This document shows, piece by piece, positions 1 to 64,000 of a stretch of DNA of 64,000 nt (position 1 is the first letter of the stretch; each line of letters begins with the position of its first letter). The position numbers and the translations under genes are program-made. The notes under the pieces were generated by a model that saw only the letters and a program-made list of their open reading frames with translations, ran no database searches and had not been told where the DNA came from. Source of the DNA: Bacteroidales bacterium (lineage in GTDB: Bacteria; Bacteroidota; Bacteroidia; Bacteroidales; WCHB1-69); contig JAFYNM010000009.1 in the NCBI GenBank assembly GCA_017549765.1, forward strand, positions 8,390 to 72,389. The letters are read 5' to 3'.

Positions 1-1439
1 TACTCATAATAATTACCACTGTCATTAAATCCTTTATTTCCTTCTCGATCTATAGTTCGGATGTCGCAATAACCTGTTGGAGGAGTTGTTGATTGATCGT
101 ATAAAGCATAGCCTCCAAATGCAACCACATTTAAATCTGAACTATAATTTGAGTAAAGTCCGTGCAACCCGTCACCTTGAATAGCACCCACCGATATAAC
201 TCGAGGAATGGTTCCTATAAAATTGATAGAATCATTCTTAAAATCATTTCCTGAAGAAGCTATGACAACACACCCTTTATTGTTGCGCCCGTTATCTAAT
301 GCCATTTTAAAGGCATCCTGAACTTGTTGAGATTTGTTTTTTTTATGCCCCCAAGAATTGTTGAGAATATCAGCCTCGTAGAGTTCCCATGCTTTACGTA
401 TCCCTTTGGCAATTCGTTTGTTATTCATGTAGTCTGTCTTTGGATCGCCACTTATTATATTGACTATTTTTTGGATTCTTATGGGTACTATTCTTGAATT
501 TTGGTCAATTCCAACAATACCCTTTCCATTATTAGGAGTTGCCGCTACTATACCAGCACAGCATTGGCCGTGAGCATGTAAAAATTTTGGACGACCATGG
601 TTAATGGCAGGATAACCATTCAAAACCTTGCTATTTCCCTCTGACATTAGATCTTCATGATCTTCTACTCCATCGTCTATGATAGCAACTTTTGTTGACA
701 CTGTAGATAACGAAGAAACTAAAGACCAAGCTTCCAAAACTTTTAAATCAAAACCTGAAACACATTGAAAATTACTTCCATCAACTAATGAAACACTTTG
801 TCCTGTGTTATGCAAATAGTATTGTTTACTATACAAAGGGTCATTATAATGATTTTCATAACTACAATAATAATCCGGCTCGGCAAAGACAAAAAGTCCT
901 GATTCAAACAACCTTTTAGCAAGAGAAATAACCGTGTTTTCGTCAGGACAAAGAATTGTTAAATACAGAGCGTCCTCCAATGTAACACTAACATTGCTGT
1001 ATTCATTGATAATAGAAATAGCAGAAGATATGAGATTTATACTCTTTATTTTTGCCACAACCTCATTCCTTAACCACACTCGTTCTCCATCCAAATTTTT
1101 AGAATAGGAATAATATATAACTTTTTCAGGGTGATTATTTGTAACTGATTTGATGACACTGTCAATGTGGTAACAAGACAAAGACCTATTCGTAACTATT
1201 ATATTGTCGTCCTCATCAGAATATGATACTTCGGCTTGCCCGGAAAAATAAAGATATAAATTATTACATATATTTCTAATATCTCCTGTGTCTGCAAGAA
1301 TTATGTTCACTGACATAGAGTCATCAGTAAAATATTGAGCTGTTCCATTGTAATAATAAAACTTGCTGTTTTGAGCAAGAATAGATTCCCCTGCAAAAAG
1401 AATCAGCGAAAGAAAACAAATATAAGCTAACCTACTCAT
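1..1439 (-). CDS. S8 (subtilisin-like) serine peptidase, N-terminal ~479 codons; the C-terminus lies beyond the window start
   Basis: Open frame from the ATG at 1439. It is absent from the supplied track because it has no stop inside the window. My translation gives MSRLAYICFLSLILFAGESILAQ (signal peptide), then VAIIDDGVEDHEDL (Asp box), HAHGQCCAGIVAA (His box) and NNSWG/ASSGN. The catalytic Ser region is not reached. I spot-checked the frame at 1-60, 541-720 and 1321-1440. Confidence 0.75.
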   Translation of the reverse strand, partial: MSRLAYICFLSLILFAGESILAQNSKFYYYNGTAQYFTDDSMSVNIILADTGDIRNICNNLYLYFSGQAEVSYSDEDDNIIVTNRSLSCYHIDSVIKSVTNNHPEKVIYYSYSKNLDGERVWLRNEVVAKIKSINLISSAISIINEYSNVSVTLEDALYLTILCPDENTVISLAKRLFESGLFVFAEPDYYCSYENHYNDPLYSKQYYLHNTGQSVSLVDGSNFQCVSGFDLKVLEAWSLVSSLSTVSTKVAIIDDGVEDHEDLMSEGNSKVLNGYPAINHGRPKFLHAHGQCCAGIVAATPNNGKGIVGIDQNSRIVPIRIQKIVNIISGDPKTDYMNNKRIAKGIRKAWELYEADILNNSWGHKKNKSQQVQDAFKMALDNGRNNKGCVVIASSGNDFKNDSINFIGTIPRVISVGAIQGDGLHGLYSNYSSDLNVVAFGGYALYDQSTTPPTGYCDIRTIDREGNKGFNDSGNYYE

Positions 1440-1442
1440 ATC

Positions 1443-1814
1443 TTAAATTTTTTCTATACACAATATTTTGGAGGGTTCCAAATAGATTTCAACGTGAAAG
1501 TTTACAAAACGTTCTAGCGTACAGTGTACTCTAACCGGATTGTTTGGAGTTAACGTAAACTCCTTTGGAATGTATCCTTTTACTGGATAAAAAGCAAAGG
1601 TTGCTTCAATGAATTGACTATGAAGTAAAACATAACATGCTGAATCAATGTCCAAGTTGGGCTTTTCGGGTATAAAGAAACCTGCCACTTTCCCTCTCGG
1701 TTCCTCTAAATACAGCCAATAACCATTCTCACCGTATTCACATTGTTTATGTCTAGAGCAACAGGTTAGTAAAACTAATAATAGAATGGACAGAATAAAC
1801 ATTAATTTTTTCAT
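1443..1814 (-). CDS. small hypothetical lipoprotein, 3 nt upstream of the S8 peptidase gene
   Basis: Internal start MKKLMFILSILLLVLLTCCS has a signal peptide with a lipobox-like Cys. The track ORF 1443..1859 carries an unlikely N-terminal extension. The sequence is AT-rich like the peptidase gene. I recognise no family. Confidence 0.55.
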   Translation of the reverse strand: MKKLMFILSILLLVLLTCCSRHKQCEYGENGYWLYLEEPRGKVAGFFIPEKPNLDIDSACYVLLHSQFIEATFAFYPVKGYIPKEFTLTPNNPVRVHCTLERFVNFHVEIYLEPSKILCIEKI

Positions 1815-1888
1815 ATTCTTTTTATTTTTAAAATGAATAATAATATTTCCTTTCAACATTTCTACAAATCATCGCACCTACGTTCCTC

Positions 1889-2386
1889 TCACTCGTTCGT
1901 GTACAGCTGTTCTTCGGTGATGGACAGGCCGGTGAAGGTGAACTGAAGGGTGGTGTTGTCGCGGTAAACCAACTGTGCGGGGATGTTGAGGAAGACGCGG
2001 TTTTCGTCCTCGTCCACATAGTTGAGCGAGCGTGCCGGCATGTTGAAGAAGTCCTCCGAGGTCAGCCCGAAGGTGTCCACCGTCGTGGCCACAAGGTCTG
2101 CGCCGACCTCCTGCAGCTGGACCGCCGCGGCGGTCGCACAATAGTTGCCGTCTCCCATGCAGTTCACATGTATTAGCCTTCCGTCATCCATTACACAACC
2201 ATTACAGTATCTCCCGTCGTGGCCAATACTCAACATAAGGATTGTCGAGTTTTCCGCTCTCGTATTGCCGTAAATGGTTATCACCCGGTTTGGGGATAGC
2301 TCCAGCGAAGATGTTCGAAGATCCTCATTCTCACACGCGCCCAGTAATGATGCCAAGAGAATGCTCAATGCCATTAATTTTTTCAT
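1889..2386 (-). CDS. hypothetical lipoprotein with a Cys-rich central segment
   Basis: MKKLMALSILLASLLGAC is a lipoprotein signal. The segment CNGCVMDDGRLIHVNCMGDGNYC is Cys-rich. It is the first gene of a minus-strand operon with the two genes to its left. Confidence 0.6.
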   Translation of the reverse strand: MKKLMALSILLASLLGACENEDLRTSSLELSPNRVITIYGNTRAENSTILMLSIGHDGRYCNGCVMDDGRLIHVNCMGDGNYCATAAAVQLQEVGADLVATTVDTFGLTSEDFFNMPARSLNYVDEDENRVFLNIPAQLVYRDNTTLQFTFTGLSITEEQLYTNE

Positions 2387-2429
2387 AGTGCCTGTTGTTT
2401 ATTAAGATTATTATATGCTTTTCGGACGG

Positions 2430-2437
2430 CAAAAATA
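2430..2437 (-). promoter_or_regulatory. Bacteroidota -7 box (TATTTTTG on the minus strand), proximal promoter of the lipoprotein/S8 operon
   Basis: The plus strand reads CAAAAATA, the reverse complement of TAnnTTTG. It lies ~41 nt upstream of the ATG at 2386. Confidence 0.5.
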
Positions 2438-2492
2438 TACACAAATAATGAATACCATTATCCATCATTTCAGAAATGTGTTACCTCTTAGG

Positions 2493-2500
2493 CAAAAATA
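2493..2500 (-). promoter_or_regulatory. second (distal) -7 box TATTTTTG for the same operon, preceded by a C9 tract
   Basis: The plus strand reads CAAAAATA. The homopolymer at 2507-2515 sits 6 nt upstream in the minus sense. Confidence 0.45.
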
Positions 2501-2506
2501 TGATAT

Positions 2507-2515
2507 GGGGGGGGG
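2507..2515. repeat. G9/C9 homopolymer tract in the divergent promoter region
   Basis: Counted directly: tgatatGGGGGGGGGtatct. Confidence 0.95.
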
Positions 2516-2647
2516 TATCTTCACACACTATTTATTTGTTTATCAATATAATATATGATTGTGTGATTGTGGAGGCAAGAAGGAATATTTATTGCTTCTT
2601 AAGGGTGCTTTAGGAATAAAAAGTGAAAAAGGGAGGGTTTTATTTTA

Positions 2648-2655
2648 TATTTTTG
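2648..2655 (+). promoter_or_regulatory. -7 box TATTTTTG for LytTR/wHTH paralog 1
   Basis: Matches TAnnTTTG, 27 nt upstream of the ATG at 2682. Confidence 0.55.
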
Positions 2656-2681
2656 CTGTCTCATTGTTAACCCCTTCTGTA

Positions 2682-3764
2682 ATGAAACACATGCATACGG
2701 CTGTCGCCGTTTTATTGAATGTCCTTTTCTGCGCCGCACTGCTCTGGTTCTTCACCACAAACAGCTACCTGCGTCCCTACGCCGGCAGTGCCACCAAAGA
2801 GATCCTGGCTGCGCTGCCGCTGTTGGCATCCCTATATGCCAACTACTTTCTCCTATACCCGACATTGTACAGAAAAAGCAGAATTCCATACTGGATAACG
2901 GTGGTGGCCTTCTGTTTTGTCGCCGCGTGTCTGGATCTGGCTATCGCCTACCCGAACATAGCCCAGCGCAATGCCTTCCTTATAGAGAATGTCGGAGTCC
3001 CTCGTTTTGTTTCCAAGCATGTTCTCTTCTTATTAGGAAGGAACCTTGCATTCAACTTCTTCCCCTTCATGATTCAGGAAAGGCGGCAGTCGCAGGAGGC
3101 CTTGTCGGCTGAAGCGGCGATTGTGTACCGTGATGTCCGGCTGTTGGATGTTGTCGACGCAGAACATAATCTGTTTCTTATCCCTAAGAGCGACATTTAC
3201 TATTGTGTGCAAGATGGAAACTTCACCCGTATCTATGTGACAAAGGGCAATTTTTGCTACACGCGCAACGGCCCCATGAAACATCTTGAGCAACTCTTCG
3301 GGAAAGAGGATTTTGTCCGTATCTCCCCAAAGGTGTTGCTTCCATACCAGTACATTAGGTCTTGCCAGGGTGATGAGGTGTTCATGAAAAAGATGCCTTG
3401 GGCAGACACACCAATTTCTTTCAAGATAGAAGACCGGGACAAAGACCGGGTATCCGAGATCATCACTTTGAAACTTCATTTCGCCAAAAACCAAAGGAAT
3501 GGTGTAGGCCACAGCCCGTCACGCCGAAAACAGAAGCCCATCAAGCCTTCCCCCGAGAAGAAAGAGACGGTCCTCCGGCAGATCCGGAAACAACCGGGCA
3601 GCAGGGCCAATGCGATCGCCGAGCAGACTCAATACTCGTCGAGCACCGTGGAGCGCTGCCTTTCCGAACTCCGCAAACAGGGCCTCGTGGAGTTCCGCGG
3701 CTCCAAGAAGAAGGGGGGATACTTTGTGGTGGGAAGGGAGGAAAAGGTGATGAATAAAAGTTAA
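2682..3764 (+). CDS. membrane-anchored LytTR-domain protein with an extra C-terminal winged-helix HTH (paralog 1)
   Basis: The start is chosen at MKHMHTAVAVLLNVLFCAALLWFF because the track start 2559 is a TTG upstream of the promoter box. There are about four hydrophobic helices. The LytTR core is LFLIPKSDIYYCVQDGNFTRIYV...FVRISPKVLLPYQYI. A basic linker leads to the wHTH STVERCLSELRKQGLVEFRGSKKKGGYFVV. Confidence 0.75.
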   Translation: MKHMHTAVAVLLNVLFCAALLWFFTTNSYLRPYAGSATKEILAALPLLASLYANYFLLYPTLYRKSRIPYWITVVAFCFVAACLDLAIAYPNIAQRNAFLIENVGVPRFVSKHVLFLLGRNLAFNFFPFMIQERRQSQEALSAEAAIVYRDVRLLDVVDAEHNLFLIPKSDIYYCVQDGNFTRIYVTKGNFCYTRNGPMKHLEQLFGKEDFVRISPKVLLPYQYIRSCQGDEVFMKKMPWADTPISFKIEDRDKDRVSEIITLKLHFAKNQRNGVGHSPSRRKQKPIKPSPEKKETVLRQIRKQPGSRANAIAEQTQYSSSTVERCLSELRKQGLVEFRGSKKKGGYFVVGREEKVMNKS

Positions 3765-3781
3765 AAGTTGAAAATAAAAAT
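3754..3781 (+). repeat. short period-7 array (ATAAAAG TTAAAAG TTGAAAA TAAAAAT) overlapping the stop codon of paralog 1
   Basis: Read directly. The TAA stop (3762-3764) lies inside the unit TTAAAAG. Confidence 0.5.
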
Positions 3782-3786
3782 TACGG

Positions 3787-3810
3787 GATAGGTGTGCTCA
3801 CACACCTACC
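3787..3810. terminator. hairpin between the convergent LytTR paralog 1 and pruA genes
   Basis: The stem taggtgtg / cacaccta is 8 bp with loop ctca. It is T-rich on the minus-sense side. Confidence 0.45.
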
Positions 3811-3872
3811 CCGCACTGCGGACACCCCTTCCAAAGAAAGGGAAAGTAGCGCCGCCACAATATCTTAGGTCT

Positions 3873-5498
3873 CTATCCCAAGAACGGATAACCGTAGTCC
3901 GTTGCTGGCACGTACGTCTCTTTGATACAGCGGGCGCTGATCCAGCGGACCAGGTTGAGCATACTGCCGGCCTTGTCGTTGGTACCGGAAGCACGCGCGC
4001 CACCGAAGGGCTGGCAGCCCACCACGGCGCCTGTCGGCTTGTCGTTGATGTAGAAGTTGCCGGCAGCATGACGAAGTTCCTTCTCGGCCACCTCAATTGC
4101 ATAGCGGTCGCGGGCAAAGATGGAACCTGTAAGGGCATACGGAGAGGTCTGGTCGCAAACGCGCAACATCTCCACATACTTCTCATCGTCATAGACGTAA
4201 ACGGTGATGACCGGTCCGAAGATCTCCTCGCGGATAGACTCATAGTCCGGCGTCTTGGCCACGATGATGGTCGGCTCCACGAAGTAGCCCACGCTCTTGT
4301 CGTAATGGCCGCCCAGCGCGATCTCTGCATCCGGAGAGGCAATGGCTCTGTCGATATAACCGGCGATATTGTCGAAGGACTTCTCGTCGATGACCGCATT
4401 CACGAAGTTGGAGAAGTCGCGCACATCACCCATCTTGACAGTCTGCATCATCTCTTTGACATGCTCCAGTGTCGGTCCCCAGAGGGATTTGGGCACATAG
4501 GCGCGGGAAGCGGCGGAGCACTTCTGACCTTGGTATTCGAAGGCGCCACGGAGGATGGCCACGGCCAGCTCGCGGGCAGGAGCGGTGTGATGTGCAAAGA
4601 TGAAGTCCTTGCCACCGGTCTCGCCGACAATCTTCGGATAGGTGTTGTAGATGTCGATATTCTGACCGATCAGCTTCCAGAAGCTCTTGAAGGTGCCCGT
4701 GCTACCGGTGAAGTGGATACCGGCCAGGTGCGGGGACTTGAAGGCCACCTCGCTGATGACGGAACCGCTGCCGGGCAGGAAGTTGATGACGCCATCGGGC
4801 AGACCAGCCTCTTGCAAGAGGACCATCAGATAGTAGTTGGACAGGATAGCCGTGGTGGACGGTTTCCAGATGGTGACATTACCCATCAAAGCGGGAGCCA
4901 CGTTCAGGTTCAAAGCAATAGAGGTGAAGTTGAACGGGGTGATAGCATACACGAAGCCCTCCATGCCACGGTACTCGTTACGGTTGAGGGTGGCGTGGTC
5001 GGAGATGGGTTGCTGACCATAGAGCTGGGATGCGAAATAGGTATTGAAGCGCAAGAAGTCGATAGCCTCGCAGGGGCAGTCGATCTCGGCCTGCATCGGG
5101 CTCTTGCCCTGGCCCAGCATACAGGCAGCATTCAGAATGTAACGATATTTCGTGGCGAGCAGCTCAGCAGCCTTCATCATGATGGAAGCACGTTGGATCC
5201 AAGGCATCTCTTCCCAGTCCTTCTTGGCTGCCATGGCGGCATCAATAGCCATCTGCACCTCTTTCTTGCCTACTTTATGGTATTTGGCCAAAACGTGACC
5301 ATGCTCCGTCGGCATCACAACCTGACCCAGGTCGCCCGTGCGGACCTCTTTGCCTCCAATAATCAGGGGTATCTCAATCTCCTGATTGTATTGTCTTTCC
5401 AATTCAGCCTCCAAAAGCTTTCTTTCGGGTGTGCCTGGGGCATAAGAGTAAACAGGTTCGTTTTTCGGTTCTCTGAAAACAAAGTTTGCGTTGTTCAT
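3873..5498 (-). CDS. pruA: L-glutamate gamma-semialdehyde (1-pyrroline-5-carboxylate) dehydrogenase
   Basis: 541 aa. Aldehyde dehydrogenase signatures GETGGKDF (catalytic Glu) and EYQGQKCSAASR (catalytic Cys). The N-terminus NFVFREPKNEPVYSYAPGTPER is typical of PruA/RocA. Confidence 0.9.
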   Translation of the reverse strand: MNNANFVFREPKNEPVYSYAPGTPERKLLEAELERQYNQEIEIPLIIGGKEVRTGDLGQVVMPTEHGHVLAKYHKVGKKEVQMAIDAAMAAKKDWEEMPWIQRASIMMKAAELLATKYRYILNAACMLGQGKSPMQAEIDCPCEAIDFLRFNTYFASQLYGQQPISDHATLNRNEYRGMEGFVYAITPFNFTSIALNLNVAPALMGNVTIWKPSTTAILSNYYLMVLLQEAGLPDGVINFLPGSGSVISEVAFKSPHLAGIHFTGSTGTFKSFWKLIGQNIDIYNTYPKIVGETGGKDFIFAHHTAPARELAVAILRGAFEYQGQKCSAASRAYVPKSLWGPTLEHVKEMMQTVKMGDVRDFSNFVNAVIDEKSFDNIAGYIDRAIASPDAEIALGGHYDKSVGYFVEPTIIVAKTPDYESIREEIFGPVITVYVYDDEKYVEMLRVCDQTSPYALTGSIFARDRYAIEVAEKELRHAAGNFYINDKPTGAVVGCQPFGGARASGTNDKAGSMLNLVRWISARCIKETYVPATDYGYPFLG

Positions 5499-5546
5499 TT
5501 CAAATGTGTTTTAATAAATAATTTTGTGTTGGCTTAAAAGCGGGGG

Positions 5547-5554
5547 CAAAGGTA
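5547..5554 (-). promoter_or_regulatory. -7 box TACCTTTG for pruA
   Basis: The plus strand reads CAAAGGTA, ~49 nt upstream of the start at 5498. Confidence 0.55.
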
Positions 5555-5635
5555 CAAAAAAATGGTGAAGTTTGAACGATTTTTTTTCTCTTTTTACGCT
5601 TTAAAAAACAGGCACCGCGACTCACAAATATTTTA

Positions 5636-5643
5636 TATTTTTG
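5636..5643 (+). promoter_or_regulatory. -7 box TATTTTTG for the GtrA-family gene
   Basis: Matches TAnnTTTG. It overlaps the track's TTG start, which argues for the downstream ATG at 5668. Confidence 0.5.
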
Positions 5644-5667
5644 CGGCCCCTTAAAAAGACATGCTGC

Positions 5668-6072
5668 ATGCATCAAATATACTCCAGATACAGAAACTTC
5701 ATCCTCTATACTTGTATAGGCGGAGTATGCACTTTGGTGGACATTGGGGTGTTTTATCTGTTACAACACACTCCTATTCACTATCTGATAGCCAACATTA
5801 TCAGTTATAACTGCGGCATTATCGTCAGTTTTTTCCTCAACCAACGATACAATTTCAAGGTCAAAGACAAAACTGCCAGTCGTTTTTTCTCCTTTTACAT
5901 GGTCAGCCTGCTCGGGATGATTATTTGCGAGGGTGTGTTGTGGCTCCTGGTGGACGGATGCCATCTGAACAGTCTGCTAGCCAAAGTACTGGCCACTATT
6001 TTTGTGGGATTGATGCAGTTTCTCTATGTGAAACGGTTCACTTTTAAGAAATCAGCCGCAAGGATTGAATAA
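5668..6072 (+). CDS. GtrA-family membrane protein
   Basis: Small protein with four transmembrane helices, RNFILYTCIGGVCTLVDIGVFYLL...NQRYNFK, typical of GtrA-like proteins. The start was moved to the in-frame ATG after the promoter box. Confidence 0.7.
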   Translation: MHQIYSRYRNFILYTCIGGVCTLVDIGVFYLLQHTPIHYLIANIISYNCGIIVSFFLNQRYNFKVKDKTASRFFSFYMVSLLGMIICEGVLWLLVDGCHLNSLLAKVLATIFVGLMQFLYVKRFTFKKSAARIE

Positions 6073-7063
6073 AAAAGTCCACATCCTCCTCCGTGGTGTC
6101 CCAAGAAGTGACAAGTCGGATTTCTCCCGTATTCTCATTCCACACATAGAAGAAGGTGTGCTGCAACAGTGACTCTATTTTCTCCTTCGGAAGTTTGAAC
6201 AACAGTATATTGGCTTCTGTCTTCTGCGTGAACTCTTGGTAACCAACCTCCTCGATGCGGGTGCGCAACAGCTGTGCCATTCTATTGGCGTTGGCAGCAT
6301 TCTCCCGCCATATCTCCTGCTGAAAATAGGGCATGAACTGGCAGGCAGCATAGCGCATCTTGGAATAGAGTTGGGCACTCTGTTTACGCAGATATTTGAG
6401 ATTCTCGGCCAGCTCTGGACGGAAGGCGATGACCATCTCGCCCATCATCAGACCATTCTTGGTGGCCCCGAAACTCATGATATCCACCCCGCAATCCACC
6501 GTCAATTCCTTGAAGCTTTTCTGAAGGGCGACGGCCGCATTGGCGATACGGGCACCGTCAAGATGCAGGTACATGCCATATCCGTGGATAAAGTCGGCGA
6601 TAGCCTTGATCTCTTCCGGAGTATAGACGGTGCCCAGCTCCGTGCACTCGGAGATATAGACCACCTTGGGCTGTGAATGATGCTCAAAACCAAAATTGAC
6701 GAGATGTGGCGCAATACGCTCAGGCGTCAACTTGCCATCGGGCGTTGGGATGGTGCGCAGGGCAGCATGAGTCATAAACTCCGGCGCACCGCATTCGTCC
6801 ACCGCTATGTGGGCTGTCTCCGCACAGAGGATAGAGTGGAACGGCTGCACGCAGGCACGCAGGGAGACCACATTGGCCCCCGTGCCGTTGAAGACCAGAT
6901 AGGGCTCCGCCGTCGCGCCGAAAAGCCCCTTGATCAAGGCTTTCAACCGAGCGGTGTAGTCATCGTCCCCATACGCGATCTGATGGTCACGATTCGCCTC
7001 TGTCAATGCCTGCATAATAACAGGATGCACCCCGGAATGGTTGTCACTGCCAAAACTTCTCAT
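6044..7063 (-). CDS. ltaE: low-specificity L-threonine aldolase
   Basis: MRSFGSDNHSGVHP...YGDDDYT...SFGATKNG (PLP-Lys region). 339 aa. The 3' end overlaps the GtrA-family gene by 29 nt, convergently. Confidence 0.85.
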   Translation of the reverse strand: MRSFGSDNHSGVHPVIMQALTEANRDHQIAYGDDDYTARLKALIKGLFGATAEPYLVFNGTGANVVSLRACVQPFHSILCAETAHIAVDECGAPEFMTHAALRTIPTPDGKLTPERIAPHLVNFGFEHHSQPKVVYISECTELGTVYTPEEIKAIADFIHGYGMYLHLDGARIANAAVALQKSFKELTVDCGVDIMSFGATKNGLMMGEMVIAFRPELAENLKYLRKQSAQLYSKMRYAACQFMPYFQQEIWRENAANANRMAQLLRTRIEEVGYQEFTQKTEANILLFKLPKEKIESLLQHTFFYVWNENTGEIRLVTSWDTTEEDVDFFIQSLRLIS

Positions 7064-7083
7064 GATAATTTGGTATTGGATGA

Positions 7084-8340
7084 TTAATTGTCATTCAAAC
7101 GGATAAAGACAAACAACATCGTGGTGAAAGCCCACAGAGAGGAACCACCGTAGCTCAAGAACGGCAACGGGATGCCGATGATAGGCAAGATACCGATGGT
7201 CATGCCGATATTGATAAAAAAGTGCATGCTGATGATACCGGCGATACCATAGCCATAATATCGGACCATGGGCGCCCGCTGGTTCTCCGATAGTCGCAAT
7301 ATCCGTATGATCAACGACAGGTATAGCCCAAACACAACCAGGGTGCCGAAGAAGCCCCACTCCTCCCCGATGGCACAGAAGATAAAGTCGGTGCTCTGCT
7401 CGGGGACAAATTTCAGTTTTGTCTGGGTGCCCTTGAGATATCCCTTGCCGAACATGCCGCCGGAGCCGATGGCGATTTTGGACTGGTTCAGGTTGAAGTC
7501 GGCACCCTTGGGATCGGAAGTCTTGCCCAAGATGGAGGCAATACGCTCTTTCTGGTGCGGCTCGAACACTTTTTCATATATCAAGTTCACGGAAAAGACG
7601 AAGACCACACTGATAACGTAGATGATGATGTCGCGCTGCATCTTCTTCTTAATGGTCCTGTCTTTCAGCAACATCACAATAAAAACGGTGGTCAGCAAAG
7701 CGATGGCATAGATCTCGTTGAATTTCAAGGTGAAGATGGACAGGAAAGCGGCAATCATGATCAACAACAAAAGCTCGCCGCTCAGGCCTTCGCGATAAAA
7801 GAGCAGGATGAACGAGAAGAACACCAGAGCGGAACCGGCATCGTGCTGCAGCATCACCAACACGATAGGGATAAAGATGAAAGCCGTGGATATCAGCCAG
7901 CCATAACGTTTCTCCACCGCCGTCTTTCCTTCATTGAAGAACTTGGCCAGCGCCAAGGCTGTAGCCATCTTCATGAATTCTACCGGCTGGATGCTGAACT
8001 CTCCAATCTTAATCCATGCCTTGGCACCGGAGATCTCCGAACCTATAAACAAGACCAAGACCATCAACACCAGACAAATTAGGTAGAAATGGTAGGCATA
8101 ATGCTGTATTATATTTTTGTCTATCAACAATATAACAACACACAAAAGAATGGAGGTGCCAATCCAGATCAACTGTTTGCCGTAAGGACGGGACAGATCA
8201 AAAATGGCATTGGTTCCATCGGGGATATAGCAGGTAGAATATATGGTGATCCACCCTATCAACACCAGTGCGATGTAATAGATGATCAGGCGGACGTCGT
8301 AGCCTTTAGAATGGGTCTTATAGCTGTCTATGGATTTCAT
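7084..8340 (-). CDS. rodA: rod shape-determining protein RodA (SEDS family)
   Basis: Polytopic membrane protein with PEQSTDFIFCAIGEEWGF and a YGGSS C-terminal motif. Overlaps mrdA by 4 nt. Confidence 0.9.
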   Translation of the reverse strand: MKSIDSYKTHSKGYDVRLIIYYIALVLIGWITIYSTCYIPDGTNAIFDLSRPYGKQLIWIGTSILLCVVILLIDKNIIQHYAYHFYLICLVLMVLVLFIGSEISGAKAWIKIGEFSIQPVEFMKMATALALAKFFNEGKTAVEKRYGWLISTAFIFIPIVLVMLQHDAGSALVFFSFILLFYREGLSGELLLLIMIAAFLSIFTLKFNEIYAIALLTTVFIVMLLKDRTIKKKMQRDIIIYVISVVFVFSVNLIYEKVFEPHQKERIASILGKTSDPKGADFNLNQSKIAIGSGGMFGKGYLKGTQTKLKFVPEQSTDFIFCAIGEEWGFFGTLVVFGLYLSLIIRILRLSENQRAPMVRYYGYGIAGIISMHFFINIGMTIGILPIIGIPLPFLSYGGSSLWAFTTMLFVFIRLNDN

Positions 8341-10148
8341 CTAAAGCTCAGTTCTTTCATACGTTTTTCAAGATCGGTACGTTCGACTTTCCGATTAAGG
8401 TAGAATTCAGCGAGAAGGCTGGCGATAGGACAGGCCACGGAAGCGCCGAATCCGCCGTTCTCCACAAGACAGAAAATCACAATCTTAGGGTCGTTGGCGG
8501 GGGCGATGAGGGCGAACACGGAGTGGTCTGCGCCGTGGGGGTTCTGGGCGGTGCCCGTCTTGCCGGCCACCTCAATACCCGGAATCTGGGCGCCACGGCC
8601 GGTACCTGCCGTCACCACCATCTTCATGCCCTGCAACACCGTGGCAAAGTGCTGGGGTTCTATCTTGGAGTAGATCTTCTGGCTGAACTCCGTGTTGAGG
8701 CTGTCGCGGTGACCAATGGCACGGACGATGTGCGGGCGGATGTAATAGCCCTGGTTGGCAATCACCGCCAGCATGTTGGCCATCTGCAAAGGCGTCACGG
8801 CCGCCTCACCCTGACCGATACCCATGGAGACCACCGTGTTGCCATTCCAAGAGTTGTTGTATTTCTTGTCGAAATAGGCGGCTGTCGGGATGCTGCCCTG
8901 CAACTCATACGGCAGGTCCGTCTCATATTTCTGGGCAAAGCCCATGGAGTGCATATAGTCAAGCCAGGCGGTATAGGCCTCGTCAATATTCTTGTATTTC
9001 TTCCTGTTGGACAAGATATTATAATAGGCGCGGCAGAAATAGGAGTTACAAGAGCGCTGAATGGCGGAATAGATATTCAGACCTCCGCAGTTGTGACAAT
9101 GCACCACGTGGTTGCCGATGTGATAACCTCCGCCGGAACAGGTGTACACAGAGGTGGGCGTCACAATATGTTCCTGCAGGGCGATGAGACCGTTGGCCAG
9201 CTTGAAGGTGGAGCCAGGTGGGTAGCTGGCCTGCAAAGCCCGGTTGAACAACGGCTTCTTGGGATCCTCCTGTAACATCACATAGTTCTTGGGGCGCGCC
9301 TTGCCTACCAATAGATTGGGATCGTAACTCGGACTGGAGATGATGCACAGGATCTCCCCCGTCTTGGGCTCGATGGCGACCACACTACCCCGCTTGTTCT
9401 GCATCAGCTCCTCGCCATAACGCTGCAACTCCATGTCCAGAGTACACCAAATCGACGTTCCTTGAATGGCTTGCTCGTCCTCTGCCCCATTGTCATAACT
9501 GCCCATCTCGCGGTTGTGGACATCCACCAACACCACATTCTGCCCTTTATGCCCGCGCAACACACTCTCGTAAGCTTTCTCTATGCCGCTCTTGCCGATA
9601 TAGTCACCCATCTTGTAGTAAGGGTCTTTGTCCATGTCGGCCTCGTTGACCTCACTCACATAGCCTAAAATATGGGCGGCGATGGGATAGGGATAGGAAC
9701 GCAGGGTTCTGTTCTGGACGAAGAATCCCGGGAAAGCATAGATTTTCTCCTGAAGGAATCCATAGTCCTCCTTGGAGATCTGTTGCTCAAACAAGGAAGG
9801 CAAGATCTTGGAATATTTGGCAGCTTTCTCGATTTTTTTCTCCACCTGCTCTTTAGTCAGCTCCAGCACCTGGCAGAGGGCTGCCGTGTCGAACTCGCGC
9901 AACTCGGCAGGCACCACCATCAGGTCGTAGGCGGCATCGTTGTACACCAACAAAGAATCGTTGCGGTCGTAGATAAGTCCACGCGCCGGATGTATCGTCT
10001 TGTAACGCAATGCATTCTGATTGGCCTTGGTCTTATAGCCTTTGTTTAATATCTGGATGTTAAACAATACGGCAAGATAGACGAGGGCCACTATTCCCAA
10101 AGCGGCTACAATGATAAAATACCGATTCTTCCCGTAACTGCTGTCCAT
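8337..10148 (-). CDS. mrdA: penicillin-binding protein 2 (transpeptidase)
   Basis: Carries the STFK, SCN and KTGTA active-site motifs and an N-terminal membrane anchor. Confidence 0.9.
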   Translation of the reverse strand: MDSSYGKNRYFIIVAALGIVALVYLAVLFNIQILNKGYKTKANQNALRYKTIHPARGLIYDRNDSLLVYNDAAYDLMVVPAELREFDTAALCQVLELTKEQVEKKIEKAAKYSKILPSLFEQQISKEDYGFLQEKIYAFPGFFVQNRTLRSYPYPIAAHILGYVSEVNEADMDKDPYYKMGDYIGKSGIEKAYESVLRGHKGQNVVLVDVHNREMGSYDNGAEDEQAIQGTSIWCTLDMELQRYGEELMQNKRGSVVAIEPKTGEILCIISSPSYDPNLLVGKARPKNYVMLQEDPKKPLFNRALQASYPPGSTFKLANGLIALQEHIVTPTSVYTCSGGGYHIGNHVVHCHNCGGLNIYSAIQRSCNSYFCRAYYNILSNRKKYKNIDEAYTAWLDYMHSMGFAQKYETDLPYELQGSIPTAAYFDKKYNNSWNGNTVVSMGIGQGEAAVTPLQMANMLAVIANQGYYIRPHIVRAIGHRDSLNTEFSQKIYSKIEPQHFATVLQGMKMVVTAGTGRGAQIPGIEVAGKTGTAQNPHGADHSVFALIAPANDPKIVIFCLVENGGFGASVACPIASLLAEFYLNRKVERTDLEKRMKELSFR

Positions 10149-11114
10149 CTACTTTGATCTCTGTTCTAAGTTCGAGATTACCTCTCTCAAAATAGCCTTC
10201 TTCTCGCTGGGAACACGCACTTTGTCGAGTTCATCCAGACTCTTCTCCAGATAGAGGTGTATGGCATGGCGGGTTTTGTCGGCCGTCTGCAGACGCTCAT
10301 AAAAGTCTTTCACTTTCTGGAATCTCTCATCAAAGGGCATCTCCGAGGATTCATAGCATTGACGTAAGGCTTTTTTCTCCTCGGGGGTGGCGTCTTGCAT
10401 GGCTTTAAGGTAGAGATAGGTCTTCTTGTTGTCCCGGATATCGCCGCCGACGGACTTCCCAAAGACCTCCGTATCGGCATAGACATCCAGCAGGTCGTCG
10501 GCCAGTTGGAAGGCAATGCCCAGATTGATACCGACTTGGTACAAGGCCTCCCGGCTCTCTTCATCAGCACCGGACAAGATGGCGCCGGACTTCAGGCAGC
10601 CCGCGAACATGACGGCCGTCTTGAGGTAGATCATGCGGATATACTCTTCAATTGTGACCTCTTCCTGGGTCTCAAAATCCATGTCATACTGCTGTCCTTC
10701 ACAGATTTCCAGCGTGCAGGTGGCAAACACGTTGGCAATGTCGAGGATCACGCGTTCCGGCATGTTCAGTTTGAGGAGTTGCTGGAAAGCCATGATAGCC
10801 AGCGCATCGCCGGAAAGGATAGCGCAGTTGGTGTTCCATTTCTGATACACCGTGGGCAGTCCGCGACGGATAGGGGCCTTGTCCATGATGTCGTCATGAA
10901 TCAGGGTGAAGTTATGCAGCATCTCAAAAGCGGCCGCCACATACTTGGCTTGCGACACATCCCCGCCGAACATCTTCACCACATGATATACCATCTGGGG
11001 ACGAAGTCTTTTCCCGGATTGCTGCATGGTATAAGCAATCGGAGCGTATAGGGTGTCAGGCTCTTTGCCTTCAAATAGCGTGTTGAAATAGTTTTCTAAA
11101 TCTTGCATAATCAA
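10149..11114 (-). CDS. polyprenyl diphosphate synthase (trans-isoprenyl diphosphate synthase family)
   Basis: First and second Asp-rich motifs HDDIMD and DDLLD. 321 aa. Chain length is not determinable from the sequence. Confidence 0.85.
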   Translation of the reverse strand: MIMQDLENYFNTLFEGKEPDTLYAPIAYTMQQSGKRLRPQMVYHVVKMFGGDVSQAKYVAAAFEMLHNFTLIHDDIMDKAPIRRGLPTVYQKWNTNCAILSGDALAIMAFQQLLKLNMPERVILDIANVFATCTLEICEGQQYDMDFETQEEVTIEEYIRMIYLKTAVMFAGCLKSGAILSGADEESREALYQVGINLGIAFQLADDLLDVYADTEVFGKSVGGDIRDNKKTYLYLKAMQDATPEEKKALRQCYESSEMPFDERFQKVKDFYERLQTADKTRHAIHLYLEKSLDELDKVRVPSEKKAILREVISNLEQRSK

Positions 11115-11246
11115 AACACATATGTTTGTTTGTTCATCACATCCCCGGCACTTCCCGTTCTCTCATACAACCCGTGTCTGCCACTTCCAGCGACAGACAC
11201 GTTTTTCAAAAAAGAGGCATGGACTATGTCTCTATGACAGCAGGTG

Positions 11247-11750
11247 TTAGAAGAAACGTTGCATGTCGGCCTTCAGGACCTGCATGGCGCGAGTGATGAT
11301 CGGTTTCTCCGCTGCCACTGTCAAAATAGCCTCTGCATAGTTCATCCCCTCGAAGTTATCCATCTGTTCCGCCACCGTGTTGATGATGGTGATGACATCA
11401 TCCATGGCATCGGTGACGCTTTTCCAGACCTCGTTGGAGATATAGATCTGCTGGGAGATATTGTGCTCATATTCGGAGCGGATGGCCGTCATCAGCAGAT
11501 TCTGCTCCTCCTCCACCGTCAGTCCGGGGGCGTGGATGCGCAACACCAACTGGTTAGGGTCTATTCGTTCCAAAAAGAGCGCCATACGCTCGTAAGCTTG
11601 CAGGCGCAAAGGCATCACGATATTGCGCGATGCCTTTGTCGCTTCCAAAGCCTGTTCGTTCATACTCTTGGTTATCCACTGCTTGGAGATGGCTACTGCA
11701 CCTAACATCAGCAGCAGGAAACATATTACGATGACAAGTTCTGTTGACAT
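11247..11750 (-). CDS. hypothetical membrane-anchored protein
   Basis: The N-terminal TM helix is LVIVICFLLLMLGAVAI and the rest is predicted helical. It lies immediately downstream of glnA in the same orientation. No family recognised. Confidence 0.55.
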   Translation of the reverse strand: MSTELVIVICFLLLMLGAVAISKQWITKSMNEQALEATKASRNIVMPLRLQAYERMALFLERIDPNQLVLRIHAPGLTVEEEQNLLMTAIRSEYEHNISQQIYISNEVWKSVTDAMDDVITIINTVAEQMDNFEGMNYAEAILTVAAEKPIITRAMQVLKADMQRFF

Positions 11751-11765
11751 GCTGACAAAATTTTA

Positions 11766-13274
11766 TTAGCCGCAATAGAAATAGTCCGCCACCATCTTCT
11801 CCATCAGCTCGGGTTTCTTCTCTATCTCCTTGCGTACATTCTTGTCATTGAAAGATTTCAGTCTCTTCACAATATCGTCGATCATCTCGCGGTTGAAGAC
11901 GCCGTGTTTTTCGAAGATATGGCGATTGCGACTCAGCTCGTCGGCCGACTCCCAGCAGGAGGCGGGCAGTTGGGCGAGGCTGTTCAGCAGCTCGGCATTC
12001 TCCGCTTTGTGGATATTGACATCCACATAGGTCTTCTTGGCGAAGTCGAGCGCTCCTTCCATCTCGAAGCCATGGCGGGCGGCGCACACCAGACCGGCGA
12101 TGAGCAGGTAGATGTCGGCGGAACCATCCGGACAACGGAATTCCACGGTTTGCTTCTGGGAACGATCGGCTTTCTCAGCCTTCTCCAGCGGGTTCAGGTC
12201 GGCCACGATATCGTTTTTGTGAGTCCAGCCCAGCGGAACGCGCACGAGGACAGAACGGTTGCGGTCGCCCCAGCAGATGGAGGTGGGAGCCTCCTGATGC
12301 GGCACAAGACGGAAGTATGAGGTCGGGTTGGTATTGCCAAAGGCCGTCAAAGAACCGGCACAGGTCATATAACCGGCAATGGCGGTATGGGCAATGGAGT
12401 TCAGCTTGCCCTTGGTCACATACTGGTTCTTGCCGTTTTCATCCACAATACGGGTGTGGATGTGCAGACCACTACCAGCTTTGCCCGTCGTGATCTTCGG
12501 AGCGAAGGTCACATCAAGACCATACTGATAGGCCAGATTGCGGATGATCCACTTGGCGATGATCAACTGGTTGGCAGCCTCCACGGCATCGGTGACCAGA
12601 AACTCTATCTCGTTCTGCTCATAGATCTTGCCGTCCATGGTGAAGTTGCCCACCTCGGAGTGACCATATTTGATCATGCCGCCGGCCTTGGCAATGTTGT
12701 ACATGCACTCGGCACGGAAGGACTCAAACTTGGTGAACGGAGCTGACTCGTGATAACCTTTCTGGTCTGGAATCGTATAGAGGTCCTCGGCATCACCGAT
12801 CACATAATACTCCAGCTCGCCCATGGCCTGGAAATAGAAGCCCGTGACTTCCGTGAAGGACTTGCAAGCCTTGCGCAGAATGTACTCCGGGGAGTTCTCC
12901 AGCGGTTGACCATCCTTGTTGTAATAGGAACAGAGCAACGACAATGTCGGGATCTCTGCAAACGGGTTGATGAAGGCGGTGGAAAAACGGGGGATGACGT
13001 AGAGATCGCTGGAACCTGCCTGGATGAATGACGGGAAGATGTTAGAGCCATCCACACGCTCACCATTGGACAGCACCTGCTCCAAGTACTCTTTGTCGTT
13101 AATGATAAATCCTAACGTCTTGATACGGCCGTCTTCAGCCACATAATGGAAATTGATCATCTTGATTTCCAACTCCTCCACTGCGTGGATAATGTCTGCT
13201 TTGGTAAAATCTTTAGGGGATTTTTTCAGCAACTGAACCAAAGGATTCATGTTCATTGTAAGATTGTCTTTCAT
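11766..13274 (-). CDS. glnA: glutamine synthetase family protein (~500 aa form)
   Basis: GS beta-grasp and catalytic regions, including KAGSGLHIHT and NPTSYFRL-type motifs. Confidence 0.8.
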   Translation of the reverse strand: MKDNLTMNMNPLVQLLKKSPKDFTKADIIHAVEELEIKMINFHYVAEDGRIKTLGFIINDKEYLEQVLSNGERVDGSNIFPSFIQAGSSDLYVIPRFSTAFINPFAEIPTLSLLCSYYNKDGQPLENSPEYILRKACKSFTEVTGFYFQAMGELEYYVIGDAEDLYTIPDQKGYHESAPFTKFESFRAECMYNIAKAGGMIKYGHSEVGNFTMDGKIYEQNEIEFLVTDAVEAANQLIIAKWIIRNLAYQYGLDVTFAPKITTGKAGSGLHIHTRIVDENGKNQYVTKGKLNSIAHTAIAGYMTCAGSLTAFGNTNPTSYFRLVPHQEAPTSICWGDRNRSVLVRVPLGWTHKNDIVADLNPLEKAEKADRSQKQTVEFRCPDGSADIYLLIAGLVCAARHGFEMEGALDFAKKTYVDVNIHKAENAELLNSLAQLPASCWESADELSRNRHIFEKHGVFNREMIDDIVKRLKSFNDKNVRKEIEKKPELMEKMVADYFYCG

Positions 13275-13310
13275 ATAAAGAGATTTTTATAATTGTCTTT
13301 TTTGCGGGTG

Positions 13311-13318
13311 CAAATATA
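13311..13318 (-). promoter_or_regulatory. -7 box TATATTTG for glnA
   Basis: The plus strand reads CAAATATA, ~37 nt upstream of the start at 13274. Confidence 0.55.
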
Positions 13319-13353
13319 GTGATTTTTCTGATGAAAAAATAGTTGTGCATAAA

Positions 13354-13386
13354 TAAAAAAGGCTGCCCTTGAAAGAGCAGCCTTTT
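13354..13386 (-). terminator. intrinsic terminator of the giant surface-protein gene
   Basis: The stem aaggctgc / gcagcctt is followed by a T-run in the minus sense. Confidence 0.7.
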
Positions 13387-13408
13387 GGTTTAAGTAACAG
13401 ATTACCGA

Positions 13409-16400
13409 TTATTTGGTCAGATGCAGTTTGTAGTTGCATGTACCGTATTCGGTAGCCAGGCGAACCAGGTAGGTGCCGGTAGCCACGTTCATGGAAATCA
13501 CCTCGCTGGTGCCGTTTACACTGCCCGTGTAGAGGAGTTTGCCATAAACATCGTAAATCTGTACATTGTCAATGCGGATACCGTTCTCGTTGACGATATA
13601 GACATTGTTGGTTTCGCTGTACACATTGATCATGTCTTTGATGTGCTCCTCAATACCATCAGGATTTTGGAAGACATCCAGTGTTCTGAACATGGTACCA
13701 TTTGTCCAGTCGCTCGGGTTGTTAGCCACACAGTTGGCGCGAACCATCCAGATGTAGGTGGTGCTCGGGGTCAGACCCGTGAGCGTGTAGGTGGTTTGCG
13801 TCGTATTGGTAGTCGTGAAGGTGGCGTCCGTGACAGCCTTGTATTGGATATCATAGGATACAGCACCGGCGTGATACCAGTAGAGCGTAGCAGAAGTGGT
13901 GTCAACGAAGATCGTCTGCATGTTGGTCGGCAGCTCACACTCTTGCAACTTGAAGGTCACATTGATCGTGTGGTTAGCCACTACATTGACGAAGGTGTAG
14001 GAGCTGATAGCACCCATGCTCATACCGTCAACCATCACATTGGCCACCTCATAGCCATTAGCCGGGGTGAAGGAGTAAGACTTGTTGTCACCGAAGTTGA
14101 CCGTGGCAACACCAGACGGAGTAATCGTACCGTTGGCGCCAGCGGAAGCGGTGATTGTGTAAGTCTTAGCCGTCATTGTGGCGGTCAACGTGGCATTGGC
14201 CGTAACCGCAGGCAACGTGAGCGTGTAAACACCATTCACTTGCGGAGTGTTGCCGATCACGTTCGTGCCGTTAAGCGTAATAGCCGTCACATTGTATCCA
14301 ATGTTCGGGGTGATCACGAAGGAAGGAGTAGCACCATATTGAACGGTGATAGTACCCGGCGTGATGTCACCGTGAGCAGGTTGCGTAACGGTCACGGTGT
14401 ATTCGTTGATGTCGAAGGCAGCGTAGATGGTGTGGTTAGCCGTAACACCCGTGAAGGTGTAAGAAGTAACAGCACCCACAGAAGCACCGTCCACATAGAC
14501 ATCGGCGATGTGATAACCGGCAGAAGGAGTGATGGTGTAGGTCTGGTTTCCATTGTAAACCATGTTGGTGACACCGTTCGGAGTGATCACACCACCGTTG
14601 CCGGCAGTAGCCGTGATGGTATATTGATACTGGGCGAAGGTGGCAGCAATGGTGTGGTTAGCAGAAACCGGAGCGAAGGTGTAGGAAGTCACAGCACCCA
14701 CAGAAACACCATCCACCGTCACGTCTGCGATACCATAACCGGCATTCGGAACGATGTTGAAGGTCGGGGTGGCGTTCTCGCCCACCGTGGTGGTACCCGG
14801 GTTGATAGTACCATTTTCACCGGCATTCACTGTGATCGTGTACTCGTATTGAGCAAAGGTAGCGCTGATCGTATGGTTGGCGCTGATATGGGCGAAGGTG
14901 TAGGTCATAGACGTCAAGGCGTTGGCCTGTGTGTAGTCGGTTGTCACGCCATCCACCGTCACAGAAGCGATGTAGTAACCGTTGGCAGCATTGATAGCAT
15001 AAACGGCATCCGTGGTGTAAACATAGTTGGATTCACCAGCAGGCGTAATGGTACCGTGGGCACCAGCCGTAGCCGTAACCGTGTAGTTGTTCGGGTCGAA
15101 ACGAACCACATAGTTGTAGTCGCTCAAAATGTTCGTCAACGTCTCAGTATAGGCAGAGAACGGATCAACGATCGTCAACTCCTCATTGTTGCGCAAGATG
15201 CTGGCGATATGGGCGTTGGCAGCAGGAGTAGCAACGAAGTTGTACGTGTTGGCCGGGTCATACACGAAGGTAGCACCAGGAGTTACCGTACCATTGCCAT
15301 AAGCAGTCGTGGTGACAACATAGGTGTTCGGAGCGAAGGTGATGATGAAGGTGTAGTCATGTGCAACATTGGTGATTACCCAATCCGTGATAGGACCATA
15401 GTCCACACCGTTGATGTTCACATTCTCTACGTGATAACCTGCATCGGGAACAAAGGTGATGTAAATGTCTTCACCATTAGCATAGGTCTCACTCCAAGAA
15501 GCAGGAGCCGTGTAGAAATCGCCATTTACATAACCCTGACCACCATCAACCACATAGTTGAAGAGGTTAGCGCGTGTGAAGTTGGCAATCAAGACATCGT
15601 TGGCAGCTACCGTATGATGATAGATGACACCCTGAGCCACATTGCCGTAAGTAGCGACAATCTGGCCGTTCAAGGTCACATTCTGCAAATAGTAGTTTGC
15701 ATCAGGATTCATCACGAAGGTCACATTCTCACCCTCGGTGGCCATGATTTGACCGCTCGGCGTGATCGTACCGTTACCGTTAGCCAAAGCTGTCATGGTG
15801 ACCATCTTCTTAACCGTCAAAGCCTTGACAGACATTCCAAGACCACCAGCCTCGCTGTTGGCCAAGAAACCGAAGTTGTAGGTTCCGTCAGCCGGGATGT
15901 TGATGTAGTGGGTAGCTGTGAGGTACGTATCGTTGGAAGCATTCGTATATTGAGCCAACAGGTTGGTCATATCGGCCACTTGTCCACCTTGACCATAATA
16001 TACGGCAAAGCTCTCAGGGATAGCACTGTTGTTCACCTTATAGTCGTAGGTTACTTTATACATACCTGCGGTGAGATCATAACAAGGCGTGATAATCCAG
16101 TTGTTGAGATTAACAAAATCGCTATGCGGAGCATTCATCGTGGTGCCGGAGATGGTCCAGTTGACACCATTGCCATACACGTCAATGACATTCCAGCCGT
16201 CGGAACCCACTTGGGAACCGCTGACAGGCAGTACAGGATAAGGAGCCGTCATCGGGGCAATCTCGTTGATGCCAGTCAGACTGACAGTATTGTCATTCCA
16301 CAATGTGGAAGGCTCGTTGGAAGCATAAACGGAAACTTCAATCTCGTTACCTGTCGTCTGGGTGAAAACAACCGGCGTCGTGAAGGTGACCGAGGTGCCT

Positions 16401-19400
16401 TGGTCAGCAGGCAATTGTACGTAGAAGGTCTCCGTAACAACTGCACCACCATTAACGCTATAGGTACCCGTCAAAGAGGTGATATGATCAATACCCGTGT
16501 TGGTAACAAAAGCGGTAATATGTTGGCCACTCAGGTCACAAGCATCGGCAATGCCGCTGATGCCGTTCAACTCAGTATTGATGGTCTGAGGAATAACACA
16601 TGCTACGTTGAAAGCGAAGCCGCTGTAGCAAACACTACCGTCAGACTCCAAGTGGATGGTGACAGGACCGTTGACGGTGAAGTCCACTTCGCCGCTACCA
16701 GTCAGTTCATAAAGTTGCGTATTGTTGGCATCGTAGATATAGATGTAATCCCAGTTAGTCTCCATATTATAGGTACCGGTAAAATGCAAGCTAGCACCTG
16801 CAACACCAGGATTGATCACCATCGTTTCATCAGAATAGGTCTCATAGTTGCCAGTAGCACCGCCATTGTCATAGATAATAGCGTCGCAAGTGGTCACATT
16901 GACATCTTCGCCCATCACATACACATCGGTCTCCACTACTGGCGGTTCTTCACCACCCACGCACTCTACGTGGAAAGCGAAACCAGAGTAGCAAACGCTG
17001 CCGTCAGACTCCAAGACGATGGTAATAGCACCTTGAGTAGTGATATCCACAGTGCCGTAGTCTGTCAATTCTGCCAACAGGTTGTTGTTGGCGTCATAGA
17101 TGGAAACATAGTCATAGCCATCTTCCATATCATAGGTACCGGTGATGTGTAATCCAGCACCAGGAGTGGAAGGCGTGACAACGAGAGTCTCATCAGAGTA
17201 GGTGAGATAATTGCCAGTAGGACCGCCATCATCATAAATGTAAGCGTCACAGGTGGTCACATTGAAGTCTTGACCCATCACAAAGACATCGGGCTCGACA
17301 ACCGTACCGCCGGTAGTAACGACAATCTCATTAGGAGTACCGACATTTCCATTGGCACAAATCGGATAAACTACAAAGCTATAGCTCGTAGCATCAGCAA
17401 GACCATTGATGGTAGCTGAAGTGGCAGTGGTGGTAATTTGCGTACCTGCACCAACTGCAAAGCCTTCCTCACCATATTCTAATACGTAGGAATCAGCACC
17501 TGTTGCCGTCCAGTTCACGGTTAAGGAGGTCTCTGTCACATTAGAAGTTGTCACACCTGTAACTTCTGCCTCACAAAGGACAGGATCGTTACACGGAGGA
17601 AGGATGTTGAATTTGATATTTGGAACGTATGTGGTTTTTGTACCAGACTGAGAAACATTGGTAATGTCGGCATAAGCCGTGTTGGAATCGCTTTGACGAT
17701 AGAGACAACGGTTAGATAAAGAAGTATAGTAGAATTTCAAGCTTGAGTTGTAGCTGGAACAAGTCTTGGTTACAACCACTACCAAGTTGTCTGTACCATT
17801 ATACATGAACGGAGTCTCCAAGTCGAATGTTAACCAACCAGTAGAAGAACCTATGGTTTGATTCGTGGAAGAATACACCAAGGTCAGATCATTGGCCGGA
17901 GTCCAGTCAGTGGTAGAAGCAAACGTGGTTCTGGAAGTATGGGCCAAGTAAATATTGATGGTACTTGCTGTCCAGTTGGCAGCATTGGAAACATTATAGG
18001 CAATGCTGGTGATAGGTCCAGCCTGGCCAATTTCACTTGCTAAGTATATAACCTCGTTTCTAGAATTTTTGTAGAAGTTGTTAAACGGAGCAGTATAAGT
18101 CGTGCTGGTTCCCGTACCAACGATAACTTCAGGATCTCCAGAAGCGGTGGAACAAGGAATATAAGCAGAAGCATAAGTAAATCCGCTTTCTGTAGTGCCG
18201 TTGTTACAAATAGCGCTTACGCGGAAATCATAAGTAGTAGCAGTCTGGAGACCAGAGAGCGTAACGGTCGGAGTGCCCGTCACCATGACAGGGGCAGACC
18301 AAACAGGAGAATCGCTGAACTTGGAATAGACAGCCCAGGTGTTCTGCTCAGGATCAGCATCCCAAGTGAGCGTCACATCTTGGTTGGCATTCACCACAGC
18401 CACCAAGTTGGCAGGATCGGTACATCCCGTCTCAGGTGTGGTGAAAGTATAAGGAGCAGACCACTCGCTGGTGTCGCCCTCGCCACAAATGGTTCTCACA
18501 TACACCGTGTAGTCGGTCAGACCGGCGAGACCCATCAGCAGACCTTCCGTAGTCGTGAAGGTGAACGTGTTGGTGGTCGTGCCATTAGCGTTGCAAATCA
18601 CCTGATAGCTTTGAGGTGTACCCATATCACCATTGGTCCAGGTGAGCAGCTTGGAGGTGATATTGTAGTTCGTGATGGTCGGAGCGGAACAAGACGGAGC
18701 ATAATCAACCAAAATATTATCTACAGTGAACGCATTATAGCCAGTCGAAGGCTTCGGAGCCTTGAAGGCAATATATTGGCCGTTGCCGGTGTAGTTGTTT
18801 AAATATATGGTATAATTATTATATGTAGTAGCACCCGTTTCATAGTGTGAACCTAAAGATACGAAAGTGGAAGGATCCGTAGGATCGGTCATCACACCGA
18901 CTTCAAGTTCGGCACAATAGGAAGTACCTGTGTTATAGCCACGCAAATCAAAATTGACCATCAATTGGTTAACAGGAACATCCGTGACAGGCATAATAGC
19001 ATATTGGTCTGCATAACCAGAAGAAGTGTACATGTAGAAACGCAAGGAGTTGACACCGCTGGCTGCATAGGAAGAAGAGTTATACGTCTGCGGATATCCC
19101 GGATAGGAGGTGCCGGCATTATGATAGCTCCAGCAAGGAGGCATCACATGGCTTACAACGGTGGAAGCTGTGGATCCTGCATAACCATCAAAATTCTGGG
19201 TATAAGGAATGGTCATGGCTACACATCCCGTAGTGAAAGAGGCAGAAGTACTGTACGTGGAATAGGTGTTCTCTTCACATTGAGAAGCCACCATAACGGT
19301 ATAATGAGTCTCGTTGGGGTTCAAGCCCGTCAGCGTGTAGCTGTTGCCGGAAATACCCGTAATGATCTCATCGGCAGCATTCGGAGTGGAGACCTTGATA

Positions 19401-22400
19401 ATGTAATGGGCGGCATTGCCTGTCCAGTTCACCACAGCGGAAGTCTCCGTCACGTTACTAGCTGTCACATTCTCAGGAACAGCACAAATGGGCAGATCGC
19501 CACAAGGAGTGATGCTCAGTTTGATGTTCGGCACGTATGTGGAACGGGTACCGGTGTTGGTTCCCGGATGCTCCGCATAAGAAGCGTTGCCATCAGCCTG
19601 ACGATATAAGCATCTGTTGCTCTTAGAGGTGTAATAATATTTCAAGCTACCAGTGTAGTCGCTACCGGCAGCGTGAGTAACCACGATTACCAAGTTGTCC
19701 TCACCATTGTAGTTGAAGGGGTTGGTGAGCTGTCTTGTCTCCCAGCCGGTGGAAGAACCAATGGTGATGTTGTTGGCGGTATAGACTAAGGTAAGGTCAG
19801 ACAGCGGAGTCCAATCGGAAGTGGAAGCATGGATATCTTTAGTGGTATGACCCATGTAGATCTTGATTTGATCGCAGGTATAGGCGGTAGCGCTGCTCAC
19901 ATTGTAGGAAATAGCATCGATAACACCGGAGGTTCCAATTTCGGAAGCCAGATAAATACACTCATTCCAAGAGTTACCATAGTAGTTGTTGTAAGGAGAA
20001 TAGTAAGACTCCGAAGTACCCGTGCCAACAGTCAGGTTTGTCTGTGAGCCACCAGTAGAGCAAGGAACCATCACGTTAATCACGGAATAATCGCTCTCCA
20101 AAGTATTGTGGTTACAGAAGGATTTCACTCTGATCTCATAAGAGGTCGCGGTCTGCACCGGAGTGATGGTATAGGAGGGTTGGTTCAAGTCAATCTCAGA
20201 AGACCAGAGGTCAGTGCCAGCCATTCTGTATTGCAGGATCCAATGTCCGAAGTAGTCGTTGCTGGTCCAGGTCACATCGATCTGGTTGCCGTTCGGCGTA
20301 CCCGTCAAGTTGACAGGAGCGGGACATTCCACCGTGGTGGCGAAGTTCACCACATTGGAAGTGGCAGTGCCATTATCCACGGAACAATGAGCCACCACGC
20401 GCAAGTTGTAGTTGGTGGAAACTGCTAAACCGCCAATGTTCACGGGAACAGCATTGACACCTGTCATGATCGTGACCCATTCGGTAGAAGAAGCCTCTTT
20501 TATCTCCACATCATAGGTGGTATGAGGAGCCACGGTCCACTCCACATCAGCATCGAAAGCAGTCGGGGTCACCGTCACATTCTCAGGAGCACCGCAGATG
20601 GACAACGTGGTGAAAGTAGTGTTGGCATAGTCGCTGGAGGTATTGGCATCACAAACCCTCTTCACACGCACCATATACTCGGTGTTGGAGGTGAGGTTTG
20701 TCATGTTCACCGTGTTGGCCAAAGCGGAAACAGTGGTCCAATCAGTCTCTTCAGCAGTCTTGTACTCAACCTGCCACGTTACGTTCGTATCAGCAGCCCA
20801 AGCAATGGTGGCGGACTCAGCCTCGATGTTGGAAACGGCCAGATCGGCAGGAGGCATACAAGAACCAGCCACGATGGTGATATTGTCGATAGCTGCAGCA
20901 GGTTGTGTACCGCCACTATTGTCGTTCACCCAAGTGAAGACCAGTCTCTTGACGGTCTGTGTGCTCTCGCCAGCCAAAGCAACGGAAGCATGCTGCCAGC
21001 CATCGGAGAGATTGTATTTGACAATATTGTCAGAGAGTTGTTGACCAACAACCAGATCATCATTGGGATCAATCATAGAAACGGCAAAAAAGTCATACAG
21101 GGTGTATGTACCTTCACCGCCCACTCTGTAATCGAAGGAAAGGATAGCACCTTCTGCCGGGACCATCACATCCATATAGACGTGAGAAACGGACGTTGTG
21201 GCAATATCGTATTTGTTGGAGTTACCATTGTCAGACACATACAGAGCGCCAGTCTGGAAACCGGTGGGCTGACCCACATACCACTCGTTGGCTTGTGAGC
21301 TCTGATCAAAATTCCATTGGTTGGACTCGCCGTCGAAGTTTTCTGCATACGGGAGTGCCACTTCATGAAGGATGATGTCGGCGTTATTGCGCGGGAAGAG
21401 CTGTTTTTGAGCGTTGTAGGCAGCCACAAAACCGATCACATCGGCTGTCTGACCCGTCACCACGTTGGCACTCAGATTGGAAAATGCATTGTAGATGTAC
21501 AGGTTGTCAGAACCATTCTGGCTGAAGGTCACACTGTTTCTGGTGGCAGGCACAAACTGACGATTGCCTGTAAAGGTGATACCGACAATCTTCACCAACT
21601 GACCCTCATAGGTATCGTAGTTATTCAGAATATTATCGGCAGTAACCGTGATAGGATTCAGATGACCCACATTGATAATAGCTGCATCGGTACCGTGCGT
21701 GGGAACCAATTCAACCATGCCGTTATAGACAGTACGGGTTCCATACACATGCGGAATCACATCGCCTTCTTGATAGTCAGCCAGTACAGGAGTGTTATAG
21801 TCATAAATGCAAAGACCGCCAGTAGCATCCTTTACGAACACATAGCGGCCGCTCTTGAAGACAAAAGTACAGTTGGGAATATCATAAACAACATTAGACG
21901 TTCCGTTCAAACGGAAATCAGCGGTAGTAGTCACCACCGGGAAGGAATAAGTGGCTTCTGCCACAGAGCTCTCCTCGTCACCCAAAACGGCGATAGCTTT
22001 CACCGTCGTGGTGGTAGAAATATTGAGAGGCGTGGAGTAAAGAGTAGAAGCACTGGTAGGCGTGGTACCATCCAACGTGTAATAGATAGAAGCGCCAGCA
22101 GGAGCGGTCATGGAGAGGGTTACTGCCTCATATTTGAAACCGCCGGCAACAGAGAACACAGGGGCAGCCAGAGTGCCAGCCTCTTGCAACTTATAGAAAG
22201 AAAGCTCTTGTTGGCTAGTGTTGCCATAGCATGCAAAACGCGGACTTGAAGCGTTATAGCTCAAATTACGAGTATTGTAGGCCACATTGGTCAACACCCA
22301 ATTACCGTCCACATCAATGGAAGGGGTCCAGCGGGCATTGTCTGCCAACGTGCTCACCAAAATGGCGCTATTGCCACTTCCTGCATATGAGGGATACAAT

Positions 22401-22735
22401 TCTGCAGCCTCATTGTACAAGGAGATGGTGCCGTCGCCAGCAACCGTGATGTACCAAACAATGCTGGCATCGGGATTGCTGAACACCGCATCCGTCTTCA
22501 AAATGTAATTCGTGGACGTGTTGGAGTTTTGATTCAACATCGCATACTCTCCGGTCTGGTTTGTCACAACATAATAACCGGACGTCAATTCGTCCAGGCT
22601 GTTAATCTTGACAAACGTTCCTGTGCCCGAATACTGCGCCAAAAGGGTGCTCACCGTCATCAGCATCGTCAGCATCAAAACGGTCGCACTCTTCAGAGCT
22701 CTGGGTAAAGTCTTTAAAAAGTCAAACTTTTTCAT
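13409..22735 (-). CDS. 3108-aa multi-domain cell-surface protein with a T9SS C-terminal sorting domain
   Basis: Signal peptide (aa 1-34). Fn3-associated/chitobiase-C-like segment (ASIYYTLDGTTPT). About 8 FN3-like modules and 3 MAM/choice-of-anchor-like modules (YAENFDG, YTQNFDG). Two copies of a ~190-aa unknown module and two CUB-like modules. Eight ~75-aa InlB-B-repeat-like units (YTITxxAGxNGTITPxG). The C-terminal CTD is NVYIVNENGIRIDNVQIYDVYGKLLY...YLVRL. Confidence 0.9.
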   Translation of the reverse strand: MKKFDFLKTLPRALKSATVLMLTMLMTVSTLLAQYSGTGTFVKINSLDELTSGYYVVTNQTGEYAMLNQNSNTSTNYILKTDAVFSNPDASIVWYITVAGDGTISLYNEAAELYPSYAGSGNSAILVSTLADNARWTPSIDVDGNWVLTNVAYNTRNLSYNASSPRFACYGNTSQQELSFYKLQEAGTLAAPVFSVAGGFKYEAVTLSMTAPAGASIYYTLDGTTPTSASTLYSTPLNISTTTTVKAIAVLGDEESSVAEATYSFPVVTTTADFRLNGTSNVVYDIPNCTFVFKSGRYVFVKDATGGLCIYDYNTPVLADYQEGDVIPHVYGTRTVYNGMVELVPTHGTDAAIINVGHLNPITVTADNILNNYDTYEGQLVKIVGITFTGNRQFVPATRNSVTFSQNGSDNLYIYNAFSNLSANVVTGQTADVIGFVAAYNAQKQLFPRNNADIILHEVALPYAENFDGESNQWNFDQSSQANEWYVGQPTGFQTGALYVSDNGNSNKYDIATTSVSHVYMDVMVPAEGAILSFDYRVGGEGTYTLYDFFAVSMIDPNDDLVVGQQLSDNIVKYNLSDGWQHASVALAGESTQTVKRLVFTWVNDNSGGTQPAAAIDNITIVAGSCMPPADLAVSNIEAESATIAWAADTNVTWQVEYKTAEETDWTTVSALANTVNMTNLTSNTEYMVRVKRVCDANTSSDYANTTFTTLSICGAPENVTVTPTAFDADVEWTVAPHTTYDVEIKEASSTEWVTIMTGVNAVPVNIGGLAVSTNYNLRVVAHCSVDNGTATSNVVNFATTVECPAPVNLTGTPNGNQIDVTWTSNDYFGHWILQYRMAGTDLWSSEIDLNQPSYTITPVQTATSYEIRVKSFCNHNTLESDYSVINVMVPCSTGGSQTNLTVGTGTSESYYSPYNNYYGNSWNECIYLASEIGTSGVIDAISYNVSSATAYTCDQIKIYMGHTTKDIHASTSDWTPLSDLTLVYTANNITIGSSTGWETRQLTNPFNYNGEDNLVIVVTHAAGSDYTGSLKYYYTSKSNRCLYRQADGNASYAEHPGTNTGTRSTYVPNIKLSITPCGDLPICAVPENVTASNVTETSAVVNWTGNAAHYIIKVSTPNAADEIITGISGNSYTLTGLNPNETHYTVMVASQCEENTYSTYSTSASFTTGCVAMTIPYTQNFDGYAGSTASTVVSHVMPPCWSYHNAGTSYPGYPQTYNSSSYAASGVNSLRFYMYTSSGYADQYAIMPVTDVPVNQLMVNFDLRGYNTGTSYCAELEVGVMTDPTDPSTFVSLGSHYETGATTYNNYTIYLNNYTGNGQYIAFKAPKPSTGYNAFTVDNILVDYAPSCSAPTITNYNITSKLLTWTNGDMGTPQSYQVICNANGTTTNTFTFTTTEGLLMGLAGLTDYTVYVRTICGEGDTSEWSAPYTFTTPETGCTDPANLVAVVNANQDVTLTWDADPEQNTWAVYSKFSDSPVWSAPVMVTGTPTVTLSGLQTATTYDFRVSAICNNGTTESGFTYASAYIPCSTASGDPEVIVGTGTSTTYTAPFNNFYKNSRNEVIYLASEIGQAGPITSIAYNVSNAANWTASTINIYLAHTSRTTFASTTDWTPANDLTLVYSSTNQTIGSSTGWLTFDLETPFMYNGTDNLVVVVTKTCSSYNSSLKFYYTSLSNRCLYRQSDSNTAYADITNVSQSGTKTTYVPNIKFNILPPCNDPVLCEAEVTGVTTSNVTETSLTVNWTATGADSYVLEYGEEGFAVGAGTQITTTATSATINGLADATSYSFVVYPICANGNVGTPNEIVVTTGGTVVEPDVFVMGQDFNVTTCDAYIYDDGGPTGNYLTYSDETLVVTPSTPGAGLHITGTYDMEDGYDYVSIYDANNNLLAELTDYGTVDITTQGAITIVLESDGSVCYSGFAFHVECVGGEEPPVVETDVYVMGEDVNVTTCDAIIYDNGGATGNYETYSDETMVINPGVAGASLHFTGTYNMETNWDYIYIYDANNTQLYELTGSGEVDFTVNGPVTIHLESDGSVCYSGFAFNVACVIPQTINTELNGISGIADACDLSGQHITAFVTNTGIDHITSLTGTYSVNGGAVVTETFYVQLPADQGTSVTFTTPVVFTQTTGNEIEVSVYASNEPSTLWNDNTVSLTGINEIAPMTAPYPVLPVSGSQVGSDGWNVIDVYGNGVNWTISGTTMNAPHSDFVNLNNWIITPCYDLTAGMYKVTYDYKVNNSAIPESFAVYYGQGGQVADMTNLLAQYTNASNDTYLTATHYINIPADGTYNFGFLANSEAGGLGMSVKALTVKKMVTMTALANGNGTITPSGQIMATEGENVTFVMNPDANYYLQNVTLNGQIVATYGNVAQGVIYHHTVAANDVLIANFTRANLFNYVVDGGQGYVNGDFYTAPASWSETYANGEDIYITFVPDAGYHVENVNINGVDYGPITDWVITNVAHDYTFIITFAPNTYVVTTTAYGNGTVTPGATFVYDPANTYNFVATPAANAHIASILRNNEELTIVDPFSAYTETLTNILSDYNYVVRFDPNNYTVTATAGAHGTITPAGESNYVYTTDAVYAINAANGYYIASVTVDGVTTDYTQANALTSMTYTFAHISANHTISATFAQYEYTITVNAGENGTINPGTTTVGENATPTFNIVPNAGYGIADVTVDGVSVGAVTSYTFAPVSANHTIAATFAQYQYTITATAGNGGVITPNGVTNMVYNGNQTYTITPSAGYHIADVYVDGASVGAVTSYTFTGVTANHTIYAAFDINEYTVTVTQPAHGDITPGTITVQYGATPSFVITPNIGYNVTAITLNGTNVIGNTPQVNGVYTLTLPAVTANATLTATMTAKTYTITASAGANGTITPSGVATVNFGDNKSYSFTPANGYEVANVMVDGMSMGAISSYTFVNVVANHTINVTFKLQECELPTNMQTIFVDTTSATLYWYHAGAVSYDIQYKAVTDATFTTTNTTQTTYTLTGLTPSTTYIWMVRANCVANNPSDWTNGTMFRTLDVFQNPDGIEEHIKDMINVYSETNNVYIVNENGIRIDNVQIYDVYGKLLYTGSVNGTSEVISMNVATGTYLVRLATEYGTCNYKLHLTK

Positions 22736-22827
22736 GTTGTTTTTGATTTAATTTAACAATAATTTAGTTTTATTTTTAATTTATATTCTCTCTTTTATAC
22801 CTATTTCAAAATGATAAAAAAAGCCTG

Positions 22828-22835
22828 CAAATATA
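22828..22835 (-). promoter_or_regulatory. -7 box TATATTTG for the giant gene (about 85-nt leader)
   Basis: The plus strand reads CAAATATA in an AT-rich divergent region. Confidence 0.5.
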
Positions 22836-22915
22836 ATGTTTTCTTTGAATACACAAAATTTTATTTTATATATAATTCTTTAATAAGCCTTACACGCTGA
22901 TTCACCGAATTTTTA

Positions 22916-22923
22916 TACATTTG
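22916..22923 (+). promoter_or_regulatory. -7 box TACATTTG for the gldB-like gene
   Basis: Matches TAnnTTTG, 30 nt upstream of the ATG at 22953. Confidence 0.55.
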
Positions 22924-22952
22924 CAGCCTTAATGTAAATATTTGAAATACAG

Positions 22953-23993
22953 ATGAAAATCAATCGTTTATCCGTTTTTGTTATCGGTTTTTCTTGCCTC
23001 TTCCTCTTTTTCTCCTGCCACAAAAAAGCGACCATCGCCACCCCCGAACTGACAAAAGAAGAGAAAGAAGAGATACGGAATGTGGAGATTTCCATCCAAC
23101 GATACGAAAACGCTCTCTCCGCCCTGGACTTGAAACAACTGCCGGCAGGAATCGAACAGCTGTACGGCCAGTTCCCCGAAAACCTGATTTCCAAAGACTG
23201 CTGGAAAAACCAGCAGATGATGCAGGGACTCAAAGCCTACCTCCAAGACCCCGTCATCAAGGAGCTCTACAAAGAGTGCGGCAAACAATATCAGGACATG
23301 TCAGACGTGGAGGAAGCTCTCAAAAATGCACTCCAAATCTATCTCACTCATTTTCCGAAAGACAGTATCCCGCACTTCTACACCTTGATTCCTGGACTCG
23401 ACTTCTCCACCCCCTCGGTGTTCGGCGTGGATAACGATGTCTTCATCTGCCTCGACATGTACCTGGGGAGCAACTACAAATACTATGCTCAAGCCAATAT
23501 GCCCCGCTACATCGCCGCCCATTGTGAAAGGAAGTATATCGCCACGGATGTGTTTTCCAAATGCCTCTGCTACAAACATCTGCCAGACAAGACCTTGATC
23601 ACGCTGTTAGACAACATGATAGAAGAAGGGAAGAAACTCTATTTCACCCAAACGATGTTTCCCAAGACAACCGAACAAGACATTATCGGCTATAGCTCCG
23701 AAAAGTTTGATTGGGCAAAGAAATATCAGGGACAAGTGTGGCAATATTTCGTCGAAAAACAACTTTTATACTCCAAAGACGAGACTGTGGTGCGCCGGAT
23801 GATCGACGAGACCCCGTTCACGCGCGACTTCGGAAACGAGTCGCCCGGACGCATCGGCGCCTTCCTCGGATGGCAAATCGTGAAAAGCTATATGGCTAAT
23901 AACAAAGAGGTTACCCTGCTCGACCTAATGCAAAACTCCAACGCCCAGGAGATCCTCAACCAATCCTATTATAAGCCGAATTTTAACAAATAG
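22953..23993 (+). CDS. gldB: GldB-family lipoprotein (gliding-motility/T9SS-associated, DUF2268-like)
   Basis: Lipoprotein signal FLFFSCHKK. The C-terminal block NESPGRIGAFLGWQIVKSYMANNKEVTL...YYKP matches my recollection of Flavobacterium GldB (NESPGQVGSWIGWQIVRSYMENNK). Confidence 0.6.
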   Translation: MKINRLSVFVIGFSCLFLFFSCHKKATIATPELTKEEKEEIRNVEISIQRYENALSALDLKQLPAGIEQLYGQFPENLISKDCWKNQQMMQGLKAYLQDPVIKELYKECGKQYQDMSDVEEALKNALQIYLTHFPKDSIPHFYTLIPGLDFSTPSVFGVDNDVFICLDMYLGSNYKYYAQANMPRYIAAHCERKYIATDVFSKCLCYKHLPDKTLITLLDNMIEEGKKLYFTQTMFPKTTEQDIIGYSSEKFDWAKKYQGQVWQYFVEKQLLYSKDETVVRRMIDETPFTRDFGNESPGRIGAFLGWQIVKSYMANNKEVTLLDLMQNSNAQEILNQSYYKPNFNK

Positions 23994-24033
23994 TATATAA
24001 AAATAAATTTTTTGTTATTTTATTAGAATTTTA

Positions 24034-24041
24034 TATATTTG
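24034..24041 (+). promoter_or_regulatory. -7 box TATATTTG for ssb
   Basis: Matches TAnnTTTG, 28 nt upstream of the ATG at 24069. Confidence 0.55.
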
Positions 24042-24068
24042 CCGCGTATAACTTAAAAACAAAACAAT

Positions 24069-24509
24069 ATGTCTGGTATTAACAAAGTAATCTTAATTGG
24101 TCGTCTTGGCAAGGATCCGGAGACCAGAACCTTCGAAGGTGGGGTTAAGAAATCATCTTTCACCTTGGCAACGTCTGAGTATCGCAAAGACAAAGACGGT
24201 AACCGCATCGAATTGACGGAATGGCACAACATCGTCTGCTGGCGCAATCTGGCAGAGGTCGCCGAGAAGTACCTCAACAAGGGTAAAATGATCTATGTGG
24301 AGGGCAAACTCCGCACGCGCAACTGGGAAGACAATGGCATCAAGCACTACATCACAGAAGTGGAAGCCAGCACCTTCACCATGCTGGAGTCGCGCCCTGC
24401 CGGAGAAACCGCGCCCGTGGCCACGCAGAATGCCAACATGGGCAACACCGTGCCGCAACCCGCCATGGAGGAGCCCGTCTCCAACGAGACCGACGATCTT
24501 CCGTTCTAA
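24069..24509 (+). CDS. ssb: single-stranded DNA-binding protein
   Basis: OB-fold N-terminus NKVILIGRLGKDPE...TEWHNIV and an acidic tip DDLPF. Confidence 0.92.
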   Translation: MSGINKVILIGRLGKDPETRTFEGGVKKSSFTLATSEYRKDKDGNRIELTEWHNIVCWRNLAEVAEKYLNKGKMIYVEGKLRTRNWEDNGIKHYITEVEASTFTMLESRPAGETAPVATQNANMGNTVPQPAMEEPVSNETDDLPF

Positions 24510-24512
24510 TCT

Positions 24513-27182
24513 TTAGTGCGCGTCGTACCAACTCCTGCCCGCGTTGATGTCCACATCCAACGGGACGGAGAGTTGCATGGCGCCCATCATCTCTGTACGG
24601 ACAATCTCGCGCAGGGTGTCGAGCTCCTCCTTGAGGCAGTCGAACACCAACTCATCGTGGACCTGCAGGATCATGCGGCTGCGCAGACCCTTATCTTCTA
24701 TCTCCCGCTGTATGCGGATCATGGCTATTTTGATCAAATCGGCGGCAGTGCCCTGTATCGGCGCATTGATGGCGTTGCGCTCCGCCGATTTCCTCAAAAT
24801 GGCATTGTGGGCATTGATGTCCCGAATGTAACGGCGCCGACCCAACAGGGTCTCCACATAGAGATTCTCGCGGGCAAAAGCTAGCGTGTCGTTCAAATAA
24901 TCATTGATTTTCGGAAAACTGTGGAAGTAGTCCGTGATCAACTGGCGCGCTTCGTATTGCGGGATCTGCAGCCGGTCGGCCAGCCCGAAGGCAGAGATAC
25001 CGTACAATATCCCGAAATTGACCGTCTTGGCATTGCGGCGCATATCCTTGGTTACCTCCTCTTGCGGGACTCCATAAATATGCGCGGCCATGGCTGCATG
25101 AATATCCTCATGCCGGCGGAAGGTCTCAATCATCCGCTCGTCGCCACAGACGTGCGCTACAATGCGGAGCTCGATCTGGGAGTAGTCGGCAGCCAACAAC
25201 ACGTGGTCGTCGTCCGCCGCCACAAAGGCCTTGCGTATGTCACGCCCCCGCTCCGTGCGGATGGGGATGTTCTGTAAGTTCGGGTTCACCGAGCTCAGCC
25301 GACCGGTCGCCGTGATGGTCTGCATGTACGTGGTGTGAATCCGCCCGGTCTTGGGGTTGATCAACGCCGGCAGCGCATCGATGTAGGTGGACTTCAGCTT
25401 GGAGAGTTTGCGCCACTCGAGAATCATCGGCACGATGGGATGCTTGGGAGCCAACTTCAACAGCACCTCCTCGCCGGTCTGATACTGCTTGCTCTTGGTC
25501 AGCTTGGCGTTCTCGACCAGACGGAGCCGTTCAAAAAGGACCTCGCCCAACTGCTTGGGAGACCCGATGTTGAAGGTGACGCCCGCCAGCTCATAAATCT
25601 GCTTCTCAAGCTCTTGCAACTCCTTCTGCATCGCCTCGGAATTTTGCTGGAGCGTGGGCACATCCAATCTAACCCCCGCCATCTCCATGTTCGCCAACAC
25701 CGGCGCCAAAGGCATCTCAACCTCCTCAAACAACCGCTGCAGCTCCCCTTCTTGAATGGCCTTCTCCAAGAGCGGATAAAGTTGGACAAAAGCCCCTACC
25801 CGATCCAGGGCCGACTGCTCCGGTGACGGTTCCGCATGGGCTAAGGTCGCTCCCAACAAAGTCTCCACCATCATCTCCAAGGTGTGCTTGCTCTCCGGCT
25901 GGATCAGATAATGCGCAATCTGCAAGTCCCAAACCTGCACATTGGGTTTTATCTTAAAAACAGTTAAAAACTTATACGTCTGCTTGTAGTCGTACAAGAC
26001 CACCCGGCCCTTCCCTGTGAAGATTCGGGATAACAGACTTTGATAATGCCGGTGTTCACTCTCCACAACATGATAGTAAGCCACCGACAAATCTGCCGCC
26101 ACCACAAAACCCGCTATGCGGCCATCCATCATAATCCAGTCAAAAAAGAGCTGCCTCGACTGCATCAACGTCTCCGGGAGATCGTCCGCACTCATAAGCT
26201 GGACCTTTTTCTCAACACCTTTGCAGCAAGGAAGTTCCTCACTCTCGGCAGATTCCGGCGACAACGAGAACAAATCCACCTCCCCGCTGGGATGCTCTGT
26301 GACGGCCAAGTCTTTTAACACCCGCTGTGTCAGTGCCTTGAATTCCAACTCCGCGAAGACGGCCTTCAACTCCGGAATATTGGGAGAGGTGAGGGCCATC
26401 TCGTTGAAGTCATAGTCCAGCGGGACATCCAACATGATGGTAGCCAGTTGTTTGGAAAGGAGAGCCTGTTCTTTGTTCTCCATCAGCAAGTTACGCATCT
26501 TCTCATTCTCCTGGTCGGCACCGCGGGCGTACATCTCCTCGATGGTGTGGTATGTGGCCAATAGCTTCTGCGCTTTAACCTGACCAATGCCAGGCACGCC
26601 CGGGATATTGTCGGAGCTGTCGCCCCAGAGACCCAGCATGTCGATCATCTGCTCGGGTTCTTGGATTTTGTATTTCTCGCACACCTCCTGCACACCCAAG
26701 ATCTCCGCTGGCTGTCCGAACTTGCCCGGCTTGTAGAGGTGAATGTGGTCCGACACCAGCTGGCCATAATCTTTGTCGGAGGTGACCATATAGACTTCAA
26801 AACCTTCTATTTCAGCGTGTTTTGCCAGACTACCCACCACATCGTCCGCCTCATAGCCGTCTTTGGCCACGATGGCGATGCGGAAAGCCTCCAGGATGCG
26901 CTTGATATAGGGCACGGAGAGAACGATGTCGTCGGGAGTGGCTTCCCGATTGGCCTTGTAGTTCTCAAACTCCGCATGGCGGAAGGTCAGTGCGCCCGTA
27001 TCGAACGCCACGGCCATGTGGGTGGGCTGCTCTTTCTTGATGATCTCGTACAGAGAGTTGGTGAACCCCAATATGGCGGAGGTGTTGAGACCTTTGGTGG
27101 TGTAGCGCGGACTCTTCATCATCGCATAGTACGCCCGGAATATCAGGCCCATCGCATCAATAAGGTATAATTTCTTCTGCAT
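24513..27182 (-). CDS. polA: DNA polymerase I
   Basis: 5'-nuclease N-terminus LYLIDAMGLIFRAYYA. Polymerase motifs A (LLAADYSQIELRI), B (RRNAKTVNFGILYG) and C (QVHDELVF). Confidence 0.93.
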   Translation of the reverse strand: MQKKLYLIDAMGLIFRAYYAMMKSPRYTTKGLNTSAILGFTNSLYEIIKKEQPTHMAVAFDTGALTFRHAEFENYKANREATPDDIVLSVPYIKRILEAFRIAIVAKDGYEADDVVGSLAKHAEIEGFEVYMVTSDKDYGQLVSDHIHLYKPGKFGQPAEILGVQEVCEKYKIQEPEQMIDMLGLWGDSSDNIPGVPGIGQVKAQKLLATYHTIEEMYARGADQENEKMRNLLMENKEQALLSKQLATIMLDVPLDYDFNEMALTSPNIPELKAVFAELEFKALTQRVLKDLAVTEHPSGEVDLFSLSPESAESEELPCCKGVEKKVQLMSADDLPETLMQSRQLFFDWIMMDGRIAGFVVAADLSVAYYHVVESEHRHYQSLLSRIFTGKGRVVLYDYKQTYKFLTVFKIKPNVQVWDLQIAHYLIQPESKHTLEMMVETLLGATLAHAEPSPEQSALDRVGAFVQLYPLLEKAIQEGELQRLFEEVEMPLAPVLANMEMAGVRLDVPTLQQNSEAMQKELQELEKQIYELAGVTFNIGSPKQLGEVLFERLRLVENAKLTKSKQYQTGEEVLLKLAPKHPIVPMILEWRKLSKLKSTYIDALPALINPKTGRIHTTYMQTITATGRLSSVNPNLQNIPIRTERGRDIRKAFVAADDDHVLLAADYSQIELRIVAHVCGDERMIETFRRHEDIHAAMAAHIYGVPQEEVTKDMRRNAKTVNFGILYGISAFGLADRLQIPQYEARQLITDYFHSFPKINDYLNDTLAFARENLYVETLLGRRRYIRDINAHNAILRKSAERNAINAPIQGTAADLIKIAMIRIQREIEDKGLRSRMILQVHDELVFDCLKEELDTLREIVRTEMMGAMQLSVPLDVDINAGRSWYDAH

Positions 27183-27208
27183 AGTGTTAATTTTTATTAA
27201 TCGCTACC

Positions 27209-27278
27209 CTCTCATCTTCCAACTCCAAACTCCTAACTTCTAACTCCTAACTTCTAACTGACAACTGATAACTGATAA
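27209..27278 (-). repeat. array of ~10 phased heptamers abutting the yggS stop codon (mRNA sense TTATCAG TTATCAG TTGTCAG TTAGAAG TTAGGAG TTAGAAG TTAGGAG TTTGGAG TTGGAAG)
   Basis: Plus-strand units read directly: CTCTCAT CTTCCAA CTCCAAA CTCCTAA CTTCTAA CTCCTAA CTTCTAA CTGACAA CTGATAA CTGATAA. Confidence 0.85.
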
Positions 27279-27279
27279 C

Positions 27280-27951
27280 TTATTTGAAGTAGTTTCTCGC
27301 CCCAAAAATGGCGCTCCCGACCCGAACAAAGGTACTCCCCTCCTCGATGGCTATCGAATAGTCGTCGGTCATGCCCATGGAGATCTCTTTGAAATCCTCA
27401 TGATCTGCAAAAAAATCTGTCTTGAGCGATTGGAAGATGTCGTGCAGGTGGCGAAATTCCCGACGCACCTGCTCCATGTCTTCTGTGAAGGTAGCCATAC
27501 CCATCACGCCGCAAATCTTCACGTTGTGCAAAGTGGGGAAGACCTCGCCTTGGAGCATCTCGCGGCACTCCTCCAGGGTAAAGCCGAACTTGGTGGTTTC
27601 CTGCGCGATATGGAACTGGAGCAGGCAGGGGATGACGCGTTCGTTTTTCGCGGCCAGCCTGTTGACCTCCACCAACAAAGGCTCACTGTCGATGCTATGG
27701 ATCATCGACACGAAGGGGGCGATGTATTTGATTTTGTTGGTCTGCAGGTGGCCGATGAAGTGCCATTGTATATCCTGGGGCAGTACCTCGTGTTTGGCCT
27801 TCATCTCCTGGGCCTTGTTCTCGCCGAAGAGCCGCTGGCCTTCCTCGTACAGTCGTTGGATATCCTCCACAGGCTTGGTCTTGGAAACCGCAATCAGGCG
27901 AGTGCTCTCGGGCAATTGGTGTAGAATCTGATGATATTTTTCAATGTTCAT
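27280..27951 (-). CDS. yggS: YggS-family pyridoxal-phosphate homeostasis protein
   Basis: 223 aa. LIAVSKTKP (PLP-Lys), HFIGHLQTNK and VRVGSAIFG. Confidence 0.88.
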   Translation of the reverse strand: MNIEKYHQILHQLPESTRLIAVSKTKPVEDIQRLYEEGQRLFGENKAQEMKAKHEVLPQDIQWHFIGHLQTNKIKYIAPFVSMIHSIDSEPLLVEVNRLAAKNERVIPCLLQFHIAQETTKFGFTLEECREMLQGEVFPTLHNVKICGVMGMATFTEDMEQVRREFRHLHDIFQSLKTDFFADHEDFKEISMGMTDDYSIAIEEGSTFVRVGSAIFGARNYFK

Positions 27952-27983
27952 AATGACAACTTTTCCTTAACGATAAAAACGCG

Positions 27984-27991
27984 CAAAGGTA
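27984..27991 (-). promoter_or_regulatory. -7 box TACCTTTG for yggS
   Basis: The plus strand reads CAAAGGTA, ~33 nt upstream of the start at 27951. Confidence 0.55.
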
Positions 27992-27994
27992 CAC

Positions 27995-28019
27995 AAAAAG
28001 TTGATGCGTTGATTCCCAA
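27995..28019 (-). repeat. 25-nt block TTGGGAATCAACGCATCAACTTTTT (minus sense), copy 1 of a dispersed element
   Basis: 23/25 identical to 33481-33505 on the opposite strand. In both places it sits between a heptamer array and a -7 box. Confidence 0.8.
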
Positions 28020-28047
28020 CTTCTAACTCCTAACTGATAACTGACAA
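28013..28047 (-). repeat. heptamer array abutting the priA stop codon (mRNA sense TTGTCAG TTATCAG TTAGGAG TTAGAAG TTGGGAA)
   Basis: Plus-strand units: TTCCCAA CTTCTAA CTCCTAA CTGATAA CTGACAA. The priA TGA is at 28053-28055. Confidence 0.8.
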
Positions 28048-28052
28048 CTCCC

Positions 28053-30566
28053 TCACGCGTCCACATTGATCACGCACCGTACCTGCTTGTAGGCTTTCTC
28101 CTGACGGAAGTCTTGAAGTACTTCTTGAAGTTGTTGTTTATACTGCGCCAACAGGTTGTCTTTGGGAAACTTAATCCAAATGTCTTGGATAAAATAATTC
28201 TGGATGCGGGCTACCAGCGGATATTCAGGTCCCAACACCCGTTGGGGAAAGGCGGCCCTCAACATCCCGGCCAGATGGGCGGCGGCGGCCGTCACCACCT
28301 GGTCGTCGGTATGCTTCAACGACAGTTTGATGACACGCACCACCGGCGGGAAATGAAACTCCCGCCGTTCCTGTATCTGACTCCGGTACATGGCCTGAAA
28401 GTCGTTGGTCTCCACATATTGCAGGGCTGGATGCTTGGGCTGGTAGGTCTGGATGATCACTTTTCCGTCGAGACCTTTTCTGCCGGCTCGCCCGCTCACC
28501 TGCGATAGCAGCTGGAATGCCCGCTCGAAAGCGCGGAAGTCGGGAAACGACAGCAACGCATCGGCATTGAGGATGCCCACCACGCTGACCCTGTCGAAAT
28601 CCAACCCTTTGGTGACCATCTGTGTGCCCACCAAGATGTCGGTTTTATGTTGTTCGAAGTCCGTGATGATCCGCTGATAGGCATTCTTGGAACGGGTGGT
28701 GTCCAGATCCATACGGGCTACGCGGGCTTCCGGAAAGAGCTCGGCCAACGACTCCTCAATTTTCTCTGTACCAAAACCTTTCATGGAGATGTCGGTGCTG
28801 TGGCACGTAGGACACACACGCGGCACCTCTATGGCATAACCACAGTAGTGACATTTGAGCAGGTTGGTGGCCTTATGGTAGGTCAGCGTGACATCGCAAT
28901 ATTTACAGGTCGGCATCTCCTCGCAGGTATGGCAAATCATCCGCACCGCATAGCCTCGCCGGTTCTGAAATAGGATGATCTGCTCTTTCTTTGCCAGCGC
29001 CTCCTCCATTTTCTCTATCAAGAAGTCGGAAAAGACCCCATGCACTTTGCGTTGCTTGTGGGCTTCCGACATATTGACCGTCCAAATATCCGGTAGTCGG
29101 CTGTCGGCAAAGCGTTCCATTAGATTCACAAGACCATATTTGCCTTGCTCCACATTGTAATAGCTTTCCAATGAAGGAGTTGCGGTTCCAAGCAACACAT
29201 GAGCTTGATGGATATGTCCCAACATGATAGCGCTGTCGCGGGCATGATAGCGCGGGGCAGGGTCCTGTTGCTTGTAGGAGGCGTCGTGCTCCTCGTCCAC
29301 AATGATGAGTCCTAAGTTCTGATAAGGCAGCAGCAACGCCGAGCGGGCACCTAAGATGAGCTGGTACTTGGAACTGTCGGTTGCCAGATCCTGTTCCAGC
29401 ACCCGCGACCAGATCTCCACCCGCTCATACTCGTTGAATCGGGAGTGATAGACGCCCACCTTCTCCCCGAAATATTTGCGGAGGCGGTTCACTATTTGCG
29501 AGGTGAGCGCAATCTCGGGCAGCAGATAGAGCACCTGCTGACCTCTCTTCAACACCTCATCAATCAACTTGATGTATATCTCCGTCTTGCCGCTGCCTGT
29601 CACGCCGTGCAATAACGTGACCGGGTGTCCGGCCATCTGATCGTGAATGCTGTCGAAGGCCCGCAGCTGGGCTTCCGACAATAGGATATTGGCGGGCAGA
29701 TCGTGGGAGGCTATGTCTGACAACCTGGACACGACCTTCTCTTCCACCACGAGATATCCTTTCTTTATCAGGGTCTGCCAACGGGCTGGCGAGACGGCTT
29801 CCACGCTCATCAGTTGACTCTTGGGAATGACTGCCCGAAAATTGTAGTGATCTCCTTCGCGCGCCTGCATCATGAAGGCCAATAATGCATCCGACTGCGG
29901 GGCTGTACGCGCGGAAGCACCCAACGCATCCAACAAGGCCATAAAGGGTTCTTCGGCAGCATAGTCGTCGGCCAACCGGACAAAAGACTCTTTCTTAGGC
30001 ACATAAGGATTCCTGATCTCCTCATCAGTCATAATAACCTTCTTGTCCACCAACGACTTGATAATGGAGATGATCTTCTGGACTTGCACCAGCTTAGCCA
30101 CCTCATCTACCGTCATGGCCTCATGATGCACCAAGGCTTCCACAATCTGCAACTCATAAGAGTTCAGCACCGAGACGTCCCCGTTAAAGTCAGGACGCAA
30201 CTTGATCTTCGTCTCGCTAGCCAGCTTCAGGGCGGAGGGCAGGGCGCAGGCCATCACCTCGCCGAGTGTGCACATGTAGTAGTTGGCCATCCATTGCCAC
30301 AAGGCATACTGTTTCTCGGATATGACAGGACGCGCGTCCACCACATCCATCACATATTTAGCTGTCGTCTTCGGGGTCTCCGTGTGTACCCGGACTACCA
30401 AGGCGGCATAGAGCTTGCTGCGCCCGAAAGGCACGATCACCCGCTTGCCGAAGTCCATCTGTCCTTCCAAATCCACGGGCACCCGATACGTGAACAACGA
30501 GGCCACTGGCAAAGGCAGCAGCACATCCACAAAAAAGGTCTTTCTCATCGATTCCTCCATCTGCAC
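28053..30566 (-). CDS. priA: primosomal protein N' (replication restart helicase PriA)
   Basis: Walker A GVTGSGKTE and DEEHD box. The Cys-rich zinc region is CHTCEE..CKYCD...CHYCG...CPTCHS. The true start may be the internal MRKTFF. Confidence 0.9.
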   Translation of the reverse strand: MQMEESMRKTFFVDVLLPLPVASLFTYRVPVDLEGQMDFGKRVIVPFGRSKLYAALVVRVHTETPKTTAKYVMDVVDARPVISEKQYALWQWMANYYMCTLGEVMACALPSALKLASETKIKLRPDFNGDVSVLNSYELQIVEALVHHEAMTVDEVAKLVQVQKIISIIKSLVDKKVIMTDEEIRNPYVPKKESFVRLADDYAAEEPFMALLDALGASARTAPQSDALLAFMMQAREGDHYNFRAVIPKSQLMSVEAVSPARWQTLIKKGYLVVEEKVVSRLSDIASHDLPANILLSEAQLRAFDSIHDQMAGHPVTLLHGVTGSGKTEIYIKLIDEVLKRGQQVLYLLPEIALTSQIVNRLRKYFGEKVGVYHSRFNEYERVEIWSRVLEQDLATDSSKYQLILGARSALLLPYQNLGLIIVDEEHDASYKQQDPAPRYHARDSAIMLGHIHQAHVLLGTATPSLESYYNVEQGKYGLVNLMERFADSRLPDIWTVNMSEAHKQRKVHGVFSDFLIEKMEEALAKKEQIILFQNRRGYAVRMICHTCEEMPTCKYCDVTLTYHKATNLLKCHYCGYAIEVPRVCPTCHSTDISMKGFGTEKIEESLAELFPEARVARMDLDTTRSKNAYQRIITDFEQHKTDILVGTQMVTKGLDFDRVSVVGILNADALLSFPDFRAFERAFQLLSQVSGRAGRKGLDGKVIIQTYQPKHPALQYVETNDFQAMYRSQIQERREFHFPPVVRVIKLSLKHTDDQVVTAAAAHLAGMLRAAFPQRVLGPEYPLVARIQNYFIQDIWIKFPKDNLLAQYKQQLQEVLQDFRQEKAYKQVRCVINVDA

Positions 30567-30575
30567 CTCCGCCCT

Positions 30576-31706
30576 TTAGTAGGTTGCCGGCAGGATGGTG
30601 TTGTCCAACACCTGCAGAAATTGAACATTTACATTCTCATAGCCTCCGTCAGGATGCTTGTCAAAGGAAAAATAGTAAGACAAAGGCGCCACTTTGACCT
30701 GATCATGATCCATGTCGTGACGAATCAGCTCCACAAAATACCGGACAATGTCATAACCTTGAAAAGCAAAATTCTTCAAGGTCGGCAGTGTGTTGAACTG
30801 CTTGGTGAACTTATAACTGAACAACTGCACCTGCTGGCTCTCAAAATCAACATAATAATCGGAGAAGAAGTGCAAGTTCAGTTTATCGTAGTATTCCACA
30901 TCATAGGTGTTGGAGAAGATCCATTTTTCAGGGACAACCATGGTAAGATGTTTGGGGTCCACGGCCTTGCCAGAGTAAAGCAACTTCTGGGAAAGGGTTA
31001 GACTCGTTGCCTCTCCATGATTCAGCACCACCAACACATTGTGCATATCGGAACGCAAGGCGTTGAGCACTCCTTGTATGGAATTGGCAGTTTGATACGA
31101 GATATGATGGGTGGTGAAATAGGAGACATAGGATTGGTACTCCACATTCTTTTTGGTAGAATCAGCATATAGGATGATCTGATGATGCGGCATATTGTCC
31201 ACCATAAAGGCCAGTGTGGCTGGGTTTGCCTCATCGGCAGGCGTTAACTTATAGACGTATTCATTGCCATCCAGAATGTCGCTGCGGGAGGTGAAGGGGT
31301 TCACGATGGGAATCTGATAGGTCTTGGCATACTGGGCAGCTATCTGGAACGGCTTGCTGAAAAGCGGGGCTATGATCAGATCCACCTGGCTCATCAACTC
31401 CCGGTCTTCCATGATGCTTTGCAATTTGGTTTCATTGTTGGTGATATCACGCACAATGATGTTGAGTGGGATATTTTGTTCCTCGTATTCTTGCAAAGCT
31501 ATTTGGGCTCCTCCCCAAAATCCCATCATCTGAAAAGAGGGAATATTGTTCAACTCTTTGCCAGTTCGGGCAACAGCAGAAGCATTCTCGTCATAAGTTG
31601 ATGAATAGAAAGGCATTAAAAAGAGGACGGTCTTTGCCGGCTGGGCCCACATCTGGACCGACAGACACAAAAGAATCAGCCATACTATACCTATTTTTTT
31701 TCTCAT
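30576..31706 (-). CDS. secreted periplasmic-binding-protein (type 1, LivK-like) fold protein
   Basis: Signal peptide MRKKIGIVWLILLCLSVQMWAQ. The alternating beta-alpha pattern resembles PBP1 substrate-binding proteins. The start was moved downstream of the promoter box that lies inside the track's longer ORF. Confidence 0.5.
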   Translation of the reverse strand: MRKKIGIVWLILLCLSVQMWAQPAKTVLFLMPFYSSTYDENASAVARTGKELNNIPSFQMMGFWGGAQIALQEYEEQNIPLNIIVRDITNNETKLQSIMEDRELMSQVDLIIAPLFSKPFQIAAQYAKTYQIPIVNPFTSRSDILDGNEYVYKLTPADEANPATLAFMVDNMPHHQIILYADSTKKNVEYQSYVSYFTTHHISYQTANSIQGVLNALRSDMHNVLVVLNHGEATSLTLSQKLLYSGKAVDPKHLTMVVPEKWIFSNTYDVEYYDKLNLHFFSDYYVDFESQQVQLFSYKFTKQFNTLPTLKNFAFQGYDIVRYFVELIRHDMDHDQVKVAPLSYYFSFDKHPDGGYENVNVQFLQVLDNTILPATY

Positions 31707-31732
31707 CTTTGCCTGATTTATGAATAAGGCAG

Positions 31733-31740
31733 CAAAAATA
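31733..31740 (-). promoter_or_regulatory. -7 box TATTTTTG for the PBP-like/priA operon
   Basis: The plus strand reads CAAAAATA, 27 nt upstream of the ATG at 31706. Confidence 0.55.
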
Positions 31741-31927
31741 ATCATTTCTTAGATACTGGGATGCATCATCTTAAAAAAACTGTTTTTCGCGTTCTTTCTA
31801 ATAACGGACCACTGCCATTGACAATAAAAGGGGAAAAAGCCCTCCCGTTGTGGCAAGCCCTTCCCCCCTTTACTTCCTTAAATCCTTACACCCTTAACTC
31901 CTCACACATCTTCATAACTTAATAGTT

Positions 31928-32329
31928 TCACAGTTTCATCACCTTTCCCGTCTGCACGCTGCCGTTGCGGAGAGTGGTTCGTACCATATAGACGCCTGCG
32001 GGCAGGTAGCCTACATGGATGTTGGCGGTAGTGCCTTCCGGGGACAGAGTGGCCACCAGCTTGCCAAACACATCGTAGAGCTCCACGCGGGAAATATTGT
32101 CCGATGAGATCTCCACGGTGAGCACCTCGCCGACAGGGTTGGGGTAGAGCGTGATGGCTTTAGGATCCCTCTCCACTTCCATCACACCAGAAATATGTTC
32201 CATCTCAACCAAAAATATGACGCCTGTGCTTATATAAATTTCTAACACTTTAAAACACAATAACATAATCAAGCATATAATTATATTTTGAGATGGAACA
32301 AAACAGGTTTTGAGAAGGTTCATGCGCAT
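31928..32329 (-). CDS. mini-ORF consisting essentially of a T9SS C-terminal sorting domain only (possible gene remnant)
   Basis: The C-terminal ~75 aa ITLYPNPVGEVLTVEISSDNISRVELYDVFGKLVA...GVYMVRT is a canonical type-A CTD. The upstream ~55 codons are AT-rich, with a sharp composition break near 32205. No cargo domain is present. Confidence 0.5.
   Translation of the reverse strand: MRMNLLKTCFVPSQNIIICLIMLLCFKVLEIYISTGVIFLVEMEHISGVMEVERDPKAITLYPNPVGEVLTVEISSDNISRVELYDVFGKLVATLSPEGTTANIHVGYLPAGVYMVRTTLRNGSVQTGKVMKL
32210..32217 (-). promoter_or_regulatory. -7 box TATTTTTG inside the mini-ORF, directly before the in-frame ATG at 32203
   Basis: The plus strand reads CAAAAATA. Use of this box would give a signal-less ~91-aa CTD-only product. 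Confidence 0.3.
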
Positions 32330-32360
32330 GATTACGTTGCTTCCGAATTGTTTTTTTGCC

Positions 32361-32368
32361 TACTTTTG
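32361..32368 (+). promoter_or_regulatory. -7 box TACTTTTG for LytTR/wHTH paralog 2
   Basis: Matches TAnnTTTG, 27 nt upstream of the ATG at 32395. This is the same spacing as for paralog 1. Confidence 0.55.
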
Positions 32369-32394
32369 CCACCTGATCATCAATTAAAACATGT

Positions 32395-33456
32395 ATGAAG
32401 AAAAAGAACACCTTCCTTTCCGTCTTGCTGAATGTTGTCTTCTGCGCCGCCCTGCTCTGGGTTTTCACCCGGAACTCGTTCCTGCGCCCCTTCTCCGGCA
32501 GCCAGACAAGGGAGTTCCTCATGGGTGTTGTCCTGCTGGGAATCCTTTACGCCAACTTTTTCCTGCTGTATCCGAAATTGTACGGAAGGCACCCTGTTCT
32601 ATACTGTGCCGTGGTGGCAGCGGTTTCTCTCTTGTCAGGCCTCTTGGAGATAGCGGTAGCGCACAAGAACATCGAATCATGCTGCGCACCCGTCATCCAG
32701 GCTTTTGGACCCTTCAACTACTACGCCAAGGTGATCCTCTTTGTTGCCGGTCGGAACCTTGCTTTCAATCTTTTCCCGTTCCTGTTACGGGAGAGGCAGC
32801 ATCTCCGGCAAGACTTGGACGAGGAAATACAGGTCGTCTATAAGGAGGCCAGGATGCTTGACGTCATCGATACAAACAGAGCTAAAAAATGCCACCTCGT
32901 TCCCATTGACGACATCTATTATTGTGAACAGAGCGGGAACTTCACCTCCGTCCACATGGTGCAAGACAACTGTTACACCCGGCTCGGTTCCATGCGGCAT
33001 CTGGAACAGCTCGTCGGGACAGACAACTTCATCCGCATATCCTCTTCCCTGCTGCTCCCCTACCGCCACATCAAGTCATGCAACGGCAGCGAGGTGTTTA
33101 TGAAGAAAACTCCTTGGATAAAAGATCCTGGGACTTTCAAGATAGATCCAAAATCTTGCCAAGAGGTTTCCGAGGCCATCTTCCTACACTTTCAGGAGGT
33201 CAAAATTCTAAAAAAAAGGGAAATGATGGAGCGGGCCAGAAAGAAACGGAACCCGATCAAGCCCTCCCCCGAGAAGATCGAGACGGTTCTCCTGCAAATC
33301 CAGAGACAGCCCGGATGCAGGGCCAATGGAATCGCCGACCAGACCCAATACTCACTCAGCACGGTGGAGCGCTGCCTTTCCGAACTGCGCAAGCGGGGCC
33401 TCGTTGAGTTCCGCGGCTCCAAGAAGAAAGGAGGATATTGGGTAGTTGAGAGTTAA
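32395..33456 (+). CDS. membrane-anchored LytTR-domain protein with a C-terminal winged-helix HTH (paralog 2)
   Basis: Same architecture as 2682..3764: VLLNVVFCAALLWVFTRNSFLRP, RNLAFNLFPFLLRERQ, LytTR core HLVPIDDIYYCEQSGNFTSVHM...FIRISSSLLLPYRHI, and wHTH STVERCLSELRKRGLVEFRGSKKKGGYWVV. Confidence 0.78.
   Translation: MKKKNTFLSVLLNVVFCAALLWVFTRNSFLRPFSGSQTREFLMGVVLLGILYANFFLLYPKLYGRHPVLYCAVVAAVSLLSGLLEIAVAHKNIESCCAPVIQAFGPFNYYAKVILFVAGRNLAFNLFPFLLRERQHLRQDLDEEIQVVYKEARMLDVIDTNRAKKCHLVPIDDIYYCEQSGNFTSVHMVQDNCYTRLGSMRHLEQLVGTDNFIRISSSLLLPYRHIKSCNGSEVFMKKTPWIKDPGTFKIDPKSCQEVSEAIFLHFQEVKILKKREMMERARKKRNPIKPSPEKIETVLLQIQRQPGCRANGIADQTQYSLSTVERCLSELRKRGLVEFRGSKKKGGYWVVES
33257..33436 (+). repeat. 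180-nt segment ~85% identical (153/180 by hand alignment) to 3541-3720, the wHTH-coding ends of the two paralogs
   Basis: Aligned by eye block by block. The longest identical run includes gtggagcgctgcctttccgaact. Confidence 0.85.
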
Positions 33457-33487
33457 GAGTTAGAAGTTAGAAGTTTGGTGTTGGAAA
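33446..33487 (+). repeat. heptamer array overlapping the stop codon of paralog 2 (TTGAGAG TTAAGAG TTAGAAG TTAGAAG TTTGGTG TTGGAAA)
   Basis: Read directly. The TAA stop (33454-33456) lies inside the unit TTAAGAG. Confidence 0.8.
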
Positions 33488-33505
33488 TCGACGCATCAAC
33501 TTTTT
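33481..33505 (+). repeat. 25-nt block TTGGAAATCGACGCATCAACTTTTT, copy 2 of the dispersed element
   Basis: 23/25 identical to the reverse complement of 27995-28019. It is followed after 3 nt by the ridA -7 box. Confidence 0.8.
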
Positions 33506-33508
33506 TCC

Positions 33509-33516
33509 TATCTTTG
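33509..33516 (+). promoter_or_regulatory. -7 box TATCTTTG for ridA
   Basis: Matches TAnnTTTG, ~63 nt upstream of the ATG at 33579. Confidence 0.55.
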
Positions 33517-33578
33517 CCGCTCGATTCAGGGTCTTGGCCCTGATGTATCTATCTTAAAATCCTTTAAAAAACCTCTCT

Positions 33579-33953
33579 ATGAAGAAAGTCATCCACACCA
33601 ACAACGCTCCGGCCGCTATCGGCCCTTATAGTCAAGCTATTGAAGCTAACGGTATGTTGTTCATCTCCGGTCAGATACCCGTCAACCCCGCCACCGGCGA
33701 AGTCCCGGAGGGCATCACCGCCCAGACCGAACAGGTGATGAAGAACATCGCCGCCATCTTGGAAGAGGCCGGCTACTCCTTCGACAACGTGGTGAAGACC
33801 ACCTGCCTGCTCAGCGACATCGCCAACTTCGCCGCCATGAACGAGGTCTATGCCACCCGCTTCCCGTCCAACCCGCCCGCCCGCGCCGCCTTCGCCGTAC
33901 GCGACCTGCCCAAAGGCGTGATGGTCGAGATCGAAGTGATCGCGGTAAAATAG
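33579..33953 (+). CDS. ridA: RidA family (YjgF/TdcF) reactive-intermediate deaminase
   Basis: 124 aa. [11 protein letters not shown]...FISGQIP...[21 protein letters not shown]. Confidence 0.9.
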
Positions 33954-34029
33954 CTGTTGGCTGTTAGCTGTTGGCTATTAGCTTTTAGCTATGGACCAAC
34001 AGCAAAAAGCTAAAAGCCAAAGGCCAAGT
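33953..34029 (+). repeat. 11 in-phase heptamers (GCYNNNN) filling the whole ridA to ABC-F spacer
   Basis: GCTGTTG GCTGTTA GCTGTTG GCTATTA GCTTTTA GCTATGG ACCAACA GCAAAAA GCTAAAA GCCAAAG GCCAAGT, then ATG. The two halves are partly self-complementary (gcttttagct / agctaaaagc, 33981-33990 / 34008-34017). Confidence 0.85.
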
Positions 34030-35925
34030 ATGAACTACCTTACCGTCGATAAAGTCTCCAAGTCGGTGGGCGAGAAGGAACTCTTCCACCAGATCACATT
34101 CGGTCTGGAGAAGGGACAGAAGAGTGCCCTCATCGCCCGCAACGGCACGGGGAAGAGCACGCTCCTCAACATCATCGCCGGATACGACACCCCTGACGAG
34201 GGCCAGGTGATCATCCGCAATGACATCACCGTCTCCTATCTGCCCCAGATGGACAGCTTCAACGAGGACGACTCGGTGATGGAGTGCCTCTTCAACGAGG
34301 AGACCCCCATCGTCACAGCGGTGAAGGAGTACGAGACCTGTGTGACGCTGCTGGAGCAGGGCCTTCACGACCGAGTGCCCCAAGCACGCATGGACAACGC
34401 CATCCTGGAGATGGACCGCCTCAACGCGTGGGACTATGAAGCGAAGATCAAGGAGATCCTGTCGAAGTTCGGAATCAACAATATCTTCAAGAATATCAAC
34501 GAATTGTCGGGCGGTCAGCGCAAGAAGACCGCCTTGGCCAAGACCTTGATAGCCGATACCGACCTGCTCATCCTGGACGAGCCCACCAACCATCTGGATG
34601 TGGAGATGATCGAGTGGCTGGAGGGCTACCTCTCCACCGCCAACATCACCCTGCTGATGGTCACCCACGACCGCGCCTTCCTGGACAACGTGTGCAGCGA
34701 CATCTTTGAGCTGAGCAACGGCAACCTGTACCACTACAAGGGCAAATACGACTATTACGTGGAAAAGAAGACCGAGCGGCTCGCCAACGAGTCGGCGGAA
34801 TACGAGCGGTTGCGCAACCTGTATCGCCGTGAGCTGGAGTGGGTGCACACCTCCCCGCAGGCGCGCACCACTAAGGCCCGCGCCCGCATCAACAACTTCG
34901 AGAAACTGCAGGAACAGGTCAACCGAAAGGTGGAGGCCGCCCCCGAAGCTTTCAAGGTACAGTCAGAACGCATCGGACATAAAATCTTGGAAATCAGTCA
35001 CCTCGACTTTGCCTACCCCGACCAGACCATCATCCGCGATTTCTCCTATATCTTCAAGAAAGGGGAAAAATGCGGCGTCGTGGGCAAGAACGGCACCGGC
35101 AAGAGCACCTTCCTGAAGATGATCATGGGCGAGGTGCGCCCCGACGGTGGCAAGATCACCCCGGGACTCACCATCCAGTTCGGCTACTTCTGCCAGAACG
35201 ACTTCACCTACCCCGGCAACAAGATCGTGCTGGAGCTGGTCAAGGAGCACGCGGAGTACATCCGCATGGACAACGGCAACTTCATCAGTGCCGCGCAGTT
35301 CCTGAACCATTTCGGCTTTCCCTTTAAACAGCAATACACCTACTACGAAGACCTCAGCGGTGGCGAGCGCCGCAAGCTGCATCTGCTCATTACGCTGTTA
35401 AAAAATCCAAATTTCCTCATCCTCGACGAGCCCACCAACGACTTCGACATCGACACCCTCAACCTGCTGGAGGACTTCCTCACCAACTTCGAGGGCTGCA
35501 TGATCATCGTCTCCCACGACCGCTGGCTCATGAACAAACTGGTGGACCATATCTTTGTGTTTGAGGGCAACGGGGAGATCAAAGACTACTACGGCAACTA
35601 CACCGAATACCGCCAGGCCAAGGACAAACAGCTGCGCATCCAAAAGCGGGCTGAGAAGCTGCTTAGGGAGCAGGAGGCGCCCGTCAAACCCATCCGCGTC
35701 GCCAACACCAACAAACTGACCTACAAGGAGAAAAGAGAGATGGAGACGCTGGAACAGGAGATTGCCGGACTGGAGCAGGAGAAGGCCGACATCGAAGCCA
35801 AGATGAGCGCGGGGCAAGGCAGCGCCGACGACTTCGCCGCCTGGGGCAAACGATATGCCGAGATCAGCCCGATGATCGAGGAAAAAACCATGCGATGGCT
35901 GGAGTTGTCGGAGAAAGAAGGATAA
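34030..35925 (+). CDS. ABC-F family ATPase (Uup/EttA-like, no transmembrane domain)
   Basis: Two Walker A motifs (ARNGTGKST, GKNGTGKST) and two signatures (LSGGQRKK, LSGGERRK), plus a C-terminal coiled coil. The start is chosen at MNYLTVDKV because the track start 33991 lies inside the repeat array. Confidence 0.88.
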   Translation: MNYLTVDKVSKSVGEKELFHQITFGLEKGQKSALIARNGTGKSTLLNIIAGYDTPDEGQVIIRNDITVSYLPQMDSFNEDDSVMECLFNEETPIVTAVKEYETCVTLLEQGLHDRVPQARMDNAILEMDRLNAWDYEAKIKEILSKFGINNIFKNINELSGGQRKKTALAKTLIADTDLLILDEPTNHLDVEMIEWLEGYLSTANITLLMVTHDRAFLDNVCSDIFELSNGNLYHYKGKYDYYVEKKTERLANESAEYERLRNLYRRELEWVHTSPQARTTKARARINNFEKLQEQVNRKVEAAPEAFKVQSERIGHKILEISHLDFAYPDQTIIRDFSYIFKKGEKCGVVGKNGTGKSTFLKMIMGEVRPDGGKITPGLTIQFGYFCQNDFTYPGNKIVLELVKEHAEYIRMDNGNFISAAQFLNHFGFPFKQQYTYYEDLSGGERRKLHLLITLLKNPNFLILDEPTNDFDIDTLNLLEDFLTNFEGCMIIVSHDRWLMNKLVDHIFVFEGNGEIKDYYGNYTEYRQAKDKQLRIQKRAEKLLREQEAPVKPIRVANTNKLTYKEKREMETLEQEIAGLEQEKADIEAKMSAGQGSADDFAAWGKRYAEISPMIEEKTMRWLELSEKEG

Positions 35926-35933
35926 AAAAATAG

Positions 35934-35941
35934 TATCTTTG
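35934..35941 (+). promoter_or_regulatory. -7 box TATCTTTG for rsmE
   Basis: Matches TAnnTTTG, 38 nt upstream of the ATG at 35979. Confidence 0.55.
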
Positions 35942-35978
35942 CGGCTTGTAAAGCATTCTGAAAAAAGAGAATTGAGCC

Positions 35979-36701
35979 ATGCATTATTTCTACGCCCCGG
36001 ACATATCCCAACCTTTTGTCACGTTAAGTAACGAGGAATCAGAGCACTGCGTGCGGGTGATGCGCCACCGCGAGGGCGATGTCGTGCGGGTGACTGACGG
36101 GTGTGGCCACTTGGCAGAGGCCGTCATCACGGACGCCCACCCTAAAAGATGCCAGCTGGAAATACGACAGCAGATAACAGAAAACCTCCTCACACACAAC
36201 GGATTACACTTGGCTATCGCGCCCACCAAAAACGCCGACCGCATGGAGTGGCTGTTAGAGAAAGCCGTCGAAATCGGCATCTGCTCGCTGACGTTCCTGC
36301 AGTGCGACCATTCCGAACGCACCCACCTCAACCTGGAAAGAATGCAACGGCTGGCGGTGGCCGCCCTTAAGCAGTCGCAGACCACCTGGCTGCCCCCGCT
36401 GCGCCTGATGTCCTTTGCGGAGTTCCTGATACAACACCAAGACACCCCGGCAGACCGCTTCATCGCATGGTGCGATGACGACAACACACGTCAACTCGCC
36501 GACGAACCCTTCCACCATCCCGATGTCATCCTGCTCATAGGACCGGAGGGCGATTTCAGCCAAGAGGAGATCGCCAAAGCCCGAGAGGCTGGCTTTGTGG
36601 AAGTCAAGCTCGGCAACCGCCGCCTGCGCACCGAGACCGCCGGACTATATGGCTGTCTGGCAGTTGCTGTCCGTGAATCCCTTTCCAAATCCCATAACTG
36701 A
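35979..36701 (+). CDS. rsmE: 16S rRNA (uracil1498-N3)-methyltransferase
   Basis: MHYFYAP...EESEHCVRVMR and LIGPEGDFS..E SPOUT-knot motifs. 240 aa. Confidence 0.85.
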   Translation: MHYFYAPDISQPFVTLSNEESEHCVRVMRHREGDVVRVTDGCGHLAEAVITDAHPKRCQLEIRQQITENLLTHNGLHLAIAPTKNADRMEWLLEKAVEIGICSLTFLQCDHSERTHLNLERMQRLAVAALKQSQTTWLPPLRLMSFAEFLIQHQDTPADRFIAWCDDDNTRQLADEPFHHPDVILLIGPEGDFSQEEIAKAREAGFVEVKLGNRRLRTETAGLYGCLAVAVRESLSKSHN

Positions 36702-36721
36702 TTATTTTAAAATCTAAAAAT

Positions 36722-37519
36722 ATGAAAAAAATAGCATTATTAGTAACCTTGATAGGCCTTCTGACGGTAGTTCAAGCCCAGGAAGAGGTACAACGGGCAC
36801 AGCTGTCGGCACGCATCGGCCTCAGCGGCACCACCATGCTGATCCCCAACAGCACCATCACCAGCTTGACATCCTTTGGGTATTATTCCACCCAAAAGCT
36901 TAAGTTGGGTGTGACGGGCGGCTTGATTGTGGATATCCATCTGAAAAACAAATGGTTTCTGCAGTCTGGGGTGATGTACGGATGGCAACGGCTGCATCAA
37001 GTGCAGAATTCTGTTTTCACCGATGCTGAAAACTACCATTTTTCCATCGCTTCAGAAAACCTCTACAAGATGCATCGATTGAAAATTCCTGTGATGATCT
37101 ATTATCACACCTCCCTGTCCGACAATCATTTTCTGGTGGGCGCCGGTCTCTTTGCCGATGTGGCCCTCGGCGGCAAGATTGTGTATGACGCTTCTGCCGT
37201 TGTCCAAGATCCTGATAACAATACCACTAACTATGTTGCTTCCGGTCAATTCGACCCTTTTTTGAAAGACACTAAATATCTATACTACAGTATCGCCGGC
37301 GACAACTACACCGATAAATATCGTCTGTATCGCGGCAATATCCTGCAACGGTTCAATTTTGGCATCGCTGCAGAGGCTGGCTATCAAGTCTCCAAATTTT
37401 ATGTGGGCGTGCATGCTGATTTCGGTCTGTTGAATATGATGAACAAGGAATATGGTGGTGACAACTATAAAGAGCGTCTCTTCAGTTTCCAAGTGATGCT
37501 TGGTTATAAAATCAACTGA
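36722..37519 (+). CDS. outer-membrane beta-barrel protein (porin-like, OMP_b-brl family)
   Basis: Signal peptide ending VQAQ, an alternating amphipathic strand pattern, and a C-terminal aromatic LGYKIN. Confidence 0.65.
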
Positions 37520-37521
37520 TT

Positions 37522-38361
37522 ATGAAATACATAGGACCGCATGTCAGTGCTTCCGGTGGCGTGGAGAACGCCCCTTTGAATGCCAAGGCCGTGGGTGCCA
37601 CCGCCTTCGCCCTGTTCACCAAGAACCAACGGCAGTGGGTCTCCCCTCCCCTCTCCAGCAAGAGCATTGATCTATTCAAAGCCAACTGCGAAGAGGCTGG
37701 CATCACCCCTGACTATATCCTGCCCCACGACAGCTACCTCATCAACCTCGGCCAGCCCGATGACGCGCTGATCGGAAAGTCGCGCAACGCGTTCTTTGAC
37801 GAAATGAAACGCTGCGAGCAACTGGGTCTCAAGATGCTCAACTTCCATCCGGGCAGCCATCTCAACCAGATCTCTCTCGACCAATGCCTGAGCCGTATAG
37901 CCGAAAGCATCAATCTGGCGTTGGACAGAACGGAAGGGGTCACCGCGGTGATTGAAAACACCGCCGGACAAGGCTCCAATGTGGGCTTCAGCTTCGAGCA
38001 TATCGCCGTCATCATCGACAAGGTGGAGGACAAAAGCCGCGTGGGTGTCTGTATCGACACCTGCCATACCTACTCCGCCGGCTACGACCTGAAGACAGAA
38101 GAGGGCTATCAAAACACCTGGGCGGAATTCGACCGAACCATCGGTGCTAACTATCTGAGAGCCATACATCTTAACGATACCAAAAAAGAGTTGGCCTCTC
38201 GCGTGGACCGTCACGAGAGTATCGGTTTGGGTCTCCTCGGAATGCCCTTCTTTGAACGCTTCATGAAGGATCCCCGCTTCGACAACATGCCGCTTATTCT
38301 GGAGACACCCGATGAGTCCCGTTGGGCCGAGGAAATACAACTGCTGAAAGGGTTGCCATAA
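37522..38361 (+). CDS. nfo: deoxyribonuclease IV (endonuclease IV)
   Basis: MKYIGPHVS.., [15 protein letters not shown] and HLNDTK metal-binding motifs. Confidence 0.92.
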
Positions 38362-38398
38362 ATATCCTGCATTATTAATCATCTTAAAAAAATATAAT

Positions 38399-38938
38399 AT
38401 GTCTCAAATTTACGATTTTAAAGCACTCAACAACAAAGGAGAAGAAATAGCTTTAGCACAATTTAAAAACCAGGTGCTTATGATTGTCAATACCGCCAGC
38501 AAATGCGGGTTTACCCCACAATATGACGGCTTGCAAGCATTATATGAAAAATATAAAGACCGCGGACTGGTCATTTTAGGCTTCCCTTGCGACCAATTCA
38601 AGCATCAAGAACCCGGCAACGACGAGGAAATCGAACAATTCTGCAAAGTTAATTTCGGGGTCACCTTCCCCTTAATGAAAAAAGTGGATGTTTTTGGTGA
38701 GAATGCCCATCCTATTTTCCAATACCTTACCCAACAAGTCCCGGAAGAAGAGGTTTCCGGCTTGAAAAACAAAGCTACCATGAAGATGGTGGAAGCCTTG
38801 GCTACAGGTAGAAAGGAGGGGGACGTTCGCTGGAACTTCACCAAATTCCTCATCTCACGAGACGGAAGCCAAATAAAACGCTATGCTCCCGTTATCACAC
38901 CCGATGAGATAGAAAAAGACATAGAAGCTATGCTATAA
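38399..38938 (+). CDS. glutathione peroxidase family protein
   Basis: VNTASKCGFTPQY (catalytic Cys), FPCDQF and WNFTKFLI. Confidence 0.9.
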   Translation: MSQIYDFKALNNKGEEIALAQFKNQVLMIVNTASKCGFTPQYDGLQALYEKYKDRGLVILGFPCDQFKHQEPGNDEEIEQFCKVNFGVTFPLMKKVDVFGENAHPIFQYLTQQVPEEEVSGLKNKATMKMVEALATGRKEGDVRWNFTKFLISRDGSQIKRYAPVITPDEIEKDIEAML

Positions 38939-38943
38939 CGTCA

Positions 38944-38978
38944 TAAAAAAACCCTTACTTGTGTAAGGGTTTTTATTT
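38944..38978. terminator. bidirectional intrinsic terminator between gpx and guaB
   Basis: The stem acccttac / gtaagggt is flanked by an A-run and a T-run. Confidence 0.75.
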
Positions 38979-38994
38979 TCTAAGACAAGGTTAG

Positions 38995-40485
<1,491 letters not shown>

Positions 40486-40495
40486 TTATTACGCG

Positions 40496-40503
40496 CAAAA
40501 ATA
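40496..40503 (-). promoter_or_regulatory. -7 box TATTTTTG for guaB
   Basis: The plus strand reads CAAAAATA, 23 nt upstream of the start at 40473. Confidence 0.55.
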
Positions 40504-40569
40504 GAAAAAATATCCAAGTGAAGAACAAAAATAGGATTTTTGGTGAAACTTCTTGATATTAAACAAAAT

Positions 40570-40608
40570 ACGACAGGAAACTCATGCTGCTTACGAGTTT
40601 CCTGTCGT
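40570..40608. other. perfect 14-bp stem hairpin (acgacaggaaactc / gagtttcctgtcgt, 11-nt loop)
   Basis: Read directly. It lies between the CANSDH terminator and the guaB promoter and is additional to the canonical terminator. Confidence 0.8.
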
Positions 40609-40640
40609 TTCTGTTATTTCCCGCTTAAAACATATCGCAT

Positions 40641-40677
40641 AAAAAAAGGTGCAAGTCTTATCCTAAAAACTTGCACC
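40641..40677 (-). terminator. intrinsic terminator of the carboxynorspermidine dehydrogenase gene
   Basis: The stem ggtgcaagt / acttgcacc is followed by T7 in the minus sense. Confidence 0.7.
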
Positions 40678-40701
40678 CTGTTGAATGTGTGAGGCATTTG
40701 T

Positions 40702-41907
40702 CTATTCGTGCGCATAGACGGGCAGCGGCTGGTCGATCTGCTCGTTCCAAGGCAGACCATAGCCTCCGATCTCCTTCATGAACGGATCCGGATCGAATTG
40801 CTCCACATTGAAGACGCCCTCACCCTTCCAGGTGCCAGTGAGGATCATCTTGGCACACAACATGGCCGGCACTCCCGTGGTGTAGGAAACCGCCTGCGCG
40901 CCAATCTCTTTGAAACAGGCAGCATGGTCGCAGTTGTTCCACACATAATAGGTGCGCTCTTTACCGTCTTTGATGCCACGGATCTGACATCCGATGGAGG
41001 TCTGGCCATGGTAGCCCTCTCCCAAGGAGGAAGGCTCCGGCAACACTGCCTTCAAGAACTGCAACGGCACAATGTCAATACCCTGATATTTGATGGGCTT
41101 GATGCTGGTCATGCCAATCTCCTGCAACACGTTGAGCACGGTGATGTACTTCTGGCCGAACGTCATCCAGAAACGGGCACGTTTGATGGTCGGATAGCTT
41201 CTCACCAACGACTCCAACTCTTCGTGATAGAGCAGGTAGGACTCGCGCTCGCCGATGTTGGGATAGTCCACCGGACGATGAATGGACATGGGGTCGATCT
41301 CCACCCACTGGCCATTTTCCCAGTATTTGCCACGCTGCGTGATCTCGCGGATGTTGATTTCGGGGTTGAAATTGGTGGCAAAAGCCTTGCCATGGTCGCC
41401 GGCGTTGCAATCGACGATATCCAAATAATGAATCTCGTCAAAGTAGTGCTTGGCAGCGTAAGCCGTGTAAATGCTGGTCACGCCCGGATCAAAACCGCAG
41501 CCTAACAAAGCCATGATGCCCGCCTCTTTGAAACGGTCTTGATAGGCCCACTGCCAGCTGTACTCGAATTTCGCCTTGTCGCGGGGCTCGTAATTGGCGG
41601 TGTCCATATAGTTGGTCTTGGTGGCTAAACAGGCATCCATCAGAGGCAGGTCTTGATAGGGCAATGCCACGTTGATCAATAGATCGGGACGATGCTTCTC
41701 TATCAATTTGATGGTCTCCGGCACATTGTCTGCGTCAACCTGATCCGTGATGATTCGATTCCCGCCTATTTCTGCGGCTATCTTGTCACACTTGGATTTT
41801 GTACGGGAAGCCAAAACTATTTCTGAAAACACCTCCGGCACGGAGGCACATTTGTGAGCCACCACGGCACCTACGCCACCGGCTCCGATAATCAATACTT
41901 TTGCCAT
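40702..41907 (-). CDS. saccharopine dehydrogenase-family enzyme, likely carboxynorspermidine dehydrogenase
   Basis: MAKVLIIGAGGVGAVVAHK Rossmann motif. 401 aa. The NVALPYQDLPLMDACL and GCGFDPGVT blocks are typical of CANSDH. Confidence 0.8.
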   Translation of the reverse strand: MAKVLIIGAGGVGAVVAHKCASVPEVFSEIVLASRTKSKCDKIAAEIGGNRIITDQVDADNVPETIKLIEKHRPDLLINVALPYQDLPLMDACLATKTNYMDTANYEPRDKAKFEYSWQWAYQDRFKEAGIMALLGCGFDPGVTSIYTAYAAKHYFDEIHYLDIVDCNAGDHGKAFATNFNPEINIREITQRGKYWENGQWVEIDPMSIHRPVDYPNIGERESYLLYHEELESLVRSYPTIKRARFWMTFGQKYITVLNVLQEIGMTSIKPIKYQGIDIVPLQFLKAVLPEPSSLGEGYHGQTSIGCQIRGIKDGKERTYYVWNNCDHAACFKEIGAQAVSYTTGVPAMLCAKMILTGTWKGEGVFNVEQFDPDPFMKEIGGYGLPWNEQIDQPLPVYAHE

Positions 41908-41943
41908 AATAAGATTGTGTTTTATTTTTCAAAAATTAAAATG

Positions 41944-41951
41944 CAAAACTA
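41944..41951 (-). promoter_or_regulatory. -7 box TAGTTTTG for the CANSDH gene
   Basis: The plus strand reads CAAAACTA, 37 nt upstream of the start at 41907. Confidence 0.5.
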
Positions 41952-42235
41952 CTCAAATTATTGGATTTTACATCCTCTCGGAGAAAAAAAATGAAGGGGC
42001 CTTTCAAAGGTCTTTTTTTTACCCTTTCGTTTCAAAAACTACATATTTGCCTACTTTTTTGACAAAAACGACTTCTCTTTTGATTTTTGGAAAAATCTTG
42101 TCAAAAATGTCAGAAATAAAACTCTTTTTGCTCATTTTCTTAGTAATTCCTTCATTTTCTCCTGTTACAGACCGATTTTGATTTATAATTAAATATTTCC
42201 TAAATTTATTTTTTTATTCACATAACTGCTGAAAT

Positions 42236-42997
42236 ATGAAAAACACCATCATCGCATCTGTATTAGTAAAGAAAGAAGAGACGGCAAATTTGCTAAAAGA
42301 TTTATTGTCAAAATTTTCGTGCTGTCAGAAGGTCTCTGTACTCTCGAATCTGGAAGAAGCGCTAGAATACCTGAACCAGGGTGAATGTACGCTGCTGTTC
42401 ATAGATGAAGATTATTTGAATGTGCTATACACTACGCACAAACCCGTGTTTATAGTCCCGATTTGCACGAAAATGAATATAAGTAAGATAAAAAAGCTGA
42501 TGAAAACGGGCTGTTTTGACATTCTGCTGCAAGATAATCTCACCGCCCAATTGAAGATTATTTTAGGGAAGATCATCAATATACACACACACTACTCTCC
42601 AGGATCGCATAACAGCGAAGTGGTTTCCGACCGGGAACTGGAATACAATGCCTCTATAGCCAGATTTATATTTACGGAAGAATCCATCTTTCTGCCACCC
42701 ACAAAACAAGAACCGGCAGTCAGAATTCTATTGAAAGAAATACTGTTCATAGAACTGATCGAAAACAAAATACATTTTATCATGGAAAATGGAGAGATTT
42801 ACGAACGGAGAAAATCGCTCAAATACTTCATCCAAAGACTTCCTGACAATATGTTTCAGAAGATAAACCAGAAAACAATAATCAATGTTCAAAATATCGA
42901 CCAGATAACCCGAGGTGATATCTGTAGAATAAAAGATTACTCATTCAAAATAACCCGTTCGTTTAAATCGAACTTGAAAAGCAAACTACCCCTATAA
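42236..42997 (+). CDS. orphan LytTR-family regulator with a degenerate receiver-like N-terminal domain
   Basis: The C-terminal LytTR is ILLKEILFIELIENKIHFIMENGEIYE...MFQKINQKTIINVQNI. The N-terminal CheY-like fold lacks the acidic pair (VLVKKEE) and the conserved Lys (ILLQD). No kinase gene is nearby. Confidence 0.7.
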   Translation: MKNTIIASVLVKKEETANLLKDLLSKFSCCQKVSVLSNLEEALEYLNQGECTLLFIDEDYLNVLYTTHKPVFIVPICTKMNISKIKKLMKTGCFDILLQDNLTAQLKIILGKIINIHTHYSPGSHNSEVVSDRELEYNASIARFIFTEESIFLPPTKQEPAVRILLKEILFIELIENKIHFIMENGEIYERRKSLKYFIQRLPDNMFQKINQKTIINVQNIDQITRGDICRIKDYSFKITRSFKSNLKSKLPL

Positions 42998-43066
42998 CCA
43001 TCTCACGCTTTTCGGGTGGCGTAAAATGATAAAAGAACAGATTGCACGGCACGACACAATTTTTAT

Positions 43067-43074
43067 TATTTTTG
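43067..43074 (+). promoter_or_regulatory. -7 box TATTTTTG for the tRNA gene
   Basis: Matches TAnnTTTG, 10 nt upstream of the mature tRNA 5' end. Confidence 0.55.
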
Positions 43075-43083
43075 CGGCCCGTT

Positions 43084-43155
43084 GGTCTTGTAGTTCAATG
43101 GATAGAACAAAGGTTTCCTAAACCTTAGATCTGGGTTCGATTCCCAGCGAGACTA
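43084..43155 (+). tRNA. tRNA-Arg (anticodon CCU)
   Basis: Folded by hand. Acceptor 7 bp with 2 G-U pairs. D stem gttc/gaac. Anticodon stem aaggt/acctt with loop ttCCTaa. T stem ctggg/cccag with loop ttcgatt. 72 nt, no encoded CCA. Confidence 0.85.
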
Positions 43156-43169
43156 CTTCAGTATTTTTT

Positions 43170-43393
43170 TGGAGATTATATACCTGATGGCACGCACTCC
43201 CCTTTCGCGGGTGGCATTCATGTCGGCTTGTTCTTTTGGCAACTTTTCTATCAAGAGAAAAGTTGAAGAATAACACCGTGTCTGTGGACGTCACTGGCCG
43301 AAAAGCACGGCTGCCTCCCTATACCAAAAATAATCAATTATCAAGAAGCAATAGCTAACAACCACAATAGTGCCATCAGGTATATAATCTCCA
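43170..43393. mobile_element. 224-bp element bounded by perfect 24-bp inverted repeats (TGGAGATTATATACCTGATGGCAC); MITE-like or invertible segment
   Basis: The left arm (43170-43193) equals the reverse complement of the right arm (43370-43393), checked base by base. The core is 176 bp with an internal 10-bp hairpin (caacttttct/agaaaagttg) and an internal minus-strand TATTTTTG box (43325-43332). The flanks ATTTTTTT / ATTATTTT resemble an 8-bp target duplication. Confidence 0.4.
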
Positions 43394-43542
43394 TTATTTT
43401 TGTTATCGCCTTGATAATCAAGATATGTTGTGAAAAAACGAGCCGTGAGGAACAAACGAGCAAAAAATGAAATGCGGGTCCTTTCTGCAAAATAAAGCTG
43501 AAATATCCAAAAATTTATATAAAGATATTGATATTCAAATAC

Positions 43543-45420
43543 TTATGATTTGTTATTATTCAAATAAATCATAAGAACGGTGATATCGGAAGGACTGACT
43601 CCGCTGATGCGGGAGGCTTGACCCAAATTCATCGGCTTGGCCTTGGACAATTTCTCGCGCGCTTCCTTGGAAATGCTCTGAAGGGAGAAATAGTCGAAAT
43701 CGGATGATATTTTAATGTGGTCCAGCTGGGAAAACTTTTGAACTAACTGCTCTTCTTTTTGGATATAGTTCTCATATTTGATGCTGGTCTCAACATTGGT
43801 AATCTGCTCATCCGTGATATTATGATCTTGAAGGAACTGTGCAAATTCCGGGTCCGTGTCGATGATATCGTGAATGGTCAACTGCGGGCGCAGTAGAATC
43901 TGTGCCAATTTCACATTATGTATCAGTGTAGCGGAACTCTTGGCCTCAAGCATCTTGTTGAAAGGCTCCAATTTGGTCAAATGAGTTTGCATATACGCTT
44001 CTACATCCCGTTGCTGCCGGTACTTGGCTTCGAAGTCGGCAAATCTGATATCGTCAATCAATCCGAGATCGTGACCAATGGGCGTTAACCGTGCATCCGC
44101 ATTATCCTGGCGAAGAAGAATTCTGTATTCAGCCCTGGAGGTGAACATCCGATATGGATCCTGGACGCCTTTGGTGATAAGGTCGTCGATCAAGACACCA
44201 ATATAGGCTTGGGATCTCTTAAGGATTAAAGGTTCCTGACCATGCAAGGAAAGATGAGCATTGATGCCAGCCATCAGACCCTGGCAAGCGGCCTCCTCAT
44301 ATCCGGTAGTTCCGTTGACCTGTCCAGCAAGATAGAGATTGGGAATCAACTTGGACTCGAGGGTATAGTGCAATTGGGTCGGATCAAAATAGTCGTACTC
44401 GATGGCATATCCTGGTCGGAAAATCAAGGCATGTTCAAGTCCGGGAATCAGGTGCATAGCCTCCACCTGGATGTCTTCCGGAAGGGAAGAGGAAAAACCG
44501 TTGAGATAATATTCAACGGTATGTCGCCCTTCAGGCTCCAAGAAAAGCTGGTGTTGTTCCTTGTCGGAAAAACGTACTATCTTGTCTTCAATAGAGGGAC
44601 AATATCTCGGTCCAACACCTTGGATTCGTCCTTGAAAGAGGGGGGATTTTTCAAAACCCCGTTGCAGGACTTCATGAACTTGTGGGTTCGTATAGGTTAT
44701 CCAACAACTAAGTTGGTTCGTAACGGGAGTCGTATGCGCAAAAGAAAATGTCTGTGGATCTTCGTCGCCAGGTTGTTCAACAAGCTTAGAAAAATCTATG
44801 GTTCGACCGTCTATGCGAACAGGGGTGCCGGTTTTCAATTTTTTGGTATCAATACCTCTTTCTTTCAACTGATCGGAAAGTAAAAGGGAGGCGGACTCCC
44901 CTATCCTACCACCGGAGAAATTATACTCACCCACATGTATCCTACCATTCAAGAAAGTACCGTTTGTCAGGATGATTTTGGATGCAAAGAGGGTTTTACC
45001 TAATTGGGTTTTGACGCCTATCAACTGATCTCCCTCAAAGCATAATTGTGTGACAGTATCTTGGCGAAGGTGGAGGTTCGGGGTATGCTGGAGCACCGAC
45101 AACCAAAACAGGGAAAACTGAGTCTTGTCGCATTGGGCGCGGGGACTCCACATGGCCGGACCTTTGGAGCGTCCCAACATCCGGAATTGAATAGTCGTCT
45201 CGTCGGTAACCATACCAGACATTCCACCGAGCGCATCAATTTCCCGAAGAATTTGACCCTTGGCCACTCCGCCCATAGCCGGGTTGCAAGACATCTGGGC
45301 GACTAAAGCAAGGTTCATAGTGACCAGCAAGGTGCGACTGCCCAGGCGGGCCGCCGCAACCGCAGCCTCACATCCGGCATGACCTGCTCCCACCACTATG
45401 ATATCGAATCTGTCTTGCAT
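43543..45420 (-). CDS. mnmG: tRNA uridine 5-carboxymethylaminomethyl modification enzyme MnmG (GidA)
   Basis: FDIIVVGAGHAGCEAA FAD motif. 625 aa. Conserved blocks are GPRYCPSIEDK and QINGTTGYEEAA-like (AGQVNGTTGYEEAA). Confidence 0.95.
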   Translation of the reverse strand: MQDRFDIIVVGAGHAGCEAAVAAARLGSRTLLVTMNLALVAQMSCNPAMGGVAKGQILREIDALGGMSGMVTDETTIQFRMLGRSKGPAMWSPRAQCDKTQFSLFWLSVLQHTPNLHLRQDTVTQLCFEGDQLIGVKTQLGKTLFASKIILTNGTFLNGRIHVGEYNFSGGRIGESASLLLSDQLKERGIDTKKLKTGTPVRIDGRTIDFSKLVEQPGDEDPQTFSFAHTTPVTNQLSCWITYTNPQVHEVLQRGFEKSPLFQGRIQGVGPRYCPSIEDKIVRFSDKEQHQLFLEPEGRHTVEYYLNGFSSSLPEDIQVEAMHLIPGLEHALIFRPGYAIEYDYFDPTQLHYTLESKLIPNLYLAGQVNGTTGYEEAACQGLMAGINAHLSLHGQEPLILKRSQAYIGVLIDDLITKGVQDPYRMFTSRAEYRILLRQDNADARLTPIGHDLGLIDDIRFADFEAKYRQQRDVEAYMQTHLTKLEPFNKMLEAKSSATLIHNVKLAQILLRPQLTIHDIIDTDPEFAQFLQDHNITDEQITNVETSIKYENYIQKEEQLVQKFSQLDHIKISSDFDYFSLQSISKEAREKLSKAKPMNLGQASRISGVSPSDITVLMIYLNNNKS

Positions 45421-45464
45421 GTTCTACGTAAAACTCTTAAGATATTGTTTTTTAAATCAGGGAT

Positions 45465-45890
45465 TTATACGTCAAACTGTTCTCTAAACAAAACCATGTA
45501 TCGATTCTCCAACTGGCGCATCTGGGCGGCTTCTTCTTCTGTTTTATCCTTATATCCGCACAGGTGCAACACCCCATGTACAATGACCCGAAGCATCTCA
45601 TCGGAGAAGGTTGTATGTAAAAGTTCGGCATTTTCTCGCACGCGCTCCACGCTGATCAAGATCTCGCCAGAGACACAATCCACCACCCCATTGTCAAAAG
45701 TGATGATATCCGTTAAGGTGTCATGTTGCAAAAAATGAAGGTTTCGCTCCAACAAATAAGCATCATCACAAAAGAGATATTGAATATCCCCAGGCTGCAA
45801 TTTCTCCTGACGGATTACCGCTTTCAGCCAACTTTTATGTCGAACTGTAGGTGTGAAGTCAAATGGTGTCTGAAAAGAAAACTGAATCAT
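45465..45890 (-). CDS. ybeY: rRNA maturation RNase YbeY
   Basis: HGVLHLCGYKD zinc-binding motif. 141 aa. Confidence 0.9.
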   Translation of the reverse strand: MIQFSFQTPFDFTPTVRHKSWLKAVIRQEKLQPGDIQYLFCDDAYLLERNLHFLQHDTLTDIITFDNGVVDCVSGEILISVERVRENAELLHTTFSDEMLRVIVHGVLHLCGYKDKTEEEAAQMRQLENRYMVLFREQFDV

Positions 45891-46942
45891 AGGGAAGGGA
45901 TGAAGATTTTTCGTGTCACAGAACCATTTCTGTCATCATAGCGTACAATATAGACTCCCGTACTCTTCAATCCCACAGGAAGGGAGACGTGGGCTTCTTG
46001 ACCACTCAGTTTGGTCTGCCAAAGACATTGTCCTTGCAGGGAATATAGGGTGATTTGAGACGGCAAAACCGGGTCTGTAGCGATCTCCAACTGTCCATTG
46101 GAAACATTGTATTGAATTTGAATATTGGACGCGGTATGGCTGGTCACAGCCGTGGAATCCGTGTCCGGCATGGAATCTGTCACGACAAACCAACGGGCAA
46201 GACTGTCAAAGACATTCTGTCGGACCGCATCCCGTATGATTTGGGTGGTAGTATGATCCAAAGATGTTTCATAGGTAATCTGCGTGGGATCCTTTTGAAA
46301 GAGGACAGTATAGAAGCTGCAGGCGGCGGCATAGGTACCAGCCAAGGACGGATGGCTCTCATCGGCAGCATATAATTCAATGGACGGATACTGATCTCGA
46401 ATACGATGCCACACATACCCGACAGGACAAACCCAGGCTTGGTTGTCTTGGGCCATCATCATGTAGCGCGCATACAAAAGACTGTCCATTCCTTCGTAAG
46501 TCCCAAGGGGTGGATAATAAACGGCATTCTGCTGGTCTCCGTTCTTGCGACCCCAGGTCATGTAAAAAACAATGTGGGCATTTGGATTGTACTGGCGGAT
46601 CATCTCACACAACTGCTGGGCATAGGGATATGATTCGTTCATGAATTGACCGATCGGAAAAGATGGCAGCTGGCTCTGCTCTTGCAAAACTACATAATCC
46701 CAGCCACCTGACTGGATATAAGAGGCGGCACCGGAGACGTGTTGCTGGAATGTGCATCCTCCCGGCGTGTAGCTCTGAAAAGAGATAGTGTCGTGATTCG
46801 AGGCTGCCATGTCGGCCACCATCTGCGGCAGATTGTTAACCTCTGTATAGCTGTTCCCAATAAAAAGAACCTTGTATGACTGCCCAAAAAGTCCTGAAAG
46901 GGATATCAGGCAAACAACTATCAAAAGCAGAAAAGATCTCAT
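45887..46942 (-). CDS. SGNH/DUF4886-like hydrolase-fold protein with a T9SS C-terminal sorting domain
   Basis: Signal peptide. The FIGNSYT block is typical of SGNH-like folds. The C-terminal CTD is ITLYSLQGQCLWQ...GVYIVRYDD. Confidence 0.65.
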   Translation of the reverse strand: MRSFLLLIVVCLISLSGLFGQSYKVLFIGNSYTEVNNLPQMVADMAASNHDTISFQSYTPGGCTFQQHVSGAASYIQSGGWDYVVLQEQSQLPSFPIGQFMNESYPYAQQLCEMIRQYNPNAHIVFYMTWGRKNGDQQNAVYYPPLGTYEGMDSLLYARYMMMAQDNQAWVCPVGYVWHRIRDQYPSIELYAADESHPSLAGTYAAACSFYTVLFQKDPTQITYETSLDHTTTQIIRDAVRQNVFDSLARWFVVTDSMPDTDSTAVTSHTASNIQIQYNVSNGQLEIATDPVLPSQITLYSLQGQCLWQTKLSGQEAHVSLPVGLKSTGVYIVRYDDRNGSVTRKIFIPSL

Positions 46943-47361
46943 AGACTGGATTCTTTGGATTGAAGAACGGTTTGCTGGACCAATCGTTTGACAGATTGAT
47001 GGGGTTTTACGTAAAAATTTATTGTAAGAGATTGATAATCAGTATCTAATACCAAGTCGTCGATTAAAAGACCCCAAATATTGTCTTCTTTGATTTCAGT
47101 GTCCATATCCTCCACAAAATGGAAAAGCGGATCTTGGGAGGAATAGGTGAAAACGAGAAGATTGCCCTCCACATGGGCATTCACATCCAGTGAAAAGTCA
47201 CTCCCCTGCCCTAACAAATGATCGATGATGGATTGATTGGCCATCTCTATGATTCCCCTTTGGTCAGACAGGGCATATTTATCACATAGGTACTCAATCA
47301 TAGAGAGCGTCTTGCGGTAAATATTCTCCTGGTTTAATTCGTTTAATTCAAAATATATCAT
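46939..47361 (-). CDS. hypothetical cytoplasmic protein (140 aa)
   Basis: ORF only. It overlaps its operon neighbour by 4 nt, suggesting translational coupling. No family recognised. Confidence 0.5.
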   Translation of the reverse strand: MIYFELNELNQENIYRKTLSMIEYLCDKYALSDQRGIIEMANQSIIDHLLGQGSDFSLDVNAHVEGNLLVFTYSSQDPLFHFVEDMDTEIKEDNIWGLLIDDLVLDTDYQSLTINFYVKPHQSVKRLVQQTVLQSKESSL

Positions 47362-47372
47362 ATAAGTGTCTT

Positions 47373-50300
47373 TTAATCAATATTATAAAAATATTCGTTT
47401 GCCTTCTCCTTGTAATAGTGGTTCAGGTCGGCAGGAACAGAACGCAACATTTCATTCTGCTGTTGATGATCCACGTCAAAATTCCAGTCTTTGGGTGGAT
47501 TTAACTGAGGCACATACTTGGCCTCATTGGATTTTCTCTCCTCGTCTTTCTCCTTCTCAATATCGGCTCTCTCGCTCTTTAAAAGGCGTGTGGTGATAGA
47601 TTGCTGGCGTTGGATGGTTTGTTGCGTCAGGGTGCGGTTTACAAGCTCTTTTTCGGTCTTTTTCATGTCGTTGATCAACTGCTCCAAAGAACGGTCCCCT
47701 ACTCCATTCTCAGATTTGACCTCATTGTTATAGTCTTCCAGCATCTTGCGAATAGCCTCCTGCTGGGCCGCCATCTTGGCAAACTTCTCACTCATCTGCT
47801 GCTGTTGACCTGTCTGCCCCTGCTGTCCTTGCTGATCCATACTCTTCTTCAAAGCTTCCATCTGGCGGTTCAACTGTTGTTGCAATTCTCTCGCAGAGGT
47901 CTTCTTGCTCTTTCCCTTACCGCCTGGCTTGCTACAAGATCCATTGCCCGATTTGTTGCATTTGGACTTGCATTCCTCTTTCTTTTTCTGCATCTCCTGC
48001 AAAGATTCTGTCAACATCAAGGCCAAATTATTCATACTGGTAAGGGCAAACTGCTGATTTTTGGCCGCATTGGGCAACCTCCGGTCGTTTAAGTCGGTCT
48101 GAGTGGAACTCAAATAGTCCTCTATTTTCGTGACTTCCTTTTGAATAAAAGGCTTTACTGACATCTGCCGACGCGCCAGCGCATTCAAGGAATCGGCGAT
48201 GTGCGCCATATCATTCTTGACCTGGAACTGGTTCCGCATCAAATTAGATGCGGATGCAGACCGAGAAGGGGTCTTCTGCGTGGAGATCATGACAGACTCC
48301 TGGTTGAAGGATATCTTAACCAAATTATCCAAGATCTGGCGTAATGTCTCGATGTCTTCGGAAACACTTTCCAACTCGCTTTCATTGAAGTCTTGCTCCA
48401 ACTGATTGGCCAACTGCTCCATCTTTTCAGAAGCACTCTTCTGGTTATCGGAAGATTTGGATCTGTTGTTCTTGTCCAGATTCTGCTTGCTCTGCTGTAA
48501 TTGATTGTCTATCTGCTGCTGCAACTCCTGCGTATCCTTGAACTTGGTGGGTTCCTCCAATTCCTGGTTCATCCGCATCATCTCCTGAATGTCTTTTTTG
48601 ACCTCCTGATACTTCTCTTGTATCTGTTGCTGCTTTTGCTGGACTTGATCTTTGGAAATACTCTTATTTTCTGTATTATTTGCGTTTTTATCCAGTTCTT
48701 CCGACAATTTTCGCAGGTTATCGATCGCTTCGTTCAATTTTTTCTCTACCTCCAGTTGTTTGTATAACTGTAATTGCTGATCCAGTGTCTTGTTGATGTC
48801 TTCCGTGTTGTTTTTTAACTTCTCCACCTGCTTCTGAACCTCATCCTTCTTCGCAGACTGATCCATCATCTGCTGAAGTTTGTTCATCATCTCTTTCATT
48901 TCGTCAGACAAGACATCCTCCATTCGTTTTTGGAGCTCTTGTTGTTTCTTCAAAATCTCATCCTGAACATCTTTATACTGAGATTCAATGGCTTGGTTGT
49001 TCTTTTGCTGATTCTGCAGCTTATTCAGGGCTTCTTTCAGTTCATTAAATTGATTCATCAGCTGCTCCAACTTTTTCTTGTCCTGCCAACTCAGTTCCTT
49101 CTCCTGAATCATCTGCTTCTGCAACTTCTCGATGTCTTTCATCAACTGAGCGGATTCCGCCACCAAGTTAGAGAAATCGGACATGGTCTCCTTTTCAGAT
49201 TTTTCCAAATCCTGATTGATCTCCTCAAGCGTCTTGACACGATAGGTGGAAGTGGAGGATTTGGCAGATTTATGACCATTAACACCATCGTTATCAAAAA
49301 CTTGGAAATAATAGTTGATTTTTTCTCCCGGTTTTAGATCAAAGGTGTTCGCATCGAAATAATAGTAGAAATCCTGCAAGGTTACCGAGTTCTGAATAGC
49401 AATGTTTACCACTTGGCCCTGCTTGGTCAAACGACCCTCGGCATCATAACAATCATAAACAAACTGAAGCTTGGAAAAGCCATAGTCGTCTTTAATATTG
49501 CCTTTGAAATAGTATCGTTCACTATAGGCTGAATCCTGCTGACTCATCACCATGATTTCCGGATACATATCTTTGATCACGGTAATGATGTCAGAAATGG
49601 TATCTTTGCTGGTAAAATAGGAGTTCTTATTAAAAAGAGCATACGAAAAAGAGTTTTTCGCAACTTTTTGGAACACAAATTGGTCATTTTCTGAAGAAAT
49701 AGTCTTCTTTTCATCATCTACAATGAAAATCAAATTATCCGAATTCTTCGTGAAAAATTTCCATTCGATACGGGTTCCTTCAGGAACGGTGGCGTTGCCG
49801 ATGTTTTCCAATACCTCATCCGGTTTATTGAGATAAGAAGGGTAGTGGAGTTGCATTTCATAACCGATGGTGACAGGTTTTGGCAAGACTTCAACAGAGT
49901 ACGTCAAAGAGGTAACCTCATCCGTAAGTAATTGAAAATCCAAACTTTGCTGAATATTGGAAAAAGTATAGTCGTATTCAGTATTGGAAATCTTATTGCA
50001 TTTATAGGTCCTGTTTTTATACTTGATAAAAATCTCTTCCGGCACCTCATCGCCTTCCACCTTCATTTTGACAGTAAAATCATCGTGTTGGAAAGCGCGC
50101 AGGGAAGGATTGGTTACAACGAGAGAGTAGGGGGCAGGTTTCTCATATTCTGTGCTATAATGCACGATACGTTGGGTTGGTTCAATAAAAAGATCCTTTT
50201 TAAAAGCAAAGAGAATCAAGAAAAGGAGAATAGGAATCAAGGCAAAACGGGCGAACTTCTTGGTCTTGTCGAAAGGAATGGCCTGTATAAAAGAAAAAGG

Positions 50301-50729
50301 CTTCAACGATTCGATCTTGGAATCGATGGCAGCCGATAGAAGATCATAGCTTTTATAATCGCCTTTTTCCAATTGCTTTTGTAACTCAAACAAATTCAAT
50401 AGTTTGTCATCTATCTCCTCAAAGTGAGTGCCTATTATTTTGGCAATTTCATCCTGACTGAGTTGCTTTCCCAAACCAGCAATTTTGGTAAGAGGAATAA
50501 CCAAATAGGCAATTAATGTGGCGAGACTCAATGCAATGAAAGAGAAGAAGAGAATGGTACGGACAATGGTATTTGAGTAAGAAAAATATTCAAACAGGGA
50601 AAACAAGATAAAAACAGACAGAAGAATAAGCACCAGATAGACAAGTCCTCTGTAGAACTTATTCAGATAAAACTGTTTTAAAAACTGATTTATCTTATCC
50701 TGTAATATTTGACTATTAGATGATTGCAT
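47373..50729 (-). CDS. large membrane-anchored, Q/K/E-rich coiled-coil protein (DUF4175-like)
   Basis: Two or three N-terminal TM helices (LVYLVLILLSVFILFSLF, ILFFSFIALSLATLIAYLVI), then a beta-rich middle and a long low-complexity coiled coil. The start is moved to MQSSNSQ (50729) because the track start overlaps the upstream gene by 113 nt. Confidence 0.6.
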   Translation of the reverse strand: MQSSNSQILQDKINQFLKQFYLNKFYRGLVYLVLILLSVFILFSLFEYFSYSNTIVRTILFFSFIALSLATLIAYLVIPLTKIAGLGKQLSQDEIAKIIGTHFEEIDDKLLNLFELQKQLEKGDYKSYDLLSAAIDSKIESLKPFSFIQAIPFDKTKKFARFALIPILLFLILFAFKKDLFIEPTQRIVHYSTEYEKPAPYSLVVTNPSLRAFQHDDFTVKMKVEGDEVPEEIFIKYKNRTYKCNKISNTEYDYTFSNIQQSLDFQLLTDEVTSLTYSVEVLPKPVTIGYEMQLHYPSYLNKPDEVLENIGNATVPEGTRIEWKFFTKNSDNLIFIVDDEKKTISSENDQFVFQKVAKNSFSYALFNKNSYFTSKDTISDIITVIKDMYPEIMVMSQQDSAYSERYYFKGNIKDDYGFSKLQFVYDCYDAEGRLTKQGQVVNIAIQNSVTLQDFYYYFDANTFDLKPGEKINYYFQVFDNDGVNGHKSAKSSTSTYRVKTLEEINQDLEKSEKETMSDFSNLVAESAQLMKDIEKLQKQMIQEKELSWQDKKKLEQLMNQFNELKEALNKLQNQQKNNQAIESQYKDVQDEILKKQQELQKRMEDVLSDEMKEMMNKLQQMMDQSAKKDEVQKQVEKLKNNTEDINKTLDQQLQLYKQLEVEKKLNEAIDNLRKLSEELDKNANNTENKSISKDQVQQKQQQIQEKYQEVKKDIQEMMRMNQELEEPTKFKDTQELQQQIDNQLQQSKQNLDKNNRSKSSDNQKSASEKMEQLANQLEQDFNESELESVSEDIETLRQILDNLVKISFNQESVMISTQKTPSRSASASNLMRNQFQVKNDMAHIADSLNALARRQMSVKPFIQKEVTKIEDYLSSTQTDLNDRRLPNAAKNQQFALTSMNNLALMLTESLQEMQKKKEECKSKCNKSGNGSCSKPGGKGKSKKTSARELQQQLNRQMEALKKSMDQQGQQGQTGQQQQMSEKFAKMAAQQEAIRKMLEDYNNEVKSENGVGDRSLEQLINDMKKTEKELVNRTLTQQTIQRQQSITTRLLKSERADIEKEKDEERKSNEAKYVPQLNPPKDWNFDVDHQQQNEMLRSVPADLNHYYKEKANEYFYNID

Positions 50730-51816
50730 TATTCTCCTCAGGTTCTGTACTGTTTTCTTCTTCTTTAATAGCAAAGTAGGTAGACTTGTTTCGATTGAAA
50801 TAGTTTTGAAGTTGTTTGTTTTTTCCAAACATCAACTTCATGAACAATTTATACAAAAAGAAATTGGAAGTCTTATTAAGCTTTGATCTCTTGCTGAAAA
50901 TCTTGAAAAGGTAGTTACTTTTCCAATTGGTGAAATTGCTGTCCACAATATTCATTTCATAGGAAAGTAAGTCGGTAAGGGGAATATTGACCGGACAAAC
51001 TTCCTGGCACATCCCGCAAAGGGTTGTCTGTTTAAAGATGTTTTGGGTTCTGTTATATTCGTCGAGACAATTCTTTTTCACAATATCAATGGGAGACAGA
51101 TTGGTAGTTTTGGCTACCGGACAAACCTCTTGACAACGGTTGCAATGGATACAGAATACAGAACTGACCAGAAAATCGTCTTCCAAGAGAGGATCCATAT
51201 TGGTTGTGTTTGCATATAAAATAACTGACACATTGATATTCAGCGTATTATAACCTTTAGTGTCCGTAGAAATAAAGGGATCGGGAATAATTTGGGTCAG
51301 ATTGGAGCGAATGATTTTAACGTCTTGTGGAAAATCGGAATTGTTATTGTTCTTGATATGAAGAAACACCGGCAGCTCTGAGTGATGGAGTATGACTTGA
51401 TCGAGATTGACAATCACGATGATATTATTGGCGAAGTTGAAGCAAGATTGAGTCTGTTTATCCACAAATACGAGAGAGCCGTCGCTGACGACGGCGAAAT
51501 CGGCATCCACAATCAGGGCATCCACATTAAATTCCCTATTGACCAAGGATGAAATCTGGCATTCATTGAGGTTTTCTTGTGGAGGAAAAATATTCTGGCG
51601 GTTCTGCACATCAACACAAACCTTGTTGTAGGATTTTTGGGGAAGAAGGTTATGGATATGCTCAGCCAGCGACTCAGGGTTGTGTGCCCATTCCACAGTG
51701 AATCCGTTATTGTTCAATGCAGACTCAAGGGCCAGCACATTTTTCTCCATGTCTTTGAAATACAAAGACCTATAATAATGGGCATATTCTCTTATATCTT
51801 GCGAGATTTCATTCAT
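50716..51816 (-). CDS. LUD-domain / 4Fe-4S dicluster protein (LutB-like)
   Basis: Two ferredoxin-type clusters, CIHCNRCQEVCPV and CGMCQEVCPV, follow a LUD-like N-terminal domain. Confidence 0.6.
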   Translation of the reverse strand: MNEISQDIREYAHYYRSLYFKDMEKNVLALESALNNNGFTVEWAHNPESLAEHIHNLLPQKSYNKVCVDVQNRQNIFPPQENLNECQISSLVNREFNVDALIVDADFAVVSDGSLVFVDKQTQSCFNFANNIIVIVNLDQVILHHSELPVFLHIKNNNNSDFPQDVKIIRSNLTQIIPDPFISTDTKGYNTLNINVSVILYANTTNMDPLLEDDFLVSSVFCIHCNRCQEVCPVAKTTNLSPIDIVKKNCLDEYNRTQNIFKQTTLCGMCQEVCPVNIPLTDLLSYEMNIVDSNFTNWKSNYLFKIFSKRSKLNKTSNFFLYKLFMKLMFGKNKQLQNYFNRNKSTYFAIKEEENSTEPEENNAII

Positions 51817-51827
51817 GACAGACAGCC

Positions 51828-52253
51828 TTAAAGGTTAATTTTTTCGACTCGGCGCTGGTGACGGCCGCCTTCGAAGTCGGTGCTGAAAAAAGCCTCCATA
51901 ATCTCAGCGGCGGTGTGTTCGCTGATAAAACGGGCCGGCATCACCAAGATGTTGGCGTTATTATGCTGACGAACCAGCTTGGCAATGTCAGGGTGCCAGC
52001 AGAGACCGGCGCGTATGTCCTGATGCTTGTTGGCACACATGGCCATGCCATTGCCTGTTCCACAGATGAGGATGCCGAAAGGAAACTCTTGAGAGGCCAC
52101 CCTTTCAGACAACGGATGTGCGAAGTCGGGATAATCCACACTCTCTTCAGAGAAAGTACCCAGATCCTCAAACTCCAATTTGCCTGAAAACAATATCTTC
52201 ATTCTCTCTTTTAAGTCGTATCCAGCGTGATCAGAAGCGATTATAACTTTCAT
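51828..52253 (-). CDS. rpiB: ribose-5-phosphate isomerase B
   Basis: MKVIIASDHAGYDLK, ILICGTGNGMAMCANK and GGRHQRRV. Confidence 0.9.
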   Translation of the reverse strand: MKVIIASDHAGYDLKERMKILFSGKLEFEDLGTFSEESVDYPDFAHPLSERVASQEFPFGILICGTGNGMAMCANKHQDIRAGLCWHPDIAKLVRQHNNANILVMPARFISEHTAAEIMEAFFSTDFEGGRHQRRVEKINL

Positions 52254-52277
52254 CTTAGTGTATTTTTATTAAGTCTG

Positions 52278-52285
52278 CAAAAATA
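52278..52285 (-). promoter_or_regulatory. -7 box TATTTTTG for the rpiB-to-mnmG minus-strand gene string
   Basis: The plus strand reads CAAAAATA, 25 nt upstream of the start at 52253. Confidence 0.55.
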
Positions 52286-52513
52286 CAAAAAATAGAACGT
52301 TTCGTATCACAAAAACTCTTTTAGTTTTCCCTTATCTTTTTCCTATTATTTTTGAATAATGATATATTATTTCTGTTGATAGGTTGATAAAAAAAACAGG
52401 GATTTTATTGACTTTTTGAGTTATCAATTTTAATCAACAATTTTATTGCCTGGAGGAAATTATTATCCTTTTCATTTTGAAGATGTTTTATATTTCCAAA
52501 AAAAGTTTTCATT

Positions 52514-52597
52514 TTTTTTCGTTGAAAACTTGTGGTAAAAAACAACCCTTTTTTCGTTGAAAAGAAGTGTTGAAAATTGGCCGTTTTTTTCGATAAA
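52514..52597 (+). repeat. three direct repeats TTTTTTCGTTGAAAA / TTTTTTCGTTGAAAA / TTTTTTTCGATAAA spaced ~35-36 bp apart
   Basis: Read directly at 52514-52528, 52549-52563 and 52584-52597. Confidence 0.75.
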
Positions 52598-52875
52598 TTT
52601 CTTTATCATTTTTTTTGAACAAGGTAATGAAACCGTAACTTCAACTTTTCTGAAAACTCGCTTGTTTATTAACTTTTGGTTGTTAATAAAACTTAATTTT
52701 CAAAAAATCAACGGCTTATATTTCATTCCTTTTCCTTATAATTTTTCTAGACTATTTTGCGAATATTTTATCTCATTTTTTTTAGGCAAAAGTATAAAAT
52801 ATTTGAGTCAATCTGCGGTTATATATATTCTGTTTATATAAAGATAATACATTAAGTAATAAAAGAAGAATTGAC

Positions 52876-52883
52876 TATCTTTG
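52876..52883 (+). promoter_or_regulatory. -7 box TATCTTTG before the CarboxypepD_reg-like gene
   Basis: Matches TAnnTTTG. It lies inside the track's TTG-started ORF and only 6 nt before the in-frame GTG. Confidence 0.45.
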
Positions 52884-52888
52884 CCGCC

Positions 52889-53683
52889 GTGAAAAAACAT
52901 GCCTTCATATTATGTTGTTTGTTGATCTTGATGATGGGATCTTTTGCGCAGCGTACCAACTATTCAGCCAGGGTGTTTGATGGGGTCACCTACCAGCCTC
53001 TGGATGGAGCCAGTGTTTATAACAGCAACACGCGAAAATTTGCCTTTACAGACAAATCTGGAAGATTCAACATAGCAGTGAAGGAAAAAGACACGCTGAT
53101 CATTTCCAAATCCGTGTATCGGCAGCTGGTATTCATCATCAATGAGAATGTGTTGAAATACAAGGATGATATTTTCCTCTATTACAAGGCAACCATGCTC
53201 AAGGAGGTTCGTATCATAGCCATTAATCCATCATACGAAGGTTTCAAGAAAGACATTGTCACCTTGGAATTGCCTGATTATTATAAGAAAGCGCAGGATG
53301 TGAAGCTCTCGGAGATGGACAAGGCCAATATCCGGTACAGTCAGAATCCCAACGGTAATATTCTGTCTTTAGGCGGGACGGCCACGATGTCGCCCATCTC
53401 CTTCTTGTACGAAAAATACAACCGAAAAGCCCAGATGCAGCGATTGTACAATGAGATGAGCAGTTATGAGGATGAGTTGGACCAAGTACAGGAAAAATAC
53501 AATCGCGAGATAGTAAAAGAGTTGACAGGTCTGGAAGGAGACGAACTGTTGGATTTCATGACCTATTGTCATTTCAGTTACTATGATTTGGTTCGTTGGG
53601 ACCGCGAAAATATAGCCTCTCAGGTGAAGAATAAATTCTTCTCCTACCAATACGACAAAGTGTATAACCAATCCAATCATTAG
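52889..53683 (+). CDS. carboxypeptidase-regulatory-like domain protein (secreted)
   Basis: A GTG start gives the signal peptide VKKHAFILCCLLILMMGSFAQ. ARVFDGVTYQPLDGASVYNSNTRKFAFTDKSGRFNI is the CarboxypepD_reg fold pattern. The start codon is uncertain. Confidence 0.6.
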   Translation: MKKHAFILCCLLILMMGSFAQRTNYSARVFDGVTYQPLDGASVYNSNTRKFAFTDKSGRFNIAVKEKDTLIISKSVYRQLVFIINENVLKYKDDIFLYYKATMLKEVRIIAINPSYEGFKKDIVTLELPDYYKKAQDVKLSEMDKANIRYSQNPNGNILSLGGTATMSPISFLYEKYNRKAQMQRLYNEMSSYEDELDQVQEKYNREIVKELTGLEGDELLDFMTYCHFSYYDLVRWDRENIASQVKNKFFSYQYDKVYNQSNH

Positions 53684-53686
53684 AAT

Positions 53687-53929
53687 ATGCCAAAGAAAGA
53701 TTTTTGGAAGAAAAACTTCAACAAGTATCATATTATCAGCATAGTTTTATGTGTTGGTCTGAGTATGATATATTGGGTGAAGGCTGGGCAGTTTTCTGAT
53801 AATTTTTTAAAAAAAAGTCCAGTATTGATGGTTATTTGGGGTGTTTTGACGGGTTATATTCTTTGCGATTTGGTTTTTAACAGCCAAAAGCGGAAAGAAG
53901 ATGAAAATAAACGACAAGAGCAAGAATAA
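53687..53929 (+). CDS. small two-TM membrane protein
   Basis: 80 aa with two hydrophobic helices and a charged tail. It starts 4 nt after the upstream stop. Confidence 0.5.
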   Translation: MPKKDFWKKNFNKYHIISIVLCVGLSMIYWVKAGQFSDNFLKKSPVLMVIWGVLTGYILCDLVFNSQKRKEDENKRQEQE

Positions 53930-53935
53930 AAAAGT

Positions 53936-53943
53936 TATCTTTG
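53936..53943 (+). promoter_or_regulatory. -7 box TATCTTTG for the MFS transporter gene
   Basis: Matches TAnnTTTG, 46 nt upstream of the ATG at 53989. Confidence 0.55.
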
Positions 53944-53988
53944 CGGCTTTGTATGAAGAAATCTATTATTCATTAAAAAATAAATTTT

Positions 53989-55725
53989 ATGACAGAAACA
54001 ATTAAAACTTTAAGAGACAATGCTGCCGTGCGTTGGCTGGCACTTTTGTTATTGGCTCTGGCCATGTTTTGTTCCTACATTTTCATGGACATCCTTTCGC
54101 CCATCAAGGACCTCATGCAATCCACGCGTGGTTGGGATTCCACCGCGTTTGGTACGATGCAGGGAGCGGAGACATTCTTGAATGTGTTTGTCTTCTTCCT
54201 TATCTTTGCCGGCATTATTCTGGACAAGATGGGTGTTCGTTTCACCGCCGTACTTTCCGGTGCGGTGATGCTCATTGGTGGTCTCATCAAGTATTATGCT
54301 GTGAGCAAATCATTTATGGGCAGTGGTGTGGAAGTTTGGTTCACCGAGCATTTGAATTACATTCCCGGTTTCCAAGAACTTGGTGTGGCACCTTTCTATG
54401 AGGGTATGCCTGCATCTGCCAAAGTAGCCGCTGTCGGTTTTATGATCTTTGGTTGTGGTGTGGAAATGGCAGGTATCACGGTTTCCCGTGGTATTGTGAA
54501 ATGGTTCAAGGGTCGTGAGACGGCCTTGGCTATGGGTTCTGAGATGGCTTTGGCCCGTCTGGGTGTTGCCACCTGTATGATTTTCTCCCCCTTCTTCGCC
54601 AAATTGGGTGGTACCATTGAGGTTTCCCGTTCCGTGGCATTTGGCGTTGTACTGCTTTGTATCGCCTTGATGATGTTCATTGTCTATTTCTTCATGGACA
54701 AGAAGTTGGATGCCCAAACGGGTGAAGCTGAAGAAAAAGATGATCCTTTCAAGGTGTCTGACATTGGCAAGATTCTCTCCTCTGGTGGTTTCTGGTTGGT
54801 AGCTTTGCTTTGCGTGCTTTACTATAGTGCCATTTTCCCGTTCCAAAAATATGCCGTCAACATGTTACAGTGCAACCTGACGCTCAATCCGGGTGAAGGT
54901 TTCTGGGCAGGTAGTAGTGTTACTATTATTCAATATTTGGTTATGTTGGTGGTCGCTGTGTGTTCTTTCACCAGCAACTTCTCCAAAAACAAATCCGCAA
55001 AAGTCGGTCTGATGGTATTGGCTGTTGTGGCTTTGATTATCTACTGTTGGATGGGTTATATGCGTGGCACGGCCGAGACTATCTTCGCCGTCTTCCCGTT
55101 GTTGGCAGTGGCCATCACGCCTATTCTCGGTAACTATGTGGATCATAAAGGTAAAGCCGCTTCCATGTTGATGATTGGCTCTTTACTGCTGATTATCTGT
55201 CACTTGACCTTCGCTTTCATTCTGCCGCAGTTCAAAGGCAGCGCTATTGGCGGTGTGATGGTGGCTTACATCACGATTCTAGTATTGGGTGCTTCCTTCT
55301 CTTTGGTGCCTGCCGCTTTGTGGCCGAGTGTTCCGAAACTGGTGGATGAAAAGATCATCGGTTCTGCGTACGCCCTTATTTTCTGGATTCAGAATATCGG
55401 TTTGTGGCTCTTCCCGCTGCTTATCGGCAAGGTGCTTGACAAGACCAATCCTGAAATTGTAGCTTCCATCGCTCAAGTTAAGGAAGATACTTCTGCAGCC
55501 GTGGCCAGCGGTTTGATGACTCCCGAGCAAGCTGCCGAGCAAGTACAGACAATTTCCGAGCAGGCAGCCGTTCAATACGACTACACCTGGCCGTTGGTGA
55601 TGTTGGCTTGCTTAGGTGTCGCCGCCCTCATTCTCGGTATCGTCCTGAAGGCTGTTGATAAGAAACAGAACCTCGGCCTGGAGCAACCGAACATTGTGAA
55701 AGAAGAGGTTCCCGCCGCTGAGTAA
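53989..55725 (+). CDS. MFS transporter (578 aa, 12+ TM)
   Basis: Polytopic hydrophobic profile with a central charged loop. The substrate is not inferable from the sequence. Confidence 0.75.
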   Translation: MTETIKTLRDNAAVRWLALLLLALAMFCSYIFMDILSPIKDLMQSTRGWDSTAFGTMQGAETFLNVFVFFLIFAGIILDKMGVRFTAVLSGAVMLIGGLIKYYAVSKSFMGSGVEVWFTEHLNYIPGFQELGVAPFYEGMPASAKVAAVGFMIFGCGVEMAGITVSRGIVKWFKGRETALAMGSEMALARLGVATCMIFSPFFAKLGGTIEVSRSVAFGVVLLCIALMMFIVYFFMDKKLDAQTGEAEEKDDPFKVSDIGKILSSGGFWLVALLCVLYYSAIFPFQKYAVNMLQCNLTLNPGEGFWAGSSVTIIQYLVMLVVAVCSFTSNFSKNKSAKVGLMVLAVVALIIYCWMGYMRGTAETIFAVFPLLAVAITPILGNYVDHKGKAASMLMIGSLLLIICHLTFAFILPQFKGSAIGGVMVAYITILVLGASFSLVPAALWPSVPKLVDEKIIGSAYALIFWIQNIGLWLFPLLIGKVLDKTNPEIVASIAQVKEDTSAAVASGLMTPEQAAEQVQTISEQAAVQYDYTWPLVMLACLGVAALILGIVLKAVDKKQNLGLEQPNIVKEEVPAAE

Positions 55726-55751
55726 TCCAATATTGCAATAAAATTAAAATC

Positions 55752-55788
55752 GGGAGACTCTTCTTTAATAAGGAGAGTCTCTCTTTTC
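55752..55788 (+). terminator. intrinsic terminator after the MFS gene
   Basis: The stem gagactct / agagtctc is followed by a T-rich tail. Confidence 0.6.
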
Positions 55789-55799
55789 TCTAACCCAAT

Positions 55800-56822
55800 A
55801 TGAAGAAAAAGACCGCCATCATTGTCATTGTCACCCTTTCGGTGCTGCTCGCCGTCACGACAGGAATCACGCTTTGTCTGGCCCTTGACGACCATCCGCT
55901 GAAGACGAAGCCCATTCCCAACTATTATGCCAACAAGTTAACATCTCCATATATACCGGAGAATATGATGTTTGCGGGAGAAAAAGTGCCGTTGGATGTC
56001 TATTATGTGCGCGAAGGGCTCGATCGCGAGCTGATCATCAACTGCTATCAGCACTCCAAGACATTGCGCATCTTCAAGCTTTCTGCCCGACTTTTTCCGG
56101 TGATAGAGAAGATCTTGGAAGAAGAGGGTGTGCCGGAGGATTTCAAGTACCTCTGTGTGGCGGAAAGCGGGCTGGAAAATGTGATCTCGCCCGCCGGAGC
56201 TGGCGGCTATTGGCAGTTCATCCCCGCCACCGCCAAGGTGTATGGTCTGACGGTCACCAACGACATTGACGAGCGGTATCATCTGGAGAAGTCCACTCGG
56301 GCAGCCTGCAAGATGTTGAAAAAGTGTCGCAACCAGTTTGGCAGCTGGACGTTAGCCGCGGCCGCGTACAATAGGGGAGAGGGCGGCCTCCAGGCGGCCA
56401 TCAACTCGCAGTCGTGCAACAGCTATTGGGACCTGTGGCTCAACGCCGAGACCTCCCGCTATGTATATCGCATCTTAGCTTTCAAGTTGATGTTCGACAA
56501 TCCTCAACTCTATGGCGTGGAACTCTGTCCTGCGCAGATGTACCAGCCCATCCCGACGGAGGAGATCACAGTCTCCTCCAGCATCGAAGACCTGCCGAAA
56601 TATGCACTTGACAAGGGAGTCACCTATAAAGAGTTGCGCGACCTCAACCCCTGGATTCGCAACAGCAAGCTGGTCGTGTCGTCCGGCAAGAGCTATACCC
56701 TACAGATTCCCAAAAAATCGAAAGACAATTTCCGGGACTTGTTCAAGCATGTGGAAAACCCTTTTTCGATGATCGGGGACACGATCCCAGCGTCCCTGAA
56801 AAATCCGAATGTAGGACAATAG
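55800..56822 (+). CDS. membrane-anchored lytic transglycosylase (SLT domain)
   Basis: N-terminal TM helix. SLT catalytic region VAESGLEN...AGGYWQFIPATAK...AAYNRGEGG. Confidence 0.8.
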   Translation: MKKKTAIIVIVTLSVLLAVTTGITLCLALDDHPLKTKPIPNYYANKLTSPYIPENMMFAGEKVPLDVYYVREGLDRELIINCYQHSKTLRIFKLSARLFPVIEKILEEEGVPEDFKYLCVAESGLENVISPAGAGGYWQFIPATAKVYGLTVTNDIDERYHLEKSTRAACKMLKKCRNQFGSWTLAAAAYNRGEGGLQAAINSQSCNSYWDLWLNAETSRYVYRILAFKLMFDNPQLYGVELCPAQMYQPIPTEEITVSSSIEDLPKYALDKGVTYKELRDLNPWIRNSKLVVSSGKSYTLQIPKKSKDNFRDLFKHVENPFSMIGDTIPASLKNPNVGQ

Positions 56823-56858
56823 CCAAAGAATAAAAACAATAGACAAAAATAGACCATC

Positions 56859-58532
56859 ATGAAATATATCATTATCGGTGGCGTGGCGGGAGGTGCTTCC
56901 GCAGCTGCCAGACTGAAAAGAATACAGGAACAGGCTGAAATCGTCCTCTTCGAGAAGGGTGAGTACATCTCATACGCCAACTGCGGCTTGCCCTACTACA
57001 TAGGCAACACTATCGAGGACCGCAAGAAGCTCTTTGTGCAGACGCCCGTCTCCTTTGGCAACCGTTACGATGCAGACGTGCGCACCATGAACGAGGTCAT
57101 GGCCATCGACAGAGACCGCAAAATGGTGAAGGTAAAGAATTTGCGTAATGGCAAAGAGTATGAGGAGTCTTACGACTGTCTGTTGCTGTCGCCTGGCGCG
57201 CTGCCGGTGGTGCCCAATCTGCCTGGCATCGATCTGCCGCATATCTACACGTTGCGCAACGTGCCCGACTGTGATCAGATCAAGCAGCGGGCCATCGAGC
57301 AGCTGAAAGAGGGTGCTTCGGCGGTCATCATCGGCGGTGGCTTTATAGGCTTGGAAATGGCTGAAAATCTGCAAAGAATTGGCTATCAGGTGACTATTAT
57401 AGAGAAGGCCCCCCAAGTGCTGACGCCTTTGGACTGGCCCATGGCCGCCATTGTGCAGCAGCATCTGATCGACAAAGGCGTGCGGGTGGTCACGAACACA
57501 GCATTAAAGGGATTTCAGTACCAGGAGGGCCGGCTGGAAGTCCTAACCGATCGGTCAGAGTTATATCCCTGCGACATGGCCATCTTGAGTATCGGTGTGC
57601 GTCCGAACACCGACTTAGCCCAACAGTGCGGTCTGCAGATAGGAGAGAGTGGGGGAGTGTGGGTGGATGAGTACCTGCGCACCTCCGACGAGCACATCTA
57701 CGCGGTGGGCGATGCCATCGAGTTCCCGCATCCGGTGACGGGCAAGCCCTATTGCAACTTCTTGGCGGGACCGGCCAACGCGCAGGCGCGCATCGCCGCC
57801 ATGAACATGGTCTATCCCGAGAGTGTCCGCTACAATGGCTCCGTGGCTACGGCCATCGCCAAGGTGTTTGAACTGACCGCCGGCGCCACTGGACTCAACG
57901 AGCAACGGCTGCGTCAGGAGGGCATCCCCTTCCAGACGATCATCACGCACCCCGCGCCCCACGCCACCTATTACCCTGGTGGCGAGCCCATCCACCTGAA
58001 ACTCAACTTCGACCCCGAGACGGGTCGCATCCTGGGCGCCCAGGCTGTGGGCAAAAAGAATGTGGATAAGCAGATCGACATCATCTCGCTGCTGCTGAAG
58101 CACGAGGGCACCATCTACGATATGATCAACAGCGAGCACGCATACGCACCGCCATACGGCTCTGCCAAGAGTCCGGTAATGTTTGCCGGCATGGTGGCCG
58201 AGAACATCATGGCTGGTCTGATGAACCCCGTGCAGGCGGCTGAGTTGGATGCTATGATCGACCAAGGCGAGGACCTTCAGCTGGTGGATGTGCGCGAGAT
58301 TCAAGAGTACAAGACCGGCACCATCGCCGAGGCGGAGAACTGTCCGGTGGATGAGTTGCGCGAGCTGATGGAGGATCTGGACCCAGACAAGAAGACGGTG
58401 GTGTTCTGCGAGGTCGGCCTGCGCGGCTATGTGGCCGCCCGTATCCTGATGCAGTCGGGATTCGCCGAAGTGTACAACCTGATCGGGGGCATGAAGACCT
58501 ACCGGCTCATCGGTAAACATAATCGGGGATAA
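56859..58532 (+). CDS. CoA-disulfide reductase / NADH-dependent persulfide reductase with a C-terminal rhodanese domain
   Basis: IIGGVAGGASAA FAD motif, redox Cys in SYANCGLPYY, a second dinucleotide fold IIGGGFIGLE, and the rhodanese loop FCEVGLRG. Confidence 0.85.
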   Translation: MKYIIIGGVAGGASAAARLKRIQEQAEIVLFEKGEYISYANCGLPYYIGNTIEDRKKLFVQTPVSFGNRYDADVRTMNEVMAIDRDRKMVKVKNLRNGKEYEESYDCLLLSPGALPVVPNLPGIDLPHIYTLRNVPDCDQIKQRAIEQLKEGASAVIIGGGFIGLEMAENLQRIGYQVTIIEKAPQVLTPLDWPMAAIVQQHLIDKGVRVVTNTALKGFQYQEGRLEVLTDRSELYPCDMAILSIGVRPNTDLAQQCGLQIGESGGVWVDEYLRTSDEHIYAVGDAIEFPHPVTGKPYCNFLAGPANAQARIAAMNMVYPESVRYNGSVATAIAKVFELTAGATGLNEQRLRQEGIPFQTIITHPAPHATYYPGGEPIHLKLNFDPETGRILGAQAVGKKNVDKQIDIISLLLKHEGTIYDMINSEHAYAPPYGSAKSPVMFAGMVAENIMAGLMNPVQAAELDAMIDQGEDLQLVDVREIQEYKTGTIAEAENCPVDELRELMEDLDPDKKTVVFCEVGLRGYVAARILMQSGFAEVYNLIGGMKTYRLIGKHNRG

Positions 58533-58567
58533 ATTCCCATCAAAATAATCGGAAAATACTCAAAAAT

Positions 58568-58603
58568 GGGGATGAAGCAGGTCGCGTCATCCCTGTATTT
58601 TTG
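58568..58603 (+). terminator. weak hairpin after the CoADR gene
   Basis: The stem gggatga / tcatccc has an 11-nt loop and is followed by tgtattttt. It overlaps the next promoter box. Confidence 0.4.
58596..58603 (+). promoter_or_regulatory. -7 box TATTTTTG with no protein gene downstream
   Basis: Matches TAnnTTTG. It is followed ~90 nt later by a strong terminator. Confidence 0.4.
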
Positions 58604-58609
58604 CATCCG

Positions 58610-58717
58610 TAAATGAAACGATTTTGTGGGGGAGGAAATGGATGTGTGACAATGTTTGATTTTATAATATATAGTAAGTTGTTTTTTTGGACCGGCCTTG
58701 CGAGGCCGGTTTTTTTA
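58610..58717 (+). ncRNA. candidate ~100-nt small RNA (promoter box plus strong intrinsic terminator, no credible ORF)
   Basis: Bounded by the box at 58596-58603 and the terminator at 58689-58717. The only ORF (58613..58849) runs straight through the terminator. Confidence 0.3.
58689..58717 (+). terminator. strong intrinsic terminator (accggcc ttgcga ggccggt + T7)
   Basis: Read directly. Confidence 0.75.
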
Positions 58718-58731
58718 TCATGTATCATAAT

Positions 58732-58762
58732 AAAAAAAGGGCAACCCTGTATAGGATCGCCC
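58732..58762 (-). terminator. probable terminator of gap
   Basis: An interrupted stem gggc..cct / agg..gccc is followed by T7 in the minus sense. Confidence 0.4.
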
Positions 58763-58788
58763 GTTAGAGATCGGAAAAGAAAAACCGA

Positions 58789-61111
<2,323 letters not shown>

Positions 61112-61132
61112 AGCATGCCACAATCAAACATT

Positions 61133-61162
61133 AAAGAGCGTCTTAACGGACGCTCTTTTTTT
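61133..61162 (+). terminator. intrinsic terminator of ackA
   Basis: The stem agagcgtc / gacgctct is followed by T7. Confidence 0.75.
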
Positions 61163-61186
61163 GTGTCTATCAGCAAATGATTACTC

Positions 61187-61216
61187 AAAAAAACAGGCGC
61201 CTTTTGGGGCGCCTGT
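61187..61216 (-). terminator. intrinsic terminator of the C10 peptidase gene
   Basis: The stem acaggcgcc / ggcgcctgt is followed by T7 in the minus sense. Confidence 0.75.
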
Positions 61217-61240
61217 AAAGATATGATAGGGGAAAGCTGA

Positions 61241-63520
61241 TTATTGGATGATCAGCTTTTGGGTTCTTTGACCATTTTGAGACTTCAGATTCAAGAAGTA
61301 GATGCCTTCGGAGAGGTTGTTGGTTTGAATCTGGAACACTTGTTCGCCGCCATTGTAGTTGAATTGGTCAGTAGCCACCGTCTTGCCAGCCATATCAACG
61401 ATGGTAGCATAGATGGTCTGAGCCTCTTCGGCGGTGACGGAAACATTCACAAAGGTGTTGGCGGGGTTCGGATAGACGTTCACTTCCATGTTTTTGAAGT
61501 TGTCTATGCCAACATGGCTGGTATGATAGTTTAATACGAAGCCAGTACCTTCCTGGTCGTTGTCGGAACCGAAGCGCACATAAAGCTTGGTTGCGGGAAG
61601 AGCGTAGTAGTCGGTAGCCAAGGAAGCGGCGTTGTTGATGTCAAAGTGACGATACAAGACAGGGGCGGAAGTGGAGGTGTAGTCATAGACATCCACGAAA
61701 TCGCCAGCCTTCAAGTCAAACTTGCTGAAGGAGAACACGTATGCCGTAGCGCCGGAAGGACGGATTTGCCAACCACAGGTCTGGCTCGGACGATAGGGAT
61801 TGTCGTTGTTGATAGCATTGCCCGGTTTGTCGGAGATGGTGCCGCTTTCAGAGGTCATCATTTGCATGTTGGAGCAAGCGGTGGCGCTGGAAGCATAAGA
61901 GGTGGCTTCAAAGTTCAGCACGAAACCATAGTCAGTTTCGGAGTTGGCGGTGGAGGTGAAGGTGATCAGCACACTGTCTGCGGTGACGGTGAGGGCGCTC
62001 GGAAGGCTTTGTCCCACATAGTCGCCGGCAATGCCGCCGGAAACGCTGCTGTAGTCGGAGCAAGCTGCCATCAGGTAGTCGCCGCTGTAGGATTGTTTGA
62101 TACCGGAGGCTTCGGTGCCGCCGTTGTAGATGTTCACTTTGTCACCAGCTTTCACTTTCAGTTTGGAGAAAGAGAAGCGGTATGCCGTGGCGTTTGGAGA
62201 GGAGACCACCCATCTGCGGTTGGAGTTGGGGGCATATTTCATGTTGCCGGCACCGTCGCTGATAGAACCTATGCTGGCAGTGATTCTCGTGTCGCTGATA
62301 GCGGGTTTCTCAATGTTGGCAGAGTCGGGCATCAGATTGACCATCATGGTGTTGGAGCCAGACTCGTTGAAGTTGCCGGAGTGGGTGTTCTGGTTGGTCA
62401 GCAAGAAGTAACCATTGTCATAGCCACCCCAGCCCCAGTTGATGTGGAAATAGTAATTCGTAGAAGTGGAGTCGGAAATGGTGGTGTAGCCATCCACAAT
62501 CCAGGCGTGACCGCCATCGGTGGCGTTGCGGCCGCTGAAGAACAACGGACGATATTGATTCAGTTCGTTGACGGCTTGTTGAATCCACAAGTAGGTCAAG
62601 TCGGAAGAGGGAGCCACGTCCTCGATGTTGGAGAATTTAGCACCGGGAGCGAAGCGATAGAAATCCTCCAATGCATCCATGGCGTACTCGGATTGGGAAC
62701 CGGAACCATCATGACCGTAACCCATACGCACCGCCACACCACAATGGTAGAGCAGTTTGCTCAGTTCGCCATTGTAGGAGGAGAGAGAGTTGGTCATATT
62801 GTTGTAGTTGTAGGTCGAGTTGCCGTAGTTGACAATTTGAGGAGGATAGGTGTACAACAGGTTACCGTCATCATCATACTCTTTAGGAATGTAGTAGAGA
62901 GAGCCGGTACCGTTCTCCGGGTAGCGATAGTAATAGAGGATATTGGCCATAGTCAACGCCACACAACCTACATAGGCGCGCATGTCGATGTCCAAGTCAC
63001 TCAGCGGGTTGTAAGGACATTGGCCGTTATAATAGGTGTCCTGATTCCATCTGGTGGTCACCAACGGTTGCACACAGGGGTTGCCCTTGGCTTGACGGGT
63101 GATGGTGAAGTTGTCGCGGGTATAATAATCCCAGCTGGCTTTTGCGGAGCTGACAGTGGAAGGATTTTCAATCAGATAGGTCAGTTCTTCCTTGTATTGG
63201 GTACAATAGAGATCCACGCCAGTACCTGATTTGAAATTGCTCTCCAAAGAGTAGGCCAAAACCGGGGTGGCCATATCCGTTGCGGAGACAATCATAAAGC
63301 CTTTATCACCAACTTGGAAACGATAATAGACGGGTTCGCCCGTTGCGGTATATTCCGTATAAACGAGCGTAAGATCCATTCCTTTGGCATCCGATACGCC
63401 CGTACGTTCGGAGAGGAAGTTTTTGGATGCTTTCATAGCGGTTTCCACAGGGATGACGTGAGAAGCGAAACCCCACAAGGAGACTGCCAAAAGACAAACT
63501 AAAAGAGTAATTTTTTTCAT
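61241..63520 (-). CDS. C10-family (streptopain/interpain-like) cysteine peptidase with two CUB-like domains and a T9SS CTD
   Basis: Signal peptide and an Spi-inhibitor-like prodomain (VYYRFQVGDKGFMIVSATD). Catalytic Cys in YVGCVALTMANILYYYRYP and catalytic His in GGHAWIVDGY. Two ~120-aa beta modules. The CTD is VNVYPNPANTFVNVS...GIYFLNL. Confidence 0.85.
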   Translation of the reverse strand: MKKITLLVCLLAVSLWGFASHVIPVETAMKASKNFLSERTGVSDAKGMDLTLVYTEYTATGEPVYYRFQVGDKGFMIVSATDMATPVLAYSLESNFKSGTGVDLYCTQYKEELTYLIENPSTVSSAKASWDYYTRDNFTITRQAKGNPCVQPLVTTRWNQDTYYNGQCPYNPLSDLDIDMRAYVGCVALTMANILYYYRYPENGTGSLYYIPKEYDDDGNLLYTYPPQIVNYGNSTYNYNNMTNSLSSYNGELSKLLYHCGVAVRMGYGHDGSGSQSEYAMDALEDFYRFAPGAKFSNIEDVAPSSDLTYLWIQQAVNELNQYRPLFFSGRNATDGGHAWIVDGYTTISDSTSTNYYFHINWGWGGYDNGYFLLTNQNTHSGNFNESGSNTMMVNLMPDSANIEKPAISDTRITASIGSISDGAGNMKYAPNSNRRWVVSSPNATAYRFSFSKLKVKAGDKVNIYNGGTEASGIKQSYSGDYLMAACSDYSSVSGGIAGDYVGQSLPSALTVTADSVLITFTSTANSETDYGFVLNFEATSYASSATACSNMQMMTSESGTISDKPGNAINNDNPYRPSQTCGWQIRPSGATAYVFSFSKFDLKAGDFVDVYDYTSTSAPVLYRHFDINNAASLATDYYALPATKLYVRFGSDNDQEGTGFVLNYHTSHVGIDNFKNMEVNVYPNPANTFVNVSVTAEEAQTIYATIVDMAGKTVATDQFNYNGGEQVFQIQTNNLSEGIYFLNLKSQNGQRTQKLIIQ

Positions 63521-63570
63521 ATATGAAATTGTTTAGTTATTAATATTTTTCTTCTTTACCAAATGAGCGA

Positions 63571-63578
63571 CAAAAATA
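63571..63578 (-). promoter_or_regulatory. -7 box TATTTTTG for the C10 peptidase gene
   Basis: The plus strand reads CAAAAATA, 51 nt upstream of the start at 63520. Confidence 0.5.
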
Positions 63579-63657
63579 AAAAAAATTTTGAAAGTTGACA
63601 CCCTGTTAATATCTTTCGTAAAATATTTAATGTGAGTACTTTAAAAAAAACGGTCAA

Positions 63658-64000
63658 TTACAGAAGTTCGATATGGACGCCGGTTTGGTTGGTGACTTCT
63701 CCGATAATAGAAGCCTTTTCACCCAGGCTGGCGAATTTTTCGACAATGAGATCAGCGTCTTTGGGTTTGGCGATAAGGATCATGCCGACACCCATGTTAA
63801 AGATGTTGAACATCTCGCGGTGAGGGATCTGTCCGTATTTTTCGAGGAGGTGGAAGATAGGCAGGATTTCCCAGGAGCCTTCCTGGATATTGACGCCTTG
63901 ACCCTCTTTCAGCATGCGGGGGATATTCTCGTCGAAGCCGCCGCCGGTGATATGGCAGATGGCGTGGACGTCGAAGTCTTGGAGTATTTGGAGAACGGGT
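63658..64000 (-). CDS. purM: phosphoribosylformylglycinamidine cyclo-ligase (AIR synthetase), C-terminal part; the N-terminus lies beyond the window end
   Basis: The frame is open to the window edge. ...HITGGGFDENIPRMLKEGQGVNIQEGSWEILPIF...FNMGVGMILI is typical of the PurM C-terminal domain. Confidence 0.85.
   Translation of the reverse strand, partial: PVLQILQDFDVHAICHITGGGFDENIPRMLKEGQGVNIQEGSWEILPIFHLLEKYGQIPHREMFNIFNMGVGMILIAKPKDADLIVEKFASLGEKASIIGEVTNQTGVHIELL

Follow-up and report, generated by a model that had tools for sequence, protein, structure and literature searches.

The DNA analyzed here, a 64,000-nt stretch from an uncultured ruminant-gut Bacteroidales (hereafter the window), raises the question of why arrays of tandem 7-nt units begin at stop codons, and of what generates and keeps them there. 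The features concerned are the following.

A1, 27209..27279, minus strand: ten 7-nt units; 3 of 71 sense bases are C.
A2, 28013..28052, minus strand: GGGAGTT GTCAGTT ATCAGTT AGGAGTT AGAAGTT GGGAA.
Sequence after A2, 27984..28012, minus strand: TCAACGCATCAACTTTTT, then GTG, then TACCTTTG.
A3, 33443..33487, plus strand: TAGTTGA GAGTTAA GAGTTAG AAGTTAG AAGTTTG GTGTTGG AAA; no C in 45 nt.
Sequence after A3, 33488..33516, plus strand: TCGACGCATCAACTTTTTT, then CC, then TATCTTTG.
A4 arm 1, 33951..33992, plus strand: TAGCTGT TGGCTGT TAGCTGT TGGCTAT TAGCTTT TAGCTAT; the first triplet is the ridA TAG stop (33951-33953).
A4 arm 2, 33996..34029, plus strand: CCAACAG CAAAAAG CTAAAAG CCAAAGG CCAAGT, of the inverted complement family of arm 1.
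A5, 3754..3781, plus strand: a marginal array of about three units (ATAAAAG TTAAAAG TTGAAAA) overlapping the stop of LytTR paralog 1 (AGT TAA).
Purine-rich stretch, 31870..31927, minus strand: 1 C in 58 nt, 3' of a 133-aa ORF; not period-7.

A scan of the 64 kb for periods 4 to 15 (21-nt scanning windows, at least 17 matches) returned five period-7 runs, at 27216-27285, 28016-28050, 33443-33478, 33951-33990 and 33998-34028, and no run at any period other than 7 and 14 (2x7). In 30 Markov shuffles, the mean was 0.00 runs per period, and 0.03 for period 14. TRF recovered the same arrays with scores of 45 to 67. The arrays that a sequence-only reading had described at or across the stop codons of yggS, priA, LytTR paralog 2 and ridA are therefore real. 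In the case of A5, which the same reading had listed as a short version, the overlap of about three units with the LytTR paralog 1 stop stands, but significance on its own does not, its period-7 score being reached at 130 positions of the window. The stretch at 31870-31927 had been taken for a degenerate version; it is a purine-rich, C-poor stretch only (period-7 identity 0.41; TRF period 8/16), and a terminator-like hairpin with a T-run lies 3' of it, at 31846-31831. Period-7 arrays are also found in relatives (44 in 483 kb), and the intergenic DNA of the host is generally rich in them.

All arrays of the window are intergenic or overlap last codons only. A1 starts at the base directly after the yggS TAA (27282-27280) and ends 26 nt from the polA ATG (27182); its sense units are GTTATCA twice, GTTGTCA, then GTTAGAA GTTAGGA GTTAGAA GTTAGGA, then GTTTGGA, GTTGGAA and GATGAGA, the earlier listing of units being the identical array in a different register. 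A2 starts directly after the priA TGA (28055-28053), and the LytTR paralog 2 ORF has its TAA (33454-33456) within the second unit of A3. The two arms of A4 pair as a hairpin that occupies most of the spacer between ridA and an ABC-F gene, arm 2 ending 1 nt short of the ATG at 34031. This hairpin folds at -32.6 kcal/mol against -23.3 +/- 2.7 for shuffles (z -3.5). A1-A3, in contrast, fold as RNA no better than shuffled sequence (A1 -9.2 kcal/mol, z +0.64; A2 z +0.71). No family of Rfam 15 matches the arrays, the sole match in the window being a tRNA-Arg at 43084-43155.

Stop triplets occur in all six frames of A1 (27209-27279), A3 (33443-33487) and A4 arm 1 (33951-33992), and for these three the earlier proposal of a six-frame stop cassette holds. 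It fails for A2, where one sense frame is open, for A5 and A4 arm 2, and for the TTATCAG units, which contain no sense-strand stop at all. The property follows by arithmetic whenever a 7-mer has a stop triplet on both strands, and is probably a by-product. Moreover, the antisense orientation (CTYCTAA) also places TAA in all frames, so that six-frame stops cannot explain the orientation bias that we describe now.

A1-A4 all lie in gaps between co-directional genes, so the window by itself cannot separate an association with 3' ends from one with 5' ends, and outside data are required. We scanned 185,579 species genomes for three TTAGRAG-type units and obtained at least 120 loci; the matches listed come predominantly from Nostocales, with many gut Bacteroidales, Flavobacteriales, Ignavibacteria and others. 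Among these matches, the array started at most 10 nt from a same-strand stop codon in 47 of 72 sense cases, as against 4 of 63 antisense cases (Fisher p = 4e-13). The bias was present separately in Bacteroidota, Cyanobacteria and other phyla, the cyanobacterial one (25/40 versus 1/37) being among the strongest. The median distance to the same-strand stop was 4 nt, compared with 96-111 nt on the 3' side, again among the matches listed, where one TTAGRAG array only lay within a called ORF and an intergenic location was almost universal. The distances to opposite-strand starts are partly inflated by maximal-ORF calling, and are not relied on. The enrichment at 3' ends and stop codons, and the orientation relative to the upstream gene, thus extend the earlier observation well beyond the window: the preference for the G/purine-rich strand as the sense strand beside the stop codon is strong and general.

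Several trivial or specific causes of this pattern were considered and rejected. If arrays simply truncated any ORF that enters them, the effect would be symmetric, because stops occur in all frames in both orientations; the 47/72 versus 4/63 observed among the matches listed excludes this ORF-calling artefact. Avoidance of Rho rut sites is not a general explanation either, given the strong bias of Cyanobacteria (25/40 versus 1/37, matches listed), which are not known to have Rho. A rule of phase between the stop codon and the stop triplets of the array was not seen: in a hand tally of the listed arrays that begin after the stop, 3 of 29 were in phase, with about 4 expected, and among the matches listed no phase rule exists beyond ORFs that end inside the array.

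The arrays belong to the known class of heptanucleotide simple-sequence repeats (the short tandemly repeated repetitive sequences or STRR of cyanobacteria, the long simple sequence repeats or LSSR, and TAACTGA) and are not a new kind of element. On this point the sequence-only reading, which knew of no matching annotated feature, has to be corrected, since such repeats are published, both as TAACTGA (PMC4679880) and as stop-adjacent heptamers on the coding strand (PMC4692102). TAACTGA direct repeats were reported in Beggiatoaceae, Cyanobacteria and five Bacteroidetes, where they are intergenic, mixed with other heptamers and subject to 7-nt-step indels between strains (MacGregor 2015, Front Microbiol 6:1397, PMC4679880). 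The same heptamer is the TRF consensus on the plus strand at 27255-27280 (3.7 copies) and 28031-28049 (2.7 copies), single copies being variable (TAACTGA / CAACTGA), and the likeness extends to the presence of at least two tandem copies, the intergenic location, the mixed families and the 7-nt-step indels. However, the BOGUAY pattern places forward TAACTGA within a few nt upstream of a start codon (PMC4679880), whereas the window repeat is reversed relative to both flanking genes, abuts the stop and lies 70-100 nt from the next start. Its sense strand reads TCAGTTA directly after the stop, and most units are TTAGRAG, unlike the repeats of MacGregor.

The positional rule is that of the Xanthomonas and Nostoc heptamers GGGAATC / GGGGA(C/T)T, which lie nearer to their 5' neighbor (28 nt) than to their 3' neighbor (160 nt) whatever the ORF orientation (PMC4692102). 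Their G-rich strand is the coding strand, at most 50 bp from a stop codon or overlapping it, and they are found mostly between co-directional genes, sometimes as tandem inverted pairs (Rehm et al. 2015, PLoS One 10:e0144275, PMC4692102). A1-A4 follow this rule, as do the outside loci among the matches listed. The heptamers of Rehm et al. contain G3-4 tracts and form G-quadruplexes in vitro (PMC4692102), whereas the TTAGRAG, TTATCAG and CTGTTGG units, from a different host phylum, have no G-tract of three or more, and G-quadruplex formation by our arrays was rejected for this reason.

A second likeness is to STRR, seen in the tandem 7-nt intergenic units, in the several families and in the dominance of Nostocales among the TTAGRAG matches listed; the host here is a Bacteroidales, not a heterocystous cyanobacterium. 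Mazel and colleagues reportedly defined STRR in 1990 as tandem heptanucleotides in the intergenic DNA of heterocystous cyanobacteria, with several families per genome, and CCCCAGT, TTGGTCA and CAACAGT are said to be the classic units. The CCAACAG unit of A4 arm 2 resembles the heptamer CAACAGT. LSSR, in the account of Mrazek et al. (2007) conveyed by PMC4679880, are repeats of 5-11-nt units that are longer than chance, with heptanucleotides as the commonest category; the same account has them kept out of coding DNA and proposes polymerase slippage as their source. Head-to-tail repetition beyond chance, non-coding location and unit-step polymorphism are all found in the window arrays, but LSSR is a statistical category without a positional or orientation rule.

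A4 and the array/inverted-array pairs of relatives recall REP/BIME in being intergenic post-stop hairpins, whereas A1-A3 are direct repeats with no palindrome or stable fold, and no conserved palindromic unit of 20-40 nt is seen among the arrays of the window. As regards dispersed palindromes of the REP/MITE type, the 64-kb window shows an inverted arm in A4 and in none of A1-A3, and a shared flank in A2 and A3. Finally, contingency-locus repeats (Haemophilus, Moraxella uspA2 AGAT) are likewise slippage-prone, with strain-variable unit numbers, but are located inside ORFs, between promoter elements or in the 5'UTR of surface-antigen genes. The window arrays follow housekeeping stop codons, either upstream of a whole promoter (A2, A3) or as operon spacers (A1, A4), and a change of units there has no obvious on/off consequence.

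How stable are the arrays? Among five lineages with 87-93% YggS identity, a period-7 array stands at the yggS stop in 5/5, and at the stop of the gene preceding yggS in 4/5; in the fifth, L214, this gene runs off the contig, and an array read by eye overlaps the end of a LytTR-like frame there. The units of these close lineages differ (GTTATCA/GTTAGGA, GTTGAYA, RAATTAA, ATTAGCC), as do those of more distant relatives (GAATTGA, GAATGCN, CTATGGC). Among relatives, therefore, the position of the array is kept and its unit sequence is not. Arrays also vary in content and length between strains and relatives, a positive outcome for one of the checks that the sequence-only reading had proposed. The array homologous to A1 in L210-L213 shows permuted units and a 63-nt indel; when the window is compared with L210, the units are permuted and the indel measures 63 nt (9x7), and no difference is found in the 39 nt that follow, up to and including the polA ATG. 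L202 and L203 have identical YggS, and all their differences fall in the array zone: substitutions, among them one in the priA stop (TGA versus TAA), and a 61-nt indel, which is not a multiple of 7. Their last 180 nt are identical. As the yggS ORF ends in or at the array, YggS varies from 222 to 228 aa, with differing C-termini. Synteny is altered among close relatives, and arrays lie at the breakpoints in L210 and L214. The persistence of arrays at two positions in five lineages, at saturating divergence, fits self-maintaining concerted evolution and selection for the array equally well.

Our preferred reading, to which we lean with some reserve, is that the arrays are a fast-evolving slippage microsatellite devoid of sequence-specific function and held under a strand-specific constraint. 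Replication slippage on 7-nt units would generate the arrays and continually reshuffle them. They would persist only in non-coding DNA, filling the space from the upstream stop codon to the next functional element. In A2 and A3 that element would be the promoter box, in A1 and A4 the 5' leader downstream. The unit sequence would have no function, and the array would amount to a passive, unstructured, C-poor 3' or intercistronic spacer. Stop triplets may then reflect a survivorship filter and not a purpose, in that an array abutting or overrunning the end of an ORF must end translation quickly. The observed basis of this reading is the periodicity, the intergenic location, the stop anchoring and orientation, the hypervariability, the turnover of units, the 7-multiple indel and the lack of RNA structure. 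The probable dependence of polA and the ABC-F gene on read-through also favors it, since A1 and A4 would then tolerate transcription across them.

Slippage combined with tolerance nevertheless predicts no orientation preference, against the 47/72 versus 4/63 found among the matches listed across three taxon groups, so that this preference would need an added strand-specific filter or a bias in the generating process. The inverted partners pose the same difficulty: of 108 cases among the matches listed, 25 have a partner array on the 3' side of the purine-rich arm and 2 have one on its 5' side. One-ended growth, with new units added at the stop-proximal end and old units decaying at the far end, does not explain the polarity, as unit decay is symmetric around the perfect core in the matches listed (4.72/3.11/2.88 versus 4.54/3.30/2.70, Wilcoxon p = 0.55).

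A possible, though clearly less probable, alternative is a selected RNA-level element of 3'UTRs and intercistronic regions, C-free, unstructured, free of start codons and rich in stops, in which position and composition are selected rather than the exact units. It might halt ribosomes that have read through or shifted frame, whatever their frame, offer an SD-like AGGAG platform, or be the site of a single-stranded RNA-binding protein (S1, Csp or RRM-type Rbp). When transcribed DNA shows a bias tied to one strand, this suggests the involvement of RNA or of a process coupled to transcription, and the stop anchoring in three taxon groups (matches listed) is of this kind; the retention of position in five lineages while units change also agrees with such an element. 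The sense strand of A1-A3 is depleted in C (0-3 C) and the other gene ends of the window are not; a genome-wide depletion after stop codons was looked for in the window and not seen, the C-poor ends being the array-bearing ones only. In addition, MacGregor suggested that TAACTGA is bound by S1, Csp or CsrA (PMC4679880), and a Nostoc preprint describes reporter changes on deletion of heptamers near start codons. On the other hand, the complete divergence of units between close relatives argues against a sequence-specific binder, and the disfavored antisense orientation provides stops in every frame just as well, while A2 has none in one sense frame and the TTATCAG units none whatever. The element would also be dispensable, as about 5 of the 23 gene ends of the window with a gap of at least 40 nt bear such a tract, and many orthologous gene ends in relatives have none. 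RRM-type proteins may at most be candidate binders; a Bacteroides paper on them reports no binding motif.

A broader proposition, which we hold unlikely but not negligible, is that stop-anchored sense arrays of Cyanobacteria, Bacteroidota and scattered lineages are either a selected, sequence-flexible 3'UTR or intercistronic module, or the product of a strand-directed process that adds repeats to ends. If true, such a module would be kept by position and strand composition (G/purine-rich, C-free, unstructured) and not by unit sequence, and its target would be the transcript, or the machinery at the point where translation has just ended. The 47/72 versus 4/63 and the 25 versus 2 among the matches listed, which slippage or tolerance alone do not predict, support both forms of this proposition.

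Improbable, in our estimation, is a role in transcription termination or pausing, or as the arm of a REP/BIME-like hairpin that terminates transcription or stabilizes RNA. Purine-rich arrays would halt or pause RNA polymerase after ribosomes have left, and inverted pairs would form long hairpins that terminate transcription or protect 3' ends. The significant hairpin of A4 (z -3.5) favors this reading, along with the 25 of 108 listed arrays that have a 3' inverted partner, some followed by a T-run (for example L080, L059), and the yggS orthologs L132, L134, L140 and L141, in which an array, a loop and an inverted array form a hairpin after the stop. Rehm et al. moreover found transcript starts and stops to be more frequent in G-rich heptamer repeats than in controls (PMC4692102). 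However, about three quarters of the listed arrays elsewhere are solitary, a partner arm is missing from A1-A3, whose folding is at shuffle level, and the A4 hairpin has no U-run, none of the four arrays having the features of an intrinsic terminator. The final A2 unit and CAACTTTTT may form a weak hairpin with a T-run on its 3' side; such hairpins with T5-6, which speak for this reading, end both A2 and A3 but are not significant (-6.0 and -10.5 kcal/mol, z 0.12 and -1.3). A terminator scan found none in the four array gaps. The claim that array junctions lack a canonical terminator is borne out to this extent, but its value is reduced by the scan total for the window, which is at shuffle level (16 found, 18.2 expected). 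Finally, the gaps from A1 to polA and from A4 to the ABC-F gene contain no TAnnTTTG box. These two genes thus probably depend on read-through, and A1 and A4, which must be transcribed through, are probably inside operons; this argues against a terminator role, and makes the replacement of terminators, which the earlier reading had implied, unlikely for A1 and A4.

Still less probable is an upstream promoter element or phase-variable switch, in which the number of units would set geometry or occupancy upstream of the -7 box, comparable to contingency loci and to the ctxAB promoter with its TTTTGAT repeats. The sigma-70 consensus scan is uninformative here, this promoter type being the wrong one for Bacteroidetes. 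From the end of A2, and likewise of A3, it is about 20 nt to a TAnnTTTG box downstream: TACCTTTG is a Bacteroidetes-type -7 box 40 nt upstream of the yggS ATG, and TATCTTTG a -7 box 70 nt upstream of the ridA ATG. The -7 box and 5'UTR of yggS are conserved in L202-L214, and in L210 the region upstream of yggS retains the array despite a different upstream gene. Other Bacteroidales arrays lie directly against -7 boxes, including some between divergent promoters (L010, L015, L048, L148, L149). Yet A1 and A4 have no promoter downstream, the sharp boundary of the arrays is the stop codon and the downstream same-strand start is a median 111 nt away (matches listed), a change of units upstream of both promoter elements leaves promoter spacing unchanged, and yggS, polA and ridA are housekeeping genes, not typical targets of phase variation.

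Very improbable, finally, is an end-directed writing process in place of slippage, whereby a telomere-like activity, a reverse transcriptase or a primase-polymerase would add repeats to 3' ends at DNA breaks and leave two facing G-rich arrays anchored at the surviving flanks, or the arrays would be the termini of small mobile elements. G-rich addition to both 3' ends of a break followed by joining would produce the observed geometry (G/purine-rich arm 5' in 25 pairs versus 2, matches listed), and the breakpoint arrays of L210 and L214, the ORF 3' ends replaced by array sequence, and what we take to be a resemblance of the units to T/A-then-G telomere-type repeats would agree with it, but there is no candidate enzyme or element, most of the listed arrays are solitary, the unit families differ by locus (TTATCAG, TTAGRAG and CTGTTGG in the window) where one templated activity would not give such a mixture, and the 7-multiple indels and permuted units fit slippage.

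Among the long microsatellites of bacteria, heptanucleotide repeats form the commonest class. The present arrays extend the TAACTGA/TTAGGAG type from the five Bacteroidetes isolates of 2015 to uncultured ruminant-gut Bacteroidales, in which arrays are common. The positional rule of the Xanthomonas and Nostoc G-rich heptamers is also valid for a different unit family and in at least three taxon groups, which makes the search for a strand-specific cause well-posed and testable; that cause may lie in a constraint on RNA, in a process coupled to transcription or in directed generation of the arrays. As arrays define or replace real stop codons, C-termini change between close strains. In metagenome-assembled genomes, arrays are furthermore markers of junctions of rearrangement and of sites at which assembly is fragile.

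One last observation concerns A2 and A3, whose 3' flanks share the 15-mer ACGCATCAACTTTTT, within a similarity of about 20 nt with one mismatch that is followed by the -7 box; a third copy of this 15-mer flank was not found within the 64-kb window. We considered that the two arrays could be copies of a mobile element, and rejected this, as the shared flank is the promoter region. The adjacency of the LytTR-like gene and yggS in L214 suggests rearrangement, not transposition.

A mechanical period scan found five period-7 runs in the window, all at the places of four arrays (A1 to A4). Among the other periods from 4 to 15, runs were seen only at period 14 (2 x 7), and shuffled sequence gave means of 0.00 runs per period (0.03 at period 14). 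TRF calls agree with the scan on these period-7 arrays, so that the heptamer arrays placed by a sequence-only reading at the stops of yggS, priA, LytTR paralog 2 and ridA are confirmed.

Period-7 arrays of the window and neighbouring features
27951-27280, - strand: yggS ORF, stop TAA
27279-27209, - strand: A1, from the base right after the yggS TAA; units GTTATCA GTTATCA GTTGTCA GTTAGAA GTTAGGA GTTAGAA GTTAGGA GTTTGGA GTTGGAA GATGAGA
27182, - strand: polA ATG, 26 bases past the A1 end
28052-28013, - strand: A2, an array of the same kind 3' of the priA stop
33443-33487, + strand: A3, overlapping the ORF end of LytTR paralog 2, whose TAA stop (33454-33456) lies within the second unit
33951-34029, + strand: A4, two arms at the ridA stop

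The significant arrays all fall within about 7 kb (27200-34030) of the 64-kb window. The first arm of A4 is made of CTGTTGG-family units, the second of their inverted complement (CCAACAG family). Two further sites proposed in the same reading fared less well. The short array after LytTR paralog 1 (A5, 3754-3781) does contain about three units, but its period-7 score is equalled at 130 window positions; the supposed degenerate version at 31870-31927 has a period-7 identity of only 0.41, and is therefore a purine-rich stretch and no heptamer array. Nor do the arrays all carry six-frame stops: A1, A3 and arm 1 of A4 do, but A2, A5 and arm 2 of A4 do not, and there is no sense-strand stop within TTATCAG units. 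Of the 23 gene ends of the window that have a gap of 40 nt or more, only 5 show a G-rich, C-poor start. TRF also reports two-copy repeats of period 20-22 (3742-3783, 29215-29253, 32177-32219 and 35749-35788), some within ORFs.

The suggestion that no described class matches these arrays was incorrect. The TRF consensus of the stop-proximal units is TAACTGA (+ strand), the same heptamer as in the intergenic direct repeats abundant in marine Beggiatoaceae, 15 Cyanobacteria and 5 Bacteroidetes, where it often occurs among other heptamers and where strains differ by indels in 7-nt steps (MacGregor 2015, PMC4679880). The G-rich heptamers GGGAATC (Xanthomonas) and GGGGA(C/T)T (Nostoc) are also described (Rehm et al. 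2015, PMC4692102), and in Mrazek's survey, as summarised in PMC4679880, heptanucleotides are the commonest long SSR, with polymerase slippage proposed as their source. The window arrays are heptanucleotide SSRs of the TAACTGA/TTAGGAG type, in ruminant-gut Bacteroidales, and as elements are ordinary for this already described class. The window is part of a 119-kb metagenome scaffold (ENA ERZ28653966), whose host is placed in the Bacteroidota because of its GldB and Por_Secre_tail genes and the names of the nearest YggS homologues ('MAG: Bacteroidales bacterium'); metagenomes of ruminants and of other gut or anaerobic sources yielded the related contigs.

At orthologous yggS sites the units vary. 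In five close lineages (87-93% YggS identity), a period-7 array lies at or across the yggS stop in all five, and four of them have one at the stop of the gene that precedes yggS. The units differ between lineages: the window and L210 have GTTATCA/GTTAGGA, L206 has GTTGAYA, L202 RAATTAA and L214 ATTAGCC. As the ORF ends at or within the array, YggS is 222 to 228 aa long, with dissimilar C-termini. At the same place, more distant relatives (58-78% identity) often carry still other units, either GAATTGA or, together with inverted arms, GAATGCN and CTATGGC; many others have no array. Between the window and L210, array units are permuted and a 63-nt (9x7) indel is present, while the 39 nt past the array, up to and including the polA ATG, show no difference. 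L202 and L203, whose YggS proteins are identical and which share the last 180 nt upstream of yggS, diverge solely within the array zone: there is a 61-nt indel, and there are substitutions, one of which exchanges TGA for TAA as the priA stop. In L210 a GH92 glycosidase takes the place of priA upstream of the array. In L214 a LytTR gene apparently lies there; it leaves the contig, and an array, by eye, overlaps the end of the LytTR-like reading frame. The arrays thus stand at synteny breakpoints.

These features fit a slippage-driven microsatellite, period-specific, hypervariable, evolving in concert and confined to non-coding DNA. Its stop-rich composition may act as a filter, such that an array reaching an ORF end would survive only by ending translation at once. 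The exact array sequence appears unselected, and this speaks against a binding site that depends on sequence.

The pattern TTANNAG TTAGRAG TTAGRAG TT was searched in one genome per species (185,579 species), giving at least 120 loci, in which ORFs were called by a simple longest-ORF rule and arrays oriented by the TTAGRAG strand. The matches listed are in majority Nostocales, with many gut or rumen Bacteroidales, Flavobacteriales, Ignavibacteria and scattered others, and only one of these arrays lies within an ORF. Among the matches listed, sense arrays lie at a median of 4 nt from the same-strand upstream stop, and 47 of 72 start within 10 nt; most commonly, the first TAG of the array is the ORF's own stop. 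Arrays antisense to the gene whose stop faces them have a median gap of 96 nt, with 4 of 63 within 10 nt (Fisher p = 4e-13). The difference is seen in each taxon group taken singly: again among the matches listed, the stop-adjacent counts, sense versus antisense, are 11/15 and 0/12 in Bacteroidota, 25/40 and 1/37 in Cyanobacteria, and 11/17 and 3/14 in other phyla. In a small sample of relatives of this genome, a unit-agnostic scan points the same way: 13 of 21 arrays with the purine-rich strand in sense after the stop start within 10 nt, versus 3 of 8 with the pyrimidine-rich strand in sense. The arms of inverted pairs are ordered as well: of 108 arrays among the matches listed, 25 have an inverted partner within 250 nt on the 3' side and 2 on the 5' side, an order unaccounted for by the explanations tried. 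Examples with the purine-rich arm 5' of the pyrimidine-rich arm are L059:5483-5543, L080, L020 and L014. This cross-phylum strand rule is robust and little known; the sequence-only reading is supported in part, its association by position and orientation being real and general, but the stop-cassette function stays putative and the class is not new.

How could such an orientation arise? The rule calls for a constraint at the RNA level or coupled to transcription, or for a directed generating process. Avoidance of Rho fails as a general explanation because Cyanobacteria are not known to have Rho. One-ended growth is not supported, unit decay being symmetric, and ORF truncation by the array cannot yield the asymmetry since all-frame stops occur in both orientations; stop-frame and start-codon content are equal in the two.

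A role in transcription termination has plausibility only where paired arrays form a hairpin, as in A4, which as RNA forms a significant one (-32.6 kcal/mol, z -3.5). For A1 to A3 it is a weak reading: they fold at the level of shuffled sequence (z +0.64, +0.71 and -0.91), and if polA lacks its own promoter, transcription has to continue across A1. A weak hairpin with T5-6 at the ends of A2 and A3 is not significant, and Rfam gave no match in the array gaps.

Each of the four arrays lies between co-directional genes, so that 3'-end and 5'-end association cannot be separated from the window alone. TAnnTTTG, the consensus of the Bacteroidetes -7 promoter box, precedes 22 of 45 gene starts in the window at a distance of up to 120 nt, mostly 30-70 nt (about 25 boxes, versus roughly 2.5 expected from the window-wide frequency). 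A2 is followed by such a box (TACCTTTG) 40 nt before yggS, and A3 by another (TATCTTTG) 70 nt before ridA. The yggS-polA and ridA-ABC-F gaps have none, so that A1 and A4 most likely separate cistrons of one operon.

The stretches following A2 (27984-28012, -) and A3 (33488-33516, +) have in common an identical 15-mer, ACGCATCAACTTTTT, with a single mismatch over about 20 nt, ahead of these two boxes. An 'array + promoter' module may have moved between the two loci by rearrangement, since in L214 a LytTR-like reading frame apparently lies directly upstream of yggS. The two LytTR paralogs (3740-3764; 33440-33456) are homologous up to ...GSKKKGGY and divergent beyond; both ORFs end AGT TAA within units that resemble the heptamers, as if the arrays had taken the place of the original C-termini.

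Tandem arrays of this clade are also promoter-to-promoter spacers, besides flanking stop codons. Upstream of yggS in L135, L136, L140 and L146, period-8 arrays (ATTGTTGA)n lie between two divergent TAnnTTTG boxes; in L148 and L149 such a spacer is taken up by heptamer arrays (GAATTAT, GGAATGC). In L202-L204 and L210-L213, the gaps upstream of yggS (240-360 nt) are mosaics of several short tandem families (AACTTTG, TTTCTTAA, TAACCTC, CATCGCC, AACCGTA), early purine-rich arrays being roughly complementary to later pyrimidine-rich ones. In the yggS-polA gap of L210 (6036-6200) and of L211-L213, a G10 homopolymer run adjoins the array; it may be prone to slippage, or mark a weak point of the assembly. 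The start that gene callers assign to polA in L210 is not the one they assign in L211-L213. Finally, a 3108-aa ORF (13409-22735, -) with fn3, CHB_HEX_C_1 and Fn3_assoc domains adjoins gldB and is kept in all close relatives.

Follow-up and report, generated by a model that had tools for sequence, protein, structure and literature searches.

A lineage-restricted family of membrane-anchored LytTR proteins with an added winged helix in uncultured Bacteroidales

The gene at positions 32395 to 33456 of the DNA analysed here raises the question of how a protein that joins a membrane module to LytTR and to a further domain of DNA-binding type in one polypeptide might act on transcription, and on which genes. 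The window, a stretch of 64,000 nucleotides from a Bacteroidales bacterium, holds two such genes, here called A and B, which a preliminary description had singled out as paralogous regulators. We consider it reasonably probable that both proteins are auto-activating, membrane-bound one-component regulators of their own gene and of a divergent operon for secreted cargo.

Domain anatomy, distribution and gene conversion

The genes and the parts of protein B, whose architecture protein A shares, are as follows.

2682 to 3764, plus strand: gene A, 360 amino acids
32395 to 33456, plus strand: gene B, 353 amino acids
32395 to 32787: membrane module of B, residues 1-131
B, up to residue 151: putative signalling helix
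32854 to 33141: LytTR domain of B, residues 154-249
B, residues 252-282: long helix
B, residues 283-291: basic linker
33268 to 33444: winged helix-turn-helix (wHTH) of B, residues 292-350

The two proteins are 53% identical across their full length (187/352; E 2e-129). The start of gene A was placed at 2682 because homologues begin at a matching MK...; a TTG start at 2559 was rejected, since the putative -7 box would then fall within the ORF. The architecture of four transmembrane (TM) helices, LytTR, basic linker and wHTH given in the preliminary description was borne out by Pfam matches above curated cut-offs and by structural comparison. PF04397 (LytTR) scored 37.4 bits (residues 165-230) and 24.8 bits (residues 163-231) in the two proteins, both above the gathering score of 22.6 bits, in a match spanning profile positions 2-68 of 98. 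Residues ~297-340 of both matched HTH_24 (22.2 and 25.2 bits; cut-off 21.9) and HTH_IclR (22.3 and 26.4 bits; cut-off 22), and both contain the basic linker (RKKRNPIKPSPEK and RRKQKPIKPSPEK). In the AF2 model (mean pLDDT 84.9) the hydrophobic segments form four long helices. Foldseek matched the LytTR part, with the ten-stranded beta fold of AgrA/ComE, to AgrA (4xqj; TM 0.79, rmsd 2.6), 3d6w, 4cbv and ComE, and the C-terminal part, with a three-helix and wing fold, to MarR, ArsR, MecI and Zalpha chains (TM up to 0.85). The modelled wHTH is minimal, at ~60 residues, and lacks MarR-type dimerisation helices; residues S322, T323, V324, R326 and C327 of its recognition helix and G346, G347 and Y348 of its wing are invariant or nearly so among homologues. 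As had been stated, profile searches found no receiver or kinase domain in either protein, and the absence of a Response_reg match, together with the lack of any PF06580 kinase in the whole genome, sets both apart from response regulators of the LytR/AgrA type.

The wHTH had been likened to the C-termini of AlbA_2/HATPase_c_4 ("RecG-like") proteins, a likeness that holds: a HATPase_c_4 plus HTH_24 protein (P0234) is 46% identical to it, and an SLFN_AlbA_2 plus HATPase_c_4 protein neighbouring a family locus (L066) ends in ...RGSKKTGGYY. The same module has been shuffled onto unrelated proteins. The genome encodes eight LytTR proteins; the one noted earlier at 42236 to 42997 is soluble and, by profile search, lacks a winged helix, and another (L006) consists of four TM helices and LytTR without the wHTH, aligning to residues 1-249 of B (E 1.7e-14).

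The membrane module comprises four hydrophobic segments (residues 4-28, 39-63, 66-91 and 113-131), is compact with short outer loops only, and carries conserved polar residues (N13, E40, Y52, N54 and R120-N121). It is fused to LytTR in a single polypeptide without a periplasmic domain, as in HigX. The resemblance to LytS-type sensors suggested for this module was rejected as unsupported: profile-profile comparison with a small sample of five Bacteroidales PF06580 kinases gave an hhalign probability of 1.2%, the single hint is a 9-bit local match to one kinase at the TM2-TM3 turn, and residues 1-150 have no Pfam match at E<=1.

The family is lineage-restricted and multi-copy, occurring in uncultured rumen and hindgut Bacteroidales. 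This genome holds six copies; 48 of the 55 genomes of the genus hold one to ten each, and sister genera also contain it. At E<=1e-10, matches were found in 96 of 151 genomes of the taxonomic family, and an order-wide sample of 301 Bacteroidales genomes yielded two, this genome and one other, so that the survey called for in the preliminary description reveals a narrow distribution. Literature searches for a LytTR and wHTH fusion found no description, in agreement with the idea that the architecture with the wHTH is an uncharacterised family. Other LytTR factors fixed to the membrane have been described before: the nearest known are HigX (PMC13384398) and the LRS-like regulators of Bacteroides (PMC6193735), both lacking a winged helix.

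The wHTH-coding ends had been described as much more conserved than the sensor parts. They are indeed more alike (86% DNA identity at the 3' ends of A and B, against 42-72% in the rest of the genes), but stronger constraint does not account for it. In the 84 family members wHTH identity rises and falls with that of the body, and the A-B pair is an outlier at +5 sd. The copy on contig C3, a third one, reaches 97-99% identity to B across the last ~70 codons alone, and comparison of these sequences therefore indicates gene conversion within this genome. General concerted evolution of the wHTH within genomes was rejected, as wHTH identity tracks body identity; among 43 within-genome and 3443 between-genome pairs, only A-B and two tandem pairs stood out.

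Divergent cargo genes and repeats in the spacers

Both genes were said to lie divergently beside genes for secreted or surface proteins, and this pairing extends well past the window: in 75 of the 84 relatives an ORF lies divergently within 700 bp, and in 67 of those cases it looks secreted. What all spacers have in common is the regulator gene alone; the gene on the other side may encode a lipoprotein, a T9SS fn3 protein or another secreted protein. Elsewhere in the family the cargo includes fn3 proteins with a T9SS CTD, as well as rSAM/SPASM maturases and a double-glycine leader ORF; some operons begin with the lipoprotein gene and continue with small double-glycine-leader ORFs and the gene for a radical-SAM peptide maturase. 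Downstream genes are mutually unrelated and convergent in 55 of 84 loci, and no conserved, HdrM-like downstream partner was found. Regulator and cargo form cassettes that duplicate and recombine as units.

Gene A faces a lipoprotein gene followed by genes for a second secreted protein and a protease.

3 to 1439, minus strand: S8 subtilase gene, downstream of the lipoprotein gene and extending past the window edge
1443 to 1859, minus strand: gene for a 138-aa secreted protein, downstream of the lipoprotein gene
1889 to 2386, minus strand: divergent lipoprotein gene, putative target of A, 165 aa, lipobox LLGAC
2430 to 2437, minus strand: putative -7 box of the lipoprotein operon, TATTTTTG, within the conserved family block GGCAAAAATAC
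2474 to 2485 and 2496 to 2507, plus strand: target-side direct repeats AAATGTGTTACC and AAATATGATATG, 22-bp period, matching the family AAATRTGAACCC pair
2507 to 2515, plus strand: G9 tract, counterpart of the family G7-G11 tract
2536 to 2546, plus strand: TTGTTTATCAA, one mismatch to the family central palindrome TTGA-N3-TCAA
2648 to 2655, plus strand: putative -7 box of gene A, TATTTTTG

The lipoprotein matches no Pfam or NCBIfam family; its own family has four further invariant Cys residues, an invariant His73 and a nearly invariant His56. Its AF2 model is poor (pLDDT 63.6), and Foldseek returned nothing below E 0.2. The regulator side of locus A carries degenerate repeats only.

31928 to 32329, minus strand: 133-aa ORF with a T9SS C-terminal sorting domain alone (residues 61-126)
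32190 to 32201 and 32212 to 32223, plus strand: target-side direct repeats GAAATATGTTCC and AAAATATGACGC of locus B, 22-bp period
32286 to 32299 and 32308 to 32321, plus strand: regulator-side direct repeats TTTTGAGATGGAAC and TTTTGAGAAGGTTC of locus B, 22-bp period
32361 to 32368, plus strand: putative -7 box of gene B, TACTTTTG

At locus B the ORF described earlier as an orphan T9SS CTD ORF appears to be a deletion remnant. Its first ~50 codons overlie the conserved putative operator repeats, and in our reading of the sequence it is probably what is left of a deleted cargo gene; with its target gene destroyed, B may therefore regulate itself only, or act elsewhere. Both repeat pairs are kept in a 72%-identical orthologue (L007); the regulator-side pair of locus B is a variant of the family TGTGAGGG pair. 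The promoter-to-ATG spacing does agree between the paralogues, as had been noticed, the putative -7 boxes of A and B each ending 26 nt before the ATG.

Family-wide, 64 spacers were reduced to 48 non-redundant ones, which come from related MAGs, so that conservation partly reflects shared ancestry and the counts below ignore phylogeny. The spacers contain direct-repeat pairs of TGTGAGGG with a period of 21-24 bp, oriented at both divergent promoters: 22 of the 48 have a pair toward the regulator, 16 toward the target and 11 both, against 0.01 in shuffled sequences. Measured from the -7 box TATCTTTG, the pairs sit at fixed positions. Ahead of the regulator, the end of the second repeat lies 37-42 nt upstream of the box; ahead of the target, the closest repeat directly adjoins the -33 region. 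The two repeats of a pair co-vary (TGCGAGGG twice, TGTGAGAG twice, TGTGAAGG twice, and TTGAGAWGG twice in B), and variant repeats accompany variant regulators. In this genome, six consensus TGTGAGGG pairs were found genome-wide, none at the family's own loci, which carry variant or degenerate boxes. Direct repeats just upstream of the regulator's own promoter, by which an LRS is recognised, are present across the family and at locus B, and degenerate at locus A.

Between the repeat sets lies a central palindrome, TTGA-N3-TCAA, at a fixed distance from the repeats. It is exact in 6 of 48 spacers (0.48 expected) and present with one mismatch in 26 (9.9 expected); the direct repeats are enriched far more strongly. 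A G7-G11 tract occupies a fixed place in 23 of the 64 spacers and varies in length between near-identical loci.

Proposed regulation and its alternatives

In the mechanism we propose, the four-helix module with its conserved polar residues would sense a signal at the level of the membrane or envelope, and the long helix continuous with TM4 would relay it to the cytoplasmic LytTR domain, which is followed by the basic linker and the small winged helix. The protein would bind the direct-repeat pairs, whose period is about two helical turns, upstream of its own promoter and, mirrored, upstream of the divergent one. Binding would activate both promoters, giving positive feedback and expression of the secreted or surface cargo: in the window the lipoprotein and S8 protease, and elsewhere a T9SS fn3 protein, or a lipoprotein with double-glycine-leader ORFs and a radical-SAM peptide maturase. 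LytTR regulators that bind such repeats and auto-activate provide a precedent (PMC6193735). Against the proposal count the lack of consensus repeat pairs at this genome's own loci, the degenerate boxes of locus A and the lost target gene of B. HigX, too, binds an inverted repeat and differs in effect, so the site rules of LytTR domains are not uniform. In the weakest step of the proposal, the winged helix would most likely read the central palindrome between the two repeat sets.

The winged helix could instead be a module for partner binding, ligand binding or oligomerisation, with LytTR alone contacting the operators and the palindrome belonging to another factor, a reading we hold to be possible but not probable. 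It would fit a minimal domain without dimerisation helices, the shuffling of this module onto unrelated proteins, and a palindrome enrichment far below that of the direct repeats; the AlbA_2/HATPase_c_4 proteins may likewise carry it as a module that does not read DNA. Gene conversion has swapped the domain between paralogues of differing bodies, an exchange that would be easier if the wHTH did not set promoter specificity. The near invariance of the recognition-helix and wing residues, the strongly basic linker ahead of the domain and the conserved palindrome at a fixed distance from the repeats speak for DNA reading.

Repression, in which the repeats would be operators holding both divergent promoters off until a membrane signal removes the protein, seems unlikely. 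Membrane regulators of the one-component kind include both activators and repressors, some promoters are under negative control by HigX (PMC13384398), and the nearest target-side repeat abuts the -33 region. The second regulator-side repeat, by contrast, lies farther upstream than the core promoter, the arrangement seen where LytTR systems auto-activate. We give still less weight to a latent factor held at the membrane, from which signal-triggered proteolysis, in the manner of regulated intramembrane proteolysis, would free a soluble LytTR-wHTH fragment. The exposed long helix at residues 131-151 and the second, flexible basic linker in the AF2 model could be cleavage sites, and copies without TM helices occur in databases as fragments; these truncated matches come mostly from short contigs, however, no protease gene is conserved beside the family, and HigX, found in the membrane fraction only, depends on its membrane domain to be stable and active (PMC13384398). 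Least probable is that the repeats and palindrome are structural promoter elements or bound by an unlinked factor, the pairing being a co-inherited duplicated cassette: binding by the regulator is deduced from sequence and cassettes do move as units, but the regulator alone is common to all spacers and its variants go with variant repeats.

A further and rather speculative reading takes the loci to be self-contained, exchangeable, possibly phase-variable cassettes, in which a two-headed transcription factor in the membrane drives expression of surface proteins and modified peptides. LytTR would read the cassette-specific direct repeats before both divergent promoters and the winged helix the family-constant palindrome. 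The G7-G11 tract separates the palindrome from the target-side repeats, and slippage in it would shift their helical phasing and thereby turn the cargo operon on or off, leaving auto-regulation untouched. The membrane module might sense a cargo product, the conserved Cys-rich lipoprotein or a double-glycine-leader peptide, which would make the cassette a one-protein, quorum-like circuit.

Significance and relation to known systems

HigX (2026) is the first, recent experimental example of a membrane-bound LytTR factor, and the present family bears on membrane-fixed transcription factors more generally. With its extra DNA-binding-type domain and the highly regular, mirrored order of its repeats, it yields clear and cheap predictions on the assignment of boxes to domains and on a possible dependence of the state on poly-G length. 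Uncultured but abundant Bacteroidales of rumen and hindgut carry up to 10 copies in a single genome, placed ahead of genes for T9SS surface proteins, a conserved Cys-rich lipoprotein and radical-SAM peptide clusters, and the family may therefore be one of the chief means by which these bacteria control their cell surface and their peptide natural products.

By architecture, the family is likened to HigX of Caulobacter crescentus, a 4TM-LytTR protein that regulates promoters from the membrane (PLoS Genet 2026, PMC13384398). Both have four N-terminal TM helices without a periplasmic domain, then LytTR, and neither has a receiver domain or kinase. HigX acts as a transcription factor at the membrane on envelope-related promoters, as would the proteins described here. 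Unlike them, it lacks the C-terminal winged helix, binds an 8-bp inverted repeat, is SOS-induced, and is a single-copy, alpha-proteobacterial protein that has not expanded. The Bacteroides LRS-like regulators Btheta7330_RS19915 and Bovatus_RS21375, described in silico only (Zou et al. 2018, PMC6193735), are likewise from Bacteroidales and have TM segments before LytTR. Their genes carry 11-bp repeats with 11-bp spacers, hence direct repeats of 22-bp period, 11 bp upstream of their own promoter TGTA-19-TATCTTTG, with auto-activation predicted (PMC6193735). Within their operons these genes follow one for an NfeD/DUF2154 membrane protein, and the proteins have no winged helix, whereas the family here is monocistronic, faces a divergent cargo operon, and has mirrored repeats, a palindrome and a poly-G tract.

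HdrRM/BrsRM of Streptococcus mutans are also membrane-controlled LytTR systems without phosphorylation, with direct repeats upstream of their own promoter and positive feedback; the family shares the repeats and probably the feedback, and their bacteriocin-type target genes count as a further likeness. Their regulator is soluble and inhibited by a separate membrane protein, whereas here the regulator is itself membrane-anchored, with the membrane part fused and a second DNA-binding-type domain added, rather than co-transcribed with an inhibitor as in the LRS or HdrRM type. AgrA of Staphylococcus aureus resembles the family in the fold of its LytTR domain (TM 0.79) and acts at P2/P3, two divergent promoters, one of them its own operon's, through direct-repeat pairs with a 12-13 bp spacer; unlike the family, it is a response regulator that has a receiver domain, is phosphorylated and works with a cognate kinase, AgrC. 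BcrR of Enterococcus faecalis and regulators of the ToxR/CadC type are, like the family, one-component, membrane-bound DNA-binding sensors, and BcrR, which senses its ligand in the membrane, shares the four TM helices. These proteins have a single, N-terminal DNA-binding domain (XRE or OmpR-type), and in ToxR and CadC a lone TM helix is combined with a sensor domain in the periplasm.

Architecture of two paralogous membrane-anchored regulators

The genes designated A and B encode proteins that share 53% identity over their full length and, as claimed in a preliminary description based on sequence reading, a common architecture:

2682..3764, forward strand: A (P0002), 360 aa
32395..33456, forward strand: B (P0001), 353 aa

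Both proteins contain a LytTR domain that scores above the Pfam gathering threshold and, at residues ~297-340, a small winged helix (wHTH) matched by HTH_24 and HTH_IclR, with MarR_2 slightly below threshold. Hydropathy delimits four membrane segments (4-28, 39-63, 66-91, and 113-131). An AlphaFold2 model, built from a 47-sequence alignment (mean pLDDT 84.9), consists of four long N-terminal helices, the fourth extending to residue 151, followed by a beta-rich domain (154-249), a long helix (252-282), a basic linker, and a domain of three helices and a wing (292-350). Foldseek matched the beta domain to AgrA (4xqj, TM 0.79), 3d6w, and ComE, while its matches for the last domain were winged helices of the MarR, ArsR, MecI, and Zalpha types; Pfam, the model, and structural matching thus support both the LytTR and the wHTH assignments. 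Because the number of transmembrane (TM) helices is even, both DNA-binding-type domains are predicted to be cytoplasmic, with only short loops facing outward.

The NCBIfam search found no receiver or kinase domain in either protein, as had been proposed, and added nothing specific. The suggested resemblance of the membrane module to LytS/His_kinase-type sensors was unsupported by Pfam and by comparison with five Bacteroidales PF06580 kinases. No LytS-type (PF06580) kinase was found in the whole 2.45-Mb, 36-contig genome, which encodes eight LytTR domains in total. One of these lies in the third LytTR protein noted previously, at 42236..42997, a soluble protein of 253 aa in which Pfam found no winged helix and no receiver match in the N-terminal half. 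The suggested likeness of the wHTH to that of AlbA_2/RecG-like proteins proved apt, the same type being present at the C-terminus of AlbA_2/HATPase_c_4 proteins. A database protein, P0202 (581 aa), consists of approximately eight tandem winged-helix domains of this type.

Distribution of the family and similarity of 3' ends

Six related copies are present in the genome, including A and B in the window (C28:8390-72389); the remaining four are:

Contig C3 (L002, G000:C3:1010-2068): third A-like copy, with an in-frame TAA
~5 kb upstream of the window: distant full-length copy, 27% identity, architecture unchanged
Contig C14: copy interrupted by the end of the contig
263-aa copy: TM and LytTR, without the winged helix

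In the C3 copy, TAA stands where A has Tyr (…YTRI*VTKG…), and this copy is therefore either a pseudogene or the product of an assembly error. A word-indexed search returned more than 300 homologues of 350-420 aa, and 1.84 billion cluster representatives, scanned exhaustively with HMMER, yielded only 367 matches at the E<=1e-3 level and 154 at E<=1e-10; full-length matches at 23-30% identity were numerous among them. All 80 loci taken from species-representative genomes belong to metagenome-assembled genomes of uncultured Bacteroidales/Bacteroidetes (one labelled Prevotella sp.), recovered from the rumen and other gut sites of ruminants, from horse faeces, and from one Hadza human sample. Phylogenetically, the family occurs in 48/55 genomes of the same genus, at 1-10 copies per genome, and within the GTDB family matches at E<=1e-10 were found in 96/151 genomes and 13/22 genera. 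Across the order, an evenly drawn sample of 301 genomes, with only six candidates each scored for many of them, gave two positives: the window's own genome and one whose match had no winged-helix part.

The preliminary description also held that the wHTH-coding ends are more conserved than the sensor parts. DNA identity in codon-aligned sliding windows bears out the similarity itself:

A vs B: body 42-72%; last ~70 codons 81-86%
B vs C3 copy: body 41-68%; from codon ~285, 97-99%
A vs C3 copy: body about 80%; end about 80%

Convergence is likewise confined to the extreme end in the distant copy and in the C14 fragment. Among 84 family members winged-helix identity simply follows body identity, and bodies at 45-55% identity carry winged helices at 51-52%, within and between genomes alike. 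The A-B pair is an outlier by ~five standard deviations. The similar 3' ends therefore reflect local gene conversion and are no general mark of stronger constraint. In sister genera, family genes occur in tandem arrays of two or three (G436:C108:10281-15854 and G438:C36:39929-42874; L066, L057), and in tandem pairs winged-helix identity is raised (80% vs 59-62% for the body).

Divergent partners and the shared control region

ORFs were called in all loci, and a divergent partner was defined as an ORF of >=110 aa located <=700 bp away. The proposed divergent placement beside genes for secreted or surface proteins extends across the family: 75/84 full-length relatives have a divergent ORF, of which 67 have a signal-peptide-like start and 31 a lipobox by a simple heuristic. 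The commonest partner is a ~165-aa lipoprotein of the type facing gene A (1889-2386), with four invariant Cys residues besides the lipid-anchor Cys, invariant His73, nearly invariant His56, and the motif GH..C.GC......H..C.G.G..C (alignment A5). It matched no Pfam or NCBIfam family, and its predicted fold lacks confidence. Conservation is higher in this lipoprotein than in the regulators (49% identity against a regulator identity of 27%). In this genome paralogues of it stand opposite three of the copies (A, the C3 copy, and the distant one); the C3 lipoprotein gene is a mosaic of the A and distant-copy types. Further partners include 903-aa fn3 plus T9SS-CTD proteins and ~1200-aa fn3-rich secreted proteins. 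L006 (G000:C35:4623-5357), the TM-LytTR copy without a wHTH, faces a 319-aa T9SS-CTD protein across a spacer containing a perfect 19-bp tandem duplication, ATTATGACGAAATTATGCC x2, ~125 nt 5' of the ATG.

The lipoprotein gene in the window is followed by a gene for a secreted protein of 138 aa and by an S8 subtilase gene. At several related loci (L025:1146-2770, L018:1183-2484, L085:2326-2852, and L021:2583-2843), it is followed by small ORFs with double-glycine-type leaders, one of which passes the bacteriocin_sig model, and then by radical-SAM/SPASM peptide maturases, which match CefB-like models at E 1e-43, under equivalog cut-offs. These loci are possibly a new type of RiPP cluster controlled by LytTR. 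Downstream of the regulators no gene is conserved across the 84 loci and 55/84 downstream genes are convergent; the regulator therefore appears monocistronic, without an HdrM-like partner.

Alignment of the spacers between regulator and divergent genes (64, reduced to 48 non-redundant) revealed conserved blocks between flanks that cannot be aligned. Pairs of TGTGAGGG boxes, separated by 20-25 bp with <=2 mismatches over both boxes, face the regulator in 22 of the 48 spacers, the divergent gene in 16, and both in 11 (0.01 in shuffled sequences). Their positions are stereotyped. On the regulator side, the first box lies ~101-103 or 139-141 nt 5' of the ATG and the second ends 37-42 nt ahead of a TATCTTTG -7 box; target-side pairs have a 21-bp period, start mostly ~84-105 nt 5' of the target ATG, and are accompanied by two copies of AAATRTGAACCC, 21-22 bp apart. 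Off-consensus boxes tend to carry the same change in both members (TGCGAGGG x2, TGTGAGAG x2, and TGTGAAGG x2). A palindrome, TTGA-N3-TCAA (full form ATATTGA-N3-TCAATAT), occurs ~40 bp 5' of the regulator-side boxes, exactly in 6/48 spacers (0.48 expected) and with one mismatch allowed in 26/48 (9.9 expected). Between the target-side repeats and this central palindrome, 23/64 spacers, with every partner type, contain a G7-G11 tract at a fixed site. Its length varies among near-identical loci (L032 G7, L033 G11, and L025/L034/L035 G10; L036 G8 vs L037 G9; L050 G8 vs L054 G10), which looks like slipped-strand phase variation.

The corresponding elements in the window are:

2474-2485 and 2496-2507: locus A, target-side AAATRTGA pair
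2507-2515: locus A, G9 tract
2536-2546: locus A, palindrome with one mismatch
2648-2655: TATTTTTG, putative -7 box of A
32190-32201 and 32212-32223: locus B, target-side pair
32286-32299 and 32308-32321: locus B, regulator-side pair TTTTGAGATGGAAC / TTTTGAGAAGGTTC, 22-bp period
32361-32368: TACTTTTG, putative -7 box of B

Both putative -7 boxes end 26 nt before the ATG, in agreement with the equal promoter-to-ATG spacing described previously. The consensus TGTGAGGG pair is absent from all family loci in this genome. Locus A retains two putative -7 boxes, that of A and that of the divergent lipoprotein operon (2430-2437, minus strand), and its regulator-side boxes are degenerate, yet shared with the C3 copy. 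Locus B was compared with L007, its 72%-identical orthologue, which has both pairs in common with it, the TTTTGAGATGGAAC / TTTTGAGAAGGTTC pair being a variant family box. Immediately past the repeats, L007 has the start of a gene encoding a signal-peptide protein; the corresponding place in the window is occupied directly by sequence coding for a T9SS sorting domain, and the resulting 133-aa ORF therefore lacks a signal peptide and has its first ~50 codons across the operators. The "orphan CTD ORF" thought to be a surface-protein gene divergent to B does encode a T9SS sorting domain, but it most plausibly represents the 3' end left behind when a cargo gene was deleted, now overlying putative operators, and B has lost its adjoining target.

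Proposed regulation and relation to known systems

The original finding is real and its first reading was largely right. There is a reasonable, if far from certain, case that the A/B family comprises membrane-resident, auto-activating one-component regulators of a divergent secreted-protein operon. Such a regulator would act from the membrane with no phosphorelay partner, and the mirrored direct-repeat pairs would provide the route to activating both its own gene and the divergent operon. The palindrome is a candidate site for the winged helix, an assignment that is testable, as are any function of the poly-G tract and the identity of the signal.

Upstream of their own promoters, LRS regulators bind repeats of 9 bp that are spaced by 12 bp. 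In the TM-LytTR genes of Bacteroides, recorded in silico, repeats and spacers both measure 11 bp and are located 11 bp ahead of TGTA-19-TATCTTTG (PMC6193735). By analogy with this published work, the spacer layout would be that expected of an auto-activating LytTR regulator. A census of transmembrane regulators found enrichment in Bacteroidota. HigX of Caulobacter, which combines four TM helices with LytTR, resides in the membrane, has ChIP-seq targets, and requires its TM part (PMC13384398). Unlike A and B, neither HigX nor the Bacteroides proteins contain a second DNA-binding-type domain, and literature searches found no description of a LytTR-wHTH fusion. A and B lack the defining features of response regulators, having no receiver and no kinase, and the separate inhibitor that defines LRS; their place is with the "fused" TM-LytTR proteins, to which they add a module.
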